From Bacteroidota bacterium (GTDB lineage: Bacteria; Bacteroidota; Bacteroidia; AKYH767-A; OLB10), in assembly GCA_031409815.1 (NCBI GenBank), contig JANNXV010000011.1, positions 7,148 through 71,147 of the forward strand: DNA of 64,000 nucleotides. Reading direction: 5' to 3'. Position 1 is the first letter of the stretch. Every line of letters begins with the position of its first letter. The position numbers and the translations under genes are program-made. The notes below the pieces were generated by a model. The model did no database searches. It saw only the letters and a list, made by a program, of their open reading frames with translations, and was not told where the DNA came from. This document shows positions 1 to 64,000 of the stretch, piece by piece.

Positions 1-1795
1 TTGTAATGTGTATCAAGCCATCATCAGTACCCACTACTAAATTGTTTTCATCAAAATAACTTTCGGCTATGGTAACCAACTGGCCATAAAAATCTGTTGA
101 TTGATTTTTTGCAATTCCATCCACACTCCAAACTTTTCCCATCAAGGGCAATTTATTGCGATCTATTTGACGCGACATATCGCCACTAATTACTGTCCAT
201 GAATTACCACGGTCGTCACTGCGAAAAAGTTTATTGGCACCATAATACAATCGAGTGTGTTTGTGTGTAGAAACAATTAATGGCGAATCCCAGTTCCATC
301 TATAGGCCGAATCATTTTCTCCCTCAATAGGTTTAATGTCCACCACTTCGCCACTTTTTCTATCATAACGTCCAAGACCTCCATATTGCGATTGAGCATA
401 TACAATATTGGGATCGTCAGGATCAATCTGTGATTCGAAACCATCTCCTTCCTGTGTAACAAACCAATCGGCATTGGTAATGCCATTTCCGCTGATGGTT
501 CTTGATGGTCCACCTAGTGATTGATTATCCTGTGTTCCGCCATATACATAGTAAAATGGTTTGCTGTTATCCACTTCCACTTTATAAAATTGTGTGATCG
601 GAAGATTGGCTTTGAATTGCCAATTAAGTCCGAAGTCATACGTTTCATAAACACCACCATCGCAACCAACAATGAGATGCTGTGTATCATCAGTATCGAT
701 CCACAGCGCATGGTTATCTACATGCTTATATTTTTCTCCAATCTTTTTAAATGTTTTTCCTCCGTCAGTTGAAACCATCACCCAGAAATCCATATAAAAA
801 ACTTTGTTCACGTCTTTCGGATCACAAAATATTTCCTGATAATAGTTTCCTGCGGTTGAATTATCACTCATTTTTTCCCACGTTGCACCACGGTTTATGG
901 AACGATAAACACCACTCTTTTTCGTTCCGGCTTCAATAATTGCATATACATAATCAGGATTGACAGGCGAAATAGCTAAACCAATTCTTCCTTTATCGCC
1001 TTCGGGTAAACCGGTTTTTAAGGTATCCCATGTAGTGCCACCATCAGTACTTTTATAAATATTGGATTCGGGTCCTCCACTAATATAAGCATATACTTGT
1101 CGCCTGCGTTGATGAGCACAGGCATATAATACATTGCTGTTGCGCGGATCCATATGTATTTCGTTGAAGCCGGTGTTTTCACTTACAAACAAAATTTTAT
1201 TCCAGGTTTTGCCACCATCGGTAGTTTTATAAATACCTCTATCGCCACCTTCTTTCCATAGCGGTCCATAAGCAGCTACATAAACGATATCAGAATTTTT
1301 TGGATCTATAACAATCATACCGGTGTGCTCTGAGTTTTTCAGCCCCATGTTTTTCCACGACTTGCCGCCATCTACTGATTTATAAACACCGTCTCCGTAT
1401 GACACACTACGTTGATTGTTGTTTTCACCTGATCCTACCCAAATCACATTGGTATTATTGGGGTCTATTCTTACACAGCCAATAGAATAGGACCTTTCGT
1501 TTTCAAATATTGGATCATAGGTAATTCCAGCATTGGTTGTTTTCCAAATTCCACCACCTGCTGCAGCTACATAATATTCTTTATGATTGTTTGGATTCAC
1601 AGCAAAATCAACCACGCGGCCCGAGGTAACTGCAGGCCCGATACTACGAAAACTGAGCCCTTTAAAGGTGGCGGCATTTAATGAATCTGTTTTTTCTTTT
1701 TCGGTACCTTTCTTTTTTTGGCTATAGCCAGATGTGTGTATTAACACTACGTTTAAAACAATAAGCAAGAGCAATAATGCCTTTTTAATTTTCAT
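1..1795 (-). CDS. BNR/Asp-box repeat (sortilin/VPS10-like) secreted glycosidase-like protein; 5' partial in window (C-terminus lies before position 1)
   Basis: A stop-free minus-strand frame runs from the ATG at 1795 (revcomp of cat 1793-1795) to position 1. The N-terminus carries a signal peptide, MKIKKALLLLLIVLNVVLIHTSGYSQ. Asp-box motifs S-x-D-x-G-x-T-W recur (KSVDGGKSW, TTDGGKTW, STDGGTTW, SINRGATW, STDGGKTF). The gene is missing from the supplied ORF track, apparently because it runs off the window edge. Confidence 0.8.
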   Translation of the reverse strand, partial: MKIKKALLLLLIVLNVVLIHTSGYSQKKKGTEKEKTDSLNAATFKGLSFRSIGPAVTSGRVVDFAVNPNNHKEYYVAAAGGGIWKTTNAGITYDPIFENERSYSIGCVRIDPNNTNVIWVGSGENNNQRSVSYGDGVYKSVDGGKSWKNMGLKNSEHTGMIVIDPKNSDIVYVAAYGPLWKEGGDRGIYKTTDGGKTWNKILFVSENTGFNEIHMDPRNSNVLYACAHQRRRQVYAYISGGPESNIYKSTDGGTTWDTLKTGLPEGDKGRIGLAISPVNPDYVYAIIEAGTKKSGVYRSINRGATWEKMSDNSTAGNYYQEIFCDPKDVNKVFYMDFWVMVSTDGGKTFKKIGEKYKHVDNHALWIDTDDTQHLIVGCDGGVYETYDFGLNWQFKANLPITQFYKVEVDNSKPFYYVYGGTQDNQSLGGPSRTISGNGITNADWFVTQEGDGFESQIDPDDPNIVYAQSQYGGLGRYDRKSGEVVDIKPIEGENDSAYRWNWDSPLIVSTHKHTRLYYGANKLFRSDDRGNSWTVISGDMSRQIDRNKLPLMGKVWSVDGIAKNQSTDFYGQLVTIAESYFDENNLVVGTDDGLIHIT

Positions 1796-2017
1796 AGAAT
1801 AAAGTATTTAATTTGATATGGAATGAATATGATTGAGTAAGAAATAAAATCAGCAAATTCATTTTGCTGTGGTCAACAAATCTAATTAATTCACTGAATT
1901 GTGGAATTGTTTTCGACAAGGCCACTATGTCGTTAGATAAGTCAGGGTCAAATCTCGACAAGGTTTCTCATCATTTTAAAGCCTTTATAGCATCAGCTAT
2001 TTCGTTTTCTTTGCAGG

Positions 2018-2578
2018 ATGAAATATTGGTTCGTCCTGATTCTGTTTCTTATTATTTCGTGCGATGAAAATCCTACACCTAAACCTTATGGTTATTTCCG
2101 AATCAGTTTTCCTGCACATACCTACAAATTGTTTGAACCAACAGAGTGCCCTTTTAAATTTGAAATTCCCGGCTTAGCACAACCACTTCATGATACCAAT
2201 GATGTGAGCGAACCGTGTTGGTGGTATATTGCGCTTCCACAATTTAATGCAAATGTTTATTTAACGTATAAAAAAATGCAAGGTGATTTAACTGCATACA
2301 CCGAGGACTCGCGCACACTGGTTTATAAACACACTCAAAAAGCCAATGGAATTAATGAGCAATTGATTCAAAATAATTTTGGGGCAAGTGGTATGCTGTA
2401 TGAAATTGGTGGAGAGGCCGCCTCTAATATTCAGTTTTTTATGACAGACAGTACGCAACATTTTTTAAGAGGTGCTTTGTATTTTAATGTGGTGCCCAAT
2501 AGCGATTCACTGGCACCGGTGGTGAACTATATCAAAAAAGATATAGAACACTTGTTGGGAACCTTGCAATGGAAATAA
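2018..2578 (+). CDS. small lipoprotein, GldD-like (gliding motility lipoprotein family)
   Basis: 186 aa. The N-terminus has a signal peptide plus lipobox (LILFLIISCDEN) followed by TPKPYGYFRISFPAHTY. From memory this resembles the conserved GldD N-terminal block. Not verified by search. Confidence 0.4.
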   Translation: MKYWFVLILFLIISCDENPTPKPYGYFRISFPAHTYKLFEPTECPFKFEIPGLAQPLHDTNDVSEPCWWYIALPQFNANVYLTYKKMQGDLTAYTEDSRTLVYKHTQKANGINEQLIQNNFGASGMLYEIGGEAASNIQFFMTDSTQHFLRGALYFNVVPNSDSLAPVVNYIKKDIEHLLGTLQWK

Positions 2579-2584
2579 AATTTT

Positions 2585-2687
2585 TAACCGCAGAGAACGC
2601 AAAAGTTTTCGCTGAGAATCGCCAAGAAAAAACACTGCGTTCTCTGCGCATTCGCAAGATTTCAATCTGCGTTCTTTGCGGTTAAGT
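2585..2687. repeat. three copies of an 15-18 bp inverted-repeat unit (TTAACCGCAGAGAACGCA / TGCGTTCTCTGCGCA / TGCGTTCTTTGCGGTTAA) between convergent genes; probable bidirectional terminator with alternative pairings
   Basis: The left arm at 2585-2602 is complementary to 2636-2650 and also to 2668-2685. The element sits in the 104-bp gap between the 3' ends of the convergent genes at 2018..2578(+) and 2682..3455(-). Confidence 0.5.
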
Positions 2688-3455
2688 CTTTGGAGAAACA
2701 AATTCCAAAACTGCCTTCAACAATTCATTTGGATTATCGGCATGTACCCAATGCCCTGCATTTTTAATTACAACTAATTCGGCTCTTGGAAAAGTTTTTT
2801 TAATAGATTCAAATTTTGTTTCATCAATATAATCGGACTGCTCTCCTTTAACAAACATTGTTGCTACCTCAATAGGTGTTTCGCTTTCAGTAGCGGCTCC
2901 GACTTCAGCGATATCTTTTTCAATCACCGATAAATTAAATCGCCATGCCAATTGATTATCTGCTTTCCAGAATAAATTTTTTAACAAAAATTGTCGCGTT
3001 CCGTTATCGGCTATTTGCTCCCCCAGTTTTTTTTCTGCTTCTCCTCGAGTGGGTATCAATTGCACATCAACAGCATTTAATGCATCAATAATTTTTTGAT
3101 GATGCAGAGGATAGGCATATGGAGCAATATCAACCACAATTATTTTTGATAGTAAATCGGGATGATCGATGGCTAATTGCATGGCCACTTTACCACCCAT
3201 GCTATGCCCCAAAATAATGGGTTGTTCGAGATGTTGCTGTTCAATCAAGGCCACCACATCTTCACTCATTGTTATATAATTATGTGCATCAGCGTGAGGA
3301 GAATGACCATGATTACGCAAATCAACAAGGTAAACGGAAAAATTATTTGCGGATAGATTTCGTGCAAATGATTGCCAGTTATCGCCAGAGCCGAATAATC
3401 CATGTAAAATGATAAATGGAGCGCCCTCGCCAATTTTTTTATAATGTAGTTGCAT
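2682..3455 (-). CDS. alpha/beta-fold hydrolase (esterase YbfF-like)
   Basis: 257 aa with an HGLFGSGDNW oxyanion-hole region, a GHSMGG nucleophile elbow, and a C-terminal His (GHWVHAD). Confidence 0.8.
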   Translation of the reverse strand: MQLHYKKIGEGAPFIILHGLFGSGDNWQSFARNLSANNFSVYLVDLRNHGHSPHADAHNYITMSEDVVALIEQQHLEQPIILGHSMGGKVAMQLAIDHPDLLSKIIVVDIAPYAYPLHHQKIIDALNAVDVQLIPTRGEAEKKLGEQIADNGTRQFLLKNLFWKADNQLAWRFNLSVIEKDIAEVGAATESETPIEVATMFVKGEQSDYIDETKFESIKKTFPRAELVVIKNAGHWVHADNPNELLKAVLEFVSPKT

Positions 3456-3462
3456 AATTTGT

Positions 3463-3600
3463 AGGGAGTTAGGGGTGGGGAGTAGGGTTTGTTACGATTG
3501 GCTTTGAGACCCAATATTGAGCATGGAGTGATACTAAGAAGAAGTTTAGGATTTGAGATAGTCCAAATATATCCTGTCTATCCCTACTCCTAACTCCCTA
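3463..3600. repeat. short inverted-repeat (MITE-like) element in divergent promoter region
   Basis: GTAGGGAGTTAGGGGTGGGGAGTAGGG at 3463-3489 faces CCCTACTCCTAACTCCCTAC at 3579-3598, with an imperfect ~20-bp inverted pair spaced ~90 bp apart. A related AGTAGGAAGTAGGG motif occurs at 29538-29556. Confidence 0.3.
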
Positions 3601-3619
3601 CTTACTAAATAAATTATTT

Positions 3620-4099
3620 TTGTTGCCAATGAAAATTAATATTCGCAAAAGTAGGAAAGAAGATATGCCGCAGGTGTTAGAATTAATCCGCGAGCTGGCA
3701 TTGTTTGAAAAAGCACCCCATGAAGTAACCAATACGGTGGAGGATATGATTGCAGACGGATTTGGTGCGCAACCGGTTTTTAAATGCTTAGTAGCAGAAA
3801 CAGAAAATAAACTTGTGGGCATAGCAATCTATTATACAAAGTATTCAACTTGGAAGGGGAAAGGCACCTATCTCGATGACATTATTGTTACACAGTCGAT
3901 GCGCAGCAAAGGAATAGGAAGATTATTGTTTGACGAAGTGCTAAAAGAAAGCCGTGAAGCGGGAATGAATCAGTTGCACTGGCAAGTGTTGGACTGGAAT
4001 GAACCGGCAATTAACTTTTACAAAAAACACAATCCGAGTTTTGATGATGAATGGATTAATTGTAAGCTTACAAAAGAACAGTTGAATGAAAGTATTTAA
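3620..4099 (+). CDS. GNAT family N-acetyltransferase
   Basis: 159 aa with an acetyl-CoA-binding motif (GKGIGRLLFDEVLKESREAG) and a C-terminal NFYKK. It overlaps the downstream aspartokinase by 14 nt, which suggests an operon. Confidence 0.8.
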   Translation: MLPMKINIRKSRKEDMPQVLELIRELALFEKAPHEVTNTVEDMIADGFGAQPVFKCLVAETENKLVGIAIYYTKYSTWKGKGTYLDDIIVTQSMRSKGIGRLLFDEVLKESREAGMNQLHWQVLDWNEPAINFYKKHNPSFDDEWINCKLTKEQLNESI

Positions 4100-5360
4100 G
4101 TTTGGTGGAGCATCGGTGAAAGATGCAGCGGGAGTAAAAAATGTTGCAACTGTTTTGCAATTGTTTCCTAACCAGGATTTAGTGGTGGTGATTTCTGCGA
4201 TGGGAAAAACAACCAACGCCTTGGAAAAAGTGGTGCATGCATATTTTCACGAGAAAGAAATGGCGCATCTGATGTTGGAAGAAGTAAGAAGCTATCATCG
4301 CAGCATTATGGACGATTTATTTGCTGATTCAACACACCCGATATTTGAAAAAGTAAATAATTTTTTGGTGGAGATTGACTGGGTGCTGGAAGAAGAACCA
4401 CGCAGCTATGGATTTGTATATGATCAGATTGTTTCCATCGGAGAATTGATTTCAACAACTATTGTAAGTGCGTACTTAAATTCAGTTGCCATAAAAAATG
4501 CCTGGCAGGATGTACGTGATGTTTTGCAAACCGACAATACGTATCGCGAAGCAAAAGTGAATTGGGAAATGAGCGGTGATTTAATCGGAAAAATAATTCC
4601 TCCGTTATTCAATAAAGAAAATCACATTGTTATCACTCAAGGTTTCATCGGCAGCACTTCTGAAAACTATACTTCTACCTTAGGAAGAGAAGGTTCGGAT
4701 TATACAGCATCCATATTTGCCTACCTTTTAAATGCAGAATCGGTAAGCATCTGGAAAGATGTGCCGGGTGTATTGAATGCTGATCCGAAATTTTTTAAGG
4801 ACGCACAAAAATTAGAACAGATTAGTTATCTCGATGCAATTGAGCTGGCATATTATGGTGCATCGGTCATTCATCCGAAAACAATTAAGCCGTTAGAAAA
4901 TAAAAATATTCCGTTGCATGTAAAATCATTTGTTAACCCATCTTCAAAAGGAACTTTGATTGCACGCGACCTTGAAACAAAACCTTTGGTGCCTTCTTTT
5001 ATTTTTAAAACAAACCAGGTGCTGATCAGTATCTCAGCAAAAGATTTTTCATTTATTGCAGAAGAAAACCTGAGTACTATTTTTTCCTGCTTTGCGGAGT
5101 GTGGTGTAAAGTTAAACCTGATGCAAAATTCTGCTATCAGCTTTTCTGTTTGTGTGGATGATGACGAAGAAAAATTACCCAAGCTTATCGAGTTATTAAA
5201 GAAAGACTACAAAGTGCTTTACAACAAAAATTTACAGTTATACACCATACGTCATTATTTTCCTTCAACAGTAGAAACACTTACTCACAACCGCGAAATA
5301 CTTTTGGAACAACGCAGCAGAAACACTGCGCAAATTGTGATGAAGGAAGAAGAGAAATAA
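4086..5360 (+). CDS. lysC: monofunctional aspartate kinase
   Basis: 424 aa. The N-terminus has the amino-acid kinase signature MKVFKFGGASV. The GSDYTA and DVPGVLNADP motifs are present, and the C-terminus has ACT-like regulatory domains. Confidence 0.85.
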   Translation: MKVFKFGGASVKDAAGVKNVATVLQLFPNQDLVVVISAMGKTTNALEKVVHAYFHEKEMAHLMLEEVRSYHRSIMDDLFADSTHPIFEKVNNFLVEIDWVLEEEPRSYGFVYDQIVSIGELISTTIVSAYLNSVAIKNAWQDVRDVLQTDNTYREAKVNWEMSGDLIGKIIPPLFNKENHIVITQGFIGSTSENYTSTLGREGSDYTASIFAYLLNAESVSIWKDVPGVLNADPKFFKDAQKLEQISYLDAIELAYYGASVIHPKTIKPLENKNIPLHVKSFVNPSSKGTLIARDLETKPLVPSFIFKTNQVLISISAKDFSFIAEENLSTIFSCFAECGVKLNLMQNSAISFSVCVDDDEEKLPKLIELLKKDYKVLYNKNLQLYTIRHYFPSTVETLTHNREILLEQRSRNTAQIVMKEEEK

Positions 5361-5366
5361 ATACTG

Positions 5367-7058
5367 TTATTCAGATTCTGATTTTGACCGCGGCTTACGT
5401 TTCGGTTTGTCAGATTCGGATTTAGGACTTTTACTCTTCCCTGATCCTGTCATCACTTTTAGCATATTAATTTCATCTTCTGATAAAAATCTCCATCTGC
5501 CGCGAGCTAAATCTTTTTTGGTGAGTCCTGCAAAAATCACACGGTCTAATTTTTTCACTTCGTAATCAAAGTGTTCAAATATTCTTCGAACAATGCGGTT
5601 TTTTCCGCTGTGTATTTCCACACCCACCATTGTTTTGTCGCCAGCACCTTCATCATCGTAAGCAATCTCATCCACTTTAATAAAACCATCTTCCAGTTCC
5701 ACACCTTCTGCAATAGCATTCATGTGTTCCTTTTTTAATGGCTTGTCTAATTCAACATGATACACTTTAAAAATATTGGAACTCGGATGCGTGAGTTTTT
5801 TGGTCATCTCACCATCGTTAGTAAGCATTAGCAAACCGGTAGTGTTTCTATCTAATCGACCTACCGGATAGAAGCGTTCTTTTCCGGCACTTTTTACCAA
5901 CTCCATCACAGTTTTCCTTTCCTGCGGATCATCGGTTGTTGTGATGTAATCTTTCGGCTTGTTCAAAATCAGGTAAACAAGCTTCTCGCTTTTCATACGC
6001 TCTCCGTTGTAGCGGATATCGTCATCAGCATATACTCTTGTTCCAAGCTCAATCACTGTTTCTCCATTCACACTAATCACTCCTGCTTCAATTAATTCAT
6101 CCGCTTCTCTTCGCGAACAAATGCCGGAGTTGGCAATAAAACGATTTAACCGAATGCCTTCTGTTTGTGTGGTGGTTGATTCAGTAGTCTTGCTTCTTTC
6201 GTTTTTACCGGGACGTTTAAATTCTTTCTTTTCATACGAACGGCTTTCTGTAGAACCAAAACGGGATGGTTTCCGGTCAGAAAATTTATTGTCTGTAAAA
6301 CGGGAACTACCTTCTGCTCGGCCACTTTTATTTTTTGAAAAACTCTTTTCCTCTTTATAAAACTTTCCGAAAGGCTTGCCCTCATTATTTTTTTTCTCTG
6401 CACGATAATTTCGCTCACCAGATTTTTTGCGGTCTTCTTTATTACTTCCTCTTCTGTCTTCACTAAAATTTCGGTCTCTGGGTGTTCTGCGTTCGTCACT
6501 ACTTCGCTCATTTCTGTCGCCACCAAAACTATTTTCTCTTGCCGGTCTGCGATCATCATTGCTGCGTTCACTTCGTTCTCCACCAAAACTTTTATCTCTA
6601 AATGGCTTACGTTCTCCTCCTTCTCTTTTATCCCCAAAACTTTTTTCTCTGAAAGGTTTGCGATCGCCACTTTCTCTTTTGTCGCCATAACTTATTTCTC
6701 TAACCGGCTTGCGATCATCGTTACGGCCTTCTCTTCTGTCGCTATCAAATTTTTTTTCTCTGAAAGGTTTGCGATCATCACCGGCTCTTCTGTTCTCCGT
6801 GTATCCGCCTTCGCGTCTGGGTGGTTTAGCATTTGAAAAACTTTTCCCATCTTTTTTATCTACACGCTTACGCATTGGCTTGCCATCCGATTTAGTCCAG
6901 CCCGCTTCCGATTTATCTGCATCGCGATATTTTTTAAACCCAGTGGCCGGTTTAACTTCTCTACTGCTATTAGGTCTCTTTTTATCGCGGCCCGAATCTT
7001 CGCGACCACCGCTGCGACCTTCTGAATTAGTTCTTCTCATTTGTTGTAAGTATTTCAA
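5367..7058 (-). CDS. rluB: RluB-type 23S rRNA pseudouridine synthase with long N-terminal Arg/Asp/Glu/Lys-rich tandem-repeat extension
   Basis: The C-terminal half carries an S4 domain (IRLNRFIANSGICSRREADELI) and the RsuA/RluB catalytic core (FYPVGRLDRNTTGLLMLTNDG). The N-terminal ~320 aa are low-complexity (RKPFREKSFGDKREGGE-like repeats), encoded by ~54-nt tandem repeats at ~6430-6800. Confidence 0.85.
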   Translation of the reverse strand: MKYLQQMRRTNSEGRSGGREDSGRDKKRPNSSREVKPATGFKKYRDADKSEAGWTKSDGKPMRKRVDKKDGKSFSNAKPPRREGGYTENRRAGDDRKPFREKKFDSDRREGRNDDRKPVREISYGDKRESGDRKPFREKSFGDKREGGERKPFRDKSFGGERSERSNDDRRPARENSFGGDRNERSSDERRTPRDRNFSEDRRGSNKEDRKKSGERNYRAEKKNNEGKPFGKFYKEEKSFSKNKSGRAEGSSRFTDNKFSDRKPSRFGSTESRSYEKKEFKRPGKNERSKTTESTTTQTEGIRLNRFIANSGICSRREADELIEAGVISVNGETVIELGTRVYADDDIRYNGERMKSEKLVYLILNKPKDYITTTDDPQERKTVMELVKSAGKERFYPVGRLDRNTTGLLMLTNDGEMTKKLTHPSSNIFKVYHVELDKPLKKEHMNAIAEGVELEDGFIKVDEIAYDDEGAGDKTMVGVEIHSGKNRIVRRIFEHFDYEVKKLDRVIFAGLTKKDLARGRWRFLSEDEINMLKVMTGSGKSKSPKSESDKPKRKPRSKSESE

Positions 7059-7432
7059 TCATCCAACTCACTGGAGTATGGATAAAAAGCATCTTTAATA
7101 TGATTTATCCTTGGATGATTTTGCACAAAGGTAATAGAGATGATGTCAAAGCGTACTTCACAGTGGAGGTTTTCTTGCTGAATGTAGGCATCGGCAGCAT
7201 TACTCAGCATCTTTTGCTTGTGTTTACCTACCGATTCTTCTGGCGTACCAAAGAAATCGCTGCTTCGTGTTTTTACCTCCACAATTACTAATTGATTGGA
7301 ATGCATGGCGATAAAATCAACTTCCGCTTTTAAGTTGCGCCAGTTTTGATGTAAAATAGCATAACCAGCCTCTTCCAAAAATATTCTGGCTATTGCTTCG
7401 CCTTGTTTGCCAAGTTCGTTGTGTTTTGCCAT
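7055..7432 (-). CDS. yraN: YraN family (UPF0102) endonuclease-like protein
   Basis: 125 aa with GEAIARIFLEEAGYAIL...VDFIA...LVIVEVKTR, a PD-(D/E)xK-like UPF0102 signature. Its 5' end overlaps the rluB start by 4 nt. Confidence 0.8.
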   Translation of the reverse strand: MAKHNELGKQGEAIARIFLEEAGYAILHQNWRNLKAEVDFIAMHSNQLVIVEVKTRSSDFFGTPEESVGKHKQKMLSNAADAYIQQENLHCEVRFDIISITFVQNHPRINHIKDAFYPYSSELDD

Positions 7433-7440
7433 TCTTGTGT

Positions 7441-7521
7441 GTGTCGTTGACTAAGTTAATTTGGTTGATTAAGTTAACTGAGTCAACCAAATTAACTGAG
7501 TCAACCAATCAACTTAATTAA
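7441..7521. repeat. array of the 17-mer TTAACTGAGTCAACCAA (two exact direct copies plus two to three degenerate inverted copies)
   Basis: Exact copies lie at 7474-7490 and 7492-7508. Inverted degenerate copies are GTTGACTAAGTTAA at 7445-7458 and TTGGTTGATTAAGTTAA at 7461-7477. The array sits between the ldcA stop and the yraN start, both on the minus strand. Confidence 0.6.
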
Positions 7522-8454
7522 CTATTTAAGAAATTTTAAGTCAACTGTTTCACTAACACTTAACTCAACATTTGCTCCCATTATCAACGCTAAATTTCTT
7601 TTCACATGTCCTGCCGGAAAATCAAAGCAAACAGGATAATTGTATTCATCCACATGCTCCCTGATTATTTCTTCTGCTGTTTTTCCAAAAGGAATGGTGT
7701 TGTCGCGCATATCACTCATTCCTCCAACAATCAGTCCGGCTAAATTTTGCAGTTTGCCACTTCGTTTCAGTTGCATCATCATGCGGTCAATATGATAAAG
7801 ATATTCATCTAAATCTTCGATGAAAAGAACTTTTCCTTTGGTGTCGATATCTGAAACACTTCCACTCAATGCATAGAGCAACGAAAGATTTCCTCCGCAT
7901 AAAATTCCTTTAGCATTTCCATTCTTGTTTAATGATTGATTATTTGAAGCAGAAAATTTGTAATGCAACGTCACTCCTGTAAAAGCTTTGCCAAGTGATT
8001 CAACAGCATCTTTATCAAACTTTTCATGTTGCATATTAAAAAGCATACAACCGTGAATACTTTGTGTTTGAAAATGGTTTTGCAGATGGTTATGAATCAC
8101 TGTCATATCACTATATCCAACCAACCATTTGGGATATTGTTTGAATTTTGAAAAATCAAGTTTGTCAATAATGCGCACTGTTCCATATCCACCACGCGCG
8201 CTGATGATTGCTTTTACACTTTTATCATCCAACATTGTTTGCAAATCTTTTGCCCGTTCTGCATCCGTACCTGAATATTGATTTTGTTCTTTAAAAATAT
8301 TTTCACCTAACCTCACATTGAAACCCCAGCCTTCTAAAATTTTTATTCCATCGGCTAATTCTTTAGCAGCAACTTTTCGTGCTGGTGCAACAATACCGAT
8401 GGTATCTCCTGGTTTTAGAAATTGGGGTTGTGTCACTTTGTATCTTTGATGCAA
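7522..8454 (-). CDS. ldcA: LD-carboxypeptidase (peptidase S66, muramoyltetrapeptide carboxypeptidase)
   Basis: 310 aa with GDTIGIVAPA, RGGYGTVRI and GYSDMTVIH, which are S66 Ser/His/Glu triad regions. Confidence 0.8.
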   Translation of the reverse strand: MHQRYKVTQPQFLKPGDTIGIVAPARKVAAKELADGIKILEGWGFNVRLGENIFKEQNQYSGTDAERAKDLQTMLDDKSVKAIISARGGYGTVRIIDKLDFSKFKQYPKWLVGYSDMTVIHNHLQNHFQTQSIHGCMLFNMQHEKFDKDAVESLGKAFTGVTLHYKFSASNNQSLNKNGNAKGILCGGNLSLLYALSGSVSDIDTKGKVLFIEDLDEYLYHIDRMMMQLKRSGKLQNLAGLIVGGMSDMRDNTIPFGKTAEEIIREHVDEYNYPVCFDFPAGHVKRNLALIMGANVELSVSETVDLKFLK

Positions 8455-8597
8455 AGAAAAAGGTTTATACTTTACAGTTGGAAGGCTCGATTCACAAGAG
8501 AGACTTTTGTTTGATATTTTTGCCTTCTCATTTCAAAGTTTAATTTGCGGATGTAAAATCAACTTTAAACTTTGAACCTTAAACTTTAAACGTATTT

Positions 8598-10706
8598 ATG
8601 TCCCGTTATCTCGTTACAGCTGCACTTCCCTATGCAAATGGCCCTGTTCACATTGGTCATATTGCAGGATGTTATTTGCCCGCTGATATTTATGTGCGAT
8701 ACCTTCGTCTGATTAATGAAGACGTGAAATTTATTTGTGGTTCAGATGAGCATGGTGTTCCCATTACCATAAAAGCTCGTAACGAAGGGGTAACTCCTCA
8801 GCAAATAGTTGATAAGTATCATAGTATGATGAAGAACTCTTTCGCTGAGTTTGGAATCTCGTTTGATATTTATTCGCGCACAACTAATAAAGTACATCAT
8901 GAAACGGCACAGACATTTTTTAAAAAGCTGTATGATGACAACGTTTTTACTGAAGAAGTTACTGAGCAATATTATGATGAGGAAGTAAAACAATTTTTAG
9001 CCGACCGTTATATTGAGGGCACTTGTCCGCGGTGTGGTTTTGCGCGTGCTTATGGTGATCAGTGCGAGAATTGCGGATCATCATTAAACCCGACTGATTT
9101 GATAAATCCTGTTTCAAAGCTTAGTGGAAAGGCTCCGGTATTGCGTAACACGAAAAATTGGTTTCTGCCATTAAACAAATTTGAAGCGGATTTAAAAAAA
9201 TGGATTGGCTCCCACCAGGAAGACTGGAAAGTAAATGTGTATGGTCAGTGCATGAGTTGGCTGAACACAGGTTTGCAACCACGTGCAATGACGCGTGACC
9301 TGGATTGGGGGGTGAAAGTTCCGTTGCCTGATACGGAAGGAAAAGTTTTGTATGTGTGGTTTGATGCACCGATTGGTTACATCTCTGCAACGAAAGAGCT
9401 GCTACCAAACGACTGGGAAAAATATTGGAAGGATAAAGATTCAAAACTCATTCATTTTATCGGCAAGGACAATATTGTTTTTCATTGTTTGATATTTCCC
9501 GCCATGTTGAAAGCGCATGGCGATTATTTGTTGCCGACCAATGTTCCTGCCAATGAGTTCTTAAATTTAGAAGGAGATAAAATTTCTACTTCGCGCAACT
9601 GGGCGGTGTGGTTGCATGAGTACCTGATTGATTTTAAAGACAAGCAGGATGTGTTGCGATATGTATTATGTGCAACTGCTCCCGAAACAAAAGACAATGA
9701 TTTTACCTGGAAAGATTTTCAGGCGCGAAACAATAATGAGTTGGTTGCAGTGTTCGGAAATTTTGTGAATCGAACATTGGTGCTTACTCAAAAATATTTT
9801 GAAGGAAAAATTCCTCCACATCACAAGCTGATTGATGCTGACCAGGATTGTATCTCTGCAATACAAGCAGCAAAAAGAAACATTAGCGACAGCATTGAAA
9901 AATTCCGTTTCCGTGAAGCGTTGAATGAACTGATGACGTTAGCGCGTGTCGGAAATAAATATTTAGCCGACACCGAACCATGGAAAGTCTATAAAACAGA
10001 TCCTCAACGTGTAGAAACTATTTTATACATCGCATTAGAAATTACCGCTGCACTTGCTGCATTGTGTGAGCCATTTCTTCCTCATACATCAGCAAGCTTG
10101 TATGCCATGCTCAATCTTGAAAAAGTAGATTGGGTAAAAGATTTGACCGGACAAATAATAAAACCCGGACATGCTTTAGGTGAAGTAAAATTATTATTTG
10201 AAAAAATTGAAGACGAAATGATGGACAAGCAAGTGGAGAAGCTACATGCTTCGAAAGCAGTGAATGCACAGCAGTCGGCAGTTGTCAGTGAAAAGGGGAC
10301 AATTGAAAAAAATGCTTCGACTGTGCTCAGCATGACCCAAGAGCCACAGGTCACACTGAGCGAAGTCGAAGTGTTGAAACCCGAAACTTCCTTCGATGAT
10401 TTCAGCAAAATGGATTTGCGTGTGGCAACTATTATCGCTGCTGAAAAAGTGGAGAAAGCTGATAAATTATTAAAGCTTACGCTTGATACCGGCATTGACC
10501 AGCGCACTGTTGTGAGTGGAATTGCATTGAACTACAAACCCGAAGAAATAATAGGACAACGCGTAACACTACTTGCAAATCTTGCTCCACGAAAAATCCG
10601 TGGTATCGAATCGAAGGGAATGATTTTGATGGCGGAGAATGAAAAAGGGGAATTGTGTTTTATTGCTCCGACTAAGGAGTTTGGGAATGGGAGTGGGATA
10701 AGCTAA
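8598..10706 (+). CDS. metG: methionyl-tRNA synthetase with C-terminal EMAP/tRNA-binding domain
   Basis: 702 aa with HIGH ([11 protein letters not shown]), a zinc knuckle (CPRCGF...CENCG) and KMSKS-like motifs. A C-terminal tRNA-binding domain follows ([22 protein letters not shown]). Confidence 0.95.
10334..10371 (+). repeat. remnant of the GTCATGCTGAGCGAAGTCGAAGC hairpin family embedded in-frame in metG linker
   Basis: GCTCAGCATGACCC at 10325-10338 and CTGAGCGAAGTCGAAG at 10356-10371 match the left and right arms of the 14193-14250 hairpin. Together they are translated as [17 protein letters not shown]. Confidence 0.55.
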
Positions 10707-10779
10707 TTAGTTTTTTGTTTGAGATGAACTTTATTAGGTATTTTTCGTAAGAAAACGTGTTCAAAAATTTACCCATATA

Positions 10780-13236
10780 ATGATTGTATTAAAATTCGGT
10801 GGCACTTCTGTTTTGGATGCGGACAGAATTAAACATGTTGCCACTATACTTAAATCGTATCACGCCAAAAAAATAAAAATTGCTGCGGTGTTTTCTGCTT
10901 TTGGCGGAGTCACCGACCAGTTGATTGAAGCCAGCCGCATGGCAGCCGCGAACGACCAACATGCGTTTATCACATTGAAAGAAATTGAGAAGCGCCATAT
11001 TGATGCAGTTAAGAAACTGCTTAATAAAAATTTGTTGGATAAAACGCTGGCTCATGTAAATCTTTCGCTGAAAGAACTCACGGATATGATTCACGGTGTG
11101 TTCTTAGTGCGTGAGTTGTCCGACAGAAGTCTGGATTTTATTGCAAGTTTCGGTGAGCGGCTTTCGGCATATATCATTAGCCAGTATTTAAAAGAGCAAC
11201 GTATAAATGTTGATTTCACGGATACACGCGACTTGATAAAAACGGATAAACATTTTGGTTCAGCGCATGTTGATTTTACCAAAACTAATGTGAATCTTAA
11301 AAAATATTTTCGCGATTTAAAATCAACAGCCATCGTTACGGGTTTCATCGGTTCATCAAAAGAGGGTGAAACGACTACACTTGGCCGTGGTGGTTCTGAT
11401 TACACAGCCGCCATTATTGGTGCTGCGCTGGATGCAAAAGAAATTCATATCTGGACAGATGTGGATGGTGTACTCACAGCAGATCCTCGCAAAGTGAAAA
11501 AAGCATTTCCGTTGTTGCATCTTACTTACGAGGAAGCAATGGAGATGTCACATTTCGGTGCGAAGGTGATTCATCCGCCAACGATACAACCTGCGCTTGC
11601 AAAAGGAATTCCGTTACGAATTAAAAACACTTTCAATCCTGATTATGACGGAACGCTGATCACACAAAAAAGCAAGGGACAGGAATTTATGATTAAAGGA
11701 ATTTCGTCTATTGATAAAATTTCGTTGCTCACGATGATGGGTAGCGGCATGATTGGTGTTGCAGGAATTTCTGCGCGTTTGTTCGGTGCGCTTGCAAAAA
11801 ATAAAATCAGTGCGATATTGATTACGCAAGGCTCATCCGAACATTCTATTTCGTTTGCCGTTGTGCCTGCTGATGCTGAACATGCACAACACGCCATCCG
11901 CGAAGAATTCTCGTTAGAGATGAAAGCGAAATTGATTAACGAAATCAAAGTGGAGAAAAATCTTTCCATTATTGCCATTATCGGTGAAAACATGAAACAC
12001 GTTCCCGGAATTTCAGGACGTTTGTTTGGTGCGTTGGGTAAGAATGGAATCAACGTTGTGGCTACTGCACAAGGTTCGTCAGAGTTAAATATTTCAGTTG
12101 TTATCAACGATCAGAATCTTTCCAAAGCATTAAACGCCATTCACGAATCTTTCTTTTTATCAGGAACAAAAACGCTCAACATTTTTATGGTGGGAGTTGG
12201 TTTGATTGGAAAAACATTGATTGAGCAAATAAACAAACAAGCCGCCTATCTTAAACAAAATAAAGCGCTCGAATTAAATTTTATTGGTGTTGCCAACAGT
12301 AAAAAAATGTTTTTTAATGAGAATGGTATTGCAAGAAAAAATATTTCGCAACAATTAGAATACGCAAAACAAACGATGAGCATGAAATCGTTTGTGAAAG
12401 AAATGTGCGCATTGAATTTACCCAACAGTGTTTTTGTTGACAATACTGCGAATGCTGATGTCGCTTCTTTTTACAATGAGATTTTAGAATCGAGCATCTC
12501 TGTTGTTACCCCAAACAAAGTTGCTAACTCAGGAACGTATGCTCAATATCTGAAACTAAAAAACAGTGCAGCAAAAAGAAACGTTAAGTTTTTGTATGAA
12601 ACAAATGTGGGCGCAGGTTTGCCGGTGATAACTACGCTGAACGATTTAATGACGAGTGGTGATAAAATTTTAAAGATTGAAGCCGTGTTGTCAGGAACGC
12701 TTTCTTTTATTTTTAATAATTACAAGCATCCGAAAAAATTCAGCGACATTGTAAAAGAAGCACAGGAAAAAGGATACACCGAACCCGACCCTCGCACTGA
12801 TTTAAGCGGGTTGGATGTAATGCGCAAACTCTTAATCCTCGCCCGCGAATGTGGAATTGGTTTGGAATCCAATGATATTACGATACAAAAACTGTTGCCA
12901 CCGGAATGCATGAAGCCAAAAACAATTCCTGATTTTTATATTGCGTTGCAAAAAGCAGATACACATTTTGAAAAGATGCGTGATGCAGCAGAGCAAAAGG
13001 GAAATATGTTACGCTTCATCGCAAGCTTAGATGGAACAAAAGCAAGTATCAGTTTGCAGGAAGTAAATCAATCGCATCCGTTTTATAATCTTTCAGGAAG
13101 TGATAACATTATTTCCTTCACCACAGAACGTTACAAAGAACGTCCGTTGGTTATCAAAGGTCCCGGTGCGGGTGCGGAGGTAACTGCTGCAGGTGTGTTT
13201 GCTGAGATTATTGGGATTAGTAACTATCTTTCCTAG
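10780..13236 (+). CDS. thrA: bifunctional aspartokinase / homoserine dehydrogenase
   Basis: 818 aa. The N-terminal aspartokinase has MIVLKFGGTSV and GGSDYTA. Two ACT domains follow. The C-terminal homoserine dehydrogenase has an NAD-binding motif (IFMVGVGLIGKTL). Confidence 0.9.
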   Translation: MIVLKFGGTSVLDADRIKHVATILKSYHAKKIKIAAVFSAFGGVTDQLIEASRMAAANDQHAFITLKEIEKRHIDAVKKLLNKNLLDKTLAHVNLSLKELTDMIHGVFLVRELSDRSLDFIASFGERLSAYIISQYLKEQRINVDFTDTRDLIKTDKHFGSAHVDFTKTNVNLKKYFRDLKSTAIVTGFIGSSKEGETTTLGRGGSDYTAAIIGAALDAKEIHIWTDVDGVLTADPRKVKKAFPLLHLTYEEAMEMSHFGAKVIHPPTIQPALAKGIPLRIKNTFNPDYDGTLITQKSKGQEFMIKGISSIDKISLLTMMGSGMIGVAGISARLFGALAKNKISAILITQGSSEHSISFAVVPADAEHAQHAIREEFSLEMKAKLINEIKVEKNLSIIAIIGENMKHVPGISGRLFGALGKNGINVVATAQGSSELNISVVINDQNLSKALNAIHESFFLSGTKTLNIFMVGVGLIGKTLIEQINKQAAYLKQNKALELNFIGVANSKKMFFNENGIARKNISQQLEYAKQTMSMKSFVKEMCALNLPNSVFVDNTANADVASFYNEILESSISVVTPNKVANSGTYAQYLKLKNSAAKRNVKFLYETNVGAGLPVITTLNDLMTSGDKILKIEAVLSGTLSFIFNNYKHPKKFSDIVKEAQEKGYTEPDPRTDLSGLDVMRKLLILARECGIGLESNDITIQKLLPPECMKPKTIPDFYIALQKADTHFEKMRDAAEQKGNMLRFIASLDGTKASISLQEVNQSHPFYNLSGSDNIISFTTERYKERPLVIKGPGAGAEVTAAGVFAEIIGISNYLS

Positions 13237-14169
13237 ATGAATCAATCCATAAAAGTTTTCGCCCCGGCAACGGTAGCCAACGTAGGTTGCGGTTTTGATG
13301 TATTGGGTTTTGCAATACACGGACCCGGTGATAAAATCATCATGCGATTGAATGAAACAAAAAAAGTTTCTGTTGAATCAATCACAGGTGATAATGGTTC
13401 GCTTTCAAAAAACGCACATGAAAATACTGCAAGTGTAGCAGTGCTTGCAATGCTTAAAAAATTAAAATCAAAACAAGGATTGAGTATTGAGTTGCACAAG
13501 CAAATGCCGTTGAAAAGCGGTTTAGGTTCGAGTGCGGCAAGTGCAGTTGCAGGGGTATTTGCATTGAATGAATTATTAAACCGCCCGTTTTCAAAAGAAG
13601 AATTAATTCCGTTTGCAATGGAAGGTGAGCGTGTTGCATGCGGCACTGCTCATGCAGATAATGTGGCTCCATCCATGTTAGGCGGTTTAGTTTTGGTGCA
13701 TAGTTTAAATCCTTTGCAAGTAGTAAAGATTAATTCACCTTCAAAATTATTTTGTTGTGTGGTGCATCCACATTTAGAATTAGCTACAAAAAAATCAAGA
13801 GCTGCATTACCTAAACAAATCCCCTTACAAACAGCAGTAAAGCAATGGGCAAATGTTGGAGGATTGGTTGCAGGTTTTATGAAAAAAGATTTTGCTTTGA
13901 TCGGTTCTTCTATCGAAGATTTTGTTGCTGAACCCAATCGTTCAAAACTGATTAAAGGATTTGATGAAGTAAAGAAAGCTGCTATGAAATCAGGAGCATT
14001 AGGTTGCAGCATCTCAGGTTCGGGACCGACAGTATTTGCTTTGAGTGATAATAAAGAGAAATGCAAGTCAATTGCAAAAGCGATGCAAAATGCTTTTGCA
14101 AAATTTAATGTTGGGAGTGAACATTATGTTTCTACTATTAATAATAATGGAGTAAAAATTATTTCCTGA
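13237..14169 (+). CDS. thrB: homoserine kinase
   Basis: 310 aa with a GHMP kinase motif (PLKSGLGSSAASAVA). The gene starts immediately after the thrA stop. Confidence 0.9.
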   Translation: MNQSIKVFAPATVANVGCGFDVLGFAIHGPGDKIIMRLNETKKVSVESITGDNGSLSKNAHENTASVAVLAMLKKLKSKQGLSIELHKQMPLKSGLGSSAASAVAGVFALNELLNRPFSKEELIPFAMEGERVACGTAHADNVAPSMLGGLVLVHSLNPLQVVKINSPSKLFCCVVHPHLELATKKSRAALPKQIPLQTAVKQWANVGGLVAGFMKKDFALIGSSIEDFVAEPNRSKLIKGFDEVKKAAMKSGALGCSISGSGPTVFALSDNKEKCKSIAKAMQNAFAKFNVGSEHYVSTINNNGVKIIS

Positions 14170-14192
14170 GATGAATAATGCCTCAACACAAT

Positions 14193-14250
14193 GCTTCGAC
14201 TTCGCTCAGCATGACCCACACGTACGGGTCATGCTGAGCGAAGTCGAAGC
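14193..14250. repeat. perfect 25-bp-stem hairpin (GCTTCGACTTCGCTCAGCATGACCC / GGGTCATGCTGAGCGAAGTCGAAGC, loop ACACGTAC); member of a dispersed hairpin family; likely terminator between thrB and thrC
   Basis: The arms at 14193-14217 and 14226-14250 are exact reverse complements. Confidence 0.8.
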
Positions 14251-14262
14251 ACTATCAATTAA

Positions 14263-15567
14263 ATGCTAATGCAATTATATTCCACAAAAAATAAATCAAA
14301 ATTATTTACGCTTGAAGAAGCTGTTGTAAAAGGTTTGCCCGATGACAACGGCTTGTTCATGCCTGTTGAAATTCCTTTGTTGCCAAAATCATTTTTTCGG
14401 GAGATGCAACAAATGTCGTTTCAAGATATTGCTTACACGGTTGCTCAAACTTTAGTTGGTGATAGTGTTCCTGTTAATGAATTAAAAAAGATTGTTCATC
14501 ATGCTGTAAACTTTGCAGCGCCTATTATTGAGATAGAAAAAAATATTTATGTTTTAGAATTATTTCACGGACCCACACTTGCATTTAAAGATTTTGGTGC
14601 TAGGTTTATGTCTGGTTTGCTGCAATACTTTGTTGGCAGACAGGGAAAGAAATTAACCATCCTTGTTGCTACTTCAGGTGATACAGGTGGAGCGGTAGCT
14701 TCCGGTTTTTATGACGTGGAGGGAATTGAAGTAATCATTCTTTATCCTTCAAAAAAAGTAAGTGGTTTGCAGGAAAAACAACTTACAACGCTAGGGAAAA
14801 ATATTACAGCATTAGAAGTTGACGGAACATTTGATGATTGCCAGCATTTAGTGAAGCAAGCGTTTCTTGATGCTGAAATCAATCAGCATCTGCGTTTAAC
14901 TTCTGCCAACTCTATCAATATTGCGCGATTGATTCCTCAGACATTTTATTATTTCAATGCAATTGCACAATTAAAAACTACGGCTAGGGAAATTGTTTTT
15001 TCTGTTCCCAGCGGAAATTTTGGAAACCTCACAGCAGGATTAATTGCAAAGCGAATGGGATTACCTATTCATAAATTTATAGCAGCAACGAATGCAAATG
15101 ATATTGTACCCAACTATTTATTGAAAGGAATTTTTTCTCCAAAAGCAAGTGTGGCAACTATCAGCAATGCAATGGATGTGGGTAACCCAAGTAATTTTTA
15201 CCGCATGATGGATTTGTATGACAACGACCTGAGCAAAATTTCAAAAGACATTGCTGGCATCAGCATCACCGATGAAGAAACTAAACAAACCATCCAGTCA
15301 GTTTTTCAAAATCTTCATTACACACTCGACCCTCATGGAGCAGTTGGATATCTTGCTTTAAAGAAATATGTAGCAGCAAATTCTTTTGACAAAGCGATAT
15401 TTTTAGAAACTGCGCATCCTGCCAAATTTCCTGAAGTGGTGGAAGAGGTGACCAATGAAAAAATTGTTCTGCCAAAGCAATTGTCAGCTTTGATTTCTAA
15501 AACGAAAAGTTCTGTTTTAATGGGCAAAGAGTTTGAGAGTTTTAAGGAGTTTCTTCTAAAGAAATAA
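14263..15567 (+). CDS. thrC: threonine synthase
   Basis: 434 aa. A PLP-lysine region (PTLAFKDFG) is present, and the overall layout matches long-form ThrC. Confidence 0.9.
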   Translation: MLMQLYSTKNKSKLFTLEEAVVKGLPDDNGLFMPVEIPLLPKSFFREMQQMSFQDIAYTVAQTLVGDSVPVNELKKIVHHAVNFAAPIIEIEKNIYVLELFHGPTLAFKDFGARFMSGLLQYFVGRQGKKLTILVATSGDTGGAVASGFYDVEGIEVIILYPSKKVSGLQEKQLTTLGKNITALEVDGTFDDCQHLVKQAFLDAEINQHLRLTSANSINIARLIPQTFYYFNAIAQLKTTAREIVFSVPSGNFGNLTAGLIAKRMGLPIHKFIAATNANDIVPNYLLKGIFSPKASVATISNAMDVGNPSNFYRMMDLYDNDLSKISKDIAGISITDEETKQTIQSVFQNLHYTLDPHGAVGYLALKKYVAANSFDKAIFLETAHPAKFPEVVEEVTNEKIVLPKQLSALISKTKSSVLMGKEFESFKEFLLKK

Positions 15568-15590
15568 TAGTAAGGTTTGTAAATTCCATT

Positions 15591-15655
15591 TTGTCATGCT
15601 GACGAAGGAAGCATCTCTCTGGTGCCGCGAGATGCTTCCTTCGTCAGCATGACAA
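15591..15655. repeat. perfect 27-bp-stem hairpin (TTGTCATGCTGACGAAGGAAGCATCTC ... GAGATGCTTCCTTCGTCAGCATGACAA); same family as 14193-14250; terminator after thrC
   Basis: The arms at 15591-15617 and 15629-15655 are exact reverse complements. The 11-nt loop is TCTGGTGCCGC. Confidence 0.8.
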
Positions 15656-15731
15656 ACAATAGTGAGCATGATAGAAAATCGCAATAATGACCACTCTGTT
15701 TTCGTAGCTTTGCCGCTGATTAATACCTCAC

Positions 15732-17390
15732 ATGACAAAACAATTACTTTACACATTAATACTTGGTTTTTCTTTTTATTACTCTCAATCACAAACTTTA
15801 ACGGTTAGCACTTCACAATTAAATTTTGGAATTACTTATGAAAACGCACCGGATAGTTTACAACTCACCATTACTAATAATCTTGGAAAAACAGTTAACG
15901 TAACCGGATTTCGTTTTTATACTATTTATGGTCAGCCTGCCTTCTCTTGTTCCAATTCAAATTTTAGTATCGCAGATGGAAGTTCTCAAACTGTCTGGAT
16001 AAAATTTGCTCCAAAGCATAATATTTATCATAATTCAGAATTAGTAATTGAGAATGATGCGCAGCGAGGATATGTAAGCGTAGATTTGTTAGGGCAAGGG
16101 AGATATTCAAAAGCATATTATGCAGCAAGTGAAAATTTGGAAGAGGAATCGTTAAAAACAAATTTGCATAATACAACCGGAGTTGGATACACTATTCTTT
16201 TTTATAATCCTGCGCGCGACACCATGTTTATGTGGCTCGACAATCAAAAAGTAAATGGACAAGGTGCTTCACAAAACACACTTGAATGTGTTTACACGGG
16301 TCGTCAGGCAATCGGATATTTAAATCGCTCCGATTGCCAAACCAACGATATGTTTAATACTGAACACACTTTTCCTCAGGGATTATTCAGTAGCCTTGAA
16401 CCGATGAAAAGTGATTTGCACCATCTATTTCCTACGGATGATGTTGCCAATAATACAAGAGCCAGTTATCCTTTTGGAGTTGTAACAAATGCAACCTGGA
16501 GTGTAGGTGGTTCCAAGTTCGATAATAACACAAATATTTTTGAACCGCGCGATCAACATAAAGGTGCAACAGCAAGAGCGATGTTATACTTTGTAATGCG
16601 TTATCAGAACTACAATAATTTTTTAAATTCACAGGAAAGTATTTTGAAAACATGGAATCATAATTTTCTTCCCTCAACAGTTGAACTCAATCGCAATGAT
16701 GGTATTTATGCTGTTCAAGGAAACCGTAATCCTTTTGTTGATTATCCTCAGTTTGCTGATCGTATCACCTCTTTTTCCTCCACTTCAGTTGCTCCCACCA
16801 CATTTTCGATGGACGAAACTCAGAACGAAATCAATTACGGTTTTGTATTAAGCAGCACAAATACAGTTTATCATTATGTAATTGTGAACAATGGAAATCA
16901 AAATATTCAGTTCAGTAATTTTAGTTTAAGCAATGCTGCGATTTTAAGTTTTAACGGGGGTAGTGGAACTAACGCTTCACTTAATCCCGGAGAAGCATTA
17001 GGTGTGGATATTGATTTGCATCCTTCTTCTTTTGGGATGATAAATGAGACATTAAATTTTCAAACCAATGTACCGGGATCTGCTACTGTGCAGGTTCCAA
17101 TTCTGGCACAGTCAACTGCTGTGGGCGTGGCAGAAATTAATTCGTCATCAACCATAAATATTTATCCTAACCCGGTTGTTGATGAATTGGAAGTTACCGG
17201 TTTCAACTTTAATGTTGGCGATGAGATAAAAATGGTAAACGCACTAGGAAAGGAAACAAAGTCGGAAAGTGTAAATACTAAAATTTCAAATCTGAGGCTT
17301 CGAACTACAGACCTGGCACAGGGAGTTTATTTTTTAATGACCTATCGCAACAATCAGTTAATTGCAAAGGCTCCATTTGTTAAATACTAA
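15732..17390 (+). CDS. secreted endonuclease I family nuclease with T9SS C-terminal sorting domain
   Basis: 552 aa with a signal peptide. FNTEHTFPQ...DLHHLFPTDDVANNTRASYPFG resembles the Endonuclease I (EndA/NucM) active-site blocks. The last ~80 aa (IYPNPVVDELEV...GVYFLMTYRNNQLIAKAPFVKY) match the Por/T9SS CTD pattern. Confidence 0.6.
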   Translation: MTKQLLYTLILGFSFYYSQSQTLTVSTSQLNFGITYENAPDSLQLTITNNLGKTVNVTGFRFYTIYGQPAFSCSNSNFSIADGSSQTVWIKFAPKHNIYHNSELVIENDAQRGYVSVDLLGQGRYSKAYYAASENLEEESLKTNLHNTTGVGYTILFYNPARDTMFMWLDNQKVNGQGASQNTLECVYTGRQAIGYLNRSDCQTNDMFNTEHTFPQGLFSSLEPMKSDLHHLFPTDDVANNTRASYPFGVVTNATWSVGGSKFDNNTNIFEPRDQHKGATARAMLYFVMRYQNYNNFLNSQESILKTWNHNFLPSTVELNRNDGIYAVQGNRNPFVDYPQFADRITSFSSTSVAPTTFSMDETQNEINYGFVLSSTNTVYHYVIVNNGNQNIQFSNFSLSNAAILSFNGGSGTNASLNPGEALGVDIDLHPSSFGMINETLNFQTNVPGSATVQVPILAQSTAVGVAEINSSSTINIYPNPVVDELEVTGFNFNVGDEIKMVNALGKETKSESVNTKISNLRLRTTDLAQGVYFLMTYRNNQLIAKAPFVKY

Positions 17391-17426
17391 GTCACTCAAT
17401 TAAATTATTTTTGCCGCCAATATCCT

Positions 17427-17498
17427 GGTCTCGTAGTTCAATGGATAGAATAGAAGTTTCCTAAACTTTTGATGCAGGTTCGATTCCTGTCGAGACTA
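17427..17498 (+). tRNA. tRNA-Arg (anticodon CCT)
   Basis: Manual cloverleaf fold. The acceptor stem is GGTCTCG/CGAGACT with a G1-U72 wobble. The D-arm is GTTC...GAAT. The anticodon stem is GAAGT/ACTTT with loop TTCCTAA. The T-arm is GCAGG-TTCGATT-CCTGT, and the discriminator is A. Confidence 0.8.
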
Positions 17499-17512
17499 CA
17501 AAAAATGGGAGT

Positions 17513-17755
17513 ATGTATTATGCATACGTTTTGAAAAGTAAAAATCATGACTATTATTACAAAGGTCATTGTCATGATTTGCAAAAACGACTAACCCAAC
17601 ATAATTCCGGGATGACTGCATCCATACGACCTTATATCCCGTTTGAAATAGTTTATACTGAAAGTTTTGAATCGGAAGCAGATGCAATTCAAAGAGAAAA
17701 ATATTTTAAGTCTGCTGCCGGAAGAAGATATTTAAAAAGGAAAATTGTTCCGTAG
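17513..17755 (+). CDS. small GIY-YIG nuclease family protein (UPF0213/YhbQ-like)
   Basis: 80 aa. YYAYVLKS and YYYKGHCHDLQKRLTQHNSG are the GIY and YIG motifs. A conserved Glu lies in the FEIVYTESFES...REKYFK block. The gene sits between a tRNA-Arg and its degenerate duplicate. Confidence 0.85.
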   Translation: MYYAYVLKSKNHDYYYKGHCHDLQKRLTQHNSGMTASIRPYIPFEIVYTESFESEADAIQREKYFKSAAGRRYLKRKIVP

Positions 17756-17873
17756 CTCAATTCTCGTTCGAACGAACTATTCGGTACAGACGGGGAATAG
17801 AAGTTTCCTAAACTTTTGATGCAGGTTCCCTGCCCGAATGAATTCGTTCAGGCGGGGATTCCTGTCGGGACTA
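17747..17873 (+). other. degenerate duplicate of tRNA-Arg(CCT) interrupted by two mutually complementary insertions (tRNA-like remnant / att-like repeat)
   Basis: 17796-17828 is identical to tRNA positions 23-55. 17858-17873 (ATTCCTGTCGGGACTA) matches the tRNA 3' end with one change. The 5' GTTCCGTAGCTCAAT resembles the tRNA 5' end. The insertions at 17762-17795 and 17829-17857 are roughly reverse-complementary (GAACGAA..ATTCGG..CAG versus CTG..CCGAAT..TTCGTTC). Confidence 0.6.
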
Positions 17874-17880
17874 CAAAAAA

Positions 17881-17909
17881 GGGCTGACAAAAATTTTGTT
17901 GGCCCTTTT
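17881..17909 (+). terminator. rho-independent terminator
   Basis: GGGCTGACAAAA-ATTTTGTTGGCCC forms a hairpin followed by TTTTC. Confidence 0.7.
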
Positions 17910-17996
17910 CGCGTTTGATGCAATTGGAAATCTAAATTCAAACGTTCTTACTGCTGTTAAAACTCTTATATTTGATAAATGAAAACCATTTAAACC

Positions 17997-19223
17997 ATGA
18001 AAACCAATCTCACAATCTTAATTATACTATTTGCTTTTATTCAATTTGCAAAAGCACAAAATACGTGGGTGCAGAAGGCAAATTTTGGAGGAATCGGTAG
18101 ACAAGGTGCTGTTGGTTTTAGTATTGGTAACAAAGGATATGTTGGAATTGGATTTGATTACTCTGTTACATTGCATTATCATAAAGATTTTTGGGAATAT
18201 GATTTGTCAAGCAATGCTTGGACTCAAAAGGCTGATTTTGGAGGTACTGCACGTTCAGGTGCGGTGGGATTCTGCATTGGTCCAAAAGGATATTTAGGAA
18301 CAGGAAGTGATTCAAGCTTTTTTTATTATAACGATTTTTGGGAATATGATCCTATTGTAAATACCTGGACACAGAAGGCCGATTTTGGTGGTACTCCTCG
18401 TGTTAATGCAGTGTGCTTCAGTATCGGCACTAAGGGATACATAGGCACCGGGAACGGCTTAAATTTTACTAGTTATAATGATTTATGGGAATATGATCCT
18501 GCTCAGAATATATGGATTCAAAAAACCAGTTTGGGGGGAACCACTAGAAGTAGTGCAGTGGGTTTTAGCATAAATACTAAGGGATATATTTGTAGCGGTG
18601 CAAATTTTGGTTTTGGTGTTTTATTAACCGATTTATGGGAGTTTGATCCATCAGTAAATTCCTGGACACAGAAAGCGAATATGATATTTTCAGGAAGATA
18701 CGGTGCCACAGGATTTAGTATAGGAAATAAAGGATATATCGGCACGGGTAATTATGGAGGGAGTGTTAGAAATGATTTTTGGGAATATAATGTATTGGTT
18801 AACAATTGGACGCACAAAGCAGATTTCGGTGGTGTTGCTCGAGAAGGAGCAATAGGCTTTAGCATCGGGAGTAGAGGATATATCGGTACCGGACAAGACA
18901 TAAACAACAACAATGCAATTGATTTCTGGGAATACATTCCCGACACCACCACATCCACTAATGAACTAACTCCTTCAAGCAATACTTCCATTTACCCCAA
19001 CCCATGCCATGGCAGTTTTACTTTCTCTTATCATAACATAACACCACCATCCATATTAAAAATAATGGATGGAGCAGGTAAAATTGTTTACACACAAAAT
19101 TTATCTGCAATGGAAGGCACACAAAAAATAAATGCAACCGCTTTGCGCGATGGTATTTATTATTATGAGGTGTTGAGTGATAATAATGTGATGGGTGTGG
19201 GGAAGGTGGTAATAGTAAGGTGA
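17997..19223 (+). CDS. secreted seven-repeat beta-propeller (Kelch-like) protein with T9SS C-terminal sorting domain
   Basis: 408 aa with a signal peptide. Seven ~48-aa repeats follow the pattern W.QKADFGG..R.GAVGFSIG.KGY.GTG...DFWEYDP. The C-terminal ~80 aa are of Por-secretion CTD type (IYPNPCHGSFTFSY...GIYYYEV). Confidence 0.55.
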   Translation: MKTNLTILIILFAFIQFAKAQNTWVQKANFGGIGRQGAVGFSIGNKGYVGIGFDYSVTLHYHKDFWEYDLSSNAWTQKADFGGTARSGAVGFCIGPKGYLGTGSDSSFFYYNDFWEYDPIVNTWTQKADFGGTPRVNAVCFSIGTKGYIGTGNGLNFTSYNDLWEYDPAQNIWIQKTSLGGTTRSSAVGFSINTKGYICSGANFGFGVLLTDLWEFDPSVNSWTQKANMIFSGRYGATGFSIGNKGYIGTGNYGGSVRNDFWEYNVLVNNWTHKADFGGVAREGAIGFSIGSRGYIGTGQDINNNNAIDFWEYIPDTTTSTNELTPSSNTSIYPNPCHGSFTFSYHNITPPSILKIMDGAGKIVYTQNLSAMEGTQKINATALRDGIYYYEVLSDNNVMGVGKVVIVR

Positions 19224-19225
19224 GG

Positions 19226-19250
19226 AGGTTTGTGAACTAAACCTTTTTTA
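19226..19250 (+). terminator. rho-independent terminator
   Basis: AGGTTT-gtgaact-AAACCT is followed by TTTTTTACG. Confidence 0.7.
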
Positions 19251-19290
19251 CGATTTTTGTTAATCGAAATAAAGAGAATACGTAAGTTAC

Positions 19291-19539
19291 ATGCCTGAGA
19301 TAAGTCGCTTTTATGGTTTAATAATCTACATGTTTTTTAATGATCATGTTCCCCCTCATTTTAAAGTGAAATATGCGGAGTATGAAGCCAATGTTTTAAT
19401 TGAGAACGGCAATGTGCTGAATGGAGATTTACCTACAGGTAAATTAAAACTTGTTCAAGCCTGGGCAGAAATACATAAAACAGAATTAATGGAAATGTGG
19501 AATACAAAAGATTTTCATAAAATAAATCCTCTTCAATAA
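19291..19539 (+). CDS. DUF4160 family small protein
   Basis: 82 aa. MPEISRFYGLIIYMFFNDHVPPHFKV matches the DUF4160 N-terminal block as remembered (MP.IS.FYGI.I.MY..DH.PPHFH). Not verified by search. Confidence 0.6.
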   Translation: MPEISRFYGLIIYMFFNDHVPPHFKVKYAEYEANVLIENGNVLNGDLPTGKLKLVQAWAEIHKTELMEMWNTKDFHKINPLQ

Positions 19540-19820
19540 TGGAACGGGTAGTTGAAATAACTGAGATTGGTAAATATTACTGTGTATGCAGGTTTAATAA
19601 CGGCACCATTAAAAAAATAAATATTGAACCATTAATTAAATCTCACGCTAACAAATTAACCCGCAACCTTTTTGACTTCTCCATTTTCAGTGAAGTTAAA
19701 ATTGGAGATGTTGGACAATTGTATTGGGCTAATACTTCAACTATGAAAGATGAAAAAGGAAATATTATTCCTTGTGAATATGATATATCTCCTGAATTTA
19801 TTTTCAATAACGCTGTTTAG
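19539..19820 (+). CDS. DUF2442 family small protein
   Basis: 93 aa. Its start overlaps the stop of the upstream gene by 1 nt (TAATG). The size and the YWANTS...PEFIF block are consistent with DUF2442, the usual partner of DUF4160. Confidence 0.5.
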   Translation: MERVVEITEIGKYYCVCRFNNGTIKKINIEPLIKSHANKLTRNLFDFSIFSEVKIGDVGQLYWANTSTMKDEKGNIIPCEYDISPEFIFNNAV

Positions 19821-19860
19821 ATTTTCAGTTTACATTTTGTTTTTTATCACAAATAAAAAA

Positions 19861-19886
19861 GGGCTGATGATATTTTCATCAGCCCT
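19861..19886. terminator. bidirectional rho-independent terminator
   Basis: GGGCTGATGA-tatttt-TCATCAGCCC is a perfect hairpin flanked by an A-tract upstream and a T-rich stretch downstream. It lies between the convergent DUF2442 gene and metK. Confidence 0.8.
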
Positions 19887-19908
19887 CTCATTTTATATTA
19901 ATGACCTA

Positions 19909-21225
19909 TTAAGCCATCACCAAACTTGATTGTTTTACTTTGTTGGCAACCATCTTAGTTACATTTTTATTTAACCCGAATGCTGATTTTATTTTCTCAA
20001 CATAATCCAGTTTCTCCCAAGTAAACAGTTCCACTTTCTTAACAATTTTTTTGCCATTCACCGTAAAGGTTTTGGTTACTTCTTTTGGCTCACGACCCAA
20101 ATGTCCGTAAGCAGCTGTTTCAGAATAAATAGGGTTCTTTAATTTCAAGCGGTCGATAATAGCTGCCGGACGCATATCAAAAATGGCTGCTGCTTTTAAT
20201 GCAATTTCTCCATCCGTCATTTTTACTTTAGCAGTGCCATAAGTGTTTACAAACAAACCCACCGGTTTTGCAACACCAATTGCATAAGCTACCTGCACCA
20301 ATATTTCGTCAGCAATGCCGGCTTTCACTAAATTCTTAGCCATGTGACGTGCAGCATAAGCAGCAGAACGGTCAACCTTCGAAGGGTCTTTACCTGAAAA
20401 AGCACCACCACCATGTGCGCCTTTTCCGCCATAAGTATCCACAATAATTTTGCGGCCTGTTAAACCGGTATCTCCATGCGGACCACCAATCACAAACTTT
20501 CCGGTTGGGTTAATATGGTAAGTAATTTTATTATCAAACAAAGCCTGAACACGCTTTGGTAATTGTTTCTTTACTCTTGGTATAAGAATGTTGATCATAT
20601 CATCCTTAATCTTCTTCAACATCACTGGCTCTTTTGCAAAATCATCGTGCTGAGTACTTACAACGATGGTATCAATACGCACCGGTTTGTTATTATCATC
20701 ATATTCAATAGTCACCTGGCTTTTTGCATCGGGGCGCAAATATTTCATTTGCTTTCCTTCTCTGCGAATTTTGCTTAGTTCGCGTAAAAGGTGATGAGCA
20801 AGTTCTAATGCTAATGGCATCATATTATCCGTTTCGCTGGTAGCATAGCCAAACATCATTCCCTGGTCACCAGCACCTTGTTCTTTGTGCAAGCCTTCAC
20901 CCGAATTAACTCCCTGGGCAATATCAGGCGACTGTTGATGCAAAGCGGTAAGAATTCCGCACGAGTTGGCTTCAAACATGTATTCAGCCTTGTTGTAGCC
21001 GATCTTTTGAATGGTTTCGCGCACCACTTCGTGAATATCAACATACGCTTTGGTGGTTATCTCACCGGCAACCACCACTTGTCCTGTGGTAACTAAAGTC
21101 TCACAAGCCACACGTGAGTGAGGGTCTTGAGCAAGCATATTGTCAAGGATAGCATCCGATATCTGGTCGGCAACTTTGTCTGGGTGTCCTTCTGATACGG
21201 ACTCTGATGTGAATAAATAAGGCAT
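19909..21225 (-). CDS. metK: S-adenosylmethionine synthetase
   Basis: 438 aa with [28 protein letters not shown] and the [23 protein letters not shown]-loop. A ~50-aa C-terminal extension is present. Confidence 0.95.
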
Positions 21226-21367
21226 TTTTAAATTTTAATTTAAAGGATTATTGTTTTTATGATTTACGCTATTTAACGATGACAGAAAGCTAAAAGTCCA
21301 ATTTTTTAAATCATTCTGTTAAAGGGTGGCCAAAGATAGAAAAACCCAATAGAATAACATGAAAAAT

Positions 21368-22303
21368 TTATTTCACTGGTTGGGTAAGCTCATGGAAAAT
21401 ATGCTCCAGGCTGCGTTCCTCTTTTTGCAGGGTAATAACTGTTAGCTGCTGTTCCACCGCAAAATTGAATAATTGTGGACGAATGTCATTTTCAGACTTA
21501 AAACGGAATCGGCTAGCGTCTAATTTGTCGACAGACGACACGCCAGCGATTTTTTTCAGCAATTGAAGGTCAACGGGCTTATCAAATTCAATGATCACAC
21601 TATTGCTGTTTGCCGATTGCTGTTGCAGGATTTTGGTGTTGTCGTCAGCCACAATTTTGCCTTTGTTGATGATGATAACACGGTCGCAAATAGCTTCCAC
21701 TTCCTGCATGATGTGGGTGGAAAGAATCACCGTTTTTTCTTTGCCAATATTTTTAATCAGTGTTCTTATTTCGCTCAATTGATTCGGGTCAAGGCCCGAA
21801 GTGGGCTCATCCATCACCAATACTTTGGGTTGATGAATGAGGGCCTGCGCTATGCCGACTCTTTGGCGAAAACCTTTACTCAAAGCACCAATTTTTTTAC
21901 TCTGTTCAATACCTAAACCAGTAAGGTCGATCATTTCTTTAACCCGGTTATCCAAATTCTTAATTTGATACACACCACCAACAAAATGTAAATACTCTTT
22001 TACATACATATCTAAATAAAGTGGATTGTGCTCGGGTAAATAACCAACCTGCCTACGCACTTCTACCGAATTTTCATTTACATCATAACCCACCACTTCA
22101 GCCGAGCCCGATGTTTGTGGAAGAAAGCAGGTAATAATTTTCATCATGGTGGATTTGCCTGCTCCATTAGGGCCTAAAAATCCCACCACAGTGCCCGATG
22201 AAACTTCAAAACTTACATTATCCAGTGCTTTTTGTTTTCCATACAGCTTGGTGATGTTTTTTACTTTAACCGACATGGCACAAAAATAATCTTTGTCAGC
22301 CAC
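21368..22303 (-). CDS. gldA: ABC transporter ATP-binding protein, GldA-like (gliding motility ABC ATPase family)
   Basis: 311 aa with Walker A (GPNGAGKST), the signature LSKGFRQRV and Walker B (VLVMDEP). The blocks GYLPEHNPLYLDMYVKEYL and LSTHIMQEVEAICDRVIIINKG match GldA as remembered. The GldA assignment is not verified. Confidence 0.55.
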   Translation of the reverse strand: MADKDYFCAMSVKVKNITKLYGKQKALDNVSFEVSSGTVVGFLGPNGAGKSTMMKIITCFLPQTSGSAEVVGYDVNENSVEVRRQVGYLPEHNPLYLDMYVKEYLHFVGGVYQIKNLDNRVKEMIDLTGLGIEQSKKIGALSKGFRQRVGIAQALIHQPKVLVMDEPTSGLDPNQLSEIRTLIKNIGKEKTVILSTHIMQEVEAICDRVIIINKGKIVADDNTKILQQQSANSNSVIIEFDKPVDLQLLKKIAGVSSVDKLDASRFRFKSENDIRPQLFNFAVEQQLTVITLQKEERSLEHIFHELTQPVK

Positions 22304-22347
22304 AAGTGTTGCAATGGTTTACTTTTTCTGAATAGTTTAGCGCTGCA

Positions 22348-23304
22348 ATGGCCACTCATAAAGTTCTACTAGTTGATACTATCCATCCTGTTTTTAATCA
22401 CCTGATCAATCAGGCAGGAATTCAATGTGATGACGGAACACATTTATCGAAAGAAGAAATCATCGAAAGAATAAATGAATATGACGGTATAGAAATACGC
22501 AGCAGGTTTAAAATTGATAAGGCTTTTCTGGATCAATGCAATCGTCTAAAATTTATTGCACGAGCCGGTGCCGGAATGGAGAACATTGATGTAAAACTTG
22601 CTTATGAAAAAGGAATTGTATGTATCAATGCTCCTGAAGGCAATCGCGATGCAGTGGGTGAGCACGCCATCGGAATGTTGTTGATGTTTTTCAATCATTT
22701 AAAACGAGCGGATGCAGAAGTGCGCCAGGGAATTTGGAAACGCGAAGAAAACCGCGGAACAGAATTGCAGGGAAAAACAGTGGGAATCATCGGTTTTGGA
22801 AATATGGGTTCCGCTTTCGCGGAAAAACTGAAAGGCTTTGGAGTAAGAATTTTGGCATATGATAAATACATTACCATTGATCAAACTAATTTTCCATATG
22901 TAACACAAACCACTTTAGAAACAGTATTTGAACAAACAGATATTCTCAGCCTGCATATTCCGCTAACTGCCGAAACAAATTATTTAGTTAATGATTCCTT
23001 TTTTCAACAGTTTAAAAAACCAATTTACGTTATCAATACAGCAAGAGGCAAAGTGGTGGACACAAATGCATTGATGAATCAATTAAAAGCTGGAAGTGTA
23101 ATTGGTGCTTGCTTGGATGTGTTAGAATACGAAAGCATTTCGTTTGAACAATTGGCGCATGCCAACATGCCCGAAGCATTTCAATATTTAGTACAATCAG
23201 AAAAAGTAATTCTAAGCCCTCACATTGGTGGATGGACGCACGAATCGAATGAAAAGATTGTACGCGTTCTGGCAGAAAAAATAATTCAGTTATTAAAAAA
23301 ATAA
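22348..23304 (+). CDS. D-isomer-specific 2-hydroxyacid dehydrogenase (D-3-phosphoglycerate dehydrogenase-like)
   Basis: 318 aa. An NAD-binding motif (GKTVGIIGFGNMGSAFA) and a catalytic His region (LSPHIGG) are present. Confidence 0.8.
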   Translation: MATHKVLLVDTIHPVFNHLINQAGIQCDDGTHLSKEEIIERINEYDGIEIRSRFKIDKAFLDQCNRLKFIARAGAGMENIDVKLAYEKGIVCINAPEGNRDAVGEHAIGMLLMFFNHLKRADAEVRQGIWKREENRGTELQGKTVGIIGFGNMGSAFAEKLKGFGVRILAYDKYITIDQTNFPYVTQTTLETVFEQTDILSLHIPLTAETNYLVNDSFFQQFKKPIYVINTARGKVVDTNALMNQLKAGSVIGACLDVLEYESISFEQLAHANMPEAFQYLVQSEKVILSPHIGGWTHESNEKIVRVLAEKIIQLLKK

Positions 23305-23306
23305 AC

Positions 23307-23693
23307 ATGAGTGAACGACAAAATATTTCATCCAATTCACCGTGGGAGGACGTAGTTGGTTATTCGCGTGCGGTTCGTGTTGGCAATTTGATAGAAGTAT
23401 CGGGCACCACTTCCGTTGATGGAGATCAGATTATTGGAAAAGGAAATGTTTACGAGCAAACTAAATTTATTTTTCAGAAAATAGAAAAGGCATTACAACA
23501 AGCAGGATCAGGATTGCAGGATGTGGTGCGAACACGCATGTATGTAACCGATATTTCGAAATGGGAAGAAATTGGAAAAGCACACGCAGAATTTTTTAGC
23601 ACCATTAAACCTGCCGCAACAATGGTAGAAGTAAACGCTTTAATTAACCCGGAGTTGTTGATTGAAATTGAAGTGACAGCTTATCTTAAGTAA
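23307..23693 (+). CDS. ridA: RidA/YjgF family protein
   Basis: 128 aa with a YjgF-like fold signature (RVGNLIEVSGTT...RTRMYVTDI...MVEVNALI). Confidence 0.75.
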   Translation: MSERQNISSNSPWEDVVGYSRAVRVGNLIEVSGTTSVDGDQIIGKGNVYEQTKFIFQKIEKALQQAGSGLQDVVRTRMYVTDISKWEEIGKAHAEFFSTIKPAATMVEVNALINPELLIEIEVTAYLK

Positions 23694-23742
23694 GTTTGTA
23701 AAAGAAGAAATGAGATGGTGGGTAATAATGCGCGTTTATTTT

Positions 23743-23768
23743 TTGCAGGTCAGAAGGAAGACCTGCAA
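23743..23768. repeat. hairpin TTGCAGGTC-agaaggaa-GACCTGCAA at 3' end of T9SS-cargo gene; mirror partner at 25386-25412
   Basis: Perfect 9-bp stem. The loop is the reverse complement of the loop of the 25386-25412 hairpin. Confidence 0.6.
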
Positions 23769-23784
23769 AGGCGAAATTGTTTAC

Positions 23785-25293
23785 TTATTCTTTAATGACT
23801 TTCACACTTGCAACTTTTTCACCCCATTGCATCTTACAAAAATAAATTCCCGGAGCATGTTTAGTAATATCCACCTGTTTATACTGACTCCACTGTGCCA
23901 CTTCATCTTTAAAAATTAAATTACCGTTAACATCATACACCTGCAACAAACCTTGTTTGTCATGCACATTAAACCACAATGTAAAATGACCATCATTGGG
24001 GTTTGATAAAACTTTAATGCTTTCTTTATTTGGTGGATGCTCCGCAATACCAACATGAATACTATCACAAATACTTGCGCTATCTGCACCCAAAAAATAA
24101 TTTGGATGGTTTGGTAAAGTGTTGAAATAGTAAGCCGGAAGTTGAATAGCATGTTGAACTAAACCACAAGCTAAACCTAAACTATCTGGATTATTTATAA
24201 CATGGATATGAAATGTGCCATTGCCTGTGGTGATATAAATTTTCCCATTTGAAGCTAATTCAGCATTATCGAAGACTGTAGCAAATGGCGGTTGAGGAGA
24301 ATAAAAGCCATCCCACGCTGCGACAACTATTTTGGTGCTTGCTAAATTTGGATTAGTTATATCGTATTGGTAAACAGAATCTATATTGCAAACGTAAAGA
24401 AGGTTTGAATTAGACGAAAATTCCACTCCCCCTCCATAGCCATTACTTTGAGGTATGATAAGATGAATAGGATTGGTAAATTGCCCTGTACACCTGTCAA
24501 AATCAAAAACCTCTAAATTTCCTGTAGTAGTGTAATTTGCGAATAAATAAGCAAACTTTTTTCCGTCAGGAGAGAATTTTACCTGTCCAAATCCATTTAT
24601 TCTGTTTATTCCAATATTTTGAGTATAGGGACCATTAATACCGTTTGGTGTTACTAAAAACTTATATATCAAATCTGTATTCGTCTGCATACACACAATC
24701 CACCAATCTCTACCATTACCGTGCTTGCAAGCTGTTATCTTTCCCATATTGATTGTATCGGATATTAATACAACATTTTTATTTGAAGTAACAGCTCCTT
24801 TGCCATTATTCAAACTCATATCAATTTCACTGTAGTACAAATGCAGTGTTCTACTATAGAAAGGTGCGTAATCAGGAACAGAATGAAATAAATAAAATAA
24901 ATGATTACTGTTTGGTTCAGGGATTATAAGACAAGCCTGTGGAACTGGCAGACCATTGGGTTCATTAATTCTAATTCCGCTTGGGCTTATATTATCTCCA
25001 TTTAACATAATTGTATCGGTCGCATCAGCAATGTCATAACCATTGGTATAAAATAACATATTTCCTGATGAATCAGAAATATTTGCATGAGCACGGCTAA
25101 GGTCTAATGGACGGTAACCAATATAGTTTATAACAGGACTACTACTAATAAAATCAATGTTAAATCCACCCCAAGGTAGTCCTGCGGAATTATCATAGCC
25201 CATGTACCATAAATTATCAATGCCTTGATTTTGTGCAAACATTTTGATGAAACAGCATAAAAATATCAGCAGCAGAAATAAACTCTTTTTCAT
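23785..25293 (-). CDS. secreted protein with T9SS C-terminal sorting domain (paralog of 48085..49458)
   Basis: 502 aa. A signal peptide is followed by QNQGIDNLWYMGY. The C-terminal ~80 aa are Por CTD-like (KVLSNPNDGHFTLWF...GIYFCKMQWGEKVASVKVIKE). It shares an N-terminal QNQ.NNWYFGY.AG.NF block and overall layout with the 48085 gene. Confidence 0.6.
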   Translation of the reverse strand: MKKSLFLLLIFLCCFIKMFAQNQGIDNLWYMGYDNSAGLPWGGFNIDFISSSPVINYIGYRPLDLSRAHANISDSSGNMLFYTNGYDIADATDTIMLNGDNISPSGIRINEPNGLPVPQACLIIPEPNSNHLFYLFHSVPDYAPFYSRTLHLYYSEIDMSLNNGKGAVTSNKNVVLISDTINMGKITACKHGNGRDWWIVCMQTNTDLIYKFLVTPNGINGPYTQNIGINRINGFGQVKFSPDGKKFAYLFANYTTTGNLEVFDFDRCTGQFTNPIHLIIPQSNGYGGGVEFSSNSNLLYVCNIDSVYQYDITNPNLASTKIVVAAWDGFYSPQPPFATVFDNAELASNGKIYITTGNGTFHIHVINNPDSLGLACGLVQHAIQLPAYYFNTLPNHPNYFLGADSASICDSIHVGIAEHPPNKESIKVLSNPNDGHFTLWFNVHDKQGLLQVYDVNGNLIFKDEVAQWSQYKQVDITKHAPGIYFCKMQWGEKVASVKVIKE

Positions 25294-25385
25294 GTTATGT
25301 AGTCTTTGACTTAGTGGATGACTGCTAATTTTCCTTTATCAATTACAGTACCATTGCATAAAACCGAATAGTGAAATATTCAGCC

Positions 25386-25412
25386 GATGCAGGTGTTCCT
25401 TCCACCTGCATC
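25386..25412. repeat. hairpin GATGCAGGTG-ttccttc-CACCTGCATC upstream of T9SS-cargo gene; mirror partner of 23743-23768
   Basis: Perfect 10-bp stem. The stem core GCAGGT and the loop are the reverse complement of the 23743 hairpin. Confidence 0.6.
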
Positions 25413-25461
25413 AAACAATGAATGCTGTTGGTGGACGGAACAACAACAGCGAAAAAAAAAT

Positions 25462-25517
25462 CTTTAATTAACCCTGACTTGCTAATTGAAATTGAAGTGA
25501 CTGCTTATGTAAAGTAG
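25462..25517 (+). pseudogene. orphan 3'-terminal fragment of a ridA paralog (encodes ...ALINPDLLIEIEVTAYVK*)
   Basis: About 85% identical to the ridA 3' end at 23638-23693, in frame and ending in a stop. Upstream homology is absent: it is preceded by CGAAAAAAAAAT rather than ridA sequence. Confidence 0.7.
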
Positions 25518-25567
25518 CATCCATTTGATTTTATAACTAACTGCTACAAAATAAAGCTGTTTTTCCT

Positions 25568-27979
25568 TCACTTCATCGGTTGCAAAATCAATGTACCGGT
25601 TTTATTACTTAAAATTTCTTTCTTGTTCATTTTTTGTTTGCGCAGCTTACCGGTGTTATACATAACAGCCTGGTCGTTGTAATAATGGCTCATCACATTG
25701 CCCGACTGACCGGTAGGCAAAACACTTTTTGAATTTTCTACATCTGCAAAATCCAGCACTATGCGCATGGCTGGTCCAAAAGTGGATTTGTAAATTCCTT
25801 TTTCGTTTAAATCAAATCCGATATTATTAATTACTTCGTTGCCACCCGGCACAGCATTGGGGCCTACGTTAAACATCAGGTTAAACGGTTTTTTCATTCC
25901 AATGGGATGTGTTTCTTCTAAAAAGTGAACGCTTCCCCATTCCCAATTATTTACATCAGTACCCAGTTGTGCCACCAGGTCGTTAATGGTTTTGTCAAAT
26001 GCTTCGTTAAAAATTAAGCTTCGCGATTCCTTAAATTTTTTGGTGCGTATATTATCCCACCAAAGTGAGTTGCCATCATTAATCAATTTTGGCAAAGTGT
26101 TTTTCATCACATGCGTTTTTAAAAATGCATTGAAATCGGTTTCGCCCAATTCGTCTTTCATGGAGTAAGCAAGCACCCAATAAATCAACTTATAATAAAT
26201 GGTAGGTGCAATATCCAATAACTGATGATCGCCATTCCAGGCAAGCAACGCTTTGTATGCATTGTAATGTGTTTGCGTTTTGTTGGCTAAAGATTTGTTA
26301 ACCTGTTCAAGAATAATTTTAACATTTGAAGTAGCAGATAAAGACACCGCATCAATATTTATGCGTTGCATATCTTCAATTGAATAAATGGATTTATCAC
26401 TCAGCAATTGTATAATGCGGTTAGCACGATCGTCAGGTACATAATAGCCGGGATATAATTTTCCCTGCACACTATCCGGTTGCCCATTGGCACTGTACAC
26501 AAAACCGGAAGGTGGATTTTCCGATTGTGGATTGTCTTTAAAATCATAAAAGCCTTTTACTTCTTCTTTACCCGAAATGCCGTCCAACAACAACACCGGA
26601 TTTACTTTATCAGCGCGTTTCATCAATCGTGCAGCAGCATACCATGCAATATTTCCTGTCGAATCGCCATACATGATATTGAGTCCTGGCGAAGTAATTT
26701 CTGAAGCCACCGTTCTCACTTCATCCATACTTTGTGCATGATTTAACCGATACGTACTTTGCACCAAATTGCTTGGGAATTTCAAATACGTCCAGTAAAC
26801 AGAAACAGCATCTTTGGTGATGTGTTTCCACTCAGGCATTACGCCTTGAACCAATGGACCATGTTGGCTTATTCGTACAAATAATTTATGATCAGGTTCG
26901 TTTTTAACCTTCACTATTTTTTCTATCACCTTTAAAGGAACCCACTGTTTGTTTTCCAAAACTTTAAACTTGTCATCTTTTTTAATTCGTTCAGTATAAA
27001 AATCTACATCATCGTTTTCGAACATGGTGAGGCCAACACTGCAAAAATGATTATGACCAATGGGTGCAAACGGAAATCCTGCCAAATGATTACCATAAAA
27101 ACTGTAGCCCGGATATTCAATATGTGCTTCGTACCAAACAGATGGCTGAGCATAACCGATATGTGTATCGTTAGCAAAAAGCACTTTGCCTGAGCTTGAA
27201 AGCTTTGGACTAAGCACCCAGCCATTGCTTCCAACAAAGGGAGGCACCGGCAATTTGTCGAGCATTGCACTTACGGTGTTTTGCATGGGAGCAGAAGTAG
27301 CATTGGTGTCGGGATGGTAATTTAAATTTAACAAGGTGCCGGGCACATAAGCTGTTGCCAGGTCATTTAAATAGCTATTTCCAAGTTTAGCCTGAATGGC
27401 GCTCATTAAAGGATCGGTGCGAAAACCCATTGCAAAATTAAAGGCCATGTATCCGGTGGCTAGATAAATATCACGAGGGATAAACTTTTGTTTTGGTATG
27501 CCAAGCATGGTAAACTCTACCGGTGTTCTGCCTTTTTCAATAAAACTATTGATACCATTCAAATAAGAAAATGCAGCGCGCTGATAAGGCTGCGAAATAC
27601 CTGAGAGATACATTTTGGTTGAAGAGTCGGCTTGTTCTTCTAAACAAAGCGTCTTAAAAAAATGATCAATGCTGATAAAATCTTTCCCAAAAACTTCACT
27701 GAGTCTTCCGGTGGCAACTCTTCTAATCATTTCCATCTGAAACAAACGATCCTGAGCATGCACATATCCTAAAGCAAAATAAGCATCCTCTTCGTTATTT
27801 GCATAAATATGAGGCACACCATAAAAATCGAATGTTATCGAAACTTTTTCGTTTATTCCTTTCAGTTGAACCGATCCTGCATATTGGGGTTTTTGAGAAG
27901 TGAGGTAAATAAGAATTGTTATTGCAGCTACAATAAGCAGTATAAAAAGTATAGCAAATGTTTTACGAATGATATGCAT
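25568..27979 (-). CDS. penicillin acylase family protein (peptidase S45; possible acyl-homoserine-lactone acylase)
   Basis: 803 aa. An N-terminal membrane anchor is present. FDFYGVPHIYANNEEDAYFALGYVHAQDRLFQMEM is a characteristic S45 N-terminal block. The putative Ntn nucleophile is GSNGWVLSP. Confidence 0.8.
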   Translation of the reverse strand: MHIIRKTFAILFILLIVAAITILIYLTSQKPQYAGSVQLKGINEKVSITFDFYGVPHIYANNEEDAYFALGYVHAQDRLFQMEMIRRVATGRLSEVFGKDFISIDHFFKTLCLEEQADSSTKMYLSGISQPYQRAAFSYLNGINSFIEKGRTPVEFTMLGIPKQKFIPRDIYLATGYMAFNFAMGFRTDPLMSAIQAKLGNSYLNDLATAYVPGTLLNLNYHPDTNATSAPMQNTVSAMLDKLPVPPFVGSNGWVLSPKLSSSGKVLFANDTHIGYAQPSVWYEAHIEYPGYSFYGNHLAGFPFAPIGHNHFCSVGLTMFENDDVDFYTERIKKDDKFKVLENKQWVPLKVIEKIVKVKNEPDHKLFVRISQHGPLVQGVMPEWKHITKDAVSVYWTYLKFPSNLVQSTYRLNHAQSMDEVRTVASEITSPGLNIMYGDSTGNIAWYAAARLMKRADKVNPVLLLDGISGKEEVKGFYDFKDNPQSENPPSGFVYSANGQPDSVQGKLYPGYYVPDDRANRIIQLLSDKSIYSIEDMQRINIDAVSLSATSNVKIILEQVNKSLANKTQTHYNAYKALLAWNGDHQLLDIAPTIYYKLIYWVLAYSMKDELGETDFNAFLKTHVMKNTLPKLINDGNSLWWDNIRTKKFKESRSLIFNEAFDKTINDLVAQLGTDVNNWEWGSVHFLEETHPIGMKKPFNLMFNVGPNAVPGGNEVINNIGFDLNEKGIYKSTFGPAMRIVLDFADVENSKSVLPTGQSGNVMSHYYNDQAVMYNTGKLRKQKMNKKEILSNKTGTLILQPMK

Positions 27980-28014
27980 AGTTGAAAATGGTGTTCAAAC
28001 CTACACAAAAAAAA

Positions 28015-29529
28015 TTAGTTTGTTTTTAAATCACTCGAGTTGTTTGCAGCAAAACCTTTTAATTTTTCTTTCTTATATACCCATCCGGTATAGATAAAAA
28101 TTAATAAGGTATTAATTAGTAATCGAGTCATTTTATGCAACTCCATGAAGTGGTCGATGGTTTCGCTCAAAAAATAAATGGCCAATGCAACGCCAAAATA
28201 AAGCAATAGTTTTTTCCATTGATAAGGTATTGGATAAATCCGTTGGCCGGTAAAGTAGGAAATCAGCATCATACTTGCATAACAAATAAGTGTAGCATAA
28301 GCTGCACCCAGGTAGCCAAGTAGGGGTATGAGCAGAAATAGAAATACAATGGTAATGATGGCTCCAATAACAGAGAAGAAAGCACCGTAACGCGTTTGGC
28401 CGGTGAGTTTATACCACATACTAAGATTCAGGTATACACCTAAACACATGTTGGCAACCAATAGCACCGGCACCACTTTTAATCCGGCATGATACTGAGG
28501 TCCGATAAAATATTTTATACCATCCAGATAAAGCATCACTACCAAAAAAATAACACAACAGCATATCACAAAATAATTCATCACACGTGCATACAATTCT
28601 TTACTGTTTTCTTTATGCTGTTGCGAAAAGAAAAAGGGTTCAGCCGCATATCGAAATGTTTGAACAAACAATGTCATAAGAATAGAAAGTTTGTAGCAGG
28701 CACTGTAAATACCTAGCTGTTGCAGTGCAGATGTTTTGTCAACCACCAGATATTTTAGAACTGCACGATCAAACGTTTCGTTAATCATGCCTGCAAAACC
28801 GGCAATAAGTAAAGGAAACGAGTACACTAACATTTGCTTCAATAATTCGCTGTTGAATTTTAACCGGAGGTGTTGCATTTCAGGCAATAGCAAGAGCATG
28901 GTTACAAAACTTGAAATCAAATTGCTGATAAACACATAGCCTACTCCATACTCTGGTTTATAAAAATTAAAAATGCTGTTAGTGTGATTCAAATAATTGT
29001 CGCGGCAAACGACAAGAAAAAATATATTCAAGCCAATGTTGAGTAGGATATTAATTATTTTAATGGTTGCAAAACGTTTTGCTTTTCCCTCTCTTCTTAA
29101 TCGTGCAAAGGGTAAAGAAGTAACGGCATCTAATGCAAGTATCCAGGCAAACCATTGTATATAGTTGGCATGATTTGAATACCCCAACTTGGTAGCTATG
29201 CTTTGCGAAAACAAAATCAATACTCCCGAAAATAATATCGAGCTGCTAACCAATGAAAACAATCCATTACTATATACTTCTTCCGAACTCCATTGACTGG
29301 TTCCCTTTTTATGTTTTTCGCTAAAATGAAAATAAGCTGTCTCCATTCCATAGGTATAAAGCACCATTAGAAATGTTACATAAGCATACATCTCTGACAC
29401 CACGCCATATTCTGCAGGTACAAAAATGCGGGTGTAAATCGGCACCAATAAATAATTAAGAAAGCGACCTACTATGCTGCTTAAACCATAAATGGCAGTT
29501 TGCCCGGCAAGTTTTTTTATGGTAGCCAA
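28015..29529 (-). CDS. MOP-superfamily polysaccharide/oligosaccharide flippase (Wzx/MurJ-like)
   Basis: 504 aa with about 14 predicted TM helices. The N-terminus is MATIKKLAGQTAIYGLSSIVGRFLNYLLVPIYTRIF. Confidence 0.6.
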   Translation of the reverse strand: MATIKKLAGQTAIYGLSSIVGRFLNYLLVPIYTRIFVPAEYGVVSEMYAYVTFLMVLYTYGMETAYFHFSEKHKKGTSQWSSEEVYSNGLFSLVSSSILFSGVLILFSQSIATKLGYSNHANYIQWFAWILALDAVTSLPFARLRREGKAKRFATIKIINILLNIGLNIFFLVVCRDNYLNHTNSIFNFYKPEYGVGYVFISNLISSFVTMLLLLPEMQHLRLKFNSELLKQMLVYSFPLLIAGFAGMINETFDRAVLKYLVVDKTSALQQLGIYSACYKLSILMTLFVQTFRYAAEPFFFSQQHKENSKELYARVMNYFVICCCVIFLVVMLYLDGIKYFIGPQYHAGLKVVPVLLVANMCLGVYLNLSMWYKLTGQTRYGAFFSVIGAIITIVFLFLLIPLLGYLGAAYATLICYASMMLISYFTGQRIYPIPYQWKKLLLYFGVALAIYFLSETIDHFMELHKMTRLLINTLLIFIYTGWVYKKEKLKGFAANNSSDLKTN

Positions 29530-29604
29530 ATAAGTAGAGATTGGAAAGTAGGAAGTAGGGATTTGAAATTCATGTTTTGTATTTCGGGTTTTGTTTTTAT
29601 CCTT

Positions 29605-29883
29605 TTAATCTCCATGCCGAATGATAAATTGCTTAAAGCCTATAAATGTTATTTCGTTCACGGTTATTTTTTCAACTGTTGACGATGGAGAACCTTGTTT
29701 GCAACAGTTAATAAATTGTTCCAATATTTCTTCGTTTGCTTCTGCTTCAATATAAACAGTGTCGCCATGCATATTTTGTACAAATCCTTTAACGCCCAAC
29801 TTGTCCGCTTGGTTCTTAGTAAATTTTCTGAAAAAGACCCCTTGCACTTTTCCACTTACAACAATGCGAACTGCTTTCATCAC
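29605..29883 (-). CDS. acyP: acylphosphatase
   Basis: 92 aa with the acylphosphatase signatures VSGKVQGVFFRKFT and GFVQNMHGDTVYIEAEA. Confidence 0.85.
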   Translation of the reverse strand: MMKAVRIVVSGKVQGVFFRKFTKNQADKLGVKGFVQNMHGDTVYIEAEANEEILEQFINCCKQGSPSSTVEKITVNEITFIGFKQFIIRHGD

Positions 29884-29950
29884 AACGCATATTTTATTTG
29901 CGATGAGGTTGTGTTACTAAATTTTATCTTTCTACTTACTGCCACTTTTT

Positions 29951-30727
29951 TTAATTTCCTTTAAACACCGGTTTGCGCTTGTCTAAAAATGCCTGTGCGC
30001 CTTCTTTAAAATCAGCTGTTGCAAAGCACTCACCAAAACTTTTAATTTCTTCACTGTAACCGTTTTTATTTTTATCATAATGAGCATTTACACAATGAAT
30101 GGTTTTAGCAATAGCGATAGGTGCCTGTTGTTTGATCTTGTTTAAAATTTCAAAACATTTATCCATTAAGGTTTCGGGAGTAGTAACATAATTTACCATC
30201 CCAAGTTGTAAAGCTTCATCAGCATTTATCATATCAGCAGTCATCAATAACTCCATTGCTTTTCCTTTACCAATCAATTGAGGCAGCCGCTGTGTTCCGG
30301 CATAACCGGGTATTAATCCAAGTTTAACTTCAGGCTGACCAAACTTTGCGTTGTTACTTGCTACACGAAAGTGACAAGACATGGCCACCTCACATCCACC
30401 ACCTAAAGCAAATCCGTTTACGGCAGCAATAACAGGCTTTGAGCAATTTTCAATGCTGTTAAAAACATCGTGTCCATGCGAAGAAAGTTGTTGTGCTTCT
30501 TCTAAAGTATAGTCGGCAAATTCAGAAATGTCGGCACCAGCCACAAAGGCTTTGCTTCCACTTCCCGTTAAAATAATGCCTTTAATAGCAGTATCCGCTT
30601 CTGCTGCTTTAACTGCTTTGCCAATTTCTGCAATGGTGTTTTTATTGAGGGCATTTAATTTATCAGGACGATTGATAGTGATGATGCATATTTCATCTTT
30701 TATTTTTGTTAGTATGTTTTCGTACAT
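29951..30727 (-). CDS. enoyl-CoA hydratase/isomerase (crotonase family)
   Basis: 258 aa with ILTGSGSKAFVAGADISEF and a conserved Glu region. Confidence 0.85.
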   Translation of the reverse strand: MYENILTKIKDEICIITINRPDKLNALNKNTIAEIGKAVKAAEADTAIKGIILTGSGSKAFVAGADISEFADYTLEEAQQLSSHGHDVFNSIENCSKPVIAAVNGFALGGGCEVAMSCHFRVASNNAKFGQPEVKLGLIPGYAGTQRLPQLIGKGKAMELLMTADMINADEALQLGMVNYVTTPETLMDKCFEILNKIKQQAPIAIAKTIHCVNAHYDKNKNGYSEEIKSFGECFATADFKEGAQAFLDKRKPVFKGN

Positions 30728-30800
30728 TTTAGTTTATGGTTTTCAGTTTACGGTTTTATACTTCGACCTTCATTATTCAAAATTCATCTTTTAGTATTTC

Positions 30801-31208
30801 TCAAAACTTTCTGTTTGCTTTTACAAATTCAGTGATGTAAGCAACAATATTTTTTGTTTCGGTACCCGGAGGAAAAAGTGTTCCACAGCCCATCGCCTGC
30901 AATTTTTTCATGTCAGCATCCGGAATTATTCCTCCTCCCGTAAGCAATACATCGGTTAACTCTTTTTCTTTCATCAAAGAAAGTATGCGCGGAAAAACGG
31001 TCATATGTGCACCTGATAAAATACTTACGCCAATCACATCCACATCTTCCTGCAAGGCAGCATTCACTACCATTTCGGGTGTTTGGCGTAAGCCAGTATA
31101 GATAACCTCCATGCCTGCATCGCGAAGAAAAGAGGCAATCACTTTTGCGCCACGGTCGTGACCATCTAAACCAACTTTTGCAATTAATACTCTAATGGGA
31201 CGCTGCAT
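30801..31208 (-). CDS. cobalamin (B12)-binding domain protein, methylmalonyl-CoA mutase C-terminal-domain-like
   Basis: 135 aa. A DxHxxG B12-binding motif (DGHDRGAKV) and a Rossmann-like [11 protein letters not shown] block are present. Confidence 0.85.
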
Positions 31209-31260
31209 AGAATTTTAGGGAATGTGAGCAAAAATAATTCAATTATTCGGTACTCATTAA

Positions 31261-34200
31261 TTAGGATTCAAGAGTCTCCTTATAACGAAGCAACTTTACG
31301 AAAAAGGTAGTGCCGTTTCCTTCATTCGTATCAAACCAAACGGAACCATCCATGCTTTCTACCATGTTTTTAACCAAGGCGAGACCAAGACCTGTTCCAC
31401 CAGTTTTGGTAGTAAAATTGGGTACAAAAATTTTATCTGTCTGATCAGAGGAAATCCCCGTTCCATTATCTTTAATGGAGACTATGAAATGAGCTCTTTC
31501 GGTCACTACTTTTATTTCGATGATCCCTTTTTTATTCAGGGGTATTGACTGAATAGCATTCTTAATAAGGTTAGCAAATATTCGTAGCAAATGATCTTTA
31601 TCTGCAAGCACAATCCAATGGTTTTCTTCAGAACCGTTATAGACTATTTGATGGTTTTCAGCATCGTTGTATAAATTAATAGTGGTTTGAAGTATGTGTT
31701 CAAGATTGAGTTTAACTGTTTCAACTTTAGGCATTTTTGCAAAATCAGAAAACGCGTTTGCAATAGAGGAAAGCGATTCTATTTGATCGATTAGTGTTTG
31801 CGAAATGCGTTCAAACATTTGATCAAGATTAGGATGTTTGTCAACCCAGGCGCGCTGTAAATGTTGCACATTTAGTTTCATTGGTGTCAATGGATTTTTT
31901 ATTTCATGCGCTACCTGTTTGGCCATTTCTCTCCATGCACTTTCGCGTTCGGTTTTTGCAATCTTCTCGGCACTCACCTGAAGTTCTTCTACCATTCGGT
32001 TATATTGATTTACCAGCGAGCCAATTTCATCCTTACGTTTCCAAATTAGGGGCTCATTGCTTTTGCTAAGAGTAGTGCGCTTTAAACCAAGCTGAATAAT
32101 TTTTAAAGGCCGAGTTATTCTGTTGGAGATAAAAAATGTGGCTATTATAGCAAAGGAAAAAAGTAACACATAAATATTTATTAGCGCTACAAGAAACGAA
32201 CTGATCTCCTTTTTTAGATCTGACTCACGGGCAAAATAGGGGAAATTCAAATAGCCAATGGACTGGTTATTGCTATTTCGCAAAGGTTCATACGCTGCAA
32301 TATAACTAAGCGACCCAATTTTTTCATCCTGTGTATAAATGGCCTTTTGATTGCTCATTAGTTGAGTTAAGGCGTTGCGATTCATTAAAGGTGCAAGAAT
32401 ATCTTGTTCATAAATGGTGGGTTGCGAAGTAAACAGAAGATAGCCTGATGGACTGTAAATATTAAAATCCAAACCAAGTGTGTGAGCTAGTTGATTAAAT
32501 GAAAAGGCAAGGTCGTCAGTAATTTCTGCACCAAAGTTTTTTCGTTCTCCTATTTCATTTTCAAGGAGTACAATTAATGAATTTAGTTTTTCTTTAATGC
32601 GTTCGTTTTGTGCGTTTGTATAGTTGCGAATAATGTAAGCAATGGTTGTACTTCCAACAAGTATCAATGAGGCAACTACAATTGAAACAATAGTGATTTG
32701 AATTCTGCCTTTAAAATTCTGAAACATTTTAAATCCAAAATTGCTGCCTCGTATTAATAAGTAGATTATTAAAAATAATAAACTAAAGAAGGTAAATACA
32801 TATGAAAACAATGTTATGTATACCAACGCCCCCAGATTATAAATGCTTAAAATTATTAATCCGCCATTGCTTGATTTATAAAACAAATGAGAATAACGGT
32901 TAAATGTTTCAAAGTGAAACGGCTGATTTCCTTCTATGTATTTAGCATAGGAAGAAGCAGTGAGCGCATAATTATATGCTCCTGCCTGGCTGACTAAGGT
33001 TCCATAATTATATCGGGCGTATGAATAGTTGGTAATATCCGTTTGCCGGTTTAGTACATCACTAATCAGCAGTTCTGGCATGCCGCTCTCACCCTGTTTG
33101 AATCGGGCATTTAGTTCGGCTGACAAATATCCACCTTCACCTTCATCGTTAAATAAAGGGAGTAGTGATAAATAACGAATTCTACCATACTGATTCTCTA
33201 AAAGAAATAGCTTACTGCTGTTTGTTGAAATTCCATTACCGTTAATTTTCTGCTTAAGCAAATCAATGTTCCAACCCGGATCGCCAATATTGTTGATGGG
33301 TATATCGTCAGTATTAAAATATTTAAGTTGAACATCATATTTACCCAGATAGCCGCTAAAGTATAGTCGCAAAAGTCTACTGTTTGTTTCTTCTTCTAAA
33401 CCTGGATTGTGTTGTAATTCCTGCAATCCATTTGTTAGAAAACGGATTAGGAACGTGTCTTGCTCCATTCTTTTTGCTGCATTGTCAAATAAATATTCAG
33501 CTACAAGATCTTGTTCGTTTTCAAGCTTTGATGCTAGCAATAATCGCTTATCTCGCTCGCGTGTTTGGTTAAAAGCATAAATTATTTGTGCTGCATACAA
33601 CGAAAATCCAAACACCACTAATAGTGATCGGGTGAAGGAAAAAAGTCTTCGCGATGTGCTGCGCACATAGTGGATAAATAGCATGAGGAAGTTGGCAAGC
33701 AAAAAGGAACTTACTCCATAATTAATAAAGAAATCGGTGTCGCGTAAAAAAATAAGTAGAATGAGAAATATTCCCTGAGAAATCAAGAACAGTATAAAAA
33801 CAAAGCCTGTGCTGATATGTGTTTTTTGAATAAAGAGTACACAGCCATCGCAAATCAGGTAAAATGAAAATAGCAGTATGGCTATAATTATAATTCCAAT
33901 AATACTAAATGTTGACAGTTCAAATACGTTGTTAATGTTGAATGATATTTGAGAATTGATAATTAATCCACTAAGTATATAATTGATAAGTACCGAAAAA
34001 AGAAAAGTGAGTGTCAAAAGAAAAAGGATAATAACTGACCATCTCTTTTTAGGTAATTTTTCTATTCGAAATAATACCATACCTGAACAATAGAGGTAGG
34101 CATATATTACAATGAGTGATAATAGTAGGCTTCCTGTAAGCAAGTCGCCAATTGAATTTAAGAGGTATGAGCTTGCATAATAATTGGGGCTGAAAAGAGG

Positions 34201-35004
34201 TGTTTCATAGAGTGCGCTAGGAAAGTGAGAAGCACCCATCCAAAGACGTAATAAAACAATTACAAAAATTAATAGGCCCCATCCACTGCGAATGCGACCC
34301 ATCAAAACAACGAAATCTAACAGCAAAATAAAAAGACATAACATGCCCAACCCAAAGGCAATTGCAGCAAATGGGAAAGCTTGATTTTCACCTGCCTTAT
34401 TGTCAAAACGGATGGAGAAAATATACTGTTCTGCAGAATTGTTTATTGAATAGGTTTTTTCCTTGCTATTCACAATAATCTCAGCATTATCCGGAAGCTT
34501 TAGCGTGGGATTAAATCTGTTAATGATATATTTGTTTTGATAAGCGTATTGATTTTTTACCAGGTAAAGGCCAACTAGTGTGGTAGTTCCTGTTGCTCTT
34601 TTAAATACCTGATACCAACCATTTTTGAAGTATACTAGTTGATGATTTTGCCAATTACCAACATCAGAAATGGAAAGTAGTATATGATTGTCGGACCAAA
34701 AAAACAGCTGGCTGCCTTCAAATACAAAATAGCTTAACCCTGATGGTTGACGAGTTTTATTGTCTAAAAACCACTTGTTGTTTAAGTGACTCCTGTTATA
34801 GGAAGCCAAAACGGAATCAAATAGCAATTCAACTTCGACTTCATTTCGTATAAATAGCTTTTGAGTTTTTTCAGTTTGTTTTTTAAAATTAAGCTGATTC
34901 TCTTTCTGTTTGATGTTGATTATAACTCCAATCGCAAATAAAAGTATCATGCAAATAAGCGAAACAGAAATTCTTTTTGGGAAACGAATTTTTCTTTGCA
35001 TCAC
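31261..35004 (-). CDS. large multi-pass membrane sensor histidine kinase (no receiver domain)
   Basis: 1247 aa. An N-terminal periplasmic region is followed by ~7 TM helices, a second extracytoplasmic region, 2 TM helices plus a HAMP-like segment, a HisKA H-box (AHEIKNPLTPM) and an HATPase_c domain (N, G1 DNGTGI, G2 GGTGLGL). Confidence 0.8.
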   Translation of the reverse strand: MMQRKIRFPKRISVSLICMILLFAIGVIINIKQKENQLNFKKQTEKTQKLFIRNEVEVELLFDSVLASYNRSHLNNKWFLDNKTRQPSGLSYFVFEGSQLFFWSDNHILLSISDVGNWQNHQLVYFKNGWYQVFKRATGTTTLVGLYLVKNQYAYQNKYIINRFNPTLKLPDNAEIIVNSKEKTYSINNSAEQYIFSIRFDNKAGENQAFPFAAIAFGLGMLCLFILLLDFVVLMGRIRSGWGLLIFVIVLLRLWMGASHFPSALYETPLFSPNYYASSYLLNSIGDLLTGSLLLSLIVIYAYLYCSGMVLFRIEKLPKKRWSVIILFLLTLTFLFSVLINYILSGLIINSQISFNINNVFELSTFSIIGIIIIAILLFSFYLICDGCVLFIQKTHISTGFVFILFLISQGIFLILLIFLRDTDFFINYGVSSFLLANFLMLFIHYVRSTSRRLFSFTRSLLVVFGFSLYAAQIIYAFNQTRERDKRLLLASKLENEQDLVAEYLFDNAAKRMEQDTFLIRFLTNGLQELQHNPGLEEETNSRLLRLYFSGYLGKYDVQLKYFNTDDIPINNIGDPGWNIDLLKQKINGNGISTNSSKLFLLENQYGRIRYLSLLPLFNDEGEGGYLSAELNARFKQGESGMPELLISDVLNRQTDITNYSYARYNYGTLVSQAGAYNYALTASSYAKYIEGNQPFHFETFNRYSHLFYKSSNGGLIILSIYNLGALVYITLFSYVFTFFSLLFLIIYLLIRGSNFGFKMFQNFKGRIQITIVSIVVASLILVGSTTIAYIIRNYTNAQNERIKEKLNSLIVLLENEIGERKNFGAEITDDLAFSFNQLAHTLGLDFNIYSPSGYLLFTSQPTIYEQDILAPLMNRNALTQLMSNQKAIYTQDEKIGSLSYIAAYEPLRNSNNQSIGYLNFPYFARESDLKKEISSFLVALINIYVLLFSFAIIATFFISNRITRPLKIIQLGLKRTTLSKSNEPLIWKRKDEIGSLVNQYNRMVEELQVSAEKIAKTERESAWREMAKQVAHEIKNPLTPMKLNVQHLQRAWVDKHPNLDQMFERISQTLIDQIESLSSIANAFSDFAKMPKVETVKLNLEHILQTTINLYNDAENHQIVYNGSEENHWIVLADKDHLLRIFANLIKNAIQSIPLNKKGIIEIKVVTERAHFIVSIKDNGTGISSDQTDKIFVPNFTTKTGGTGLGLALVKNMVESMDGSVWFDTNEGNGTTFFVKLLRYKETLES

Positions 35005-35114
35005 AGAAACAAATGTAGTTAGCCTATAGCTGGGTTTGGCTAGTAATGGCGAGATTTATTAACGAGCCATTGTTTTTATACTTTTGTTAGCTATTTAAAA
35101 CCTCAATTTTTAGT

Positions 35115-35612
35115 ATGAAAGCCCAAGTTAATAGCCGTCATGATTTTGTTATCGAAAGAAAGTTAGAAAGTATTTTATTAAATGATAAAGAACAGGATAT
35201 TGACTTAAAGGAGATTCGCCCAGGCACTTTTCATCTTATCATTAATAATAAATCAATTAATGTAGAGGTGATGGAAGTGGATAGTAAAAACAAAACCTAT
35301 AAGTTTTTAGTTAACCAAAAAATTTGCACTGTTTCTTTAAAAGATAAGTTAGATGATTTATTGCATGAACTGGGAATGGATGAGCTCACTACTTTAAAAG
35401 TAAATGATCTTAAAGCTCCAATGCCCGGATTGGTTTTAGATATTTTGGTAAAAGAAGGAGATAAGATTAATAAGGGAGATACACTTATTGTTTTGGAGGC
35501 CATGAAAATGGAAAACGCATTAAAGGCAGTAGCTGACGCAACGGTTAAAAAAATATCAATTAAAAAAGGAACCACTGTAGATAAAAATCAGGTGTTAGTT
35601 CAACTCGAATAA
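35115..35612 (+). CDS. biotin carboxyl carrier / biotin-requiring enzyme subunit
   Basis: 165 aa. The C-terminal biotinyl domain carries an EAMKM biotinylation motif. Confidence 0.8.
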   Translation: MKAQVNSRHDFVIERKLESILLNDKEQDIDLKEIRPGTFHLIINNKSINVEVMEVDSKNKTYKFLVNQKICTVSLKDKLDDLLHELGMDELTTLKVNDLKAPMPGLVLDILVKEGDKINKGDTLIVLEAMKMENALKAVADATVKKISIKKGTTVDKNQVLVQLE

Positions 35613-35633
35613 TTACAACTAAATAAAAAGTTT

Positions 35634-36353
35634 ATGGACACACCACAAAACAGAAGAACGTTTATTCGCAAGAGTGGGTTAATTGCAATCGGAACATTAG
35701 CCGCCTCTCAATTGAGCGCCAATGATTTTGGATTACTAAATGTTGATGCTGCTATTTTTACATTGCCACCTTTGCCATACGATTATAATGCTTTGGAGCC
35801 GTATATTGATACGCTCACCATGCAGATACATCACGACAAACATCACAAAGTGTATGTAGATAAATTGAATGAAGCAATTGCTGCTAGTAAAATAACCGAA
35901 ACCTCTTTAGAAAAAATGTTTCAGAAAATCAACAGCTATCCTGTCGCTATTCGAAATCATGGTGGAGGACATTATAACCATTCGATGTTCTGGCAAATAA
36001 TGACACCCGGTGGAGGAAATGCAAGTGGTGTTATTAACGAAGCAATCATTGCAACATTTGGTTCAATGGACGAATTCAAGAAAAAATTTAATGACGCAGC
36101 CAAATCGCGTTTTGGTTCGGGATGGGCTTGGTTAATTAAAAACAATAGTGGTAAGTTGGAAATTTGTTCAACAGCAAATCAAGATAATCCGTTGATGGAA
36201 GTTGCGGAAATTAAAGGAACTCCTTTGTTAGGATTAGATGTTTGGGAACATGCTTATTATTTAAAATATCAGAATTTACGTGCAGATTATATTGCTGCTT
36301 TTTGGAATGTGGTGAACTGGAATGAAGTGAATAAACGTTTTGCTGGCAAGTGA
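35634..36353 (+). CDS. sodA: Fe/Mn superoxide dismutase with Tat signal peptide
   Basis: 239 aa. The N-terminus has a twin-arginine motif (NRRTFIRK). The metal ligands HHDKHH and the DVWEHAYY block are present. Confidence 0.9.
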
Positions 36354-36390
36354 AATATTTATCATTAATTAGAAGAATTTTTCTTGCCTG

Positions 36391-37299
36391 ATGGAAAAAC
36401 GCGAATTGAGCGAACAATTACAACTGGGTAATCGCAAGGCTTTAGCACGATGCATTTCGTTGGTCGAAAATGAAGCGGAAGGTTATCATGATTTGCTTTC
36501 ATCACTTAATATCAATCGATCTATTCCATTAATTGGAGTTACCGGACCTCCCGGAGCCGGCAAAAGCACATTGCTGAATGCTGTCATCAAAACATTGTTG
36601 AATCAAAATGCAATACTGCAAATTGCAGTACTTGCGGTTGACCCCACATCGCCATTTACAAAAGGTTCGTTGCTTGGTGATAGGTTACGCATGTCGGAAC
36701 ATTTTAATGATGAGCGGGTTTATATACGATCGCTTGCCACACGCGGTGCTTTAGGCGGACTGGCAGCAAAAACAGTTGAGATAACCGATGTGCTGCGTGC
36801 CGCAAAATTCGATTACATTTTTGTGGAGACTGTGGGTGTTGGGCAATCAGAAGTGGAGATTGCCTCTTTGGCTGATACAACAATGGTGATTTTGGTTCCC
36901 GAAGCAGGTGATGATATACAGGCACTTAAATCAGGCATTATGGAAATTGCCGACATTTTTGTGATCAATAAATCGGACCGTGAAGGTGCAAACCACATGA
37001 TGAAAAACATAACAGCTGCCTTGCACGAAAAACCTGTAAGCAATTGGCAGGTGCCTGTTTTAAAAACAGTAGCCAATAGAGGAGAAGGCATGGCTGAGCT
37101 GATTGATAAAATAATTTCGCATCAAAAAAACAGGCAACCCGAAACCCTTATTGCAATGATGGCAGAACATGCTTATCGCATCATTCAAAATCAGCGAATG
37201 CAAAACATCAGTATTAAAAAATTGGGCGCAGAGTTAAATATTGAAATAGAAAAGAAAAATTTTAATATTTATCATTTCACAAAAAAATATTATCAATAG
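36391..37299 (+). CDS. meaB: methylmalonyl-CoA mutase-associated GTPase MeaB (ArgK)
   Basis: 302 aa with a P-loop (GVTGPPGAGKST) and G-protein motifs (ETVGVGQSE, NKSD). Confidence 0.85.
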   Translation: MEKRELSEQLQLGNRKALARCISLVENEAEGYHDLLSSLNINRSIPLIGVTGPPGAGKSTLLNAVIKTLLNQNAILQIAVLAVDPTSPFTKGSLLGDRLRMSEHFNDERVYIRSLATRGALGGLAAKTVEITDVLRAAKFDYIFVETVGVGQSEVEIASLADTTMVILVPEAGDDIQALKSGIMEIADIFVINKSDREGANHMMKNITAALHEKPVSNWQVPVLKTVANRGEGMAELIDKIISHQKNRQPETLIAMMAEHAYRIIQNQRMQNISIKKLGAELNIEIEKKNFNIYHFTKKYYQ

Positions 37300-37307
37300 T
37301 AATGGCT

Positions 37308-37334
37308 GTCATGCTGAGACAAGTTCAGTATGAC
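37308..37334. repeat. hairpin GTCATGCTGA-gacaagt-TCAGTATGAC (same GTCATGCTGA family) between convergent meaB and TPR gene
   Basis: 10-bp stem with one G-U pair. It shares the GTCATGCTGAG core with the hairpins at 14193 and 15591. Confidence 0.55.
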
Positions 37335-37350
37335 GCAAAGTAACCTTTGT

Positions 37351-37836
37351 CTACATTCTTTTTTTCATCAAGCATCTTTCAGTTGCTTTTTGATATTTCA
37401 AAATATCATCATCGTCTAAAGAATGCATAATGGCTTTTTGAAAATTTTCCAATGCATCATCAAATTGTTGCTGGCGTTCGTGCATCAATCCAAAAAGATG
37501 GTAGGCTTTGTCTTTATCAATACCGGATGTTTCCAAACCTTTATTGAGCACTGCCACTTGTTCTGCATACCTTTCCTGCGAAAGCAACAATTCTGCATAA
37601 TTTAAATAAGTAGCGCTGTAGGCCGGAGTCAATGTCATTGCCTGTTTAAAATAGGTTTCAGCTATTGCATGATCTTCGAACGAAATAAGGTAAATAATGC
37701 CGAGCAATGAATGCGCTTTACCGAAATCGGGATAGCGCGCAATGAGATCGTAGAGCAAGCTGGCAGCAATACCTGCTTGCCCACCATCCGCTTTTGTACG
37801 GGCTTCAAAAAAAAGTTTTTCGGCTTCTATACTCAT
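37351..37836 (-). CDS. TPR repeat protein
   Basis: 161 aa. Multiple 34-aa TPR-like A/Y-rich helices are present. Confidence 0.6.
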   Translation of the reverse strand: MSIEAEKLFFEARTKADGGQAGIAASLLYDLIARYPDFGKAHSLLGIIYLISFEDHAIAETYFKQAMTLTPAYSATYLNYAELLLSQERYAEQVAVLNKGLETSGIDKDKAYHLFGLMHERQQQFDDALENFQKAIMHSLDDDDILKYQKATERCLMKKRM

Positions 37837-37935
37837 TTAAATCAATGAACCACACTTCAGTAACGGTGCAATATACAGTTTGAGCAATTTAATAATTATA
37901 AATAAGGGCGAAAGGTCAAAATTTTTAAGCGAAAA

Positions 37936-39510
37936 TCAATTCTTCATTTCAGGGTATTTGCTGTTTTGTGTGAAAAAAAACACGTTAAGAAAAGCAAAGA
38001 AGGTAACTCCAGCCTGTGTTTCAAGCGTATCTTCCGTTAACATGGAGAGCAATGCAATGAGTAAAAACGAGCTGTAGAGGAAGCTAGGTTTTTTAAGCGA
38101 AAGGATTGGAAAAAAAAGGCTAAAAATAAAATAAATGCCCCCGCAAATACCAAAAGTAACAGCCAAACTTAAATATTGATTGTGAGATTTGAATCGGTTT
38201 CCTTTATCCAACTTTGAATCGGTTTCATCATAAGCAACATCAAATGCCTTTTGCACATCGCCCGTTCCAACGCCAATCAATGGATGTTTGGAGATAATAT
38301 AGACTGCAGTTTTCCAAAACTCAAATCGCTGTACTACCGAGTGTCCGGATGGATTTCCATTGTAATAATACTGGCGATATTCCCAGGCTAGCTGATGCAT
38401 TCTTGAACCCACATCACTCAAGTTTTGATCCTTAGCATTGGCAATTCCTGTTTCAATGGCACGAACTTCGGTATTGCTTAATTGATTAACTCCGGCTGCA
38501 TCGCGTGTAAGATTTTTAGACGCCAGAAAACGAATCAACGTATGATTAATATACTGACCCATTTCATCTTTACCAGAGTATAAAAACCGGCTGCGCTTAT
38601 TCCAGGCGCTGTCTAATTCTTTTTCACACACATAAACCCAAACCAAATTACCGTTTTCGATATCATGCTTACTCGCATCGTGAACATAAGTATTTCCTAA
38701 TGCCGTTTTTTGTGGTAGCTGTTGGTAGTTGATAGTTACTTGTTTGATGGAGTCAACAAAAACGAATTGATAAAATTTAGTGGCACCAATAAATAACATT
38801 GCTGTAATCACTACAAAACCAATAACGCCAATCAATCTCGATTGTTTAAACAGATAATGGTACAGCATAAGTGTAGCCAAACACATTAATACCGAAAGGC
38901 CGGTGAGTGATTCCAACAAAATAAGAAAGCTGATTAAATAGATAATGATTAGTATTAAGAGGATTCTGATTTTAGCTGAAGTATATATCCTGAAAAAATA
39001 AATGCAACACGTAACAGCCACACAAACCAATAAAGCAAGCCTGATGTGAGAAATAAAAATGGAGATGTCGCGAATATCATGCAGTTCTTTGTGAATCAAT
39101 CCTGCATAGACAGCAATGCTGATGATTGAAGAGGTGATTACAGCTGCAATAAATATTTTGAGTACCCAATCAAAATATTTTTTTTCTAATGGATCGGACG
39201 AAATAAATAGCAGGGGCAGCAGCAGGAGTGGTAATTTGATTCTCAAATCACGAAAAGCATAATCGTAATCAGTAGTATAAATTAATCCCAACAGGTGCAT
39301 TAAATAAACACCGGCAAGCACCCAAAAAACAGGGCTGCGAAAAACAGGTTTTAATTTAACAACAATATTTCCGTCTAAAAGCCATGCGCCTAACAAAACA
39401 AATTGCGCGATGCTCATTAAAAACATGGAAAGCGGAAGCCCGATGACCAATAAAAAAATTCCCGACAAATAGATCTGCCGGGAATATTTATTGGTTGAGA
39501 ATAAATTCAT
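37936..39510 (-). CDS. O-antigen ligase/polymerase family membrane protein (Wzy_C-like)
   Basis: 524 aa with ~10 TM helices. The C-terminal block GHSVVQRFEFWKTA...IGVGTGD...HNQYL is typical of the O-antigen ligase domain. Confidence 0.6.
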   Translation of the reverse strand: MNLFSTNKYSRQIYLSGIFLLVIGLPLSMFLMSIAQFVLLGAWLLDGNIVVKLKPVFRSPVFWVLAGVYLMHLLGLIYTTDYDYAFRDLRIKLPLLLLPLLFISSDPLEKKYFDWVLKIFIAAVITSSIISIAVYAGLIHKELHDIRDISIFISHIRLALLVCVAVTCCIYFFRIYTSAKIRILLILIIIYLISFLILLESLTGLSVLMCLATLMLYHYLFKQSRLIGVIGFVVITAMLFIGATKFYQFVFVDSIKQVTINYQQLPQKTALGNTYVHDASKHDIENGNLVWVYVCEKELDSAWNKRSRFLYSGKDEMGQYINHTLIRFLASKNLTRDAAGVNQLSNTEVRAIETGIANAKDQNLSDVGSRMHQLAWEYRQYYYNGNPSGHSVVQRFEFWKTAVYIISKHPLIGVGTGDVQKAFDVAYDETDSKLDKGNRFKSHNQYLSLAVTFGICGGIYFIFSLFFPILSLKKPSFLYSSFLLIALLSMLTEDTLETQAGVTFFAFLNVFFFTQNSKYPEMKN

Positions 39511-39544
39511 TATTTAATTAAATAATTCAATACGATATAGCGTA

Positions 39545-41212
39545 TCAGTTTTTATAAGTCCGATTCTTAATGGCCGAAAAAACAGCAGGATCCTTTAGCG
39601 CTTTTAAGCCCAACAAAATATCCGGATCATAATCAAAACCATTTTCTATGCGGCCATTCTGATAATAATAACGGCTCACAATTTCGTTTTCTAACAGTTC
39701 TTTGATTTCTTTTTTGTGCGTTTTTAAATCAGCTGTTTTATCATGCAACAGTTTTTTGTGCAGGTCATCGTAATCTGCTTTAATAGCGTCAAAATATTTT
39801 TCCTTCTCGGCATCTTCTTTGAGTTCAATTAATTTTTTCTCGCTTTCGGTTATGTAGTCATAATCTTTGTTGCTCAAAAAACTTACAAAATCTTCGTAGC
39901 CAGCATCGTCCAATCTAAAAGATTTTGCGGGTGCAATGGTCGGATGCTTTTGACGATAAATGGTGGCATAATCAAAAATCAAATATTTACCCACCAGACT
40001 TTGTGAAACACTGCTGAAGCTCAGTTGTTCAGTTGCAATATCAGGTGTAATGCCTCCACCATCAAATACTTTTCGGCCGCCCTTGGTTTTAAATTCATTG
40101 ATTAATGAATCAGGTACTTTGCCTACACTGCCATCTGCATTACGATGTGTGTAATCCAATGCTTGTATGCAACGTCCGCTTGGGATATAATATTTAGCAG
40201 TGGTTACTTTTAGTTGCGTGTTGTAAGAAAGCGGGCGTGTGGTTTGCACCAATCCTTTTCCAAAAGTGCGTTGACCAATAACAATTCCCCGATCTAAATC
40301 CTGTAAACTACCCGAAACAATTTCGGAAGCAGAGGCAGAACCGCTGTTTACCAAAATCGCTAATGGAACTTGTGTGTCCACTGAATTGTTTAACGCTTTA
40401 TAAACTTTATCCCACTCCTTTACTTTACCTCGTGTACTCACCACTTCCTGTCCACGGTCAATAAAAACGTTTACAATATTTACTGCTTCGTTCAATAGTC
40501 CTCCCGGATTGCCACGCAAATCCAGTATGACACCTTCCAGTTTATTTTTTGTTTTTAAAGCAGTCAATGCTTCTTTTACTTCCGCACCTGCATCATCCGT
40601 AAAGCTGCTCAACCGAATGTAACCGGTATGCTCGTCCAACATTCCGTAAAAAGGAACATTTTTGATTTGAATCTCTTCACGCATAATGGTTTTAGTAATC
40701 GGGTTGGCTTCACCCGGACGTTGTATAACAACCGTGAGAGAAGTATTTGGTTGCCCTTTCAACATCTTGCTCACTTCGTCCGATCGTTTTCCAATCGCTT
40801 TCTGTCCGTTTATTTCTTTAATAATATCACCGGCCATTATGCCTGCCTTCTGTGCAGGAAATCCTTCATAAGGATCGGTAATAATTACGCTATCGCCACG
40901 CTGACCAATCAAAGCACCCACACCTCCATACTGACCGGTGGTCATAAAACGATAATCGTCAATTTCTGACTCAGGGATAAACTGTGTGTAGGGATCCAGA
41001 TTTTCGAGCATAGAATCAATTCCTTTGCGCACCAAATCTTCGGGGTCGGTTTTATCTACATAATAAATATTTAATTCGCGAAACAGCGTAGTAAATATGT
41101 CGATGTTGCGCGATATTTCAAAGTACTCATCACTTGCGGTGAAAGACCATATTCCAATGGAAGCCACCAATGTGACAACCAACAATTTAATTTTTATTGA
41201 AATTTTTTTCAT
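39545..41212 (-). CDS. ctpA: carboxy-terminal processing protease (peptidase S41)
   Basis: 555 aa with a signal peptide, a PDZ domain, and S41 catalytic blocks (LDLRGNPGGLL; Ser/Lys dyad region). Confidence 0.85.
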   Translation of the reverse strand: MKKISIKIKLLVVTLVASIGIWSFTASDEYFEISRNIDIFTTLFRELNIYYVDKTDPEDLVRKGIDSMLENLDPYTQFIPESEIDDYRFMTTGQYGGVGALIGQRGDSVIITDPYEGFPAQKAGIMAGDIIKEINGQKAIGKRSDEVSKMLKGQPNTSLTVVIQRPGEANPITKTIMREEIQIKNVPFYGMLDEHTGYIRLSSFTDDAGAEVKEALTALKTKNKLEGVILDLRGNPGGLLNEAVNIVNVFIDRGQEVVSTRGKVKEWDKVYKALNNSVDTQVPLAILVNSGSASASEIVSGSLQDLDRGIVIGQRTFGKGLVQTTRPLSYNTQLKVTTAKYYIPSGRCIQALDYTHRNADGSVGKVPDSLINEFKTKGGRKVFDGGGITPDIATEQLSFSSVSQSLVGKYLIFDYATIYRQKHPTIAPAKSFRLDDAGYEDFVSFLSNKDYDYITESEKKLIELKEDAEKEKYFDAIKADYDDLHKKLLHDKTADLKTHKKEIKELLENEIVSRYYYQNGRIENGFDYDPDILLGLKALKDPAVFSAIKNRTYKN

Positions 41213-41220
41213 TTTTTTGA

Positions 41221-41257
41221 ATTCGTAATATTCGTAACTGATTCGTTAATTCGTAAC
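41221..41257. promoter_or_regulatory. four roughly helically phased copies of ATTCGTAA immediately upstream of ctpA
   Basis: The sequence is aATTCGTAAtATTCGTAActgATTCGTtAATTCGTAAcc. Copies start at 41222, 41231, 41242 and 41250. They lie between the yidD stop and the ctpA start on the minus strand. Confidence 0.35.
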
Positions 41258-41262
41258 CGAAA

Positions 41263-41484
41263 CTATGGAACAGGATCATAACCATGTCCACCCCAGGGGT
41301 TGCACGACAAGAAACGTTTTAAGGTGAGCCACAAACCCTTTGCCGGGCCATGCTTGCGCAATGCTTCCATGCCATATTCTGCACAAGTAGGAGTGTATCG
41401 GCAGGCATTAGGCAGATAAGGCGATATGGCGTATTTGTAAAACCGTACCAATGCAATTAATAAATTATTCAGTAGCCTGCTCAT
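41263..41484 (-). CDS. yidD: membrane protein insertion efficiency factor YidD
   Basis: 73 aa. [22 protein letters not shown] is the canonical YidD motif. Confidence 0.9.
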
Positions 41485-41911
41485 GGAAGTTAATTAAACG
41501 TTGTAAAAGTAAAATTATTTTCTCTTGTGTTTCTGAGTAAGAGATGAGGTCGTTTCCATTGTACATAAACATCATTGCCAAACCAATTTGCTTTTTATTG
41601 CAGCACTCTAACAAAGTATTTTTATTTAATCGATAACTCTCGCGCATCAACCTTTTTATTCGGTTGCGTTTTACGGCAGATTTAATTCTGCGGCTCGAAA
41701 CGGCAAAAGACACTTTAACCGGAAAGTTATTTTCAGGCAGTATTTTAATCCACAAAAGTTTAAAGGGAAATTTGTTGAGACTATTACTATCAGCAAAAAG
41801 CTGTTCAATCAGCTTAAGGCTTTTTAGCTTTTCAGATTTTGGGAATGAAAAGGAGCGTTCCAATGCATGTAAATTAAAATTATTTACTATTCTTTTTGAG
41901 ATAATTCTCAA
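41465..41911 (-). CDS. rnpA: ribonuclease P protein component
   Basis: The RnpA signature FPKSEKLKS...LIEQLF and the basic RNR motif ([20 protein letters not shown]) are present. The annotated ORF start overlaps hemD by 32 nt, so the true start may lie downstream. Confidence 0.75.
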
Positions 41912-42623
41912 TGGACATGGTCATTGATGGAGCTTCAGGTACCGGAGCCTGAATATCCAAACGCAGTCCGGCTTCAAGCACTGCTTGTGAAGTGGTTTGT
42001 CCAAAAGCAGCAATCAAAGTAGTGTTCTGTTTAAAGTCAGGAAAATTTTTGAAAAGAGAAGTGATGCCCGCAGGGCTGAAGAAAACCAGCATATCGTATT
42101 TCACATCAGCCAAGTCGCTTAAATCGCTGGCTACTGTTTTATAGATGGTTGCTTTTGTAAAATTAAAATTGTTTGCAGTAAGCGCATCAGCAATTTCTTG
42201 TTTAGCAATATCAGAACAAGGAAGCAAAAACTTTTCCTTTTTATGCTTCTTCATCACATCCATCAAATCTTTGATGTTTTGCTTGCCATAAAATATTTTA
42301 CGCTTACGATAGGTAATGTACTTCTGTAAATAAAATGCGGTAGACTCAGATATACAGAAATATTTTATTTCCTCAATATTGGTTATGCGCATCTCTGTAC
42401 ACATTCTAAAAAAGTGATCAGCAGCATGTCGGCTAGTAAGAATTACGGCATTGTGTTCAGCCATATTCACCCTTTCTTTTCTAAAAACTCCGGCCGGAAT
42501 TCCTTCAATATGTATAAAAGCCCTGAAATCAATTTTCAGGTTATACTTCTTTGAAAGGTCGGTGTAAGGAGATTTTTCGGACTCAGGTTTTGCCTGAGTA
42601 ATGAGTATCGTTTTTACTTTCAA
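41880..42623 (-). CDS. hemD: uroporphyrinogen-III synthase
   Basis: 247 aa. The HemD fold is indicated by a conserved TS..A block (VILTSRHAADHF) and two half-domains. Confidence 0.65.
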   Translation of the reverse strand: MKVKTILITQAKPESEKSPYTDLSKKYNLKIDFRAFIHIEGIPAGVFRKERVNMAEHNAVILTSRHAADHFFRMCTEMRITNIEEIKYFCISESTAFYLQKYITYRKRKIFYGKQNIKDLMDVMKKHKKEKFLLPCSDIAKQEIADALTANNFNFTKATIYKTVASDLSDLADVKYDMLVFFSPAGITSLFKNFPDFKQNTTLIAAFGQTTSQAVLEAGLRLDIQAPVPEAPSMTMSIENYLKKNSK

Positions 42624-42665
42624 AGGGCTGCTGTGTTTAAAATGGTAATCTTCAAAACACCCCTT

Positions 42666-43511
42666 TTACAATGTCACCAGTTTGTAAATGATTAACAGAG
42701 GGGCTATTTCGAAGCTGCAAATGTATAAAAACAAATAAAAGAGTGAGAAACGCTGAATGGTTAACCCAATGCCAACTGCCCGTATGAGACGATAAACAAG
42801 CAAAGCGGCTAAAACCAAAACAGTGGTAATTACTATTCCATACCGAAATTCGGCCGGCAGATAAGCAATAAGTATAATGGCCGGAAAGAGTAATAGACCA
42901 ATTACCATGTTGACCAGAAACACATTGAAAATATAAGTGGCTGCAGGTTTTTCAACTTTAAAAACTACGCTGAGAAAGCGAAGAAAAATCATTTTAATGG
43001 AATAAGCTAATGCAATAAGGAGTGCAAACAAAATAAAACGGTTAAACCCTCCTGGCAATAGCGGATGGTTCCAGTTCATTACCATGCTTACCTGATAAAC
43101 AAATAATCCCGAAACAAAATAAGCAATAATTGAGAGTATCAATGAAGCGCGTTGCAACAAAACGCTTTCATCTCTCACTATTTGATTGGTGGTGGTAAGG
43201 CTAAAAAAAGCATTCCACAATTGGGAAAAAATGCGAATAAAAAACACTTTAAACCAAGTGAGTAGCACAATCAACCCTAGCAGTACGATGGTAAACCAGT
43301 CTAATGTAAAAACATTGAAAGGCTCTGCCCTTCCGGAATGAGGCTTGAGTAAATGTTCGGTAAATAATTCGATACGTTGAGGAGCAATCACCACTTCTTC
43401 GGTGGTATCCTGGCTTTCCACATCATTAAACCGAAATGGTTTTGAGGAAGTATGAACAACACTATCAGATATAATGTTTTGTGTTTGCTGAGCTGCTGCA
43501 CTTTGTAACAT
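42666..43511 (-). CDS. multi-pass membrane protein (DUF4271-like, commonly downstream of hemD in Bacteroidetes)
   Basis: 281 aa with ~6 TM helices. The position after hemD matches the usual DUF4271 context as remembered. Not verified. Confidence 0.4.
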   Translation of the reverse strand: MLQSAAAQQTQNIISDSVVHTSSKPFRFNDVESQDTTEEVVIAPQRIELFTEHLLKPHSGRAEPFNVFTLDWFTIVLLGLIVLLTWFKVFFIRIFSQLWNAFFSLTTTNQIVRDESVLLQRASLILSIIAYFVSGLFVYQVSMVMNWNHPLLPGGFNRFILFALLIALAYSIKMIFLRFLSVVFKVEKPAATYIFNVFLVNMVIGLLLFPAIILIAYLPAEFRYGIVITTVLVLAALLVYRLIRAVGIGLTIQRFSLFYLFLYICSFEIAPLLIIYKLVTL

Positions 43512-43550
43512 TCGTATTGCTTTTTAAAAATTGCTTATCAAAAATGGAAG

Positions 43551-44468
43551 TTAAAGTGAGAAGTTTCTGGAAATGTTAAAGCTAAATCGAAAGCCACCTT
43601 TTGACCAGGTTTCGGTGGTGAACGGAATAAATTCGCTTTCGATAATACCGGCAGAATTAGTGAACATAATGCTGAATACATGGCCACCAGTTTCGATTTC
43701 GATGCCAGCTCCCAGCGGATTGTAATAGCCAAAATCATTGTCTGGTTTTCTTAATGCTGAAAAATTATAAACATAATCGGCAATAAAAGCCAATCCACGG
43801 GTAATCTTAACTCTACCTGCAGCACCCAGTGCAAAAATGCCGTTGTCATCTTCCGGATTTAAAACAAAATTGCGATGAATATAAGTAGGCACTAATTCAA
43901 ATGAAAATGCGGATGAAAATTTTCTGGCAAGTATAATTTGTGAAACATAAGATATACGCCTGATCTGCTCCCTGGCTTTTGCATTTTCTTCGCCATCTAC
44001 CGAATAAATACCATTTGGATCTGATTTGGGAGTGTAAATCATACTACCAAAAAGCGTAATTGATAAAGGGATTTTATTGTCGGTAGTTTGTTGAATCAAA
44101 CGGTATTTCAACAAACCTTCCAGGTTTTCTTCGCGCTTCGATCGTGAAAACCCTACAGTTAAATCATCAGTAATCCCGTATTCGAATGCAATTCTAATAT
44201 CAGACGAAACATCAAAGCCATACAAGTTATGAGAGTTGCCTCCACTGTTTTTACCCATTGATCCAAACCGATGTCCTATTCTCACATCAAGTGTTCGTTT
44301 ATGAACCGTTTCGTTGCTTTGTAAATTAATGATGCGTGTTGTTTTAAAGGTGGCTTCTACTTTTTGTTTGGGTGGAGGAGCCTCATTTAATAGTTTGCTG
44401 ATATCGTCTTGTGCGAAAGCATTACTACCGATGAGTATGGATAATACGAGCGTAAAAGTTTTCTTCAT
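43551..44468 (-). CDS. hypothetical secreted/outer-membrane protein
   Basis: 305 aa with a signal peptide. Alternating hydrophobic patterning suggests a beta-barrel. No recognisable catalytic motif. Confidence 0.35.
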   Translation of the reverse strand: MKKTFTLVLSILIGSNAFAQDDISKLLNEAPPPKQKVEATFKTTRIINLQSNETVHKRTLDVRIGHRFGSMGKNSGGNSHNLYGFDVSSDIRIAFEYGITDDLTVGFSRSKREENLEGLLKYRLIQQTTDNKIPLSITLFGSMIYTPKSDPNGIYSVDGEENAKAREQIRRISYVSQIILARKFSSAFSFELVPTYIHRNFVLNPEDDNGIFALGAAGRVKITRGLAFIADYVYNFSALRKPDNDFGYYNPLGAGIEIETGGHVFSIMFTNSAGIIESEFIPFTTETWSKGGFRFSFNISRNFSL

Positions 44469-44474
44469 AAAATA

Positions 44475-45032
44475 TTATTTTTCTTTTTTATAAGGGCTGT
44501 AATCAGCATTGACTTTAACTTCAATTACTTCAGCTATATTGGTATTAACAATTTTTGGAATAGTTATTTTATGATCTTTCACACTTACTTTAAATTCAGA
44601 AATGATATTAATTTTTCCCTCTTTAATAGTTGCCTTTCCTTTTTCGGTGTGTTCCTTGTCAACTCCATGTATCGAAAAAATTCCGATGGCGGTAATATCA
44701 TAGCTGCCATCTTTGGTCCAATCGATGGTTTCGTTCACTTTACCTTTAAAGGTTGCATTAGGATATTTATCACTCTCAATATATTTTTCGTTGAAGTGTT
44801 CTCTCATCAGCGCTTTTTTAAATTGAAATGTGGTGATGGGAACATTAAATGCAATTTCATTAGTAGTAATGTTTAATACCGATGTCATACTTTGCGAGTT
44901 AGCAATAATATCTTCGATGGGTGTGTAAGAATAAAAAGATGCTTTAGCTCCCTGCGCAAGAAAAATAGGTTGACTTAAAACTTGATTACTGTTGCAAATA
45001 ATCAAAATAAAGAAAAGTAATGATGATTTCAT
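44475..45032 (-). CDS. YceI-like periplasmic polyisoprenoid-binding protein
   Basis: 185 aa with a signal peptide. It has the YceI-type beta-barrel signature IHGVDKEHTEKGKATI. Confidence 0.7.
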   Translation of the reverse strand: MKSSLLFFILIICNSNQVLSQPIFLAQGAKASFYSYTPIEDIIANSQSMTSVLNITTNEIAFNVPITTFQFKKALMREHFNEKYIESDKYPNATFKGKVNETIDWTKDGSYDITAIGIFSIHGVDKEHTEKGKATIKEGKINIISEFKVSVKDHKITIPKIVNTNIAEVIEVKVNADYSPYKKEK

Positions 45033-45236
45033 ATAATTTGTTTTTTATTGCTTCAACAAAAGTATCACATCTAATGTAACCGATGAGCGCAGGTAGTTTA
45101 TTTGTTAAAGCAAATAACTAATCAAAATTTTATTTTTAAAAAGATGAATAGAGTTATTTTTTTGCAAAACAAATTTTATTGCTAACTGAAAGCAGTAACT
45201 AAAAATTTCACAGTAGATTCGCTGACTCTCTTACTT

Positions 45237-47102
45237 ATGAAAAAATATTTAGCACTCTTGCTTGTGATGGTTGTTGGTTGCAACCAATCTGCAAAAAAAA
45301 ATTCTGAAAACACAGAAAACATAACCGTTAATGATGAGCACTCGTTTGCGAAACCGAATGAGGCTGTTGTCAAACATCTTGATCTCAATTTAAAAGTTGA
45401 TTTTGAAAAAAAGCAGCTCGCAGGTAAAGCCACACTCACTATTGAAAATATTGCAAAAGGAAACAACTTACATCTGGATACACGTGACCTGAATATTATT
45501 GCGATCACTTTGGATGAGAATAGTATTACCACCTTTGAGATGAAACCTGCTGTTGCTATTCTTGGTCAGGAATTAATTGTGGCCATTAAACCGGAAACCC
45601 AAAAAGTAAATATTGAATACACTACATCTGCCGAAGGTGGTGCAGTGCAGTGGTTGAGTCCTGCACAAACTGCCGGAGGCAAGCAACCTTTTTTATTTAC
45701 ACATAGCGAAGCCATACTGGCACGTACTTGGATTCCTTTACAGGACAGTCCGGGAATAAGATTTACCTACGATGCAACCATCCAATGCCCACCCAATTTA
45801 ATGGCAGTGATGAGCGCTGAAAACGATACGCTACTGCATTCAGATGGTGTCTATCATTTTCATATGCCACAGCCTATCCCATCTTACCTGATGGCATTGG
45901 CAGTAGGCGATTTAAAATTTCACTCGTATGATAATCGCAGTGGTGTTTTTGCCGAACCGGTAACATTGCCAAAAGCTGCCAACGAATTAGTTGATATACC
46001 GCGCATGATTGCAGCAGCCGAAGAATTGTATGGCCCTTATGCCTGGGGCCGTTATGATGTGTTGATATTGCCTCCAAGTTTTCCTTTTGGGGGAATGGAA
46101 AACCCACGGCTCACTTTTGCAACTCCTACTATTCTGGCTGGCGATCGTTCATTAGTTGCATTGATAGCGCATGAATTAGCACATAGCTGGAGCGGCAACT
46201 TAGTTACCAATGCAACCTGGAACGATTTCTGGCTCAATGAAGGCTTTACCGTGTATTTTGAAACACGCATTATGGAAAAATTATTTGGTAAAGACTATGC
46301 AGATATGTTAACCGTTCTGGGGAAAGGCGATCTTGATGGTACCATCGCGGATTTAGGAGATAAAAATCCTGACACACATCTTTATCTCAACCTTAAAGGA
46401 CGTGATCCGGATGAGGGCGTGAGTGATATTGCGTATGAGAAAGGAAGATTCTTTCTAACCAGTATAGAACAAACGGTGGGTCGTGATAAATGGGATTTGT
46501 TCTTAAAAAAATATTTTACCGAAAATGCTTTTCACAGCATGACCACTGAAATGTTTCTGGCATATCTTGATAAAGAACTTATCAAAAGTGACACCGCACT
46601 CAAAAACAATTTGCACATACAAGAATGGGTGTATAGTCCTGGATTGCCTGCTAATTTTCCAATTGTAACTTCTGCTGAATTAGATAAGGCAAAAGCAGCT
46701 GCTAATGATTTTATGAAAGGAACATCGCCAGCAAAAATCAATACTCAAGGTTGGACCACACACCACTGGTTGCAGTTTTTACGTGCCATGCCCAACGAAC
46801 TTACAACTGAGCAAATGAAATCTTTGGATGCACAATTTCAATTTACCGAAAGTGGTAATTCAGAAATTCTTTGCGACTGGTTGCGGCATTGTATCAGCAG
46901 CAATTATTCAGCAGCGGATTTAACCCTCGATCAATTTTTGATGAATGTAGGAAGACGCAAATTTTTACGACCGCTCTATGGCGATCTAATAAAAACTCCA
47001 TCTGGCAAAGAAAAGGCAAAAGCAATTTATGCCAGGGCAAGGCCGGGCTATCATTCAATTGCTACCACAACTTTGGATGAGATGCTGGGGGTGCCACAGT
47101 AA
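45237..47102 (+). CDS. M1 family zinc aminopeptidase (LTA4 hydrolase-like) lipoprotein
   Basis: 621 aa with a lipoprotein signal (LLVMVVGCNQS), GGMEN, HELAHSWSGN (HExxH) and a downstream WLNEGFTVY Glu ligand. Confidence 0.85.
   Translation: MKKYLALLLVMVVGCNQSAKKNSENTENITVNDEHSFAKPNEAVVKHLDLNLKVDFEKKQLAGKATLTIENIAKGNNLHLDTRDLNIIAITLDENSITTFEMKPAVAILGQELIVAIKPETQKVNIEYTTSAEGGAVQWLSPAQTAGGKQPFLFTHSEAILARTWIPLQDSPGIRFTYDATIQCPPNLMAVMSAENDTLLHSDGVYHFHMPQPIPSYLMALAVGDLKFHSYDNRSGVFAEPVTLPKAANELVDIPRMIAAAEELYGPYAWGRYDVLILPPSFPFGGMENPRLTFATPTILAGDRSLVALIAHELAHSWSGNLVTNATWNDFWLNEGFTVYFETRIMEKLFGKDYADMLTVLGKGDLDGTIADLGDKNPDTHLYLNLKGRDPDEGVSDIAYEKGRFFLTSIEQTVGRDKWDLFLKKYFTENAFHSMTTEMFLAYLDKELIKSDTALKNNLHIQEWVYSPGLPANFPIVTSAELDKAKAAANDFMKGTSPAKINTQGWTTHHWLQFLRAMPNELTTEQMKSLDAQFQFTESGNSEILCDWLRHCISSNYSAADLTLDQFLMNVGRRKFLRPLYGDLIKTPSGKEKAKAIYARARPGYHSIATTTLDEMLGVPQ
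47076..47102 (+). repeat. left copy of 27-bp direct repeat GATGAGATGCTGGGGGTGCCACAGTAA (3' end of aminopeptidase gene)
   Basis: Identical to 47863-47889. Together the two copies flank the REP-RAYT insertion. Confidence 0.9.
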
Positions 47103-47862
47103 GTTAATCACACAAACCTCCGAGGTTTAATTAGCGAATTAACAAGTGAAAAATAAAACAAACTTCAACCAATGTCTCAGGCATTACCTCCTTTAGAACC
47201 CGATTGTTATTATCACATTTATAATCATGCAAACGGCAGCGATGCATTGTTTAGAAGCGATGAAAATTATTATTACTTCCTTGAGAAATATATTCAGCAT
47301 ATTGATCCTTTTGTAAACACTTTTGCTTATTGCATGATGCCAAATCATTTTCATTTCTTTATTCAGGTTAAGGAAGATCAGTCGCAGCAAACCTCCGAGG
47401 TTTCTAAAAACCTCGGAGGTTTAAACAATGAAGAAGCATCCAAAGAAATAGATTTATCGAAACGTTTATCAAATTTATTTAATGCTTATACAAAGGCATA
47501 AAACAAAAAATTTGATCGAAGGGGAAGTTTATTTAATCATCGTTTCAAAAGAAAAAGAGTTGAAACAAACGACTACTTCATTCAACTTATTAAGTACATT
47601 CATTTAAACCCAGTGCATCATGGTTTTGTAAAACATCCAGCGGATTGGAAATTCTCTTCCTATCATTCGTTTTTAGACAAGAGAAAAACAAAGATTAATC
47701 GAAGTGAGGTTTTAATGTGGTTTGATGGAGCAGACAATTTCAGGTATGCGCATCAGTTACCTCTGAGTGATAAGTTTATTTTAGAGATGGATATTTAACC
47801 GAAAATAAACCTCCTAGGTTTTTAAAACCTAGGAGGTTTATACTGTAGCAACAGAAACGTTT
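47103..47862 (+). mobile_element. REP-RAYT (IS200-like, REP-associated tyrosine transposase) insertion flanked by 27-bp direct duplication; transposase inactivated
   Basis: REP-like palindromes AAACCTCCGAGGTTT lie at 47114-47128, 47390-47404 and 47406-47421. Variants AAACCTCCTAGGTTT / AAACCTAGGAGGTTT lie at 47808-47822 and 47825-47839. The element contains the interrupted HuH transposase ORF and is bounded by perfect 27-bp direct repeats. Confidence 0.75.
47172..47798 (+). pseudogene. IS200/IS605-like Y1 (RAYT) transposase interrupted by in-frame TAA at 47499-47501
   Basis: The HuH motif is PNHFHFF. After a single in-frame TAA the same frame continues NKKFDRRGSLFNHRFKRKRVE...YIHLNPVHHGFV...WKFSSYHSF, which includes the catalytic Tyr. 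The ORF track splits this into 47172..47501 and 47613..47798, both in frame 0. Two REP palindromes lie inside the ORF at 47390-47421. Confidence 0.75.
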
Positions 47863-47889
47863 GATGAGATGCTGGGGGTGCCACAGTAA
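47863..47889 (+). repeat. right copy of 27-bp direct repeat GATGAGATGCTGGGGGTGCCACAGTAA
   Basis: A perfect copy of 47076-47102, including the TAA stop of the aminopeptidase gene. Confidence 0.9.
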
Positions 47890-48084
47890 TTTTACTAAAG
47901 AAAAAAGTTTTTGGAAGAGGCGAGTGTGTAGGTGAGTTTTGTTGTGGATTTGGTGGAGGGTTAGCGAAGTGCTTCTAAAAAGGAGAAACTGCGAATACTG
48001 AAATAACAAACAATGCTTTCTTTAGAGTGGTTGTTGCACAATCCCGTACATTCGTACAATATCTTATCTGATCCCAACAACAAT

Positions 48085-49458
48085 ATGAAAAGAGTTTATA
48101 TCACTTTAATCTCAATACTTTTTATAAATACAATGCGGGCGCAAAACCAGGCCAACAACTGGTATTTTGGATATAATGCAGGCATAAACTTTAGCGCCAA
48201 CCCACCTATGGCCATAAACGGTGGAATGCTTACTACTGGCGAAGGATGCACCACCATGAGCGATGCCAGCGGCAACCTGTTGTTTTATTCTGATGGCGTA
48301 AATGTATGGGATCGCACGCATTCTATAATGCCAAACGGAACGGGTTTGTTTGGCCATGGATCATCAACACAATCGGCCTTAGCGGTACCTATGCCGGGCA
48401 GCACCACACTTTATTATCTTTTTACTGTACCTGCATTGCAAGACACTAACCCAATGGCTTATTCTATTGTGGATATGGCACTGCACAGTGGTTTTGGCGA
48501 TATCACCCTTAAGAACAACACACTGCTCAACAGCTCAACCGAAAAACTAACAGCTGTGTACCACAGTAATGGAACAGATATTTGGATTATAGTGCATGGT
48601 TACCCGAACAATTATTTTTATGCTTACCTGCTCACCGCATCTGGCTTAAACATCACACCTGTTGCATCCTTAGTAGGCAGCGGAATACTTTCTAGCAATA
48701 GTAAAGCTGGATATTTAAAAGCATCTTCATGCGGCAACAAGCTGGCTATGGCCAACGTTGGGTCGTTTACTGGGTCAACCTTTGAGCTGTTCGATTTCGA
48801 CAATACCGCTGGCACCGTTTCCAACGCGATAATTCTGGGTACATGGATAGGTCCCAAGGCTTATGGATGCGAGTTTTCACCCGATAATACAAAACTGTAT
48901 GCTTCATTTTGGGCTCCAGTCTGTGTAGTACAATTCGATTTAATGGCGGGTTCAACAGCAGCCATCGCTGCATCCATGGACACAGCTGGTATTCCGTCTG
49001 CTGTTCAAATCGGAGCCCTGCAAACCGGCCCTGACGGAAGAATTTATATTGCGAAAAAAGGCGATACGCATCTCGCTGCAATTATGAACCCCAACCAGCC
49101 AGCAGCATCCTGTGGATTCATAGATAATTATTTGACGCTAAGCGCCACTTGCTATTGGGGGCTACCCAATTTCATTTCTTCTTATTTCTGCAATATACGT
49201 TCGAGCGTTAACGAGGCACAGCAGCACGAGGCCGTTACCCTCTCTCCCAATCCCACCACTTCCTCCTGCACCATCACGTCATCATCTTTCACTAACTCTA
49301 CCCTCACTCTTTACGATATAACTGGCAGAACATTATTGCAACAACCTTTCAATTCTACAGCAGAATTAAATTTAAGTGCGTTCACACCAAGCATTTATAT
49401 TATCGAACTAAAAGATAAACAAGGGCACAGCGCAAAAGCAAAAGTGGTGAATGAATAA
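48085..49458 (+). CDS. secreted protein with T9SS C-terminal sorting domain (paralog of 23785..25293)
   Basis: The ORF opens at 48013, but the Met at 48085 begins a signal peptide (MKRVYITLISILFINTMRAQNQANNWYFGYNAGINF). The C-terminus is Por CTD-like (VTLSPNPTTSSCTI...IYIIELKDKQGHSAKAKVV). Confidence 0.6.
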   Translation: MKRVYITLISILFINTMRAQNQANNWYFGYNAGINFSANPPMAINGGMLTTGEGCTTMSDASGNLLFYSDGVNVWDRTHSIMPNGTGLFGHGSSTQSALAVPMPGSTTLYYLFTVPALQDTNPMAYSIVDMALHSGFGDITLKNNTLLNSSTEKLTAVYHSNGTDIWIIVHGYPNNYFYAYLLTASGLNITPVASLVGSGILSSNSKAGYLKASSCGNKLAMANVGSFTGSTFELFDFDNTAGTVSNAIILGTWIGPKAYGCEFSPDNTKLYASFWAPVCVVQFDLMAGSTAAIAASMDTAGIPSAVQIGALQTGPDGRIYIAKKGDTHLAAIMNPNQPAASCGFIDNYLTLSATCYWGLPNFISSYFCNIRSSVNEAQQHEAVTLSPNPTTSSCTITSSSFTNSTLTLYDITGRTLLQQPFNSTAELNLSAFTPSIYIIELKDKQGHSAKAKVVNE

Positions 49459-49459
49459 T

Positions 49460-49523
49460 CGTCATTGCGAGGAACGAAGCAATATTTCCATAGCAAGAGA
49501 TTGCTTCGTTCCTCGCAATGACG
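49460..49523. repeat. perfect 24-bp-stem hairpin CGTCATTGCGAGGAACGAAGCAAT...ATTGCTTCGTTCCTCGCAATGACG (bidirectional terminator between convergent genes)
   Basis: The arms at 49460-49483 and 49500-49523 are exact reverse complements, with a 16-nt loop. It begins with the GTCAT core shared with the other long hairpins. Confidence 0.8.
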
Positions 49524-49524
49524 T

Positions 49525-50433
49525 TCAAATAGTTTGTTTAGCAGCAACAACCGAATCGCGCTTTAACTTCCGCTCTTCAATTACCTGAAGAAATGGCGCC
49601 AGCTCTTTATTCAACTCTTCCACGGAGTGATGAGTGGCTGTATTATTTTCAGGCAACTGCAACCACGGCTTTCGTTTGCCATACGGATAGGCTCCAAAAA
49701 TAATTACAGGAGTTCCGTAAGCAGCAATGTTATGGTCGTCAATTAAAATCCATTGATCAGCCCAGTCATAAAACCAATGCGCATCCTCATCATACAAACG
49801 CATGCATGCATGCGATGCCGGAAAACCCGGCAAGTCGTATTGATGCAGCGAAACACCACGTGCATTATCCAGATTAAAATACCAACTCAATTTCCAGTCA
49901 GGATTATCGGTGCTTACCGTTTTTTTTGCTTTCCAATTGGTAAAATATAAACCGGTTGGAGTAGGCGTTGCTCGTTTGCCCATACTGGTGGGTCCCCAAC
50001 GAACAAGGTTTCCATTTTGATAAGCCGCAAACATTTGTGAGTAGTAAGAAAATAAAATCAGTTTAGGAATATCGGCAATTACCGGAAGGCTTAAAGGATA
50101 TGGAGCATAACGAGTAGTGTCAATCAAAAAAGTATCAGGTACAACCAATGTGTCGGCCTTCCATACGTGTTCAAAATCAATTCGGTTTAATGCCAGAATT
50201 AAATGTAGTTTTTTATCAGTAAACAGCGTATGAAGTTGAGTAATCAGCAGGCTGTCGAGGGGTAAATAATGATAAGTGAGGGGTAGCACTTCGACTGGTT
50301 TAGTGATTGGTTTTTCCAATACTACTTTCACTGCCGGACTATTTTTTTTCTCTTTTGGTTTCGTTTGATTGCAGGAAATTTGAACCCCGATAAAAACCAA
50401 AAAAATAAAATGGAAAAATTTGTTGGTGAACAT
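49525..50433 (-). CDS. L,D-transpeptidase family lipoprotein (YkuD domain)
   Basis: 302 aa with a lipoprotein signal (VFIGVQISCNQ). The C-terminal catalytic motif is HQYD...PASHACMRL (His...Cys of YkuD). Confidence 0.55.
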   Translation of the reverse strand: MFTNKFFHFIFLVFIGVQISCNQTKPKEKKNSPAVKVVLEKPITKPVEVLPLTYHYLPLDSLLITQLHTLFTDKKLHLILALNRIDFEHVWKADTLVVPDTFLIDTTRYAPYPLSLPVIADIPKLILFSYYSQMFAAYQNGNLVRWGPTSMGKRATPTPTGLYFTNWKAKKTVSTDNPDWKLSWYFNLDNARGVSLHQYDLPGFPASHACMRLYDEDAHWFYDWADQWILIDDHNIAAYGTPVIIFGAYPYGKRKPWLQLPENNTATHHSVEELNKELAPFLQVIEERKLKRDSVVAAKQTI

Positions 50434-50503
50434 TAAAAATTTAACACCACAAACCTAACTAAAACAATAAAGCCGCGTTTCAATCGTATCTTTACTTTAT
50501 CAA

Positions 50504-51094
50504 ATGATTAAACAATTTTTAATCTTCTTATTGGTTTGCTCAAGTGGTGTGAAGGCGCAAACAAATATTGTGGGTTCTTTTAAAGGAAATCAGCTCGATC
50601 AAACGGTCTATTTAGCGTTCACCATTATTGCCGGACAAACCTGTAGTGGTATCAATATCGAACGAAGTACCGACTCATTAAATTTCTTTACGATAGGAGA
50701 TATTGCTGGAGTCTGCGGAAGCATTTCATCACCTGTTGATTATAATTATACCGACTCGTTTCCAATTAATAATGCCAATAATTATTACCGGTTAGCTCCA
50801 GGAAATTCAGATTGGTCGGAGGTTATTAAAGTATTTTTTAAGGCCAAAAGCAAAAGCGCATTTGTGGTAAGCCCTAATCCTTTTCTAAGCACAGCGAGTA
50901 TAAATTTTCAAAACCCTGGCCGGAAAACTGTGCAATGGGTGTTGTATGATATTAATGGAAAGCACACAGCCGCTGGAGTAGTTAAAGATGATTCATTTAT
51001 TTTGTCGCGCAACAACCTGTATTCAGGAATGTATTTTTTACATCTCACCATCGACAATCAGGATTTTCAAAAAGTAAAACTGATTATTGAATAA
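50504..51094 (+). CDS. small secreted protein with T9SS C-terminal sorting domain
   Basis: 196 aa with a signal peptide. The C-terminus VVSPNPFLSTASINF...GMYFLHLTIDNQDFQKVKLIIE matches the CTD pattern. Confidence 0.45.
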   Translation: MIKQFLIFLLVCSSGVKAQTNIVGSFKGNQLDQTVYLAFTIIAGQTCSGINIERSTDSLNFFTIGDIAGVCGSISSPVDYNYTDSFPINNANNYYRLAPGNSDWSEVIKVFFKAKSKSAFVVSPNPFLSTASINFQNPGRKTVQWVLYDINGKHTAAGVVKDDSFILSRNNLYSGMYFLHLTIDNQDFQKVKLIIE

Positions 51095-51181
51095 GCCATT
51101 TTGCTTTGCCGCTTAATTACCTCATTACTTAATCACTTATTTTTGCCCTCCTTAAAATAAAGCATTCTTAAATTATAAACA

Positions 51182-52360
51182 ATGGCACAAGACCGTTTTC
51201 AGGCACCCGATTATTACCAAATTGACGATTTACTTACCGAAGAACACAAACTCATTCGCAATTCAGTGCGTGAGTGGGTAAAAAAGGAAGTGTCGCCTAT
51301 TATCGAAGATTATGCACAACGTGCAGAGTTTCCTAAACATTTGATAAAGGGATTAGCAGAGATTGGAGCTTTCGGACCTTACATTCCGGTTGAATATGGT
51401 GGTGGAGGATTGGATCAGATCAGTTATGGTTTGATCATGCAGGAAATTGAACGTGGCGATTCCGGAATTCGTTCTACGGCTTCGGTGCAAAGTTCATTGG
51501 TTATGTATCCTATCTACACTTATGGCAGCGAAGCACAACGTAAAAAATATTTACCCAAACTTGCCACTGGAGAATATCTTGGTTGCTTTGGTTTAACAGA
51601 ACCTGATGCCGGAAGCAATCCAAGTGGAATGCTTACCAATTTTAAAGATGCCGGAGATCATGTTATCCTGAACGGAAGCAAGATGTGGATTAGTAATGCC
51701 CCATTTGCACAAATTGCAGTGGTTTGGGCTAAGGATGAGGCTGGTGATATAAGAGGTTTGGTTGTTGAACGTGGAATGGAAGGTTTTTCTACCCCTGAAA
51801 CGCATGGTAAATGGAGTTTACGTGCAAGTGCAACAGGCGAGTTGGTTTTTGATAATGTTAAAGTACCCAAAGAAAATATTTTCCCAAATGTGAAAGGATT
51901 AAAAGGCCCGCTAGGTTGTTTGAATTCAGCTCGCTTTGGTATTGCTTGGGGCGCAATTGGAGCAGCAATGGATTGTTACGATTCTGCTTTAAGATATTCT
52001 AAGGAACGCAAACAATTCGGCAGACCTATTGGAGGATTTCAGTTGCAACAAAAGAAATTAGCGGAGATGATTACAGAAATCACCAAAGCACAATTGCTGG
52101 CTTGGAGATTGGGTGTTTTGAAGAATGAGAACCGTGCGACACCGGCACAAATCTCTATGGCTAAACGCAACAATGTTAACATGGCTTTACAAATTACCCA
52201 TGCAGCACGTCAAATACATGGAGGTATGGGCATCACAGGCGAGTATCCAATTATGCGCCACATGATGAATTTAGAAAGTGTTATAACTTATGAGGGAACC
52301 CATGATATTCATTTATTGATAACGGGAATGGATATTACAGGAGAGAACGCGTTTACATAA
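51182..52360 (+). CDS. acyl-CoA dehydrogenase (glutaryl-CoA dehydrogenase-like)
   Basis: 392 aa with ACAD N, middle and C domains. The signature blocks are YGCFGLTEPDAGSNP and GGMGITGEYPIMRHMMNLESVITYEGT. Confidence 0.85.
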   Translation: MAQDRFQAPDYYQIDDLLTEEHKLIRNSVREWVKKEVSPIIEDYAQRAEFPKHLIKGLAEIGAFGPYIPVEYGGGGLDQISYGLIMQEIERGDSGIRSTASVQSSLVMYPIYTYGSEAQRKKYLPKLATGEYLGCFGLTEPDAGSNPSGMLTNFKDAGDHVILNGSKMWISNAPFAQIAVVWAKDEAGDIRGLVVERGMEGFSTPETHGKWSLRASATGELVFDNVKVPKENIFPNVKGLKGPLGCLNSARFGIAWGAIGAAMDCYDSALRYSKERKQFGRPIGGFQLQQKKLAEMITEITKAQLLAWRLGVLKNENRATPAQISMAKRNNVNMALQITHAARQIHGGMGITGEYPIMRHMMNLESVITYEGTHDIHLLITGMDITGENAFT

Positions 52361-52468
52361 ATATTTTATAAGAACTGAAACTTTACACTCATATAGAAAG
52401 TACAACACAACAAATGCAAACGAAGTTCATTCTTTAACAGGAATTATTTATGTTTGCAGTAAAATAAT

Positions 52469-52539
52469 GGTCGTGTGGCCGAGCGGTTAGGCAGAGGTCT
52501 GCAAAACCTCCTACAGCGGTTCAAATCCGCTCGCGACCT
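52469..52539 (+). tRNA. tRNA-Cys (anticodon GCA)
   Basis: Manual fold. The acceptor is GGTCGTG/CGCGACC. The 3-bp D-stem is GCC/GGC. The anticodon stem is GAGGT/ACCTC with loop CTGCAAA. The T-arm is AGCGG-TTCAAAT-CCGCT, and the discriminator is T. Confidence 0.75.
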
Positions 52540-52541
52540 CA

Positions 52542-52575
52542 AAGAGTGCTTCAGCAATGGAGCACTCTTTTTATT
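52542..52575. terminator. rho-independent terminator (after tRNA-Cys; also at 3' end of recJ)
   Basis: AAGAGTGCT-tcagcaatgg-AGCACTCTT is followed by TTTATTTT. Confidence 0.75.
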
Positions 52576-54322
52576 TTGATGCTACTTGCGATTTTTCATG
52601 AGCCTCAACAGGTTGTTCAGCAAATTTCAGGTCTTTGATGTTGAGTTGTAAAGTGGTGCGACCATTATAAGTATTTTCTTCAATATGATAAACAACATCG
52701 AAGCACTCTTTTTGCTCTATTTGAGGGTGATGATGCCCTAGTTGAAATGCGATACCATCGTATGATTCGCGGGTAAATTCTTCTTGTGTAATAGTTAGTT
52801 TGAGGTGATTATTTCCAACCACACGGCCTTTTCCATTATCACGTACACAATCGCTTCTGAAAATGGGGGCCATATTTTGAGGACCAAAAGGAGCAAATTG
52901 TTTAAGAATTCGGAAAAATCGGGGAGTAATATCCTTTAATTGTAAAACTGCATCAACTTCTATTTCGCGTGTAAGCATTCTTTCTTCAATTGTTGAAGCT
53001 ACCACTTGCTCAAATCGTTCGCGAAAGGCTTCCACATTTTCTTCTTTCATGGTTAAGCCTGCTGCATACATATGCCCTCCAAACTGCTCCAGCAAATCGC
53101 TACAACTTTCTATTGCATTATAGATGTCAAAATCTTTAACTGAACGTCCGGAGCCAGAAACAATATCGTTGCTTTTGGTAAGTACGATGGTTGGCCGATA
53201 GTATTTCTCAGTTAATCGCGAAGCCACAATTCCTATTACACCTTTATGCCACGAAGAGTGATAAACAACAGTTGATTTTTTGGTTGCCGAAAGTGGATCG
53301 TCTTCTACTTGTTGCAATGCTTGATCAGTAATTATCTGATCCAGATTTTTACGTGTAGTATTCGAATCATCAATTCCATCGCCTAACAAAGTGGCAACAT
53401 CTGCATTTTTTGAAACCAATAATTCTACTGCTTTGTTGCCATGTTCAATCCTTCCGGCTGCATTAATGCGAGGCGCAATTGTAAAAACGATATCGCTAAT
53501 TGTTAATTCCTTTTTATAAGCACTTAAATCTAAAATTGCTTTTATTCCGGGGCGTGGTTCGCGGTTTAATATTTGCAATCCGAAATAAGCAAGTATTCTG
53601 TTTTCGCCATTAATGGGTACAATGTCAGCAGCAGTGCTTACAGCAACTAAATCAAGATATTGCTCGAGCTGATTAAACGGAATATTGTTTTTTTGTGCTA
53701 TTGCCTGCACTAATTTAAAGCCAATTCCACATCCGCTTAACTCTTTAAAAGGATAAGGACAATCAGTGCGTTTAGGGTCAAGCACTGCAACAGCTTTTGG
53801 AATTTCAGCATCGGGCCGGTGATGATCGCAAATAATAAAATCAATAGCTAACTCATTTGCATAATCAATTTTATCGATCGATTTAATACCGCAATCAAGT
53901 GCAATTATTAAAGTGTAATTATTTTCTTTCGCCCAGTCGATTCCGATTTTAGAAATGCCATATCCTTCGCGATAACGGTCAGGGATATAATAAGTCACAT
54001 TGCCATGTAATGTTTTTAGAAAGGTATATACCAACGAAACCGCTGTTGTTCCATCAACATCATAATCACCATAAACTAAAATATTTTCTTTTTCACGAAT
54101 AGCTTCTTCAATTCTTTCTACCGCCTTGTCCATGTCTTTCATAATAAAAGGATCGTGCAGATGGTCGAGCGATGGTCGAAAGAAATTTCGCGCATCTTCA
54201 AAAGTATTGATACCACGCTGAACTAAAAGGTTAGCTAAAATGGCATTGATCTTTAGTTCTGATGATAAAGCAGCAACAAAATTAGGATCACCGGGTGTTT
54301 TTAATACCCACTTTTTTTGCAT
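52571..54322 (-). CDS. recJ: single-stranded-DNA-specific exonuclease RecJ
   Basis: 583 aa. DHH motifs (YGDYDVDGTTA, DHHRPD-like ICDHHRPD) and a DHHA1 domain (GGHMYAAG) are present. Confidence 0.9.
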   Translation of the reverse strand: MQKKWVLKTPGDPNFVAALSSELKINAILANLLVQRGINTFEDARNFFRPSLDHLHDPFIMKDMDKAVERIEEAIREKENILVYGDYDVDGTTAVSLVYTFLKTLHGNVTYYIPDRYREGYGISKIGIDWAKENNYTLIIALDCGIKSIDKIDYANELAIDFIICDHHRPDAEIPKAVAVLDPKRTDCPYPFKELSGCGIGFKLVQAIAQKNNIPFNQLEQYLDLVAVSTAADIVPINGENRILAYFGLQILNREPRPGIKAILDLSAYKKELTISDIVFTIAPRINAAGRIEHGNKAVELLVSKNADVATLLGDGIDDSNTTRKNLDQIITDQALQQVEDDPLSATKKSTVVYHSSWHKGVIGIVASRLTEKYYRPTIVLTKSNDIVSGSGRSVKDFDIYNAIESCSDLLEQFGGHMYAAGLTMKEENVEAFRERFEQVVASTIEERMLTREIEVDAVLQLKDITPRFFRILKQFAPFGPQNMAPIFRSDCVRDNGKGRVVGNNHLKLTITQEEFTRESYDGIAFQLGHHHPQIEQKECFDVVYHIEENTYNGRTTLQLNIKDLKFAEQPVEAHEKSQVASK

Positions 54323-54563
54323 GGATGAATGAGCTTTTTGAAGTAAACAAATATAGGATGAATGCCCAGTTTACTAATGAAGCAAATTAAAAGTTATTGA
54401 CATGCAACCCTTTTAATAAATGTAACGTCAGCAAGTAATTTCTTCCAGATAATTGAAGTATTCAAAATGAAAATTTACTAACCAATTTATTGAAGTGGAT
54501 AAGCTTGAAACTTAACACGCTGTAGTTTGTTTATTTTTAACCACATCTTAATAAAATCAGTAT

Positions 54564-55556
54564 ATGAAAAGGAATTTTTTGTTAGTGTTATTATGTCTGA
54601 TGTTTGTTGGATGTAACAATAAGAAAACGAATTCGGAAATTCCGGTTATTGGCTTTCTTGATTTTATTGAAGATGCCACTGTTGCCTTAGCTAAGAAGGG
54701 GTTTTTGGATGCACTTGCATATGCAGGATATTCAGAAAAGGATTCAACAATTGAAATGATCTATGCCAATGCTCAGGGCGACATTCCAACGCTTGGCCAG
54801 GCCTGCGATTTAATTTTATCCAAACAGCCAATGTTGGTTGCTACCAACATTACGCTATCAACTATTACTGCCGTGCAACGAACAAAAACAATTCCCGTTT
54901 TTATGATGGTATCACCACGACCTGATTTGGCAAAGCTTACCGATGAGAAAGGAAATGCTCCTGCTAATCTTTTTGGCGTGTATGAAACGTTGGATTATTT
55001 AGACACTGCCATTACATTGATTAAACAACTAAAGCCCGAGGCAAAAGTGGTGGGCACTATTTTTAATCAAGCAGAACCACAATCAGTAGCAGCTTTCGAA
55101 AAATTAAAAACTGGCTGTGATAAATTGGGAATGGAATTAAAATACCTGCCAGTTAACAATTCAGCAGAAACTCAGTTGGTAACACAGGCACTGTTGAACA
55201 AAGGAATTGATGTGTTTTTTGCATTACCCGACAATGTAATTTTTGCTTCATTCGAAACGATTGCAAAAAGTTGTAACGATAAAAATATTCCAATATTTAC
55301 CAGTGAAGCAGGCTTGGTTAGTCGCGGTGCAGTAGCAAGTTTTGGTGCCGATTTTTATCAGTGGGGCTATCAATCAGGCAAACAGGCAGCTGTTTATCTC
55401 CAATCACTAAAAGCCAAAAAAAATGCTGAAGGTAAAGTGGAACTTCCAAAAAATTTGCATCCCGAAATAGTAAAAATCAGAACGCGTGTTTACAATCCGG
55501 ATGCCGCTGCAAGATTTAATATCGTTCCCGGAAGTGATTTTGTTTCTTACAAATAA
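54564..55556 (+). CDS. ABC transporter substrate-binding lipoprotein (ABC_sub_bind/BMP-like family)
   Basis: 330 aa with a lipoprotein signal (LMFVGCNNK) and a periplasmic-binding fold. It is the first gene of a three-gene ABC operon. Confidence 0.6.
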   Translation: MKRNFLLVLLCLMFVGCNNKKTNSEIPVIGFLDFIEDATVALAKKGFLDALAYAGYSEKDSTIEMIYANAQGDIPTLGQACDLILSKQPMLVATNITLSTITAVQRTKTIPVFMMVSPRPDLAKLTDEKGNAPANLFGVYETLDYLDTAITLIKQLKPEAKVVGTIFNQAEPQSVAAFEKLKTGCDKLGMELKYLPVNNSAETQLVTQALLNKGIDVFFALPDNVIFASFETIAKSCNDKNIPIFTSEAGLVSRGAVASFGADFYQWGYQSGKQAAVYLQSLKAKKNAEGKVELPKNLHPEIVKIRTRVYNPDAAARFNIVPGSDFVSYK

Positions 55557-55565
55557 ACCAATCAG

Positions 55566-56432
55566 ATGGATTTTTTGGTAACTGCTCTTTTACAAGGATT
55601 AGGTTTCGCCTCACTTGGATTGGGTATCTATATTTCATTACGCATTTTCAATATTCCGGATATCACAACAGATGGATCTTACACTTTAGGCGGAATAATT
55701 ACCGCCACACTTTTAGTTGCAGGTGTTAATCCGTTATTAACTCTAGTTGCAGCCATTGGTGGAGGAATGATTGCTGGTGCTTTAACAGGAATTATTCATA
55801 CACGATTAAAGATTAATCCATTGCTTGCAGGTATTTTAGTGATGACAGGTTTATACTCAGTGAATCTTTTTATCATGGGCCGTTCTAATCTTCCATTAAT
55901 TAACAGCAAAAACATTTTTAATATGTTACCCAACCTAAACTCAACGCTAAGTTTATGGTTAGTGATGCTTCTGTTTGCTATTGTTTTGTTGATGAATATT
56001 GTATGGCTGCTTAAAACCGATTTTGGAATTGCCATGCGGGCTACAGGCAACAGTGAAGCAATGGTGCGTTCGATGGGAGTAAACACCAACCGAATGAAAA
56101 TTATTGGACTTGCATTGGCAAATGGTTTGACTTCCATTAGCGGATACCTGATTACGCAATACCAAGGTTTTGCTGATATCAACATGGGTATTGGAATTGT
56201 TATTTCAGGTTTAGGGTCAGTTATGATTGGAGAAGCGTTACTAAAACCATTGATTAATCGTGGCATCATTTACCACATCGTGGCAGTAATCATTGGAAGC
56301 GTTCTTTTTCGATTGATATTAGCACTTGCACTAGCTTTTGGATTAAATCCTAATTTTTTAAAGCTAGTTACTGCACTCATTGTTTTAATTATTGTTGGAA
56401 TCAGTAACACACGCAAAACAGCTGCACAATGA
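55566..56432 (+). CDS. ABC transporter permease
   Basis: 288 aa with ~8 TM helices. Its 3' end overlaps the ATPase gene by 4 nt. Confidence 0.65.
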   Translation: MDFLVTALLQGLGFASLGLGIYISLRIFNIPDITTDGSYTLGGIITATLLVAGVNPLLTLVAAIGGGMIAGALTGIIHTRLKINPLLAGILVMTGLYSVNLFIMGRSNLPLINSKNIFNMLPNLNSTLSLWLVMLLFAIVLLMNIVWLLKTDFGIAMRATGNSEAMVRSMGVNTNRMKIIGLALANGLTSISGYLITQYQGFADINMGIGIVISGLGSVMIGEALLKPLINRGIIYHIVAVIIGSVLFRLILALALAFGLNPNFLKLVTALIVLIIVGISNTRKTAAQ

Positions 56433-57178
56433 TTAAACTTGAACAGTTAAGTAAAACGTTTCATCAAGGATTTTCAAACGAAAATGTGGCAGTTAATAAT
56501 GTGTCATTACAAATCAGAGAGGGAGATTTTGTAATTATTATTGGTGCGAATGGAAGTGGTAAATCCACGTTACTAAATTTGATTGCCGGAAATAGTTTGC
56601 CTGATAGCGGAACCATTTATATCAACAGCACCAATGTAACTGAATGGAAAGATTTTGAACGTAGCAAGTTCATCAGCCGTGTTTTTCAAAATCCTTTACA
56701 GGGAACTGCACCTGATTTGAGTGTGTTGGATAATTTTCGATTAGCCTCATTACGAACACAACCCAAAAAATTAGTTTCAGGAATCGATACTCAGTTTGAG
56801 TCGCGGGTGAAAGAATCTATCAGTATGTTGAAACTCGGATTAGAAAATAAAATTCACCAATCAATGGGAACCTTATCCGGTGGACAGCGTCAGGCTTTAA
56901 CTTTAGTGATGGGAACCATGGACGATTGCAAATTAATGTTGCTGGATGAGCCAACGGCTGCTTTAGATCCACGAAGCGCAACTTTGATTATGGAAAAGGC
57001 AAAGGATATAATTTCCATAAAAAAACTGACGGCCATCCTAATTACACATCAACTGAAAGACGTTCTGAAATATGGGAATCGATTAATTCAAATGAGTGAA
57101 GGAAAAATTATGCGCGACTTTAATAATGCCGACAAGGCTGTAATTACTCTTGATGAATTATACGGTTGGTTTGGGTAG
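56429..57178 (+). CDS. ABC transporter ATP-binding protein
   Basis: 249 aa with Walker A (GANGSGKST), the signature LSGGQRQAL and Walker B (LMLLDEP). Confidence 0.85.
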   Translation: MIKLEQLSKTFHQGFSNENVAVNNVSLQIREGDFVIIIGANGSGKSTLLNLIAGNSLPDSGTIYINSTNVTEWKDFERSKFISRVFQNPLQGTAPDLSVLDNFRLASLRTQPKKLVSGIDTQFESRVKESISMLKLGLENKIHQSMGTLSGGQRQALTLVMGTMDDCKLMLLDEPTAALDPRSATLIMEKAKDIISIKKLTAILITHQLKDVLKYGNRLIQMSEGKIMRDFNNADKAVITLDELYGWFG

Positions 57179-57404
57179 TGATTAAATGAGTTACTATCCC
57201 TTTTAAAGCCTTAAATTTAACTCATGAGCAATGATTTAATTGTATCATAAGAATTTATTAACCATAACAGCCGAATTTCGCCTAAATTCAATTATTTATC
57301 CAGAAATATTATGTAATTTGCTGCCTTATTAAGGCTACCTCAAATTGCCATTTATTCTGAGCCAAATTATTACAACATGAATCACACTGTTACTAAATCC
57401 GAAA

Positions 57405-60400
57405 ATGATGAATAACAAAAAAGTTAAGCAAACGATAATTATCGTTTGCTTTTTGACTGCCTTAATTATCATTAGCTCCACCAAAAGTTGGGGCCAACTG
57501 CTTGTGCAAGATTTTAATTTTACTGGTACACTCACCGCTAACAGTTGGGTTGCACATAGTGGATCGGGTACCAACCCGATTTCTACCACTACGGGTTTAA
57601 CGTATGCTGGCCATCAAGGCAGTGGAGTGGGTAATGCAGCACTGCTTGGAAATGCCGGAGGCGAGGATGACAATATAACTTTTGCAAATCAAAATGCTCC
57701 GGATCAGTCGGTGTATTTTTCTTGTCTGGTGAGAATTACTGATGCCGCTGCAACAAAAACCGGAGACTATTTTATGCATTTAGGCACACCTGGCGGTTCT
57801 ACCTTTACTTTATTTGCTGCACGAGTATTTGCCAAAATAACCAGTAGCAATGTCAACTTTGGTATTAGCAATACATCAACTGCAACTTACGGTACAACAA
57901 ATTTTGCTAAGAACACCACTTATTTATTGGTGGTAAAATATGTTATAACTGTGGGAGGCAACGATCCTGTTTCACTTTGGGTTATTCCAACCGGCATACC
58001 AGCAACTGAAGTACTTGCCGGCACACCTGAAATTAGCAGTACAACCACAGCAGGCCAAGATGCAATTAACACTATTGCTCTTCGACAAGGTTCAAATACC
58101 ACTTCACCACAAACCGTAGTTGATGCAATCAGGGTCGGGTTAACATGGGAATCAGTAACTCCTTTGGCTGTCCCTAATTTATCAATTTCAGGTGTACAAA
58201 ATCATGGTACATTATGTCAAGGAAATGCAGGTTCAAGTATTCAATACACAATTAACAATTCAGGTGCTACGGCTGCAGGTATTGCTATCGCATCAAGTGA
58301 TGGACAGTTTGCAGTAAGTAATATTCCCGCAACAGTACCTGCTGGTGGGACAGCAAATTTCAATGTGATTTTTACTCCTTTGGCAGGAGGGGCTCAATCT
58401 TCGACAATTACTGTTACCAGTACTACATCCGGTAGTAATTCACCAACTATTAATTTAATTGGTATCGGACAAGCACCAGTAAGCCCGGTTGTATCGTCAT
58501 TGTCGGCCACAGCAATACTAACCAGTTCAGCGGTAATAAATGGAGATTTACTAACACTGGGGGTGTGTCCATCGACCACCCAAAAGGGTTTTGTTTATTC
58601 ACTTACCACAGCCAACAGCGATCCATTTGTTGATAGCGCAGGTGTTACTAAATCAGTGGTTGCCGGAGTTACTACCGGAAGCTTCTTTTTGCAATTATTA
58701 TCTCTGCCGCCCAACACTTCTTATTCTTATAAAGCATATGTTTATGATGGATCAACTTATACTTATGGAGCTGTAACCACATTTACAACTGATCCTCCTC
58801 CTTCGGCTGTAGTTTCTGTCACAGGAAGTTTGTCATCAGTTAACACTACCTATGGCACTGCATCAAATCCGGTTACCAGTTTTGGCGTTTCAGGTACCAA
58901 TTTAACAGCAGATATTTTAATAGTAGCACCATATGGGTTTGAAATGTCATCTGGTGGGTCGTATAATGATTCACTCTTATTGACCCAAACAATGGGAAGC
59001 GTTGGCAATACAACTATTGATGTTAGGCTATCAGATACAACAGATGTTGGAACCTATTCAGGTAATATTACCCTTACAAGTGCAGGCTCCAACAATCCAT
59101 TGCTCCCAACTGTTGCGAGTGTAGTTTCTCCTAAACCGTTATCCGTTTCTGGAGCGGTTGCACAAAATAAAGTGTACGATGGAAACACTTCAGCATTAAT
59201 TGATGTTAGCAACGCAACTCTTGCAGTTTTAGTAAATAATGATGTGGTAACAGTAAGCGGTGGAGGAAATTTTAATGACTCTAATGCAGGCGTAGGTAAG
59301 TCTGTTACAACTAATTTACTATTAGGAGGGGCTGATGCTGGTAACTATACGTTGAATCAACCGTCAGGATTAACAGCTAATATTCTACAGGCCGGACAGA
59401 CAATTACATTTGGAGTTTTACCAGTAAAAACATTTGGTAATGCTCCATTTAAATTATTGGCAACAGCAAGTTCGGGCCTTGTGGTTTCGTATCAAAGTTC
59501 GAATCCTTTAGTGGCTACTATATCCAATGATACTGTTTTTATTGTTGGTACAGGTACATCTACAATAACTTCCTTACAGTCGGGAAATATCAATTACAAT
59601 GCAGCTATTAATGTTCCTCAAACACTTACTGTTAATCAAGCCAACCAAACTATCACATTTAGTACGCTTCCAAATAAAACAATTGCAGATGTGCCATTTA
59701 GCCTAACGGCAACTGCCAGCTCTAATTTAACGGTTTCATATATGAGTTCTAATACTTCTGTTGCAACAGTAGTTGGAAATATTGTAACAATACAAGGAGT
59801 TGGAACTACTACTATTACGGCTTCACAATCGGGTAACGCTAATTTTTTAGCGGCTACTGATGTTGCCAGAACACTTACCGTAACTTATACCGTTATCGCT
59901 GCGTGGCAATTCGGGACACCTCAAGCTGTTGGTGACGAGGTGACTTATAATGCAACAACCAATCACACAAATATTAATTCCGTAACGCTATCAAGAGGCA
60001 GTGGAATATTGCCCACTTCTTTAAGTCGTGGATTTTCATCCAATAATTTTTCTGCATCACCAAATACTAAAGCAAATGCTATTGCAACAAACCAATTCTA
60101 TCAATTCACCATTAATCCAAAAAATAATTATATCACTTCTTTAAATACTTTATATGCAAGGCTTAGAAGAACGAGTGCCGGAGCCAATGCTTATATCTGG
60201 AGATACAGTACCGATGGAACAAACTTTTTTGATATTGGAACTGATGTAAATTATACCAGCACAGCAGATGGTGTTGATCAGGCGCAAATAAACTTAGCAG
60301 CCGTTCAGGCATTGCAACGAATAGAGAACATTACTTCAGTCACATTTCGTTTGTATGCTTGGGGTGCTACTTCTTTATCAGGAACATTTGCAGTTGGCCG

Positions 60401-63400
60401 ATATGGTTCAGGAATTACAACTAATAGTTTAGCTGTTGACGGAACGGTTGATTCGATAATGGCTCCTGTTATCAATAGTGTACTAACTGCAGCTGGTACT
60501 ACTGGCGTACCTTTTAATTACACTATTACTGCAACCAATATTCCAACCAGTTTTAGTTCTACCGTATTGCCTCCGGGTCTTGTATTAAACACCTACTCGG
60601 GAGCAATAACCGGCAATCCAACTACTGTTGGGCCGGGAACTTATAATGTTGATATTACGGTAAATAATTCAGCTGGTACTGATACAAAAACATTAGTAAT
60701 AACAATTGCAAAGGGAAATCAGACTATAAGTTTTGCTGCATTAACACCTAAAACATATGGTAATGCGCCATTCAATCTAACAGCTACTGCCAGTTCCGGA
60801 TTAGCAATTACTTATGTTAGTTCAGATACTACTGTAGCAAAAGTTACTGGCAATACCGTGACAATAATAGGTGGCGGAAACACCAATATTACAGCCTCTC
60901 AAACCGGGAATGCTGATTTCAATGCAGCTGCTGATGTAACTCAAAATTTAGTGGTAAACAAAGCAAATCAAACCATCGCATTTGGTCCATTGGCAAATAA
61001 ATTAACTACCGACCCTGCTTCTGTTCTTGGTGCAACTGCCAGTTCAGGACTAATAATTTCATATCAAAGTTCGAACCCATTAGTTGCTGTTGTTTCTAAC
61101 GACACTTTATACATTACTGGCCCGGGGACTACTACAATTACGGCATCGCAGCCTGGAAATAATAATTTTAATGCTGCCGCTAATGTGTCACAAAGCTTAT
61201 TGGTGACTGATCCTTTTGCTCCGGTTTTATCTGCAACTACACTCACAGATTTTGGTGAGGTTTGTTTAGATACCACTGCTGGACCAAACACTTTTACAAT
61301 AGCCGGATTGAATTTAAGCACTGATAGCATTGTTGTGGGACCATTGTCAGGTTTTAGTTTTTCCCTTAATGACACTACCTATTCCGACTCGTTAGTAATC
61401 ACACAATCTGGTGGCAGTTTTTCTCAATTAGTTTATGTAAAGTTTAGGCCAGTAGCAGTTCAATCATATAATGGAAATATTTTAATTAAAGGTGGCAGTG
61501 CTCCACAAATAAATGTATTTGCATATGGTATAGGTATTAATACACCTGCTTCTGTTATTACTGAAAGTGCAATTAGTGTAACACAATTATCTGCAACACT
61601 TCCTGCTACAGTTGCATCTATTGGATGTACTCCTATTTCCACTTATGGATTTGAATATAGTTTGACCAATGGATTTATTAACGGATCAGGTACTCAAGTG
61701 GCTAGTAATAATTTATCTGGAAGCGCATTCTCGGTTACATTAGGGGCTTTAATTCCTAATACTCCATATTACTATAAGGCATATGTAATAAATGCAGGAG
61801 GCACATCTTACGGAACACAGCAAAGTTTTACCACCTTAACTGTGGGAGCACCTGTTGCATTAACAGCAACAAATATTGATTCAACTAGTTTTCGAGCCTA
61901 TTGGAATGTTGTTGGTGGAGCCACTAGTTATAAGTTAGATGTTAGTACTAGTAATACATTTTTCGAGCCGGTTAACCCTATTCTTGCTGGTTGGAGTTTT
62001 CCTGTGAACGGAACAAACGTTACAGCAGATAATGCCAATACTAATAACACTGCAAAAACATTAACTACCAATGGCGGATCAATTGCTGATGCAACGGGTG
62101 CTTCAACAAGAGCTCCTTCTACAAGTTCATGGCAAAGTGGATCTGGATCTAAAAACTGGCAAATTGAAATCAACACAACCGGATTCTTTAACCTTAAATT
62201 GTCGTCTGCTCAAAGGTCTTCAGGCACTGGGCCACGCAATTTTAAAGTACAATATAAAATAGGCTCAGGACCATTTGCAGATGTGCTAGGGGGGGCAGTT
62301 TTAGTTGCAAACGATTTTACATCTGGTGTGTTAACCAACCTTTCTTTGCCTGCTGCTTGTGATAACCAAACTTCAGTAACTATACGATGGATTATGACAA
62401 GTAATACAAATGTTAATGGCGATGTAAATGGAGTTGCAAGTGGAGGTACCAGCAGAATCGATAATATTTTGGTTAGTAGTGCTATCCCATCATTTGTTGG
62501 TATTTATAATGATTTAACAGTTAATGATACTTCTTTATCAGTAGTTGGGTTATCCCCAAATACGGTATATTACTATAGAGTTCGTGCAGTAAGTATTGCA
62601 GGAACTACCGGTAATTCAAATACAATTTCAGCTCGTACATGTACCAACGCTATATTAAGCAAAAGCTATATTGAACCTTCGTGTAATGGTAACGGTAATG
62701 ATGCCTCGGCAACGGTAAATGCCACAAGTGGTACTTTACCTTATGGATATTTATGGAGCAACGGACAAACAACAGCAACTGCAACTGGTCTTAGTGGTGG
62801 AAAATATTTTATTACAGTAACTTCAAATACCGGATGTCCAGTCAAAGATTCAGTAGTGGTTGTTGCTCCCGCTCCGGCATCTCCCAAAATTATTCCTGGT
62901 AATATGTTATTGTGTTCAGGTCAAAACATTTATTTACATGTTATTGATACTGGAGCTTATTCAGGAGGTTATCCATTAGGAACAACAGTCGATTGGGTAA
63001 ATATTGTTCAAGGGTTATCGCCAAACGATAGTGTTAATTCGTCAGGCATCGCTGATTTTACAGCGGTAGTGCATATTCCATCACAAAACAATTGCACCTA
63101 TACTTCACCCACTGTAAATATTGGTACTCATCAACTTAATGTATTGCCGGTAATATCAAGCTCAACTTGTGGCATTAGTAATGGAAAAATTCTGGTAAAT
63201 GTTATCGGAACTCCACCCTTTCGTTATGAATGGTCGGATGGTACGAATCTTATTCGCGACTTAACCACTCCTAATACATCAGATTCGATAACCGGACTCT
63301 TAGGTGGATTTTATAAACTCACAGTAACAGACAATTATGGTAACTTAAATCCTGGGTTATCCTGTAGCACCGGGCAGCTAACTTATTTTGTGCCTTCAAA

Positions 63401-64000
63401 TGGTGGCCCCGTTGCTACTATTTCCGCACATAGTGATGTGCGCTGCAAGGACGAAACAAATGGTTCAGCAACAGTTATTCAGACCGGAGGAATTGGTACC
63501 ATAACATACGAATGGTTCCCTTACGGAGGCACTGCGTATTATACGGAAGTTTTAGGAGCAGGTGATTTTTATGTACTAGTTACAGATGCTAACGGATGTG
63601 CAGACACAGCACAAGTAACTATAAATGAACCTGATTCATTACTAACTACTATTTCTTCAGTAATGGCTAGTTGTGGCAATTCTGATGGAACAGCCATTGC
63701 CACTGTAACAGGAGGCAGAATGCCTTATTTATATGTTTGGTACGATGCCGCATTTGAAACTGTCGGTACAGATAACGACACCGTTACAGGGCTGATGGCA
63801 GGCACCTATTATTCGGTGGTAAGCGACTTAGGAGGTCAATGCCAATCTGTAGCAGTTTTTAATATAACGGAAATTTGTGATGCAGTTTTGGATTTAACTG
63901 TTTACATAGAAGGTTATGATATAGGGCTTGGAATGCAGCCTGTACTTTTTAATAGTGCTCAAGCATTGGGTAACACTTATCCAAATACAACCGACTGTGA
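57405..64000 (+). CDS. giant cell-surface adhesin (MBG-like, putative-Ig, FN3-like and SprB-type repeats); 3' partial, continues beyond window
   Basis: A stop-free frame runs from ATGATG at 57405 to the window end (more than 2198 aa). It is not in the ORF track, being edge-truncated. The N-terminus is a signal peptide, MMNNKKVKQTIIIVCFLTALIIISSTKSWG. YDGNTSALIDVSNATLAV...GNYTLNQP resembles an MBG domain. Repeated ~95-aa modules follow the pattern NQTITF..LP.KT.G..PF.L.ATASSGL..SY.SSN..VAT. One module matches the putative Ig domain (NIPTSFSSTVLPPGLVLNTYSGAITGNPTTVGPGTYNVDITVNNSAGTD). The terminal ~450 aa are Cys-containing SprB-type repeats (C.GN.DG.A...TGG..PY.Y.W). Confidence 0.8.
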   Translation, partial: MMNNKKVKQTIIIVCFLTALIIISSTKSWGQLLVQDFNFTGTLTANSWVAHSGSGTNPISTTTGLTYAGHQGSGVGNAALLGNAGGEDDNITFANQNAPDQSVYFSCLVRITDAAATKTGDYFMHLGTPGGSTFTLFAARVFAKITSSNVNFGISNTSTATYGTTNFAKNTTYLLVVKYVITVGGNDPVSLWVIPTGIPATEVLAGTPEISSTTTAGQDAINTIALRQGSNTTSPQTVVDAIRVGLTWESVTPLAVPNLSISGVQNHGTLCQGNAGSSIQYTINNSGATAAGIAIASSDGQFAVSNIPATVPAGGTANFNVIFTPLAGGAQSSTITVTSTTSGSNSPTINLIGIGQAPVSPVVSSLSATAILTSSAVINGDLLTLGVCPSTTQKGFVYSLTTANSDPFVDSAGVTKSVVAGVTTGSFFLQLLSLPPNTSYSYKAYVYDGSTYTYGAVTTFTTDPPPSAVVSVTGSLSSVNTTYGTASNPVTSFGVSGTNLTADILIVAPYGFEMSSGGSYNDSLLLTQTMGSVGNTTIDVRLSDTTDVGTYSGNITLTSAGSNNPLLPTVASVVSPKPLSVSGAVAQNKVYDGNTSALIDVSNATLAVLVNNDVVTVSGGGNFNDSNAGVGKSVTTNLLLGGADAGNYTLNQPSGLTANILQAGQTITFGVLPVKTFGNAPFKLLATASSGLVVSYQSSNPLVATISNDTVFIVGTGTSTITSLQSGNINYNAAINVPQTLTVNQANQTITFSTLPNKTIADVPFSLTATASSNLTVSYMSSNTSVATVVGNIVTIQGVGTTTITASQSGNANFLAATDVARTLTVTYTVIAAWQFGTPQAVGDEVTYNATTNHTNINSVTLSRGSGILPTSLSRGFSSNNFSASPNTKANAIATNQFYQFTINPKNNYITSLNTLYARLRRTSAGANAYIWRYSTDGTNFFDIGTDVNYTSTADGVDQAQINLAAVQALQRIENITSVTFRLYAWGATSLSGTFAVGRYGSGITTNSLAVDGTVDSIMAPVINSVLTAAGTTGVPFNYTITATNIPTSFSSTVLPPGLVLNTYSGAITGNPTTVGPGTYNVDITVNNSAGTDTKTLVITIAKGNQTISFAALTPKTYGNAPFNLTATASSGLAITYVSSDTTVAKVTGNTVTIIGGGNTNITASQTGNADFNAAADVTQNLVVNKANQTIAFGPLANKLTTDPASVLGATASSGLIISYQSSNPLVAVVSNDTLYITGPGTTTITASQPGNNNFNAAANVSQSLLVTDPFAPVLSATTLTDFGEVCLDTTAGPNTFTIAGLNLSTDSIVVGPLSGFSFSLNDTTYSDSLVITQSGGSFSQLVYVKFRPVAVQSYNGNILIKGGSAPQINVFAYGIGINTPASVITESAISVTQLSATLPATVASIGCTPISTYGFEYSLTNGFINGSGTQVASNNLSGSAFSVTLGALIPNTPYYYKAYVINAGGTSYGTQQSFTTLTVGAPVALTATNIDSTSFRAYWNVVGGATSYKLDVSTSNTFFEPVNPILAGWSFPVNGTNVTADNANTNNTAKTLTTNGGSIADATGASTRAPSTSSWQSGSGSKNWQIEINTTGFFNLKLSSAQRSSGTGPRNFKVQYKIGSGPFADVLGGAVLVANDFTSGVLTNLSLPAACDNQTSVTIRWIMTSNTNVNGDVNGVASGGTSRIDNILVSSAIPSFVGIYNDLTVNDTSLSVVGLSPNTVYYYRVRAVSIAGTTGNSNTISARTCTNAILSKSYIEPSCNGNGNDASATVNATSGTLPYGYLWSNGQTTATATGLSGGKYFITVTSNTGCPVKDSVVVVAPAPASPKIIPGNMLLCSGQNIYLHVIDTGAYSGGYPLGTTVDWVNIVQGLSPNDSVNSSGIADFTAVVHIPSQNNCTYTSPTVNIGTHQLNVLPVISSSTCGISNGKILVNVIGTPPFRYEWSDGTNLIRDLTTPNTSDSITGLLGGFYKLTVTDNYGNLNPGLSCSTGQLTYFVPSNGGPVATISAHSDVRCKDETNGSATVIQTGGIGTITYEWFPYGGTAYYTEVLGAGDFYVLVTDANGCADTAQVTINEPDSLLTTISSVMASCGNSDGTAIATVTGGRMPYLYVWYDAAFETVGTDNDTVTGLMAGTYYSVVSDLGGQCQSVAVFNITEICDAVLDLTVYIEGYDIGLGMQPVLFNSAQALGNTYPNTTDC

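Follow-up and report, generated by a model that had tools for sequence, protein, structure and literature searches.

A 2,362-residue modular adhesin of a Bacteroidota bacterium with a predicted X-module–dockerin cassette in place of a T9SS sorting domain

Results

The window, that is, the whole 64,000-nucleotide stretch of DNA analysed here, closes with a stop-free forward-strand frame that runs from a pair of ATG codons (57405 and 57408) to the window end at 64000, spanning 2,198 codons. It is missing from the list of open reading frames for the sole reason that it continues past the window end. An identical full-length protein is on record (P0001; identity checked), with 2,362 aa numbered from the second methionine at 57408 and 2,197 of its codons inside the window. 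The gene that an earlier note on this DNA had described as still open therefore stops only 164 codons past position 64000, in line with the comparison to P0121. The latter is an allele 96% identical to the adhesin, from a strain whose contig is syntenic (RecJ, ABC transporter, giant gene).

Could such a frame be a pseudogene, an assembly chimera or a chance ORF? Apart from its being cut by the window end, nothing speaks for this, and we give it practically no weight. The reading is already refuted by 2,198 stop-free codons in DNA of 38–40% GC, by the full-length product in two independent assemblies, by a dN/dS of 0.185 against P0121, and by Logan contigs, short and drawn from two sequencing runs, in which that ABC gene again precedes the beginning of this large ORF. 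The gene is real, intact, complete and functional, and its product is a 2,362-aa modular surface adhesin from an uncultured member of the Bacteroidota (Bacteroidia).

The protein starts with a Sec signal peptide (57405..57494, including the start codons; aa 1–29), composed of MNNKKVKQT, the hydrophobic stretch IIIVCFLTALIIISS and a putative cleavage site, SWG|Q. Read from the sequence, as already suggested, this leader has the hallmarks of a typical Sec/SPase I signal, and homologues likewise carry a hydrophobic leader directly followed by [AG]Q and the conserved head domain. This head (57495..58175; aa 30–256), for which a Pfam search returned no match, had been noticed as a unique N-terminal domain of ~230 aa; it is real and conserved, the ~227 aa being common to 31 other proteins among those examined (alignment A2). 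An AF2 model (pLDDT 91.3, pTM 0.91) retrieved in Foldseek the calreticulin lectin domain (E 5e-7), legume lectins, CBMs and the lectin domain of V. cholerae sialidase. The head is hence modelled as a ConA-like lectin (jelly-roll) fold, at a TM of about 0.5 and 8–19% identity to lectin folds, values that do not prove sugar binding. It is likely the ligand-binding tip of the protein.

Domain searches support the earlier view of a giant secreted modular adhesin with YDG/MBG-like, Ig-like, FN3-like and SprB-repeat modules. A HYDIN/VesB/ASH-type Ig-like domain (58176..58484; aa ~257–359; PF22544, 28.1 bits against a cut-off of 25.5, plus ASH and DUF1573) precedes an FN3-like module A (aa ~360–465) and a beta module B (aa ~466–572; A and B together 58485..59123), the latter without a match in Pfam. 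Both recur downstream in reversed order, as B' (aa ~1270–1378) and the FN3-like A' (aa ~1380–1477; together 61215..61838), with 34% similarity between residues 366–461 and 1387–1476 and 35% between 491–556 and 1295–1360; A' weakly matches fn3 (22.3 bits) and Pur_ac_phosph_N (20.4 bits). The module first called MBG-like is a YDG domain (59130..59366; aa 575–653; PF18657, E 2.3e-17, 63.4 bits), and the putative Ig pattern corresponds to He_PIG (60465..60707; aa ~1020–1100; PF05345, E 5.8e-13, 49.5 bits). Between these two lie Ig-like NQTITF...ATASS modules 1 and 2 (59385..59885; aa ~660–826, ~83 aa each), located by regular expression and 57% identical to each other; locally they match HL_N-beta and Big_2 weakly, and a newer precomputed Pfam assigns them, faintly, to Ig_Eae (PF26918). 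They are followed by a ~190-aa domain, 'AAWQFG...' (59886..60458; aa ~827–1017), which gave no match in Pfam, has no significant similarity to the second insert domain and is kept in homologues P0004 and P0071. Modules 3 and 4 (NQTI[SA]F...ATASS; 60708..61208; aa ~1101–1267) come after He_PIG. Past A', an FN3 domain is split by an inserted domain of ~170 aa (61839..62639; aa ~1478–1744). Its N-terminal half is probably TATNIDSTSFRAYWNVVGGATSYKLDVS, the stretch originally picked out as FN3-like, given the motif and the same layout in P0002, while fn3 profile positions 44–83 fall on aa 1705–1743. FN3-like modules are present, as proposed, but the signal here is marginal, falling at 24.8 bits just short of the cut-off (25).

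The repeats are fewer and more diverged than had been stated. Instead of at least eight NQTITF modules, the regular expression yields four and no more (aa 663, 746, 1104 and 1187), with a period of ~83 aa and 50–59% protein identity. The nucleotide stretches reported as near-identical (59460–59622 and 61032–61194) share 69.3% identity across 163 nt, the most similar pair of modules reaches 69.3% over 189 nt, and the 41-nt cores range from 63 to 76%. With repeat DNA about 69% identical, recent intragenic duplication is therefore not indicated. Nor is the suggested length variation seen in P0121, which has an equal module count and differs by one single-residue gap.

The SprB-repeat region (62640..63878; aa 1745–2157) holds four Cys-containing SprB modules of ~80 aa (aa 1745–1826, 1913–2000, 2001–2076 and 2077–2157; PF13573 at 32.1, 23.5, 32.2 and 29.2 bits, E 2.5e-14 overall) and one unrelated 87-aa module (aa 1827–1912) without a match to PF13573. 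The protein had been proposed as a likely gliding or adhesion filament of the SprB class, secreted by the T9SS via a CTD and serviced by sprC/sprD-like genes. The organism does have T9SS substrates, with clear type A CTD matches in four other window proteins, and distant homologues rich in SprB repeats bear CHU_C type B CTDs (e.g. P0017, P0019 and P0024, annotated as 'gliding motility-associated C-terminal domain' proteins). However, SprB repeats make up only about 330 of the adhesin's 2,362 residues, SprB itself being about 6,500 aa long, and neither the full-length adhesin nor its nearest homologues P0002 and P0004 have a type A or type B CTD. The gene context contradicts this reading as well: upstream lie an ABC transporter and RecJ, the downstream gene in the syntenic strain encodes another giant HYR-repeat protein, and no sprC/D/F-like gene is found beside the adhesin gene in the window or the syntenic contig. 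The adhesin is not an SprB orthologue, and membership of the SprB class is very improbable.

How, then, does the protein end? A terminal T9SS CTD had been expected, but type A (PF18962/TIGR04183), type B (PF13585/TIGR04131) and other NCBIfam-modelled tails are absent from the full-length protein even at E<=10, and a type C CTD is not detectable. The last ~40 residues in the window (63879..64000) open a cassette that continues past it, with an X-like beta-sandwich (aa ~2156–2282) and a dockerin-like pair (aa ~2288–2361). Dockerin_1 scores above the Pfam cut-off, and two D-x-N-x-D-G-x-V-x-x-x-D-type loops are kept across 17 aligned cassette members; in the adhesin and its closest relatives, the first loop has a 7-residue insertion of low model confidence (residues 147–149 below pLDDT 50). 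The AF2 model (pLDDT 93.3, pTM 0.89) shows a beta-sandwich of transthyretin/Ig-like type and, behind it, a duplicated dockerin-type calcium-loop/helix pair. All of its top five Foldseek matches are XDoc dyads from scaffoldins of cellulosomes, with alignments of about 205 columns (E 1.4e-6). The predicted architecture is that of an X-module plus dockerin dyad; since the X module is only 12–16% identical to cellulosomal X modules, the resemblance may be convergent.

The cassette defines a large unannotated family, with 3,580 representatives at E<=1e-30. An X module is present in 47 of the 144 proteins examined, never more than once; it invariably closes the protein, either by itself or with a dockerin part behind it. 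In 137/143 further top representatives the cassette lies within 5 aa of the C-terminus, as it is also C-terminal in L002 and L003. Among the 120 homologues listed, none of the 23 X-carriers has PF18962 or PF13585 and none of the 49 CTD-carriers an X module. Among proteins that share the head, the C-terminus is a type A CTD, an unaccompanied X module or X plus dockerin: the cassette sits exactly where the adhesin's relatives otherwise hold a T9SS CTD. As many relatives are X-only (P0002, P0004, P0079 and others), the dockerin is not essential to the role of the X module.

This distribution raises the possibility that the X module, with or without the dockerin as an accessory, is an unrecognised class of T9SS C-terminal signal beyond types A, B and C, read by the translocon or a dedicated shuttle. 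In its favour are the invariably C-terminal position, the finding that homologues sharing the head carry either the module or a type A or B CTD but never both, and the proteins with X as their very last domain. Moreover, all taxon-labelled carriers are Bacteroidota, among them the cultivable Flavobacterium sp. CYK-4 (protein G4D82_08050, P0030); carriers bear Sec signal peptides, and their size probably exceeds what other known outer-membrane routes can pass. Of the CTD types reviewed in PMC10202324 (A, PF18962/TIGR04183; B, PF13585/TIGR04131; C, cl41395, ChiA), the type C CTD of ChiA is unlike A and B and offers a precedent. Against this stand the lack of any match to modelled CTDs in Pfam and NCBIfam at E<=10, a structural resemblance of X to CTDs that does not exceed its resemblance to dozens of unrelated beta-sandwiches, and the fact that for most members the extreme C-terminus is a helical dockerin of 70 residues rather than the beta-sandwich, whereas known CTDs are themselves terminal. 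Neither is a PorP/SprF-like or PorV-like gene a conserved neighbour of cassette genes. We consider a new T9SS signal a possible but less likely option.

Alternatively, the protein might be released rather than anchored, serving in a matrix, in biofilm formation or in aggregation, with a dockerin-like pair that forms only a calcium-stabilised structural cap without a specific receptor. A cohesin was not found near any carrier, small proteins of ~266 aa hold little more than a short N-domain and the cassette, and outside cellulosomes dockerin-like modules that lack a known cohesin partner are reportedly common (Peer et al. 2009, cited in PMC6487960). Yet the strict C-terminal placement and the exclusivity with sorting domains favour a part in sorting or anchoring over that of a passive cap, and the packing of X module and dockerin matches that of dyads whose known role is high-strength anchoring. 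A secreted, unanchored factor therefore seems unlikely.

Discussion

What is the role of this protein? We regard it as probably a lectin-headed cell-surface adhesin whose C-terminal cassette is a sorting or anchoring module, and not as an SprB-type gliding protein. Following Sec export, it would be translocated across the outer membrane; the T9SS is the only known candidate route in the phylum. After translocation, the cassette would act in sorting or anchoring, most likely by docking the C-terminus calcium-dependently on a putative surface receptor. The long stalk of about 20 beta-sandwich modules would then project the lectin-like head outward, its putative target being a glycan or a surface ligand. 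The position on the surface, the need for calcium and the binding of a ligand are likewise putative, and the structures are predicted ones. Counting against this reading are the lack of a cohesin or any further conserved partner gene beside the cassette genes inspected, the low X-module identity, the loop-1 insert and the X-only relatives.

XDoc dyads anchor clostridial and ruminococcal scaffoldins and adhesins to cell-surface cohesins, and the R. flavefaciens adhesin CttA carries an XDoc that is a functional counterpart. As in the C. thermocellum CipA type II XDoc (PDB 3KCP, 5G5D, 5K39, 4FL4) and the A. cellulolyticus ScaA XDoc (4U3S), a C-terminal Ig/transthyretin-like beta-sandwich of ~100–130 aa is predicted to pack against a ~65-aa duplicated calcium-loop/helix dockerin, matched by Dockerin_1, at the end of an extracellular modular protein of very large size. 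Unlike these systems, the host is a diderm Bacteroidota rather than a Firmicute, the cargo is an adhesin stalk rather than cohesins or enzymes, and no cohesin partner is identified beside cassette genes; sequence identity, loop 1 and the X-only variants set it apart as well.

With SprB, the gliding-motility adhesin of Flavobacterium johnsoniae with a T9SS type B CTD, the protein shares its nature as a giant Bacteroidota surface protein and the PF13573 repeats. It differs in having four repeats only, no type B CTD and no sprC/D/F context, in being about one third as long, and in its lectin-like head, YDG, He_PIG and FN3-like modules, none of which is SprB-defining. Like T9SS CTDs of types A, B and C, the cassette is C-terminal on secreted Bacteroidota proteins, has a beta-sandwich fold in its X module and swaps for a CTD in domain architectures; in contrast to them, it lacks a sequence match, its X module is longer, at ~125 aa, and usually has a dockerin behind it, and its role in secretion is putative. 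Also close in overall design are giant YDG/MBG proteins ('beta strand repeat-containing') from Flavobacterium and further Bacteroidota (e.g. P0021 from Flavobacterium sp. XGLA_31, P0014 and P0016), with the same head domain (71% and 51% identity in P0014 and P0016) and similarly ordered YDG, NQTITF Ig-like, He_PIG and SprB modules. Those proteins, however, end in a type A CTD (Por_Secre_tail), where the window adhesin ends in the X-plus-dockerin cassette.

The giant gene is complete

Is the open frame at the end of the window a genuine gene? Between 57405 and 64000 on the plus strand, translation of the window yields 2,198 in-frame codons without a single stop, which at the 38–40% G+C of this DNA cannot have arisen by chance; the gene is missing from the ORF listing solely because the frame overruns the window end. 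The earlier note had left the frame open, but a database search returned P0001, a full-length record (2,362 aa, on an NCBI contig of 80 kb) that is identical to the window translation counted from the second ATG (57408), and this places the stop just 164 codons past the window. In a second strain (contig L004), whose gene order of RecJ, three ABC-transporter genes and the giant gene is syntenic with the window, the corresponding allele (P0121) is 96% identical to P0001 with one single-residue gap, its greater length reflecting an upstream start call and nothing more. Codon comparison of the two alleles gave a dN/dS of 0.185. The giant adhesin gene is real, complete and functional, with the open frame, the closely related allele and the dN/dS ratio ruling out both a pseudogene and a chance ORF. 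In the 226-bp spacer upstream, a sigma-70 promoter scan found no enrichment and the Bacteroidetes TAnnTTTG motif had no exact match. A perfect 11-bp inverted repeat, AAGCAAACGAT AATT ATCGTTTGCTT, lies at window positions 57426–57451, within signal-peptide codons ~7–15, and was called terminator-like on the minus strand by the scan.

A lectin-like head on a modular stalk

In P0001 numbering (window nt = 57408 + 3(i−1)), the protein opens with a signal peptide (aa 1–29) that is plain from the sequence, as previously noted: a basic n-region (MNNKKVKQT), a 15-residue hydrophobic core and a SWG/Q boundary, with homologues aligning from the Q onward. The head domain that follows (aa 30–256) has no Pfam match, yet it is common to at least 31 other proteins among the homologues collected. 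Modelled from a 17-sequence alignment (pLDDT 91.3, pTM 0.91), it adopts a ConA-like jelly roll, whose best structural neighbours are legume lectins and the lectin domains of calreticulin and of Vibrio cholerae sialidase, along with a phage CBM and the receptor-binding domains of clostridial toxins. The predicted fold suggests, but does not prove, that the head is a carbohydrate- or surface-binding tip.

Behind the head, a HYDIN/VesB-type Ig domain (aa ~257–359, 28.1 bits) leads into FN3-like module A (aa ~360–465), module B (aa ~466–572) and a YDG domain (PF18657, aa 575–653; E 2.3e-17, 63.4 bits, profile positions 2–84 of 85), the module formerly called MBG-like. Two Ig-like modules (aa ~660–826) are followed by a domain of ~190 aa (AAWQFG..., aa ~827–1017), a He_PIG domain (PF05345, aa ~1020–1100; E 5.8e-13) that bears out the putative Ig assignment, and two further Ig-like modules (aa ~1101–1267). 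Next come modules B′ (aa ~1270–1378) and A′ (aa ~1380–1477) and, at aa ~1478–1744 (window 61839–62639), an FN3 that is apparently split by an inserted domain of ~170 aa ending in GGTSRIDNILVS, a layout shared by the homologous protein P0002. FN3-like modules are thus present as proposed, with marginal scores. Neither the FN3 insert nor the AAWQFG domain matches a Pfam family, and the idea that aa 827–1017 and the insert (aa 1520–1700) are mutual copies was not supported (BLASTP E 0.34). Four SprB-repeat modules, likewise anticipated, occupy aa 1745–2157 together with one unrelated module, and the protein closes with a beta-sandwich (aa ~2156–2282) and a dockerin-like pair (aa ~2288–2361). While the domain calls of the earlier note were largely right, its module count, its near-identical repeats and its interpretation in terms of SprB and a T9SS C-terminal domain (CTD) were wrong.

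Old duplications and allelic mosaicism

Ig-like modules of the NQTITF...ATASS type do exist, but they number four rather than eight or more, measure ~83 rather than ~95 aa, and share 50–59% protein identity with one another. Internal repeats were found with 120-aa sliding BLASTP queries, self-BLASTP of the whole protein returning the trivial match alone. Far from near-identical, the repeat DNA is ~69% identical over 163–189 nt (63–76% over 41-nt cores), and the duplications are therefore old. This level of identity, and a module count that is equal in the window allele and P0121, led us to reject the recombinational changes in length that had been envisaged. Instead, the adhesin gene is a mosaic relative to L004: while the flanking genes are 97–100% identical, blocks of 100% identity within the gene (58654–60153 and 62854–63753) alternate with divergent ones (overall 78–92%; 78% at 57754–58053, 88% at 60454–60753 and ~90% at 61354–62253). 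The head domain diverges most, with 86% aa identity, a dS of 0.42 and a dN/dS of 0.20. Variation thus stems from allelic recombination of segments and not from changes in repeat number, a pattern suggestive of strains swapping parts of the adhesin by recombination.

The surrounding window is ordinary chromosomal DNA that holds housekeeping and polysaccharide-synthesis genes along with several genes for T9SS type A cargo. Its MetRS has best named relatives of at most 70% identity, in MAGs labelled as Bacteroidota or Bacteroidia bacterium, and the source lineage is uncultured. Upstream of the giant gene, three ABC-transporter genes accompany those for RecJ and an acyl-CoA dehydrogenase. The downstream context was taken from L004, where a second giant secreted protein is encoded 3′ of the orthologous gene (13076–18025, plus strand; at least 1,650 aa, limited by the contig end). 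Besides its signal peptide and a globular N-terminal region, it has six or more HYR-like 4-Cys repeats (HYR_4C, PF23237, E 1.2e-27) and repeated insert domains, and its counterpart probably lies just past the window end as well.

A C-terminal cassette in place of a T9SS CTD

Large modular surface proteins built from YDG, Ig, FN3 and SprB repeats are common in Bacteroidota, and the adhesin itself is ordinary in this regard; the unusual part is its end. Sorting of Bacteroidota surface proteins is usually attributed to T9SS CTDs of types A, B and C, or to their being lipoproteins, and a T9SS CTD had been expected here. None was detectable in full-length P0001. Its precomputed Pfam list holds SprB, YDG and PF26918 alone, without PF18962 (type A) or PF13585 (type B), and NCBIfam, searched at E≤10 with both the full-length protein and its C-terminal 205 aa, gave no match anywhere; for type C, the verdict leans on NCBIfam including such a model rather than on an alignment with ChiA. 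Nor is this a failure of detection, since the type A CTD (Por_Secre_tail) is clear in four other proteins of the window, encoded at 15732–17390 (+), 23785–25293 (−), 48013–49458 (+) and 50504–51094 (+), one of which is an Endonuclease I carrying Ig domains of the HYDIN type. These four also show that the organism uses a T9SS.

What, then, occupies the C-terminus? The last 205 residues matched Dockerin_1 (PF00404; 26.0 bits against a cut-off of 22.9) and, weakly, an EF-hand, with no other Pfam match. P0001 carries two copies of the ~22-residue dockerin segment, each pairing a calcium-binding loop (D-x-[DN]-x-D-G-x-[IV]-x-x-x-D) with a helix, and an alignment of 17 cassette sequences revealed two conserved loops, SGDIN.D..ID..D and TDINGDG.VD..D, with invariant calcium-loop residues D141, D152, D159, D178, D182 and D189. 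In the AlphaFold model of the cassette (pLDDT 93.3, pTM 0.89), the helices span residues 157–168 and 187–199, and an Ig-like X module is predicted to sit directly N-terminal to the dockerin and to pack against it, as in X-module–dockerin (XDoc) dyads of types II and III. In a Foldseek search, the top five PDB matches, over ~205 columns, all come from cellulosomal scaffoldins and are dyads of an X module with a type II dockerin (5K39, 4U3S, 4WI0, 4FL4). In Pfam, the dockerin half alone has a model and no family covers the X module. Three features count against a canonical dockerin reading, namely the 12–16% identity that structural alignments give between this X module and those of cellulosomes, a 7-residue insertion in loop 1 of P0001, which is modelled poorly, and the want of a neighbouring cohesin: at six carrier loci (L004, L005, L006/7, L010 and L011), neither a cohesin nor a PorP/SprF-like gene was a conserved neighbour of the cassette genes.

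A large and unannotated family

Searching with the 205 residues, we found relatives with the complete cassette, both the beta-sandwich and the dockerin-like pair, at the C-terminus. Local HMMs of the two halves, run over the 144 proteins collected, placed the X module in 47, in one copy each and always terminally. Where the dockerin is present, it ends no more than 2 aa from the C-terminus in nearly all proteins; where it is missing, the X module itself lies within 4 aa of the end (P0002, P0004, P0079, P0084, P0089, P0092, P0116 and P0144). Among 120 listed homologues, PF18962 or PF13585 occurred in none of 23 X-carriers and the X module in none of 49 CTD-carriers, and proteins with the same head have three mutually exclusive ends, namely the type A CTD, the X module by itself and the X-plus-dockerin form. 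The cassette is the positional equivalent of the T9SS CTDs, with close relatives of the giant adhesin carrying a type A CTD at exactly the position where it has a cellulosome-style dyad.

Cassette proteins also end in or beside a proline (...HP, ...TPP or ...KP with a dockerin; ...FDFT[TA]P or ...TGTP in the first seven of these X-only proteins), and P206 is invariant in the 17-sequence alignment; the terminal proline may have a part in processing or recognition.

An exhaustive profile search returned 16,724 representatives at E≤1e-3, the weakest of which may be dockerin-only, 9,494 at ≤1e-10 and 3,580 at ≤1e-30. The cassette lay no more than 5 aa from the C-terminus in 137 of 143 new top matches, the exceptions being mostly tandem multi-cassette proteins. 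Two to five tandem X-plus-dockerin units were seen in P0269 (1,313 aa), P0270 (1,083 aa), P0265, P0267 and P0268, which could be genuine poly-cassette proteins or the product of fused gene calls. All family members retrieved are named hypothetical protein, and all taxon labels seen fall within Bacteroidota (Flavobacterium sp. CYK-4, Chitinophagaceae, Bacteroidales and Bacteroidota MAGs). Cassette genes cluster: L005 carries two adjacent giant genes (2752–8958 and 9163–17415; 2,068 and 2,750 aa), both X-only, and L003 two X-plus-dockerin ORFs within 10 kb (135–2579 and one of 264 aa), while a further cassette-bearing gene lies at L001 4–570. At the other extreme of size, P0129–P0133 and P0142 (e.g., L006 10001–10801) are secreted proteins of ~266 aa with just a signal peptide, a short domain whose end is a TQGFQQP motif, the X module and the dockerin; as minimal carriers they would be handy for experiments.

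An XDoc-like cassette in place of the T9SS CTD defines a large unannotated family. T9SS CTDs have been classified into types A, B and C (PMC10202324), and dockerins were noted earlier in rumen Prevotella and Bacteroides (PMC6487960). In the literature searched on dockerins in Bacteroidetes, Flavobacterium and the T9SS, we found neither the cassette nor its exclusivity with CTDs, although this coverage was incomplete and a prior description is possible.

A possible role in sorting or anchoring

How might the cassette act? An N-terminal glutamine at +1 is habitual in SPase I substrates of Bacteroidetes, and the Q at this position of the giant adhesin is consistent with export by Sec. The protein would then cross the outer membrane and be held at the surface through its cassette, the stalk projecting the lectin-like head outward. 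In the cellulosomal scaffoldin CipA and in the Ruminococcus flavefaciens adhesin CttA, the XDoc at the C-terminus docks into a cohesin anchored in the cell wall, with the X module contributing mechanical stability; by analogy, we favor calcium-dependent docking of the cassette on a putative surface receptor. The main rival, which is compatible with a dockerin anchor, holds that the X module itself is a new T9SS signal. It draws support from the X-only proteins and from the precedent of the type C CTD of ChiA (PMC10202324). It is a tentative and rather doubtful proposal that the cassette is a very widespread C-terminal module for sorting or anchoring that has so far gone undescribed, taking the place of type A and B CTDs in thousands of Bacteroidota surface proteins. 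On this proposal it would act either as one more class of T9SS signal or as the dockerin half of a cohesin–dockerin-like anchoring system on a diderm outer membrane. If the cassette does sort or anchor proteins, Bacteroidota would have an unrecognized means of attaching large adhesins, T9SS cargo predictors would have a blind spot to mend, and a compact surface-display tag would become available. With Flavobacterium sp. CYK-4 as a cultured carrier, through its protein G4D82_08050 (P0030), the role of the cassette is open to direct testing.

Comparison with known surface proteins

SprB of Flavobacterium johnsoniae, a protein of ~6,500 aa that travels on the cell surface and is needed for gliding, consists mostly of tandem SprB repeats (PF13573), ends in a type B T9SS CTD and is encoded in an operon with sprC, sprD and sprF (PorP-like). 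The giant adhesin had been tentatively assigned to this class, but differs in repeat content, C-terminus and gene context: it has just four SprB-repeat modules (aa 1745–2157 of 2,362), it lacks the type B CTD (TIGR04131/PF13585), and its gene is flanked by the transporter, RecJ and dehydrogenase genes and, in L004, by the HYR_4C gene rather than by sprC, sprD or sprF. It is thus not a member of the SprB class; its YDG domain makes it a member of the YDG/MBG-domain surface-protein group. Like T9SS cargo, it has an N-terminal Sec signal peptide, as read off its sequence, but unlike such cargo it has no recognized CTD of type A (PF18962/TIGR04183), B (PF13585/TIGR04131) or C (ChiA-like), and by current definitions it is therefore not demonstrable T9SS cargo. 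By analogy, the giant protein would work like an XDoc-anchored adhesin or like a CTD-sorted adhesin of the Bacteroidota.
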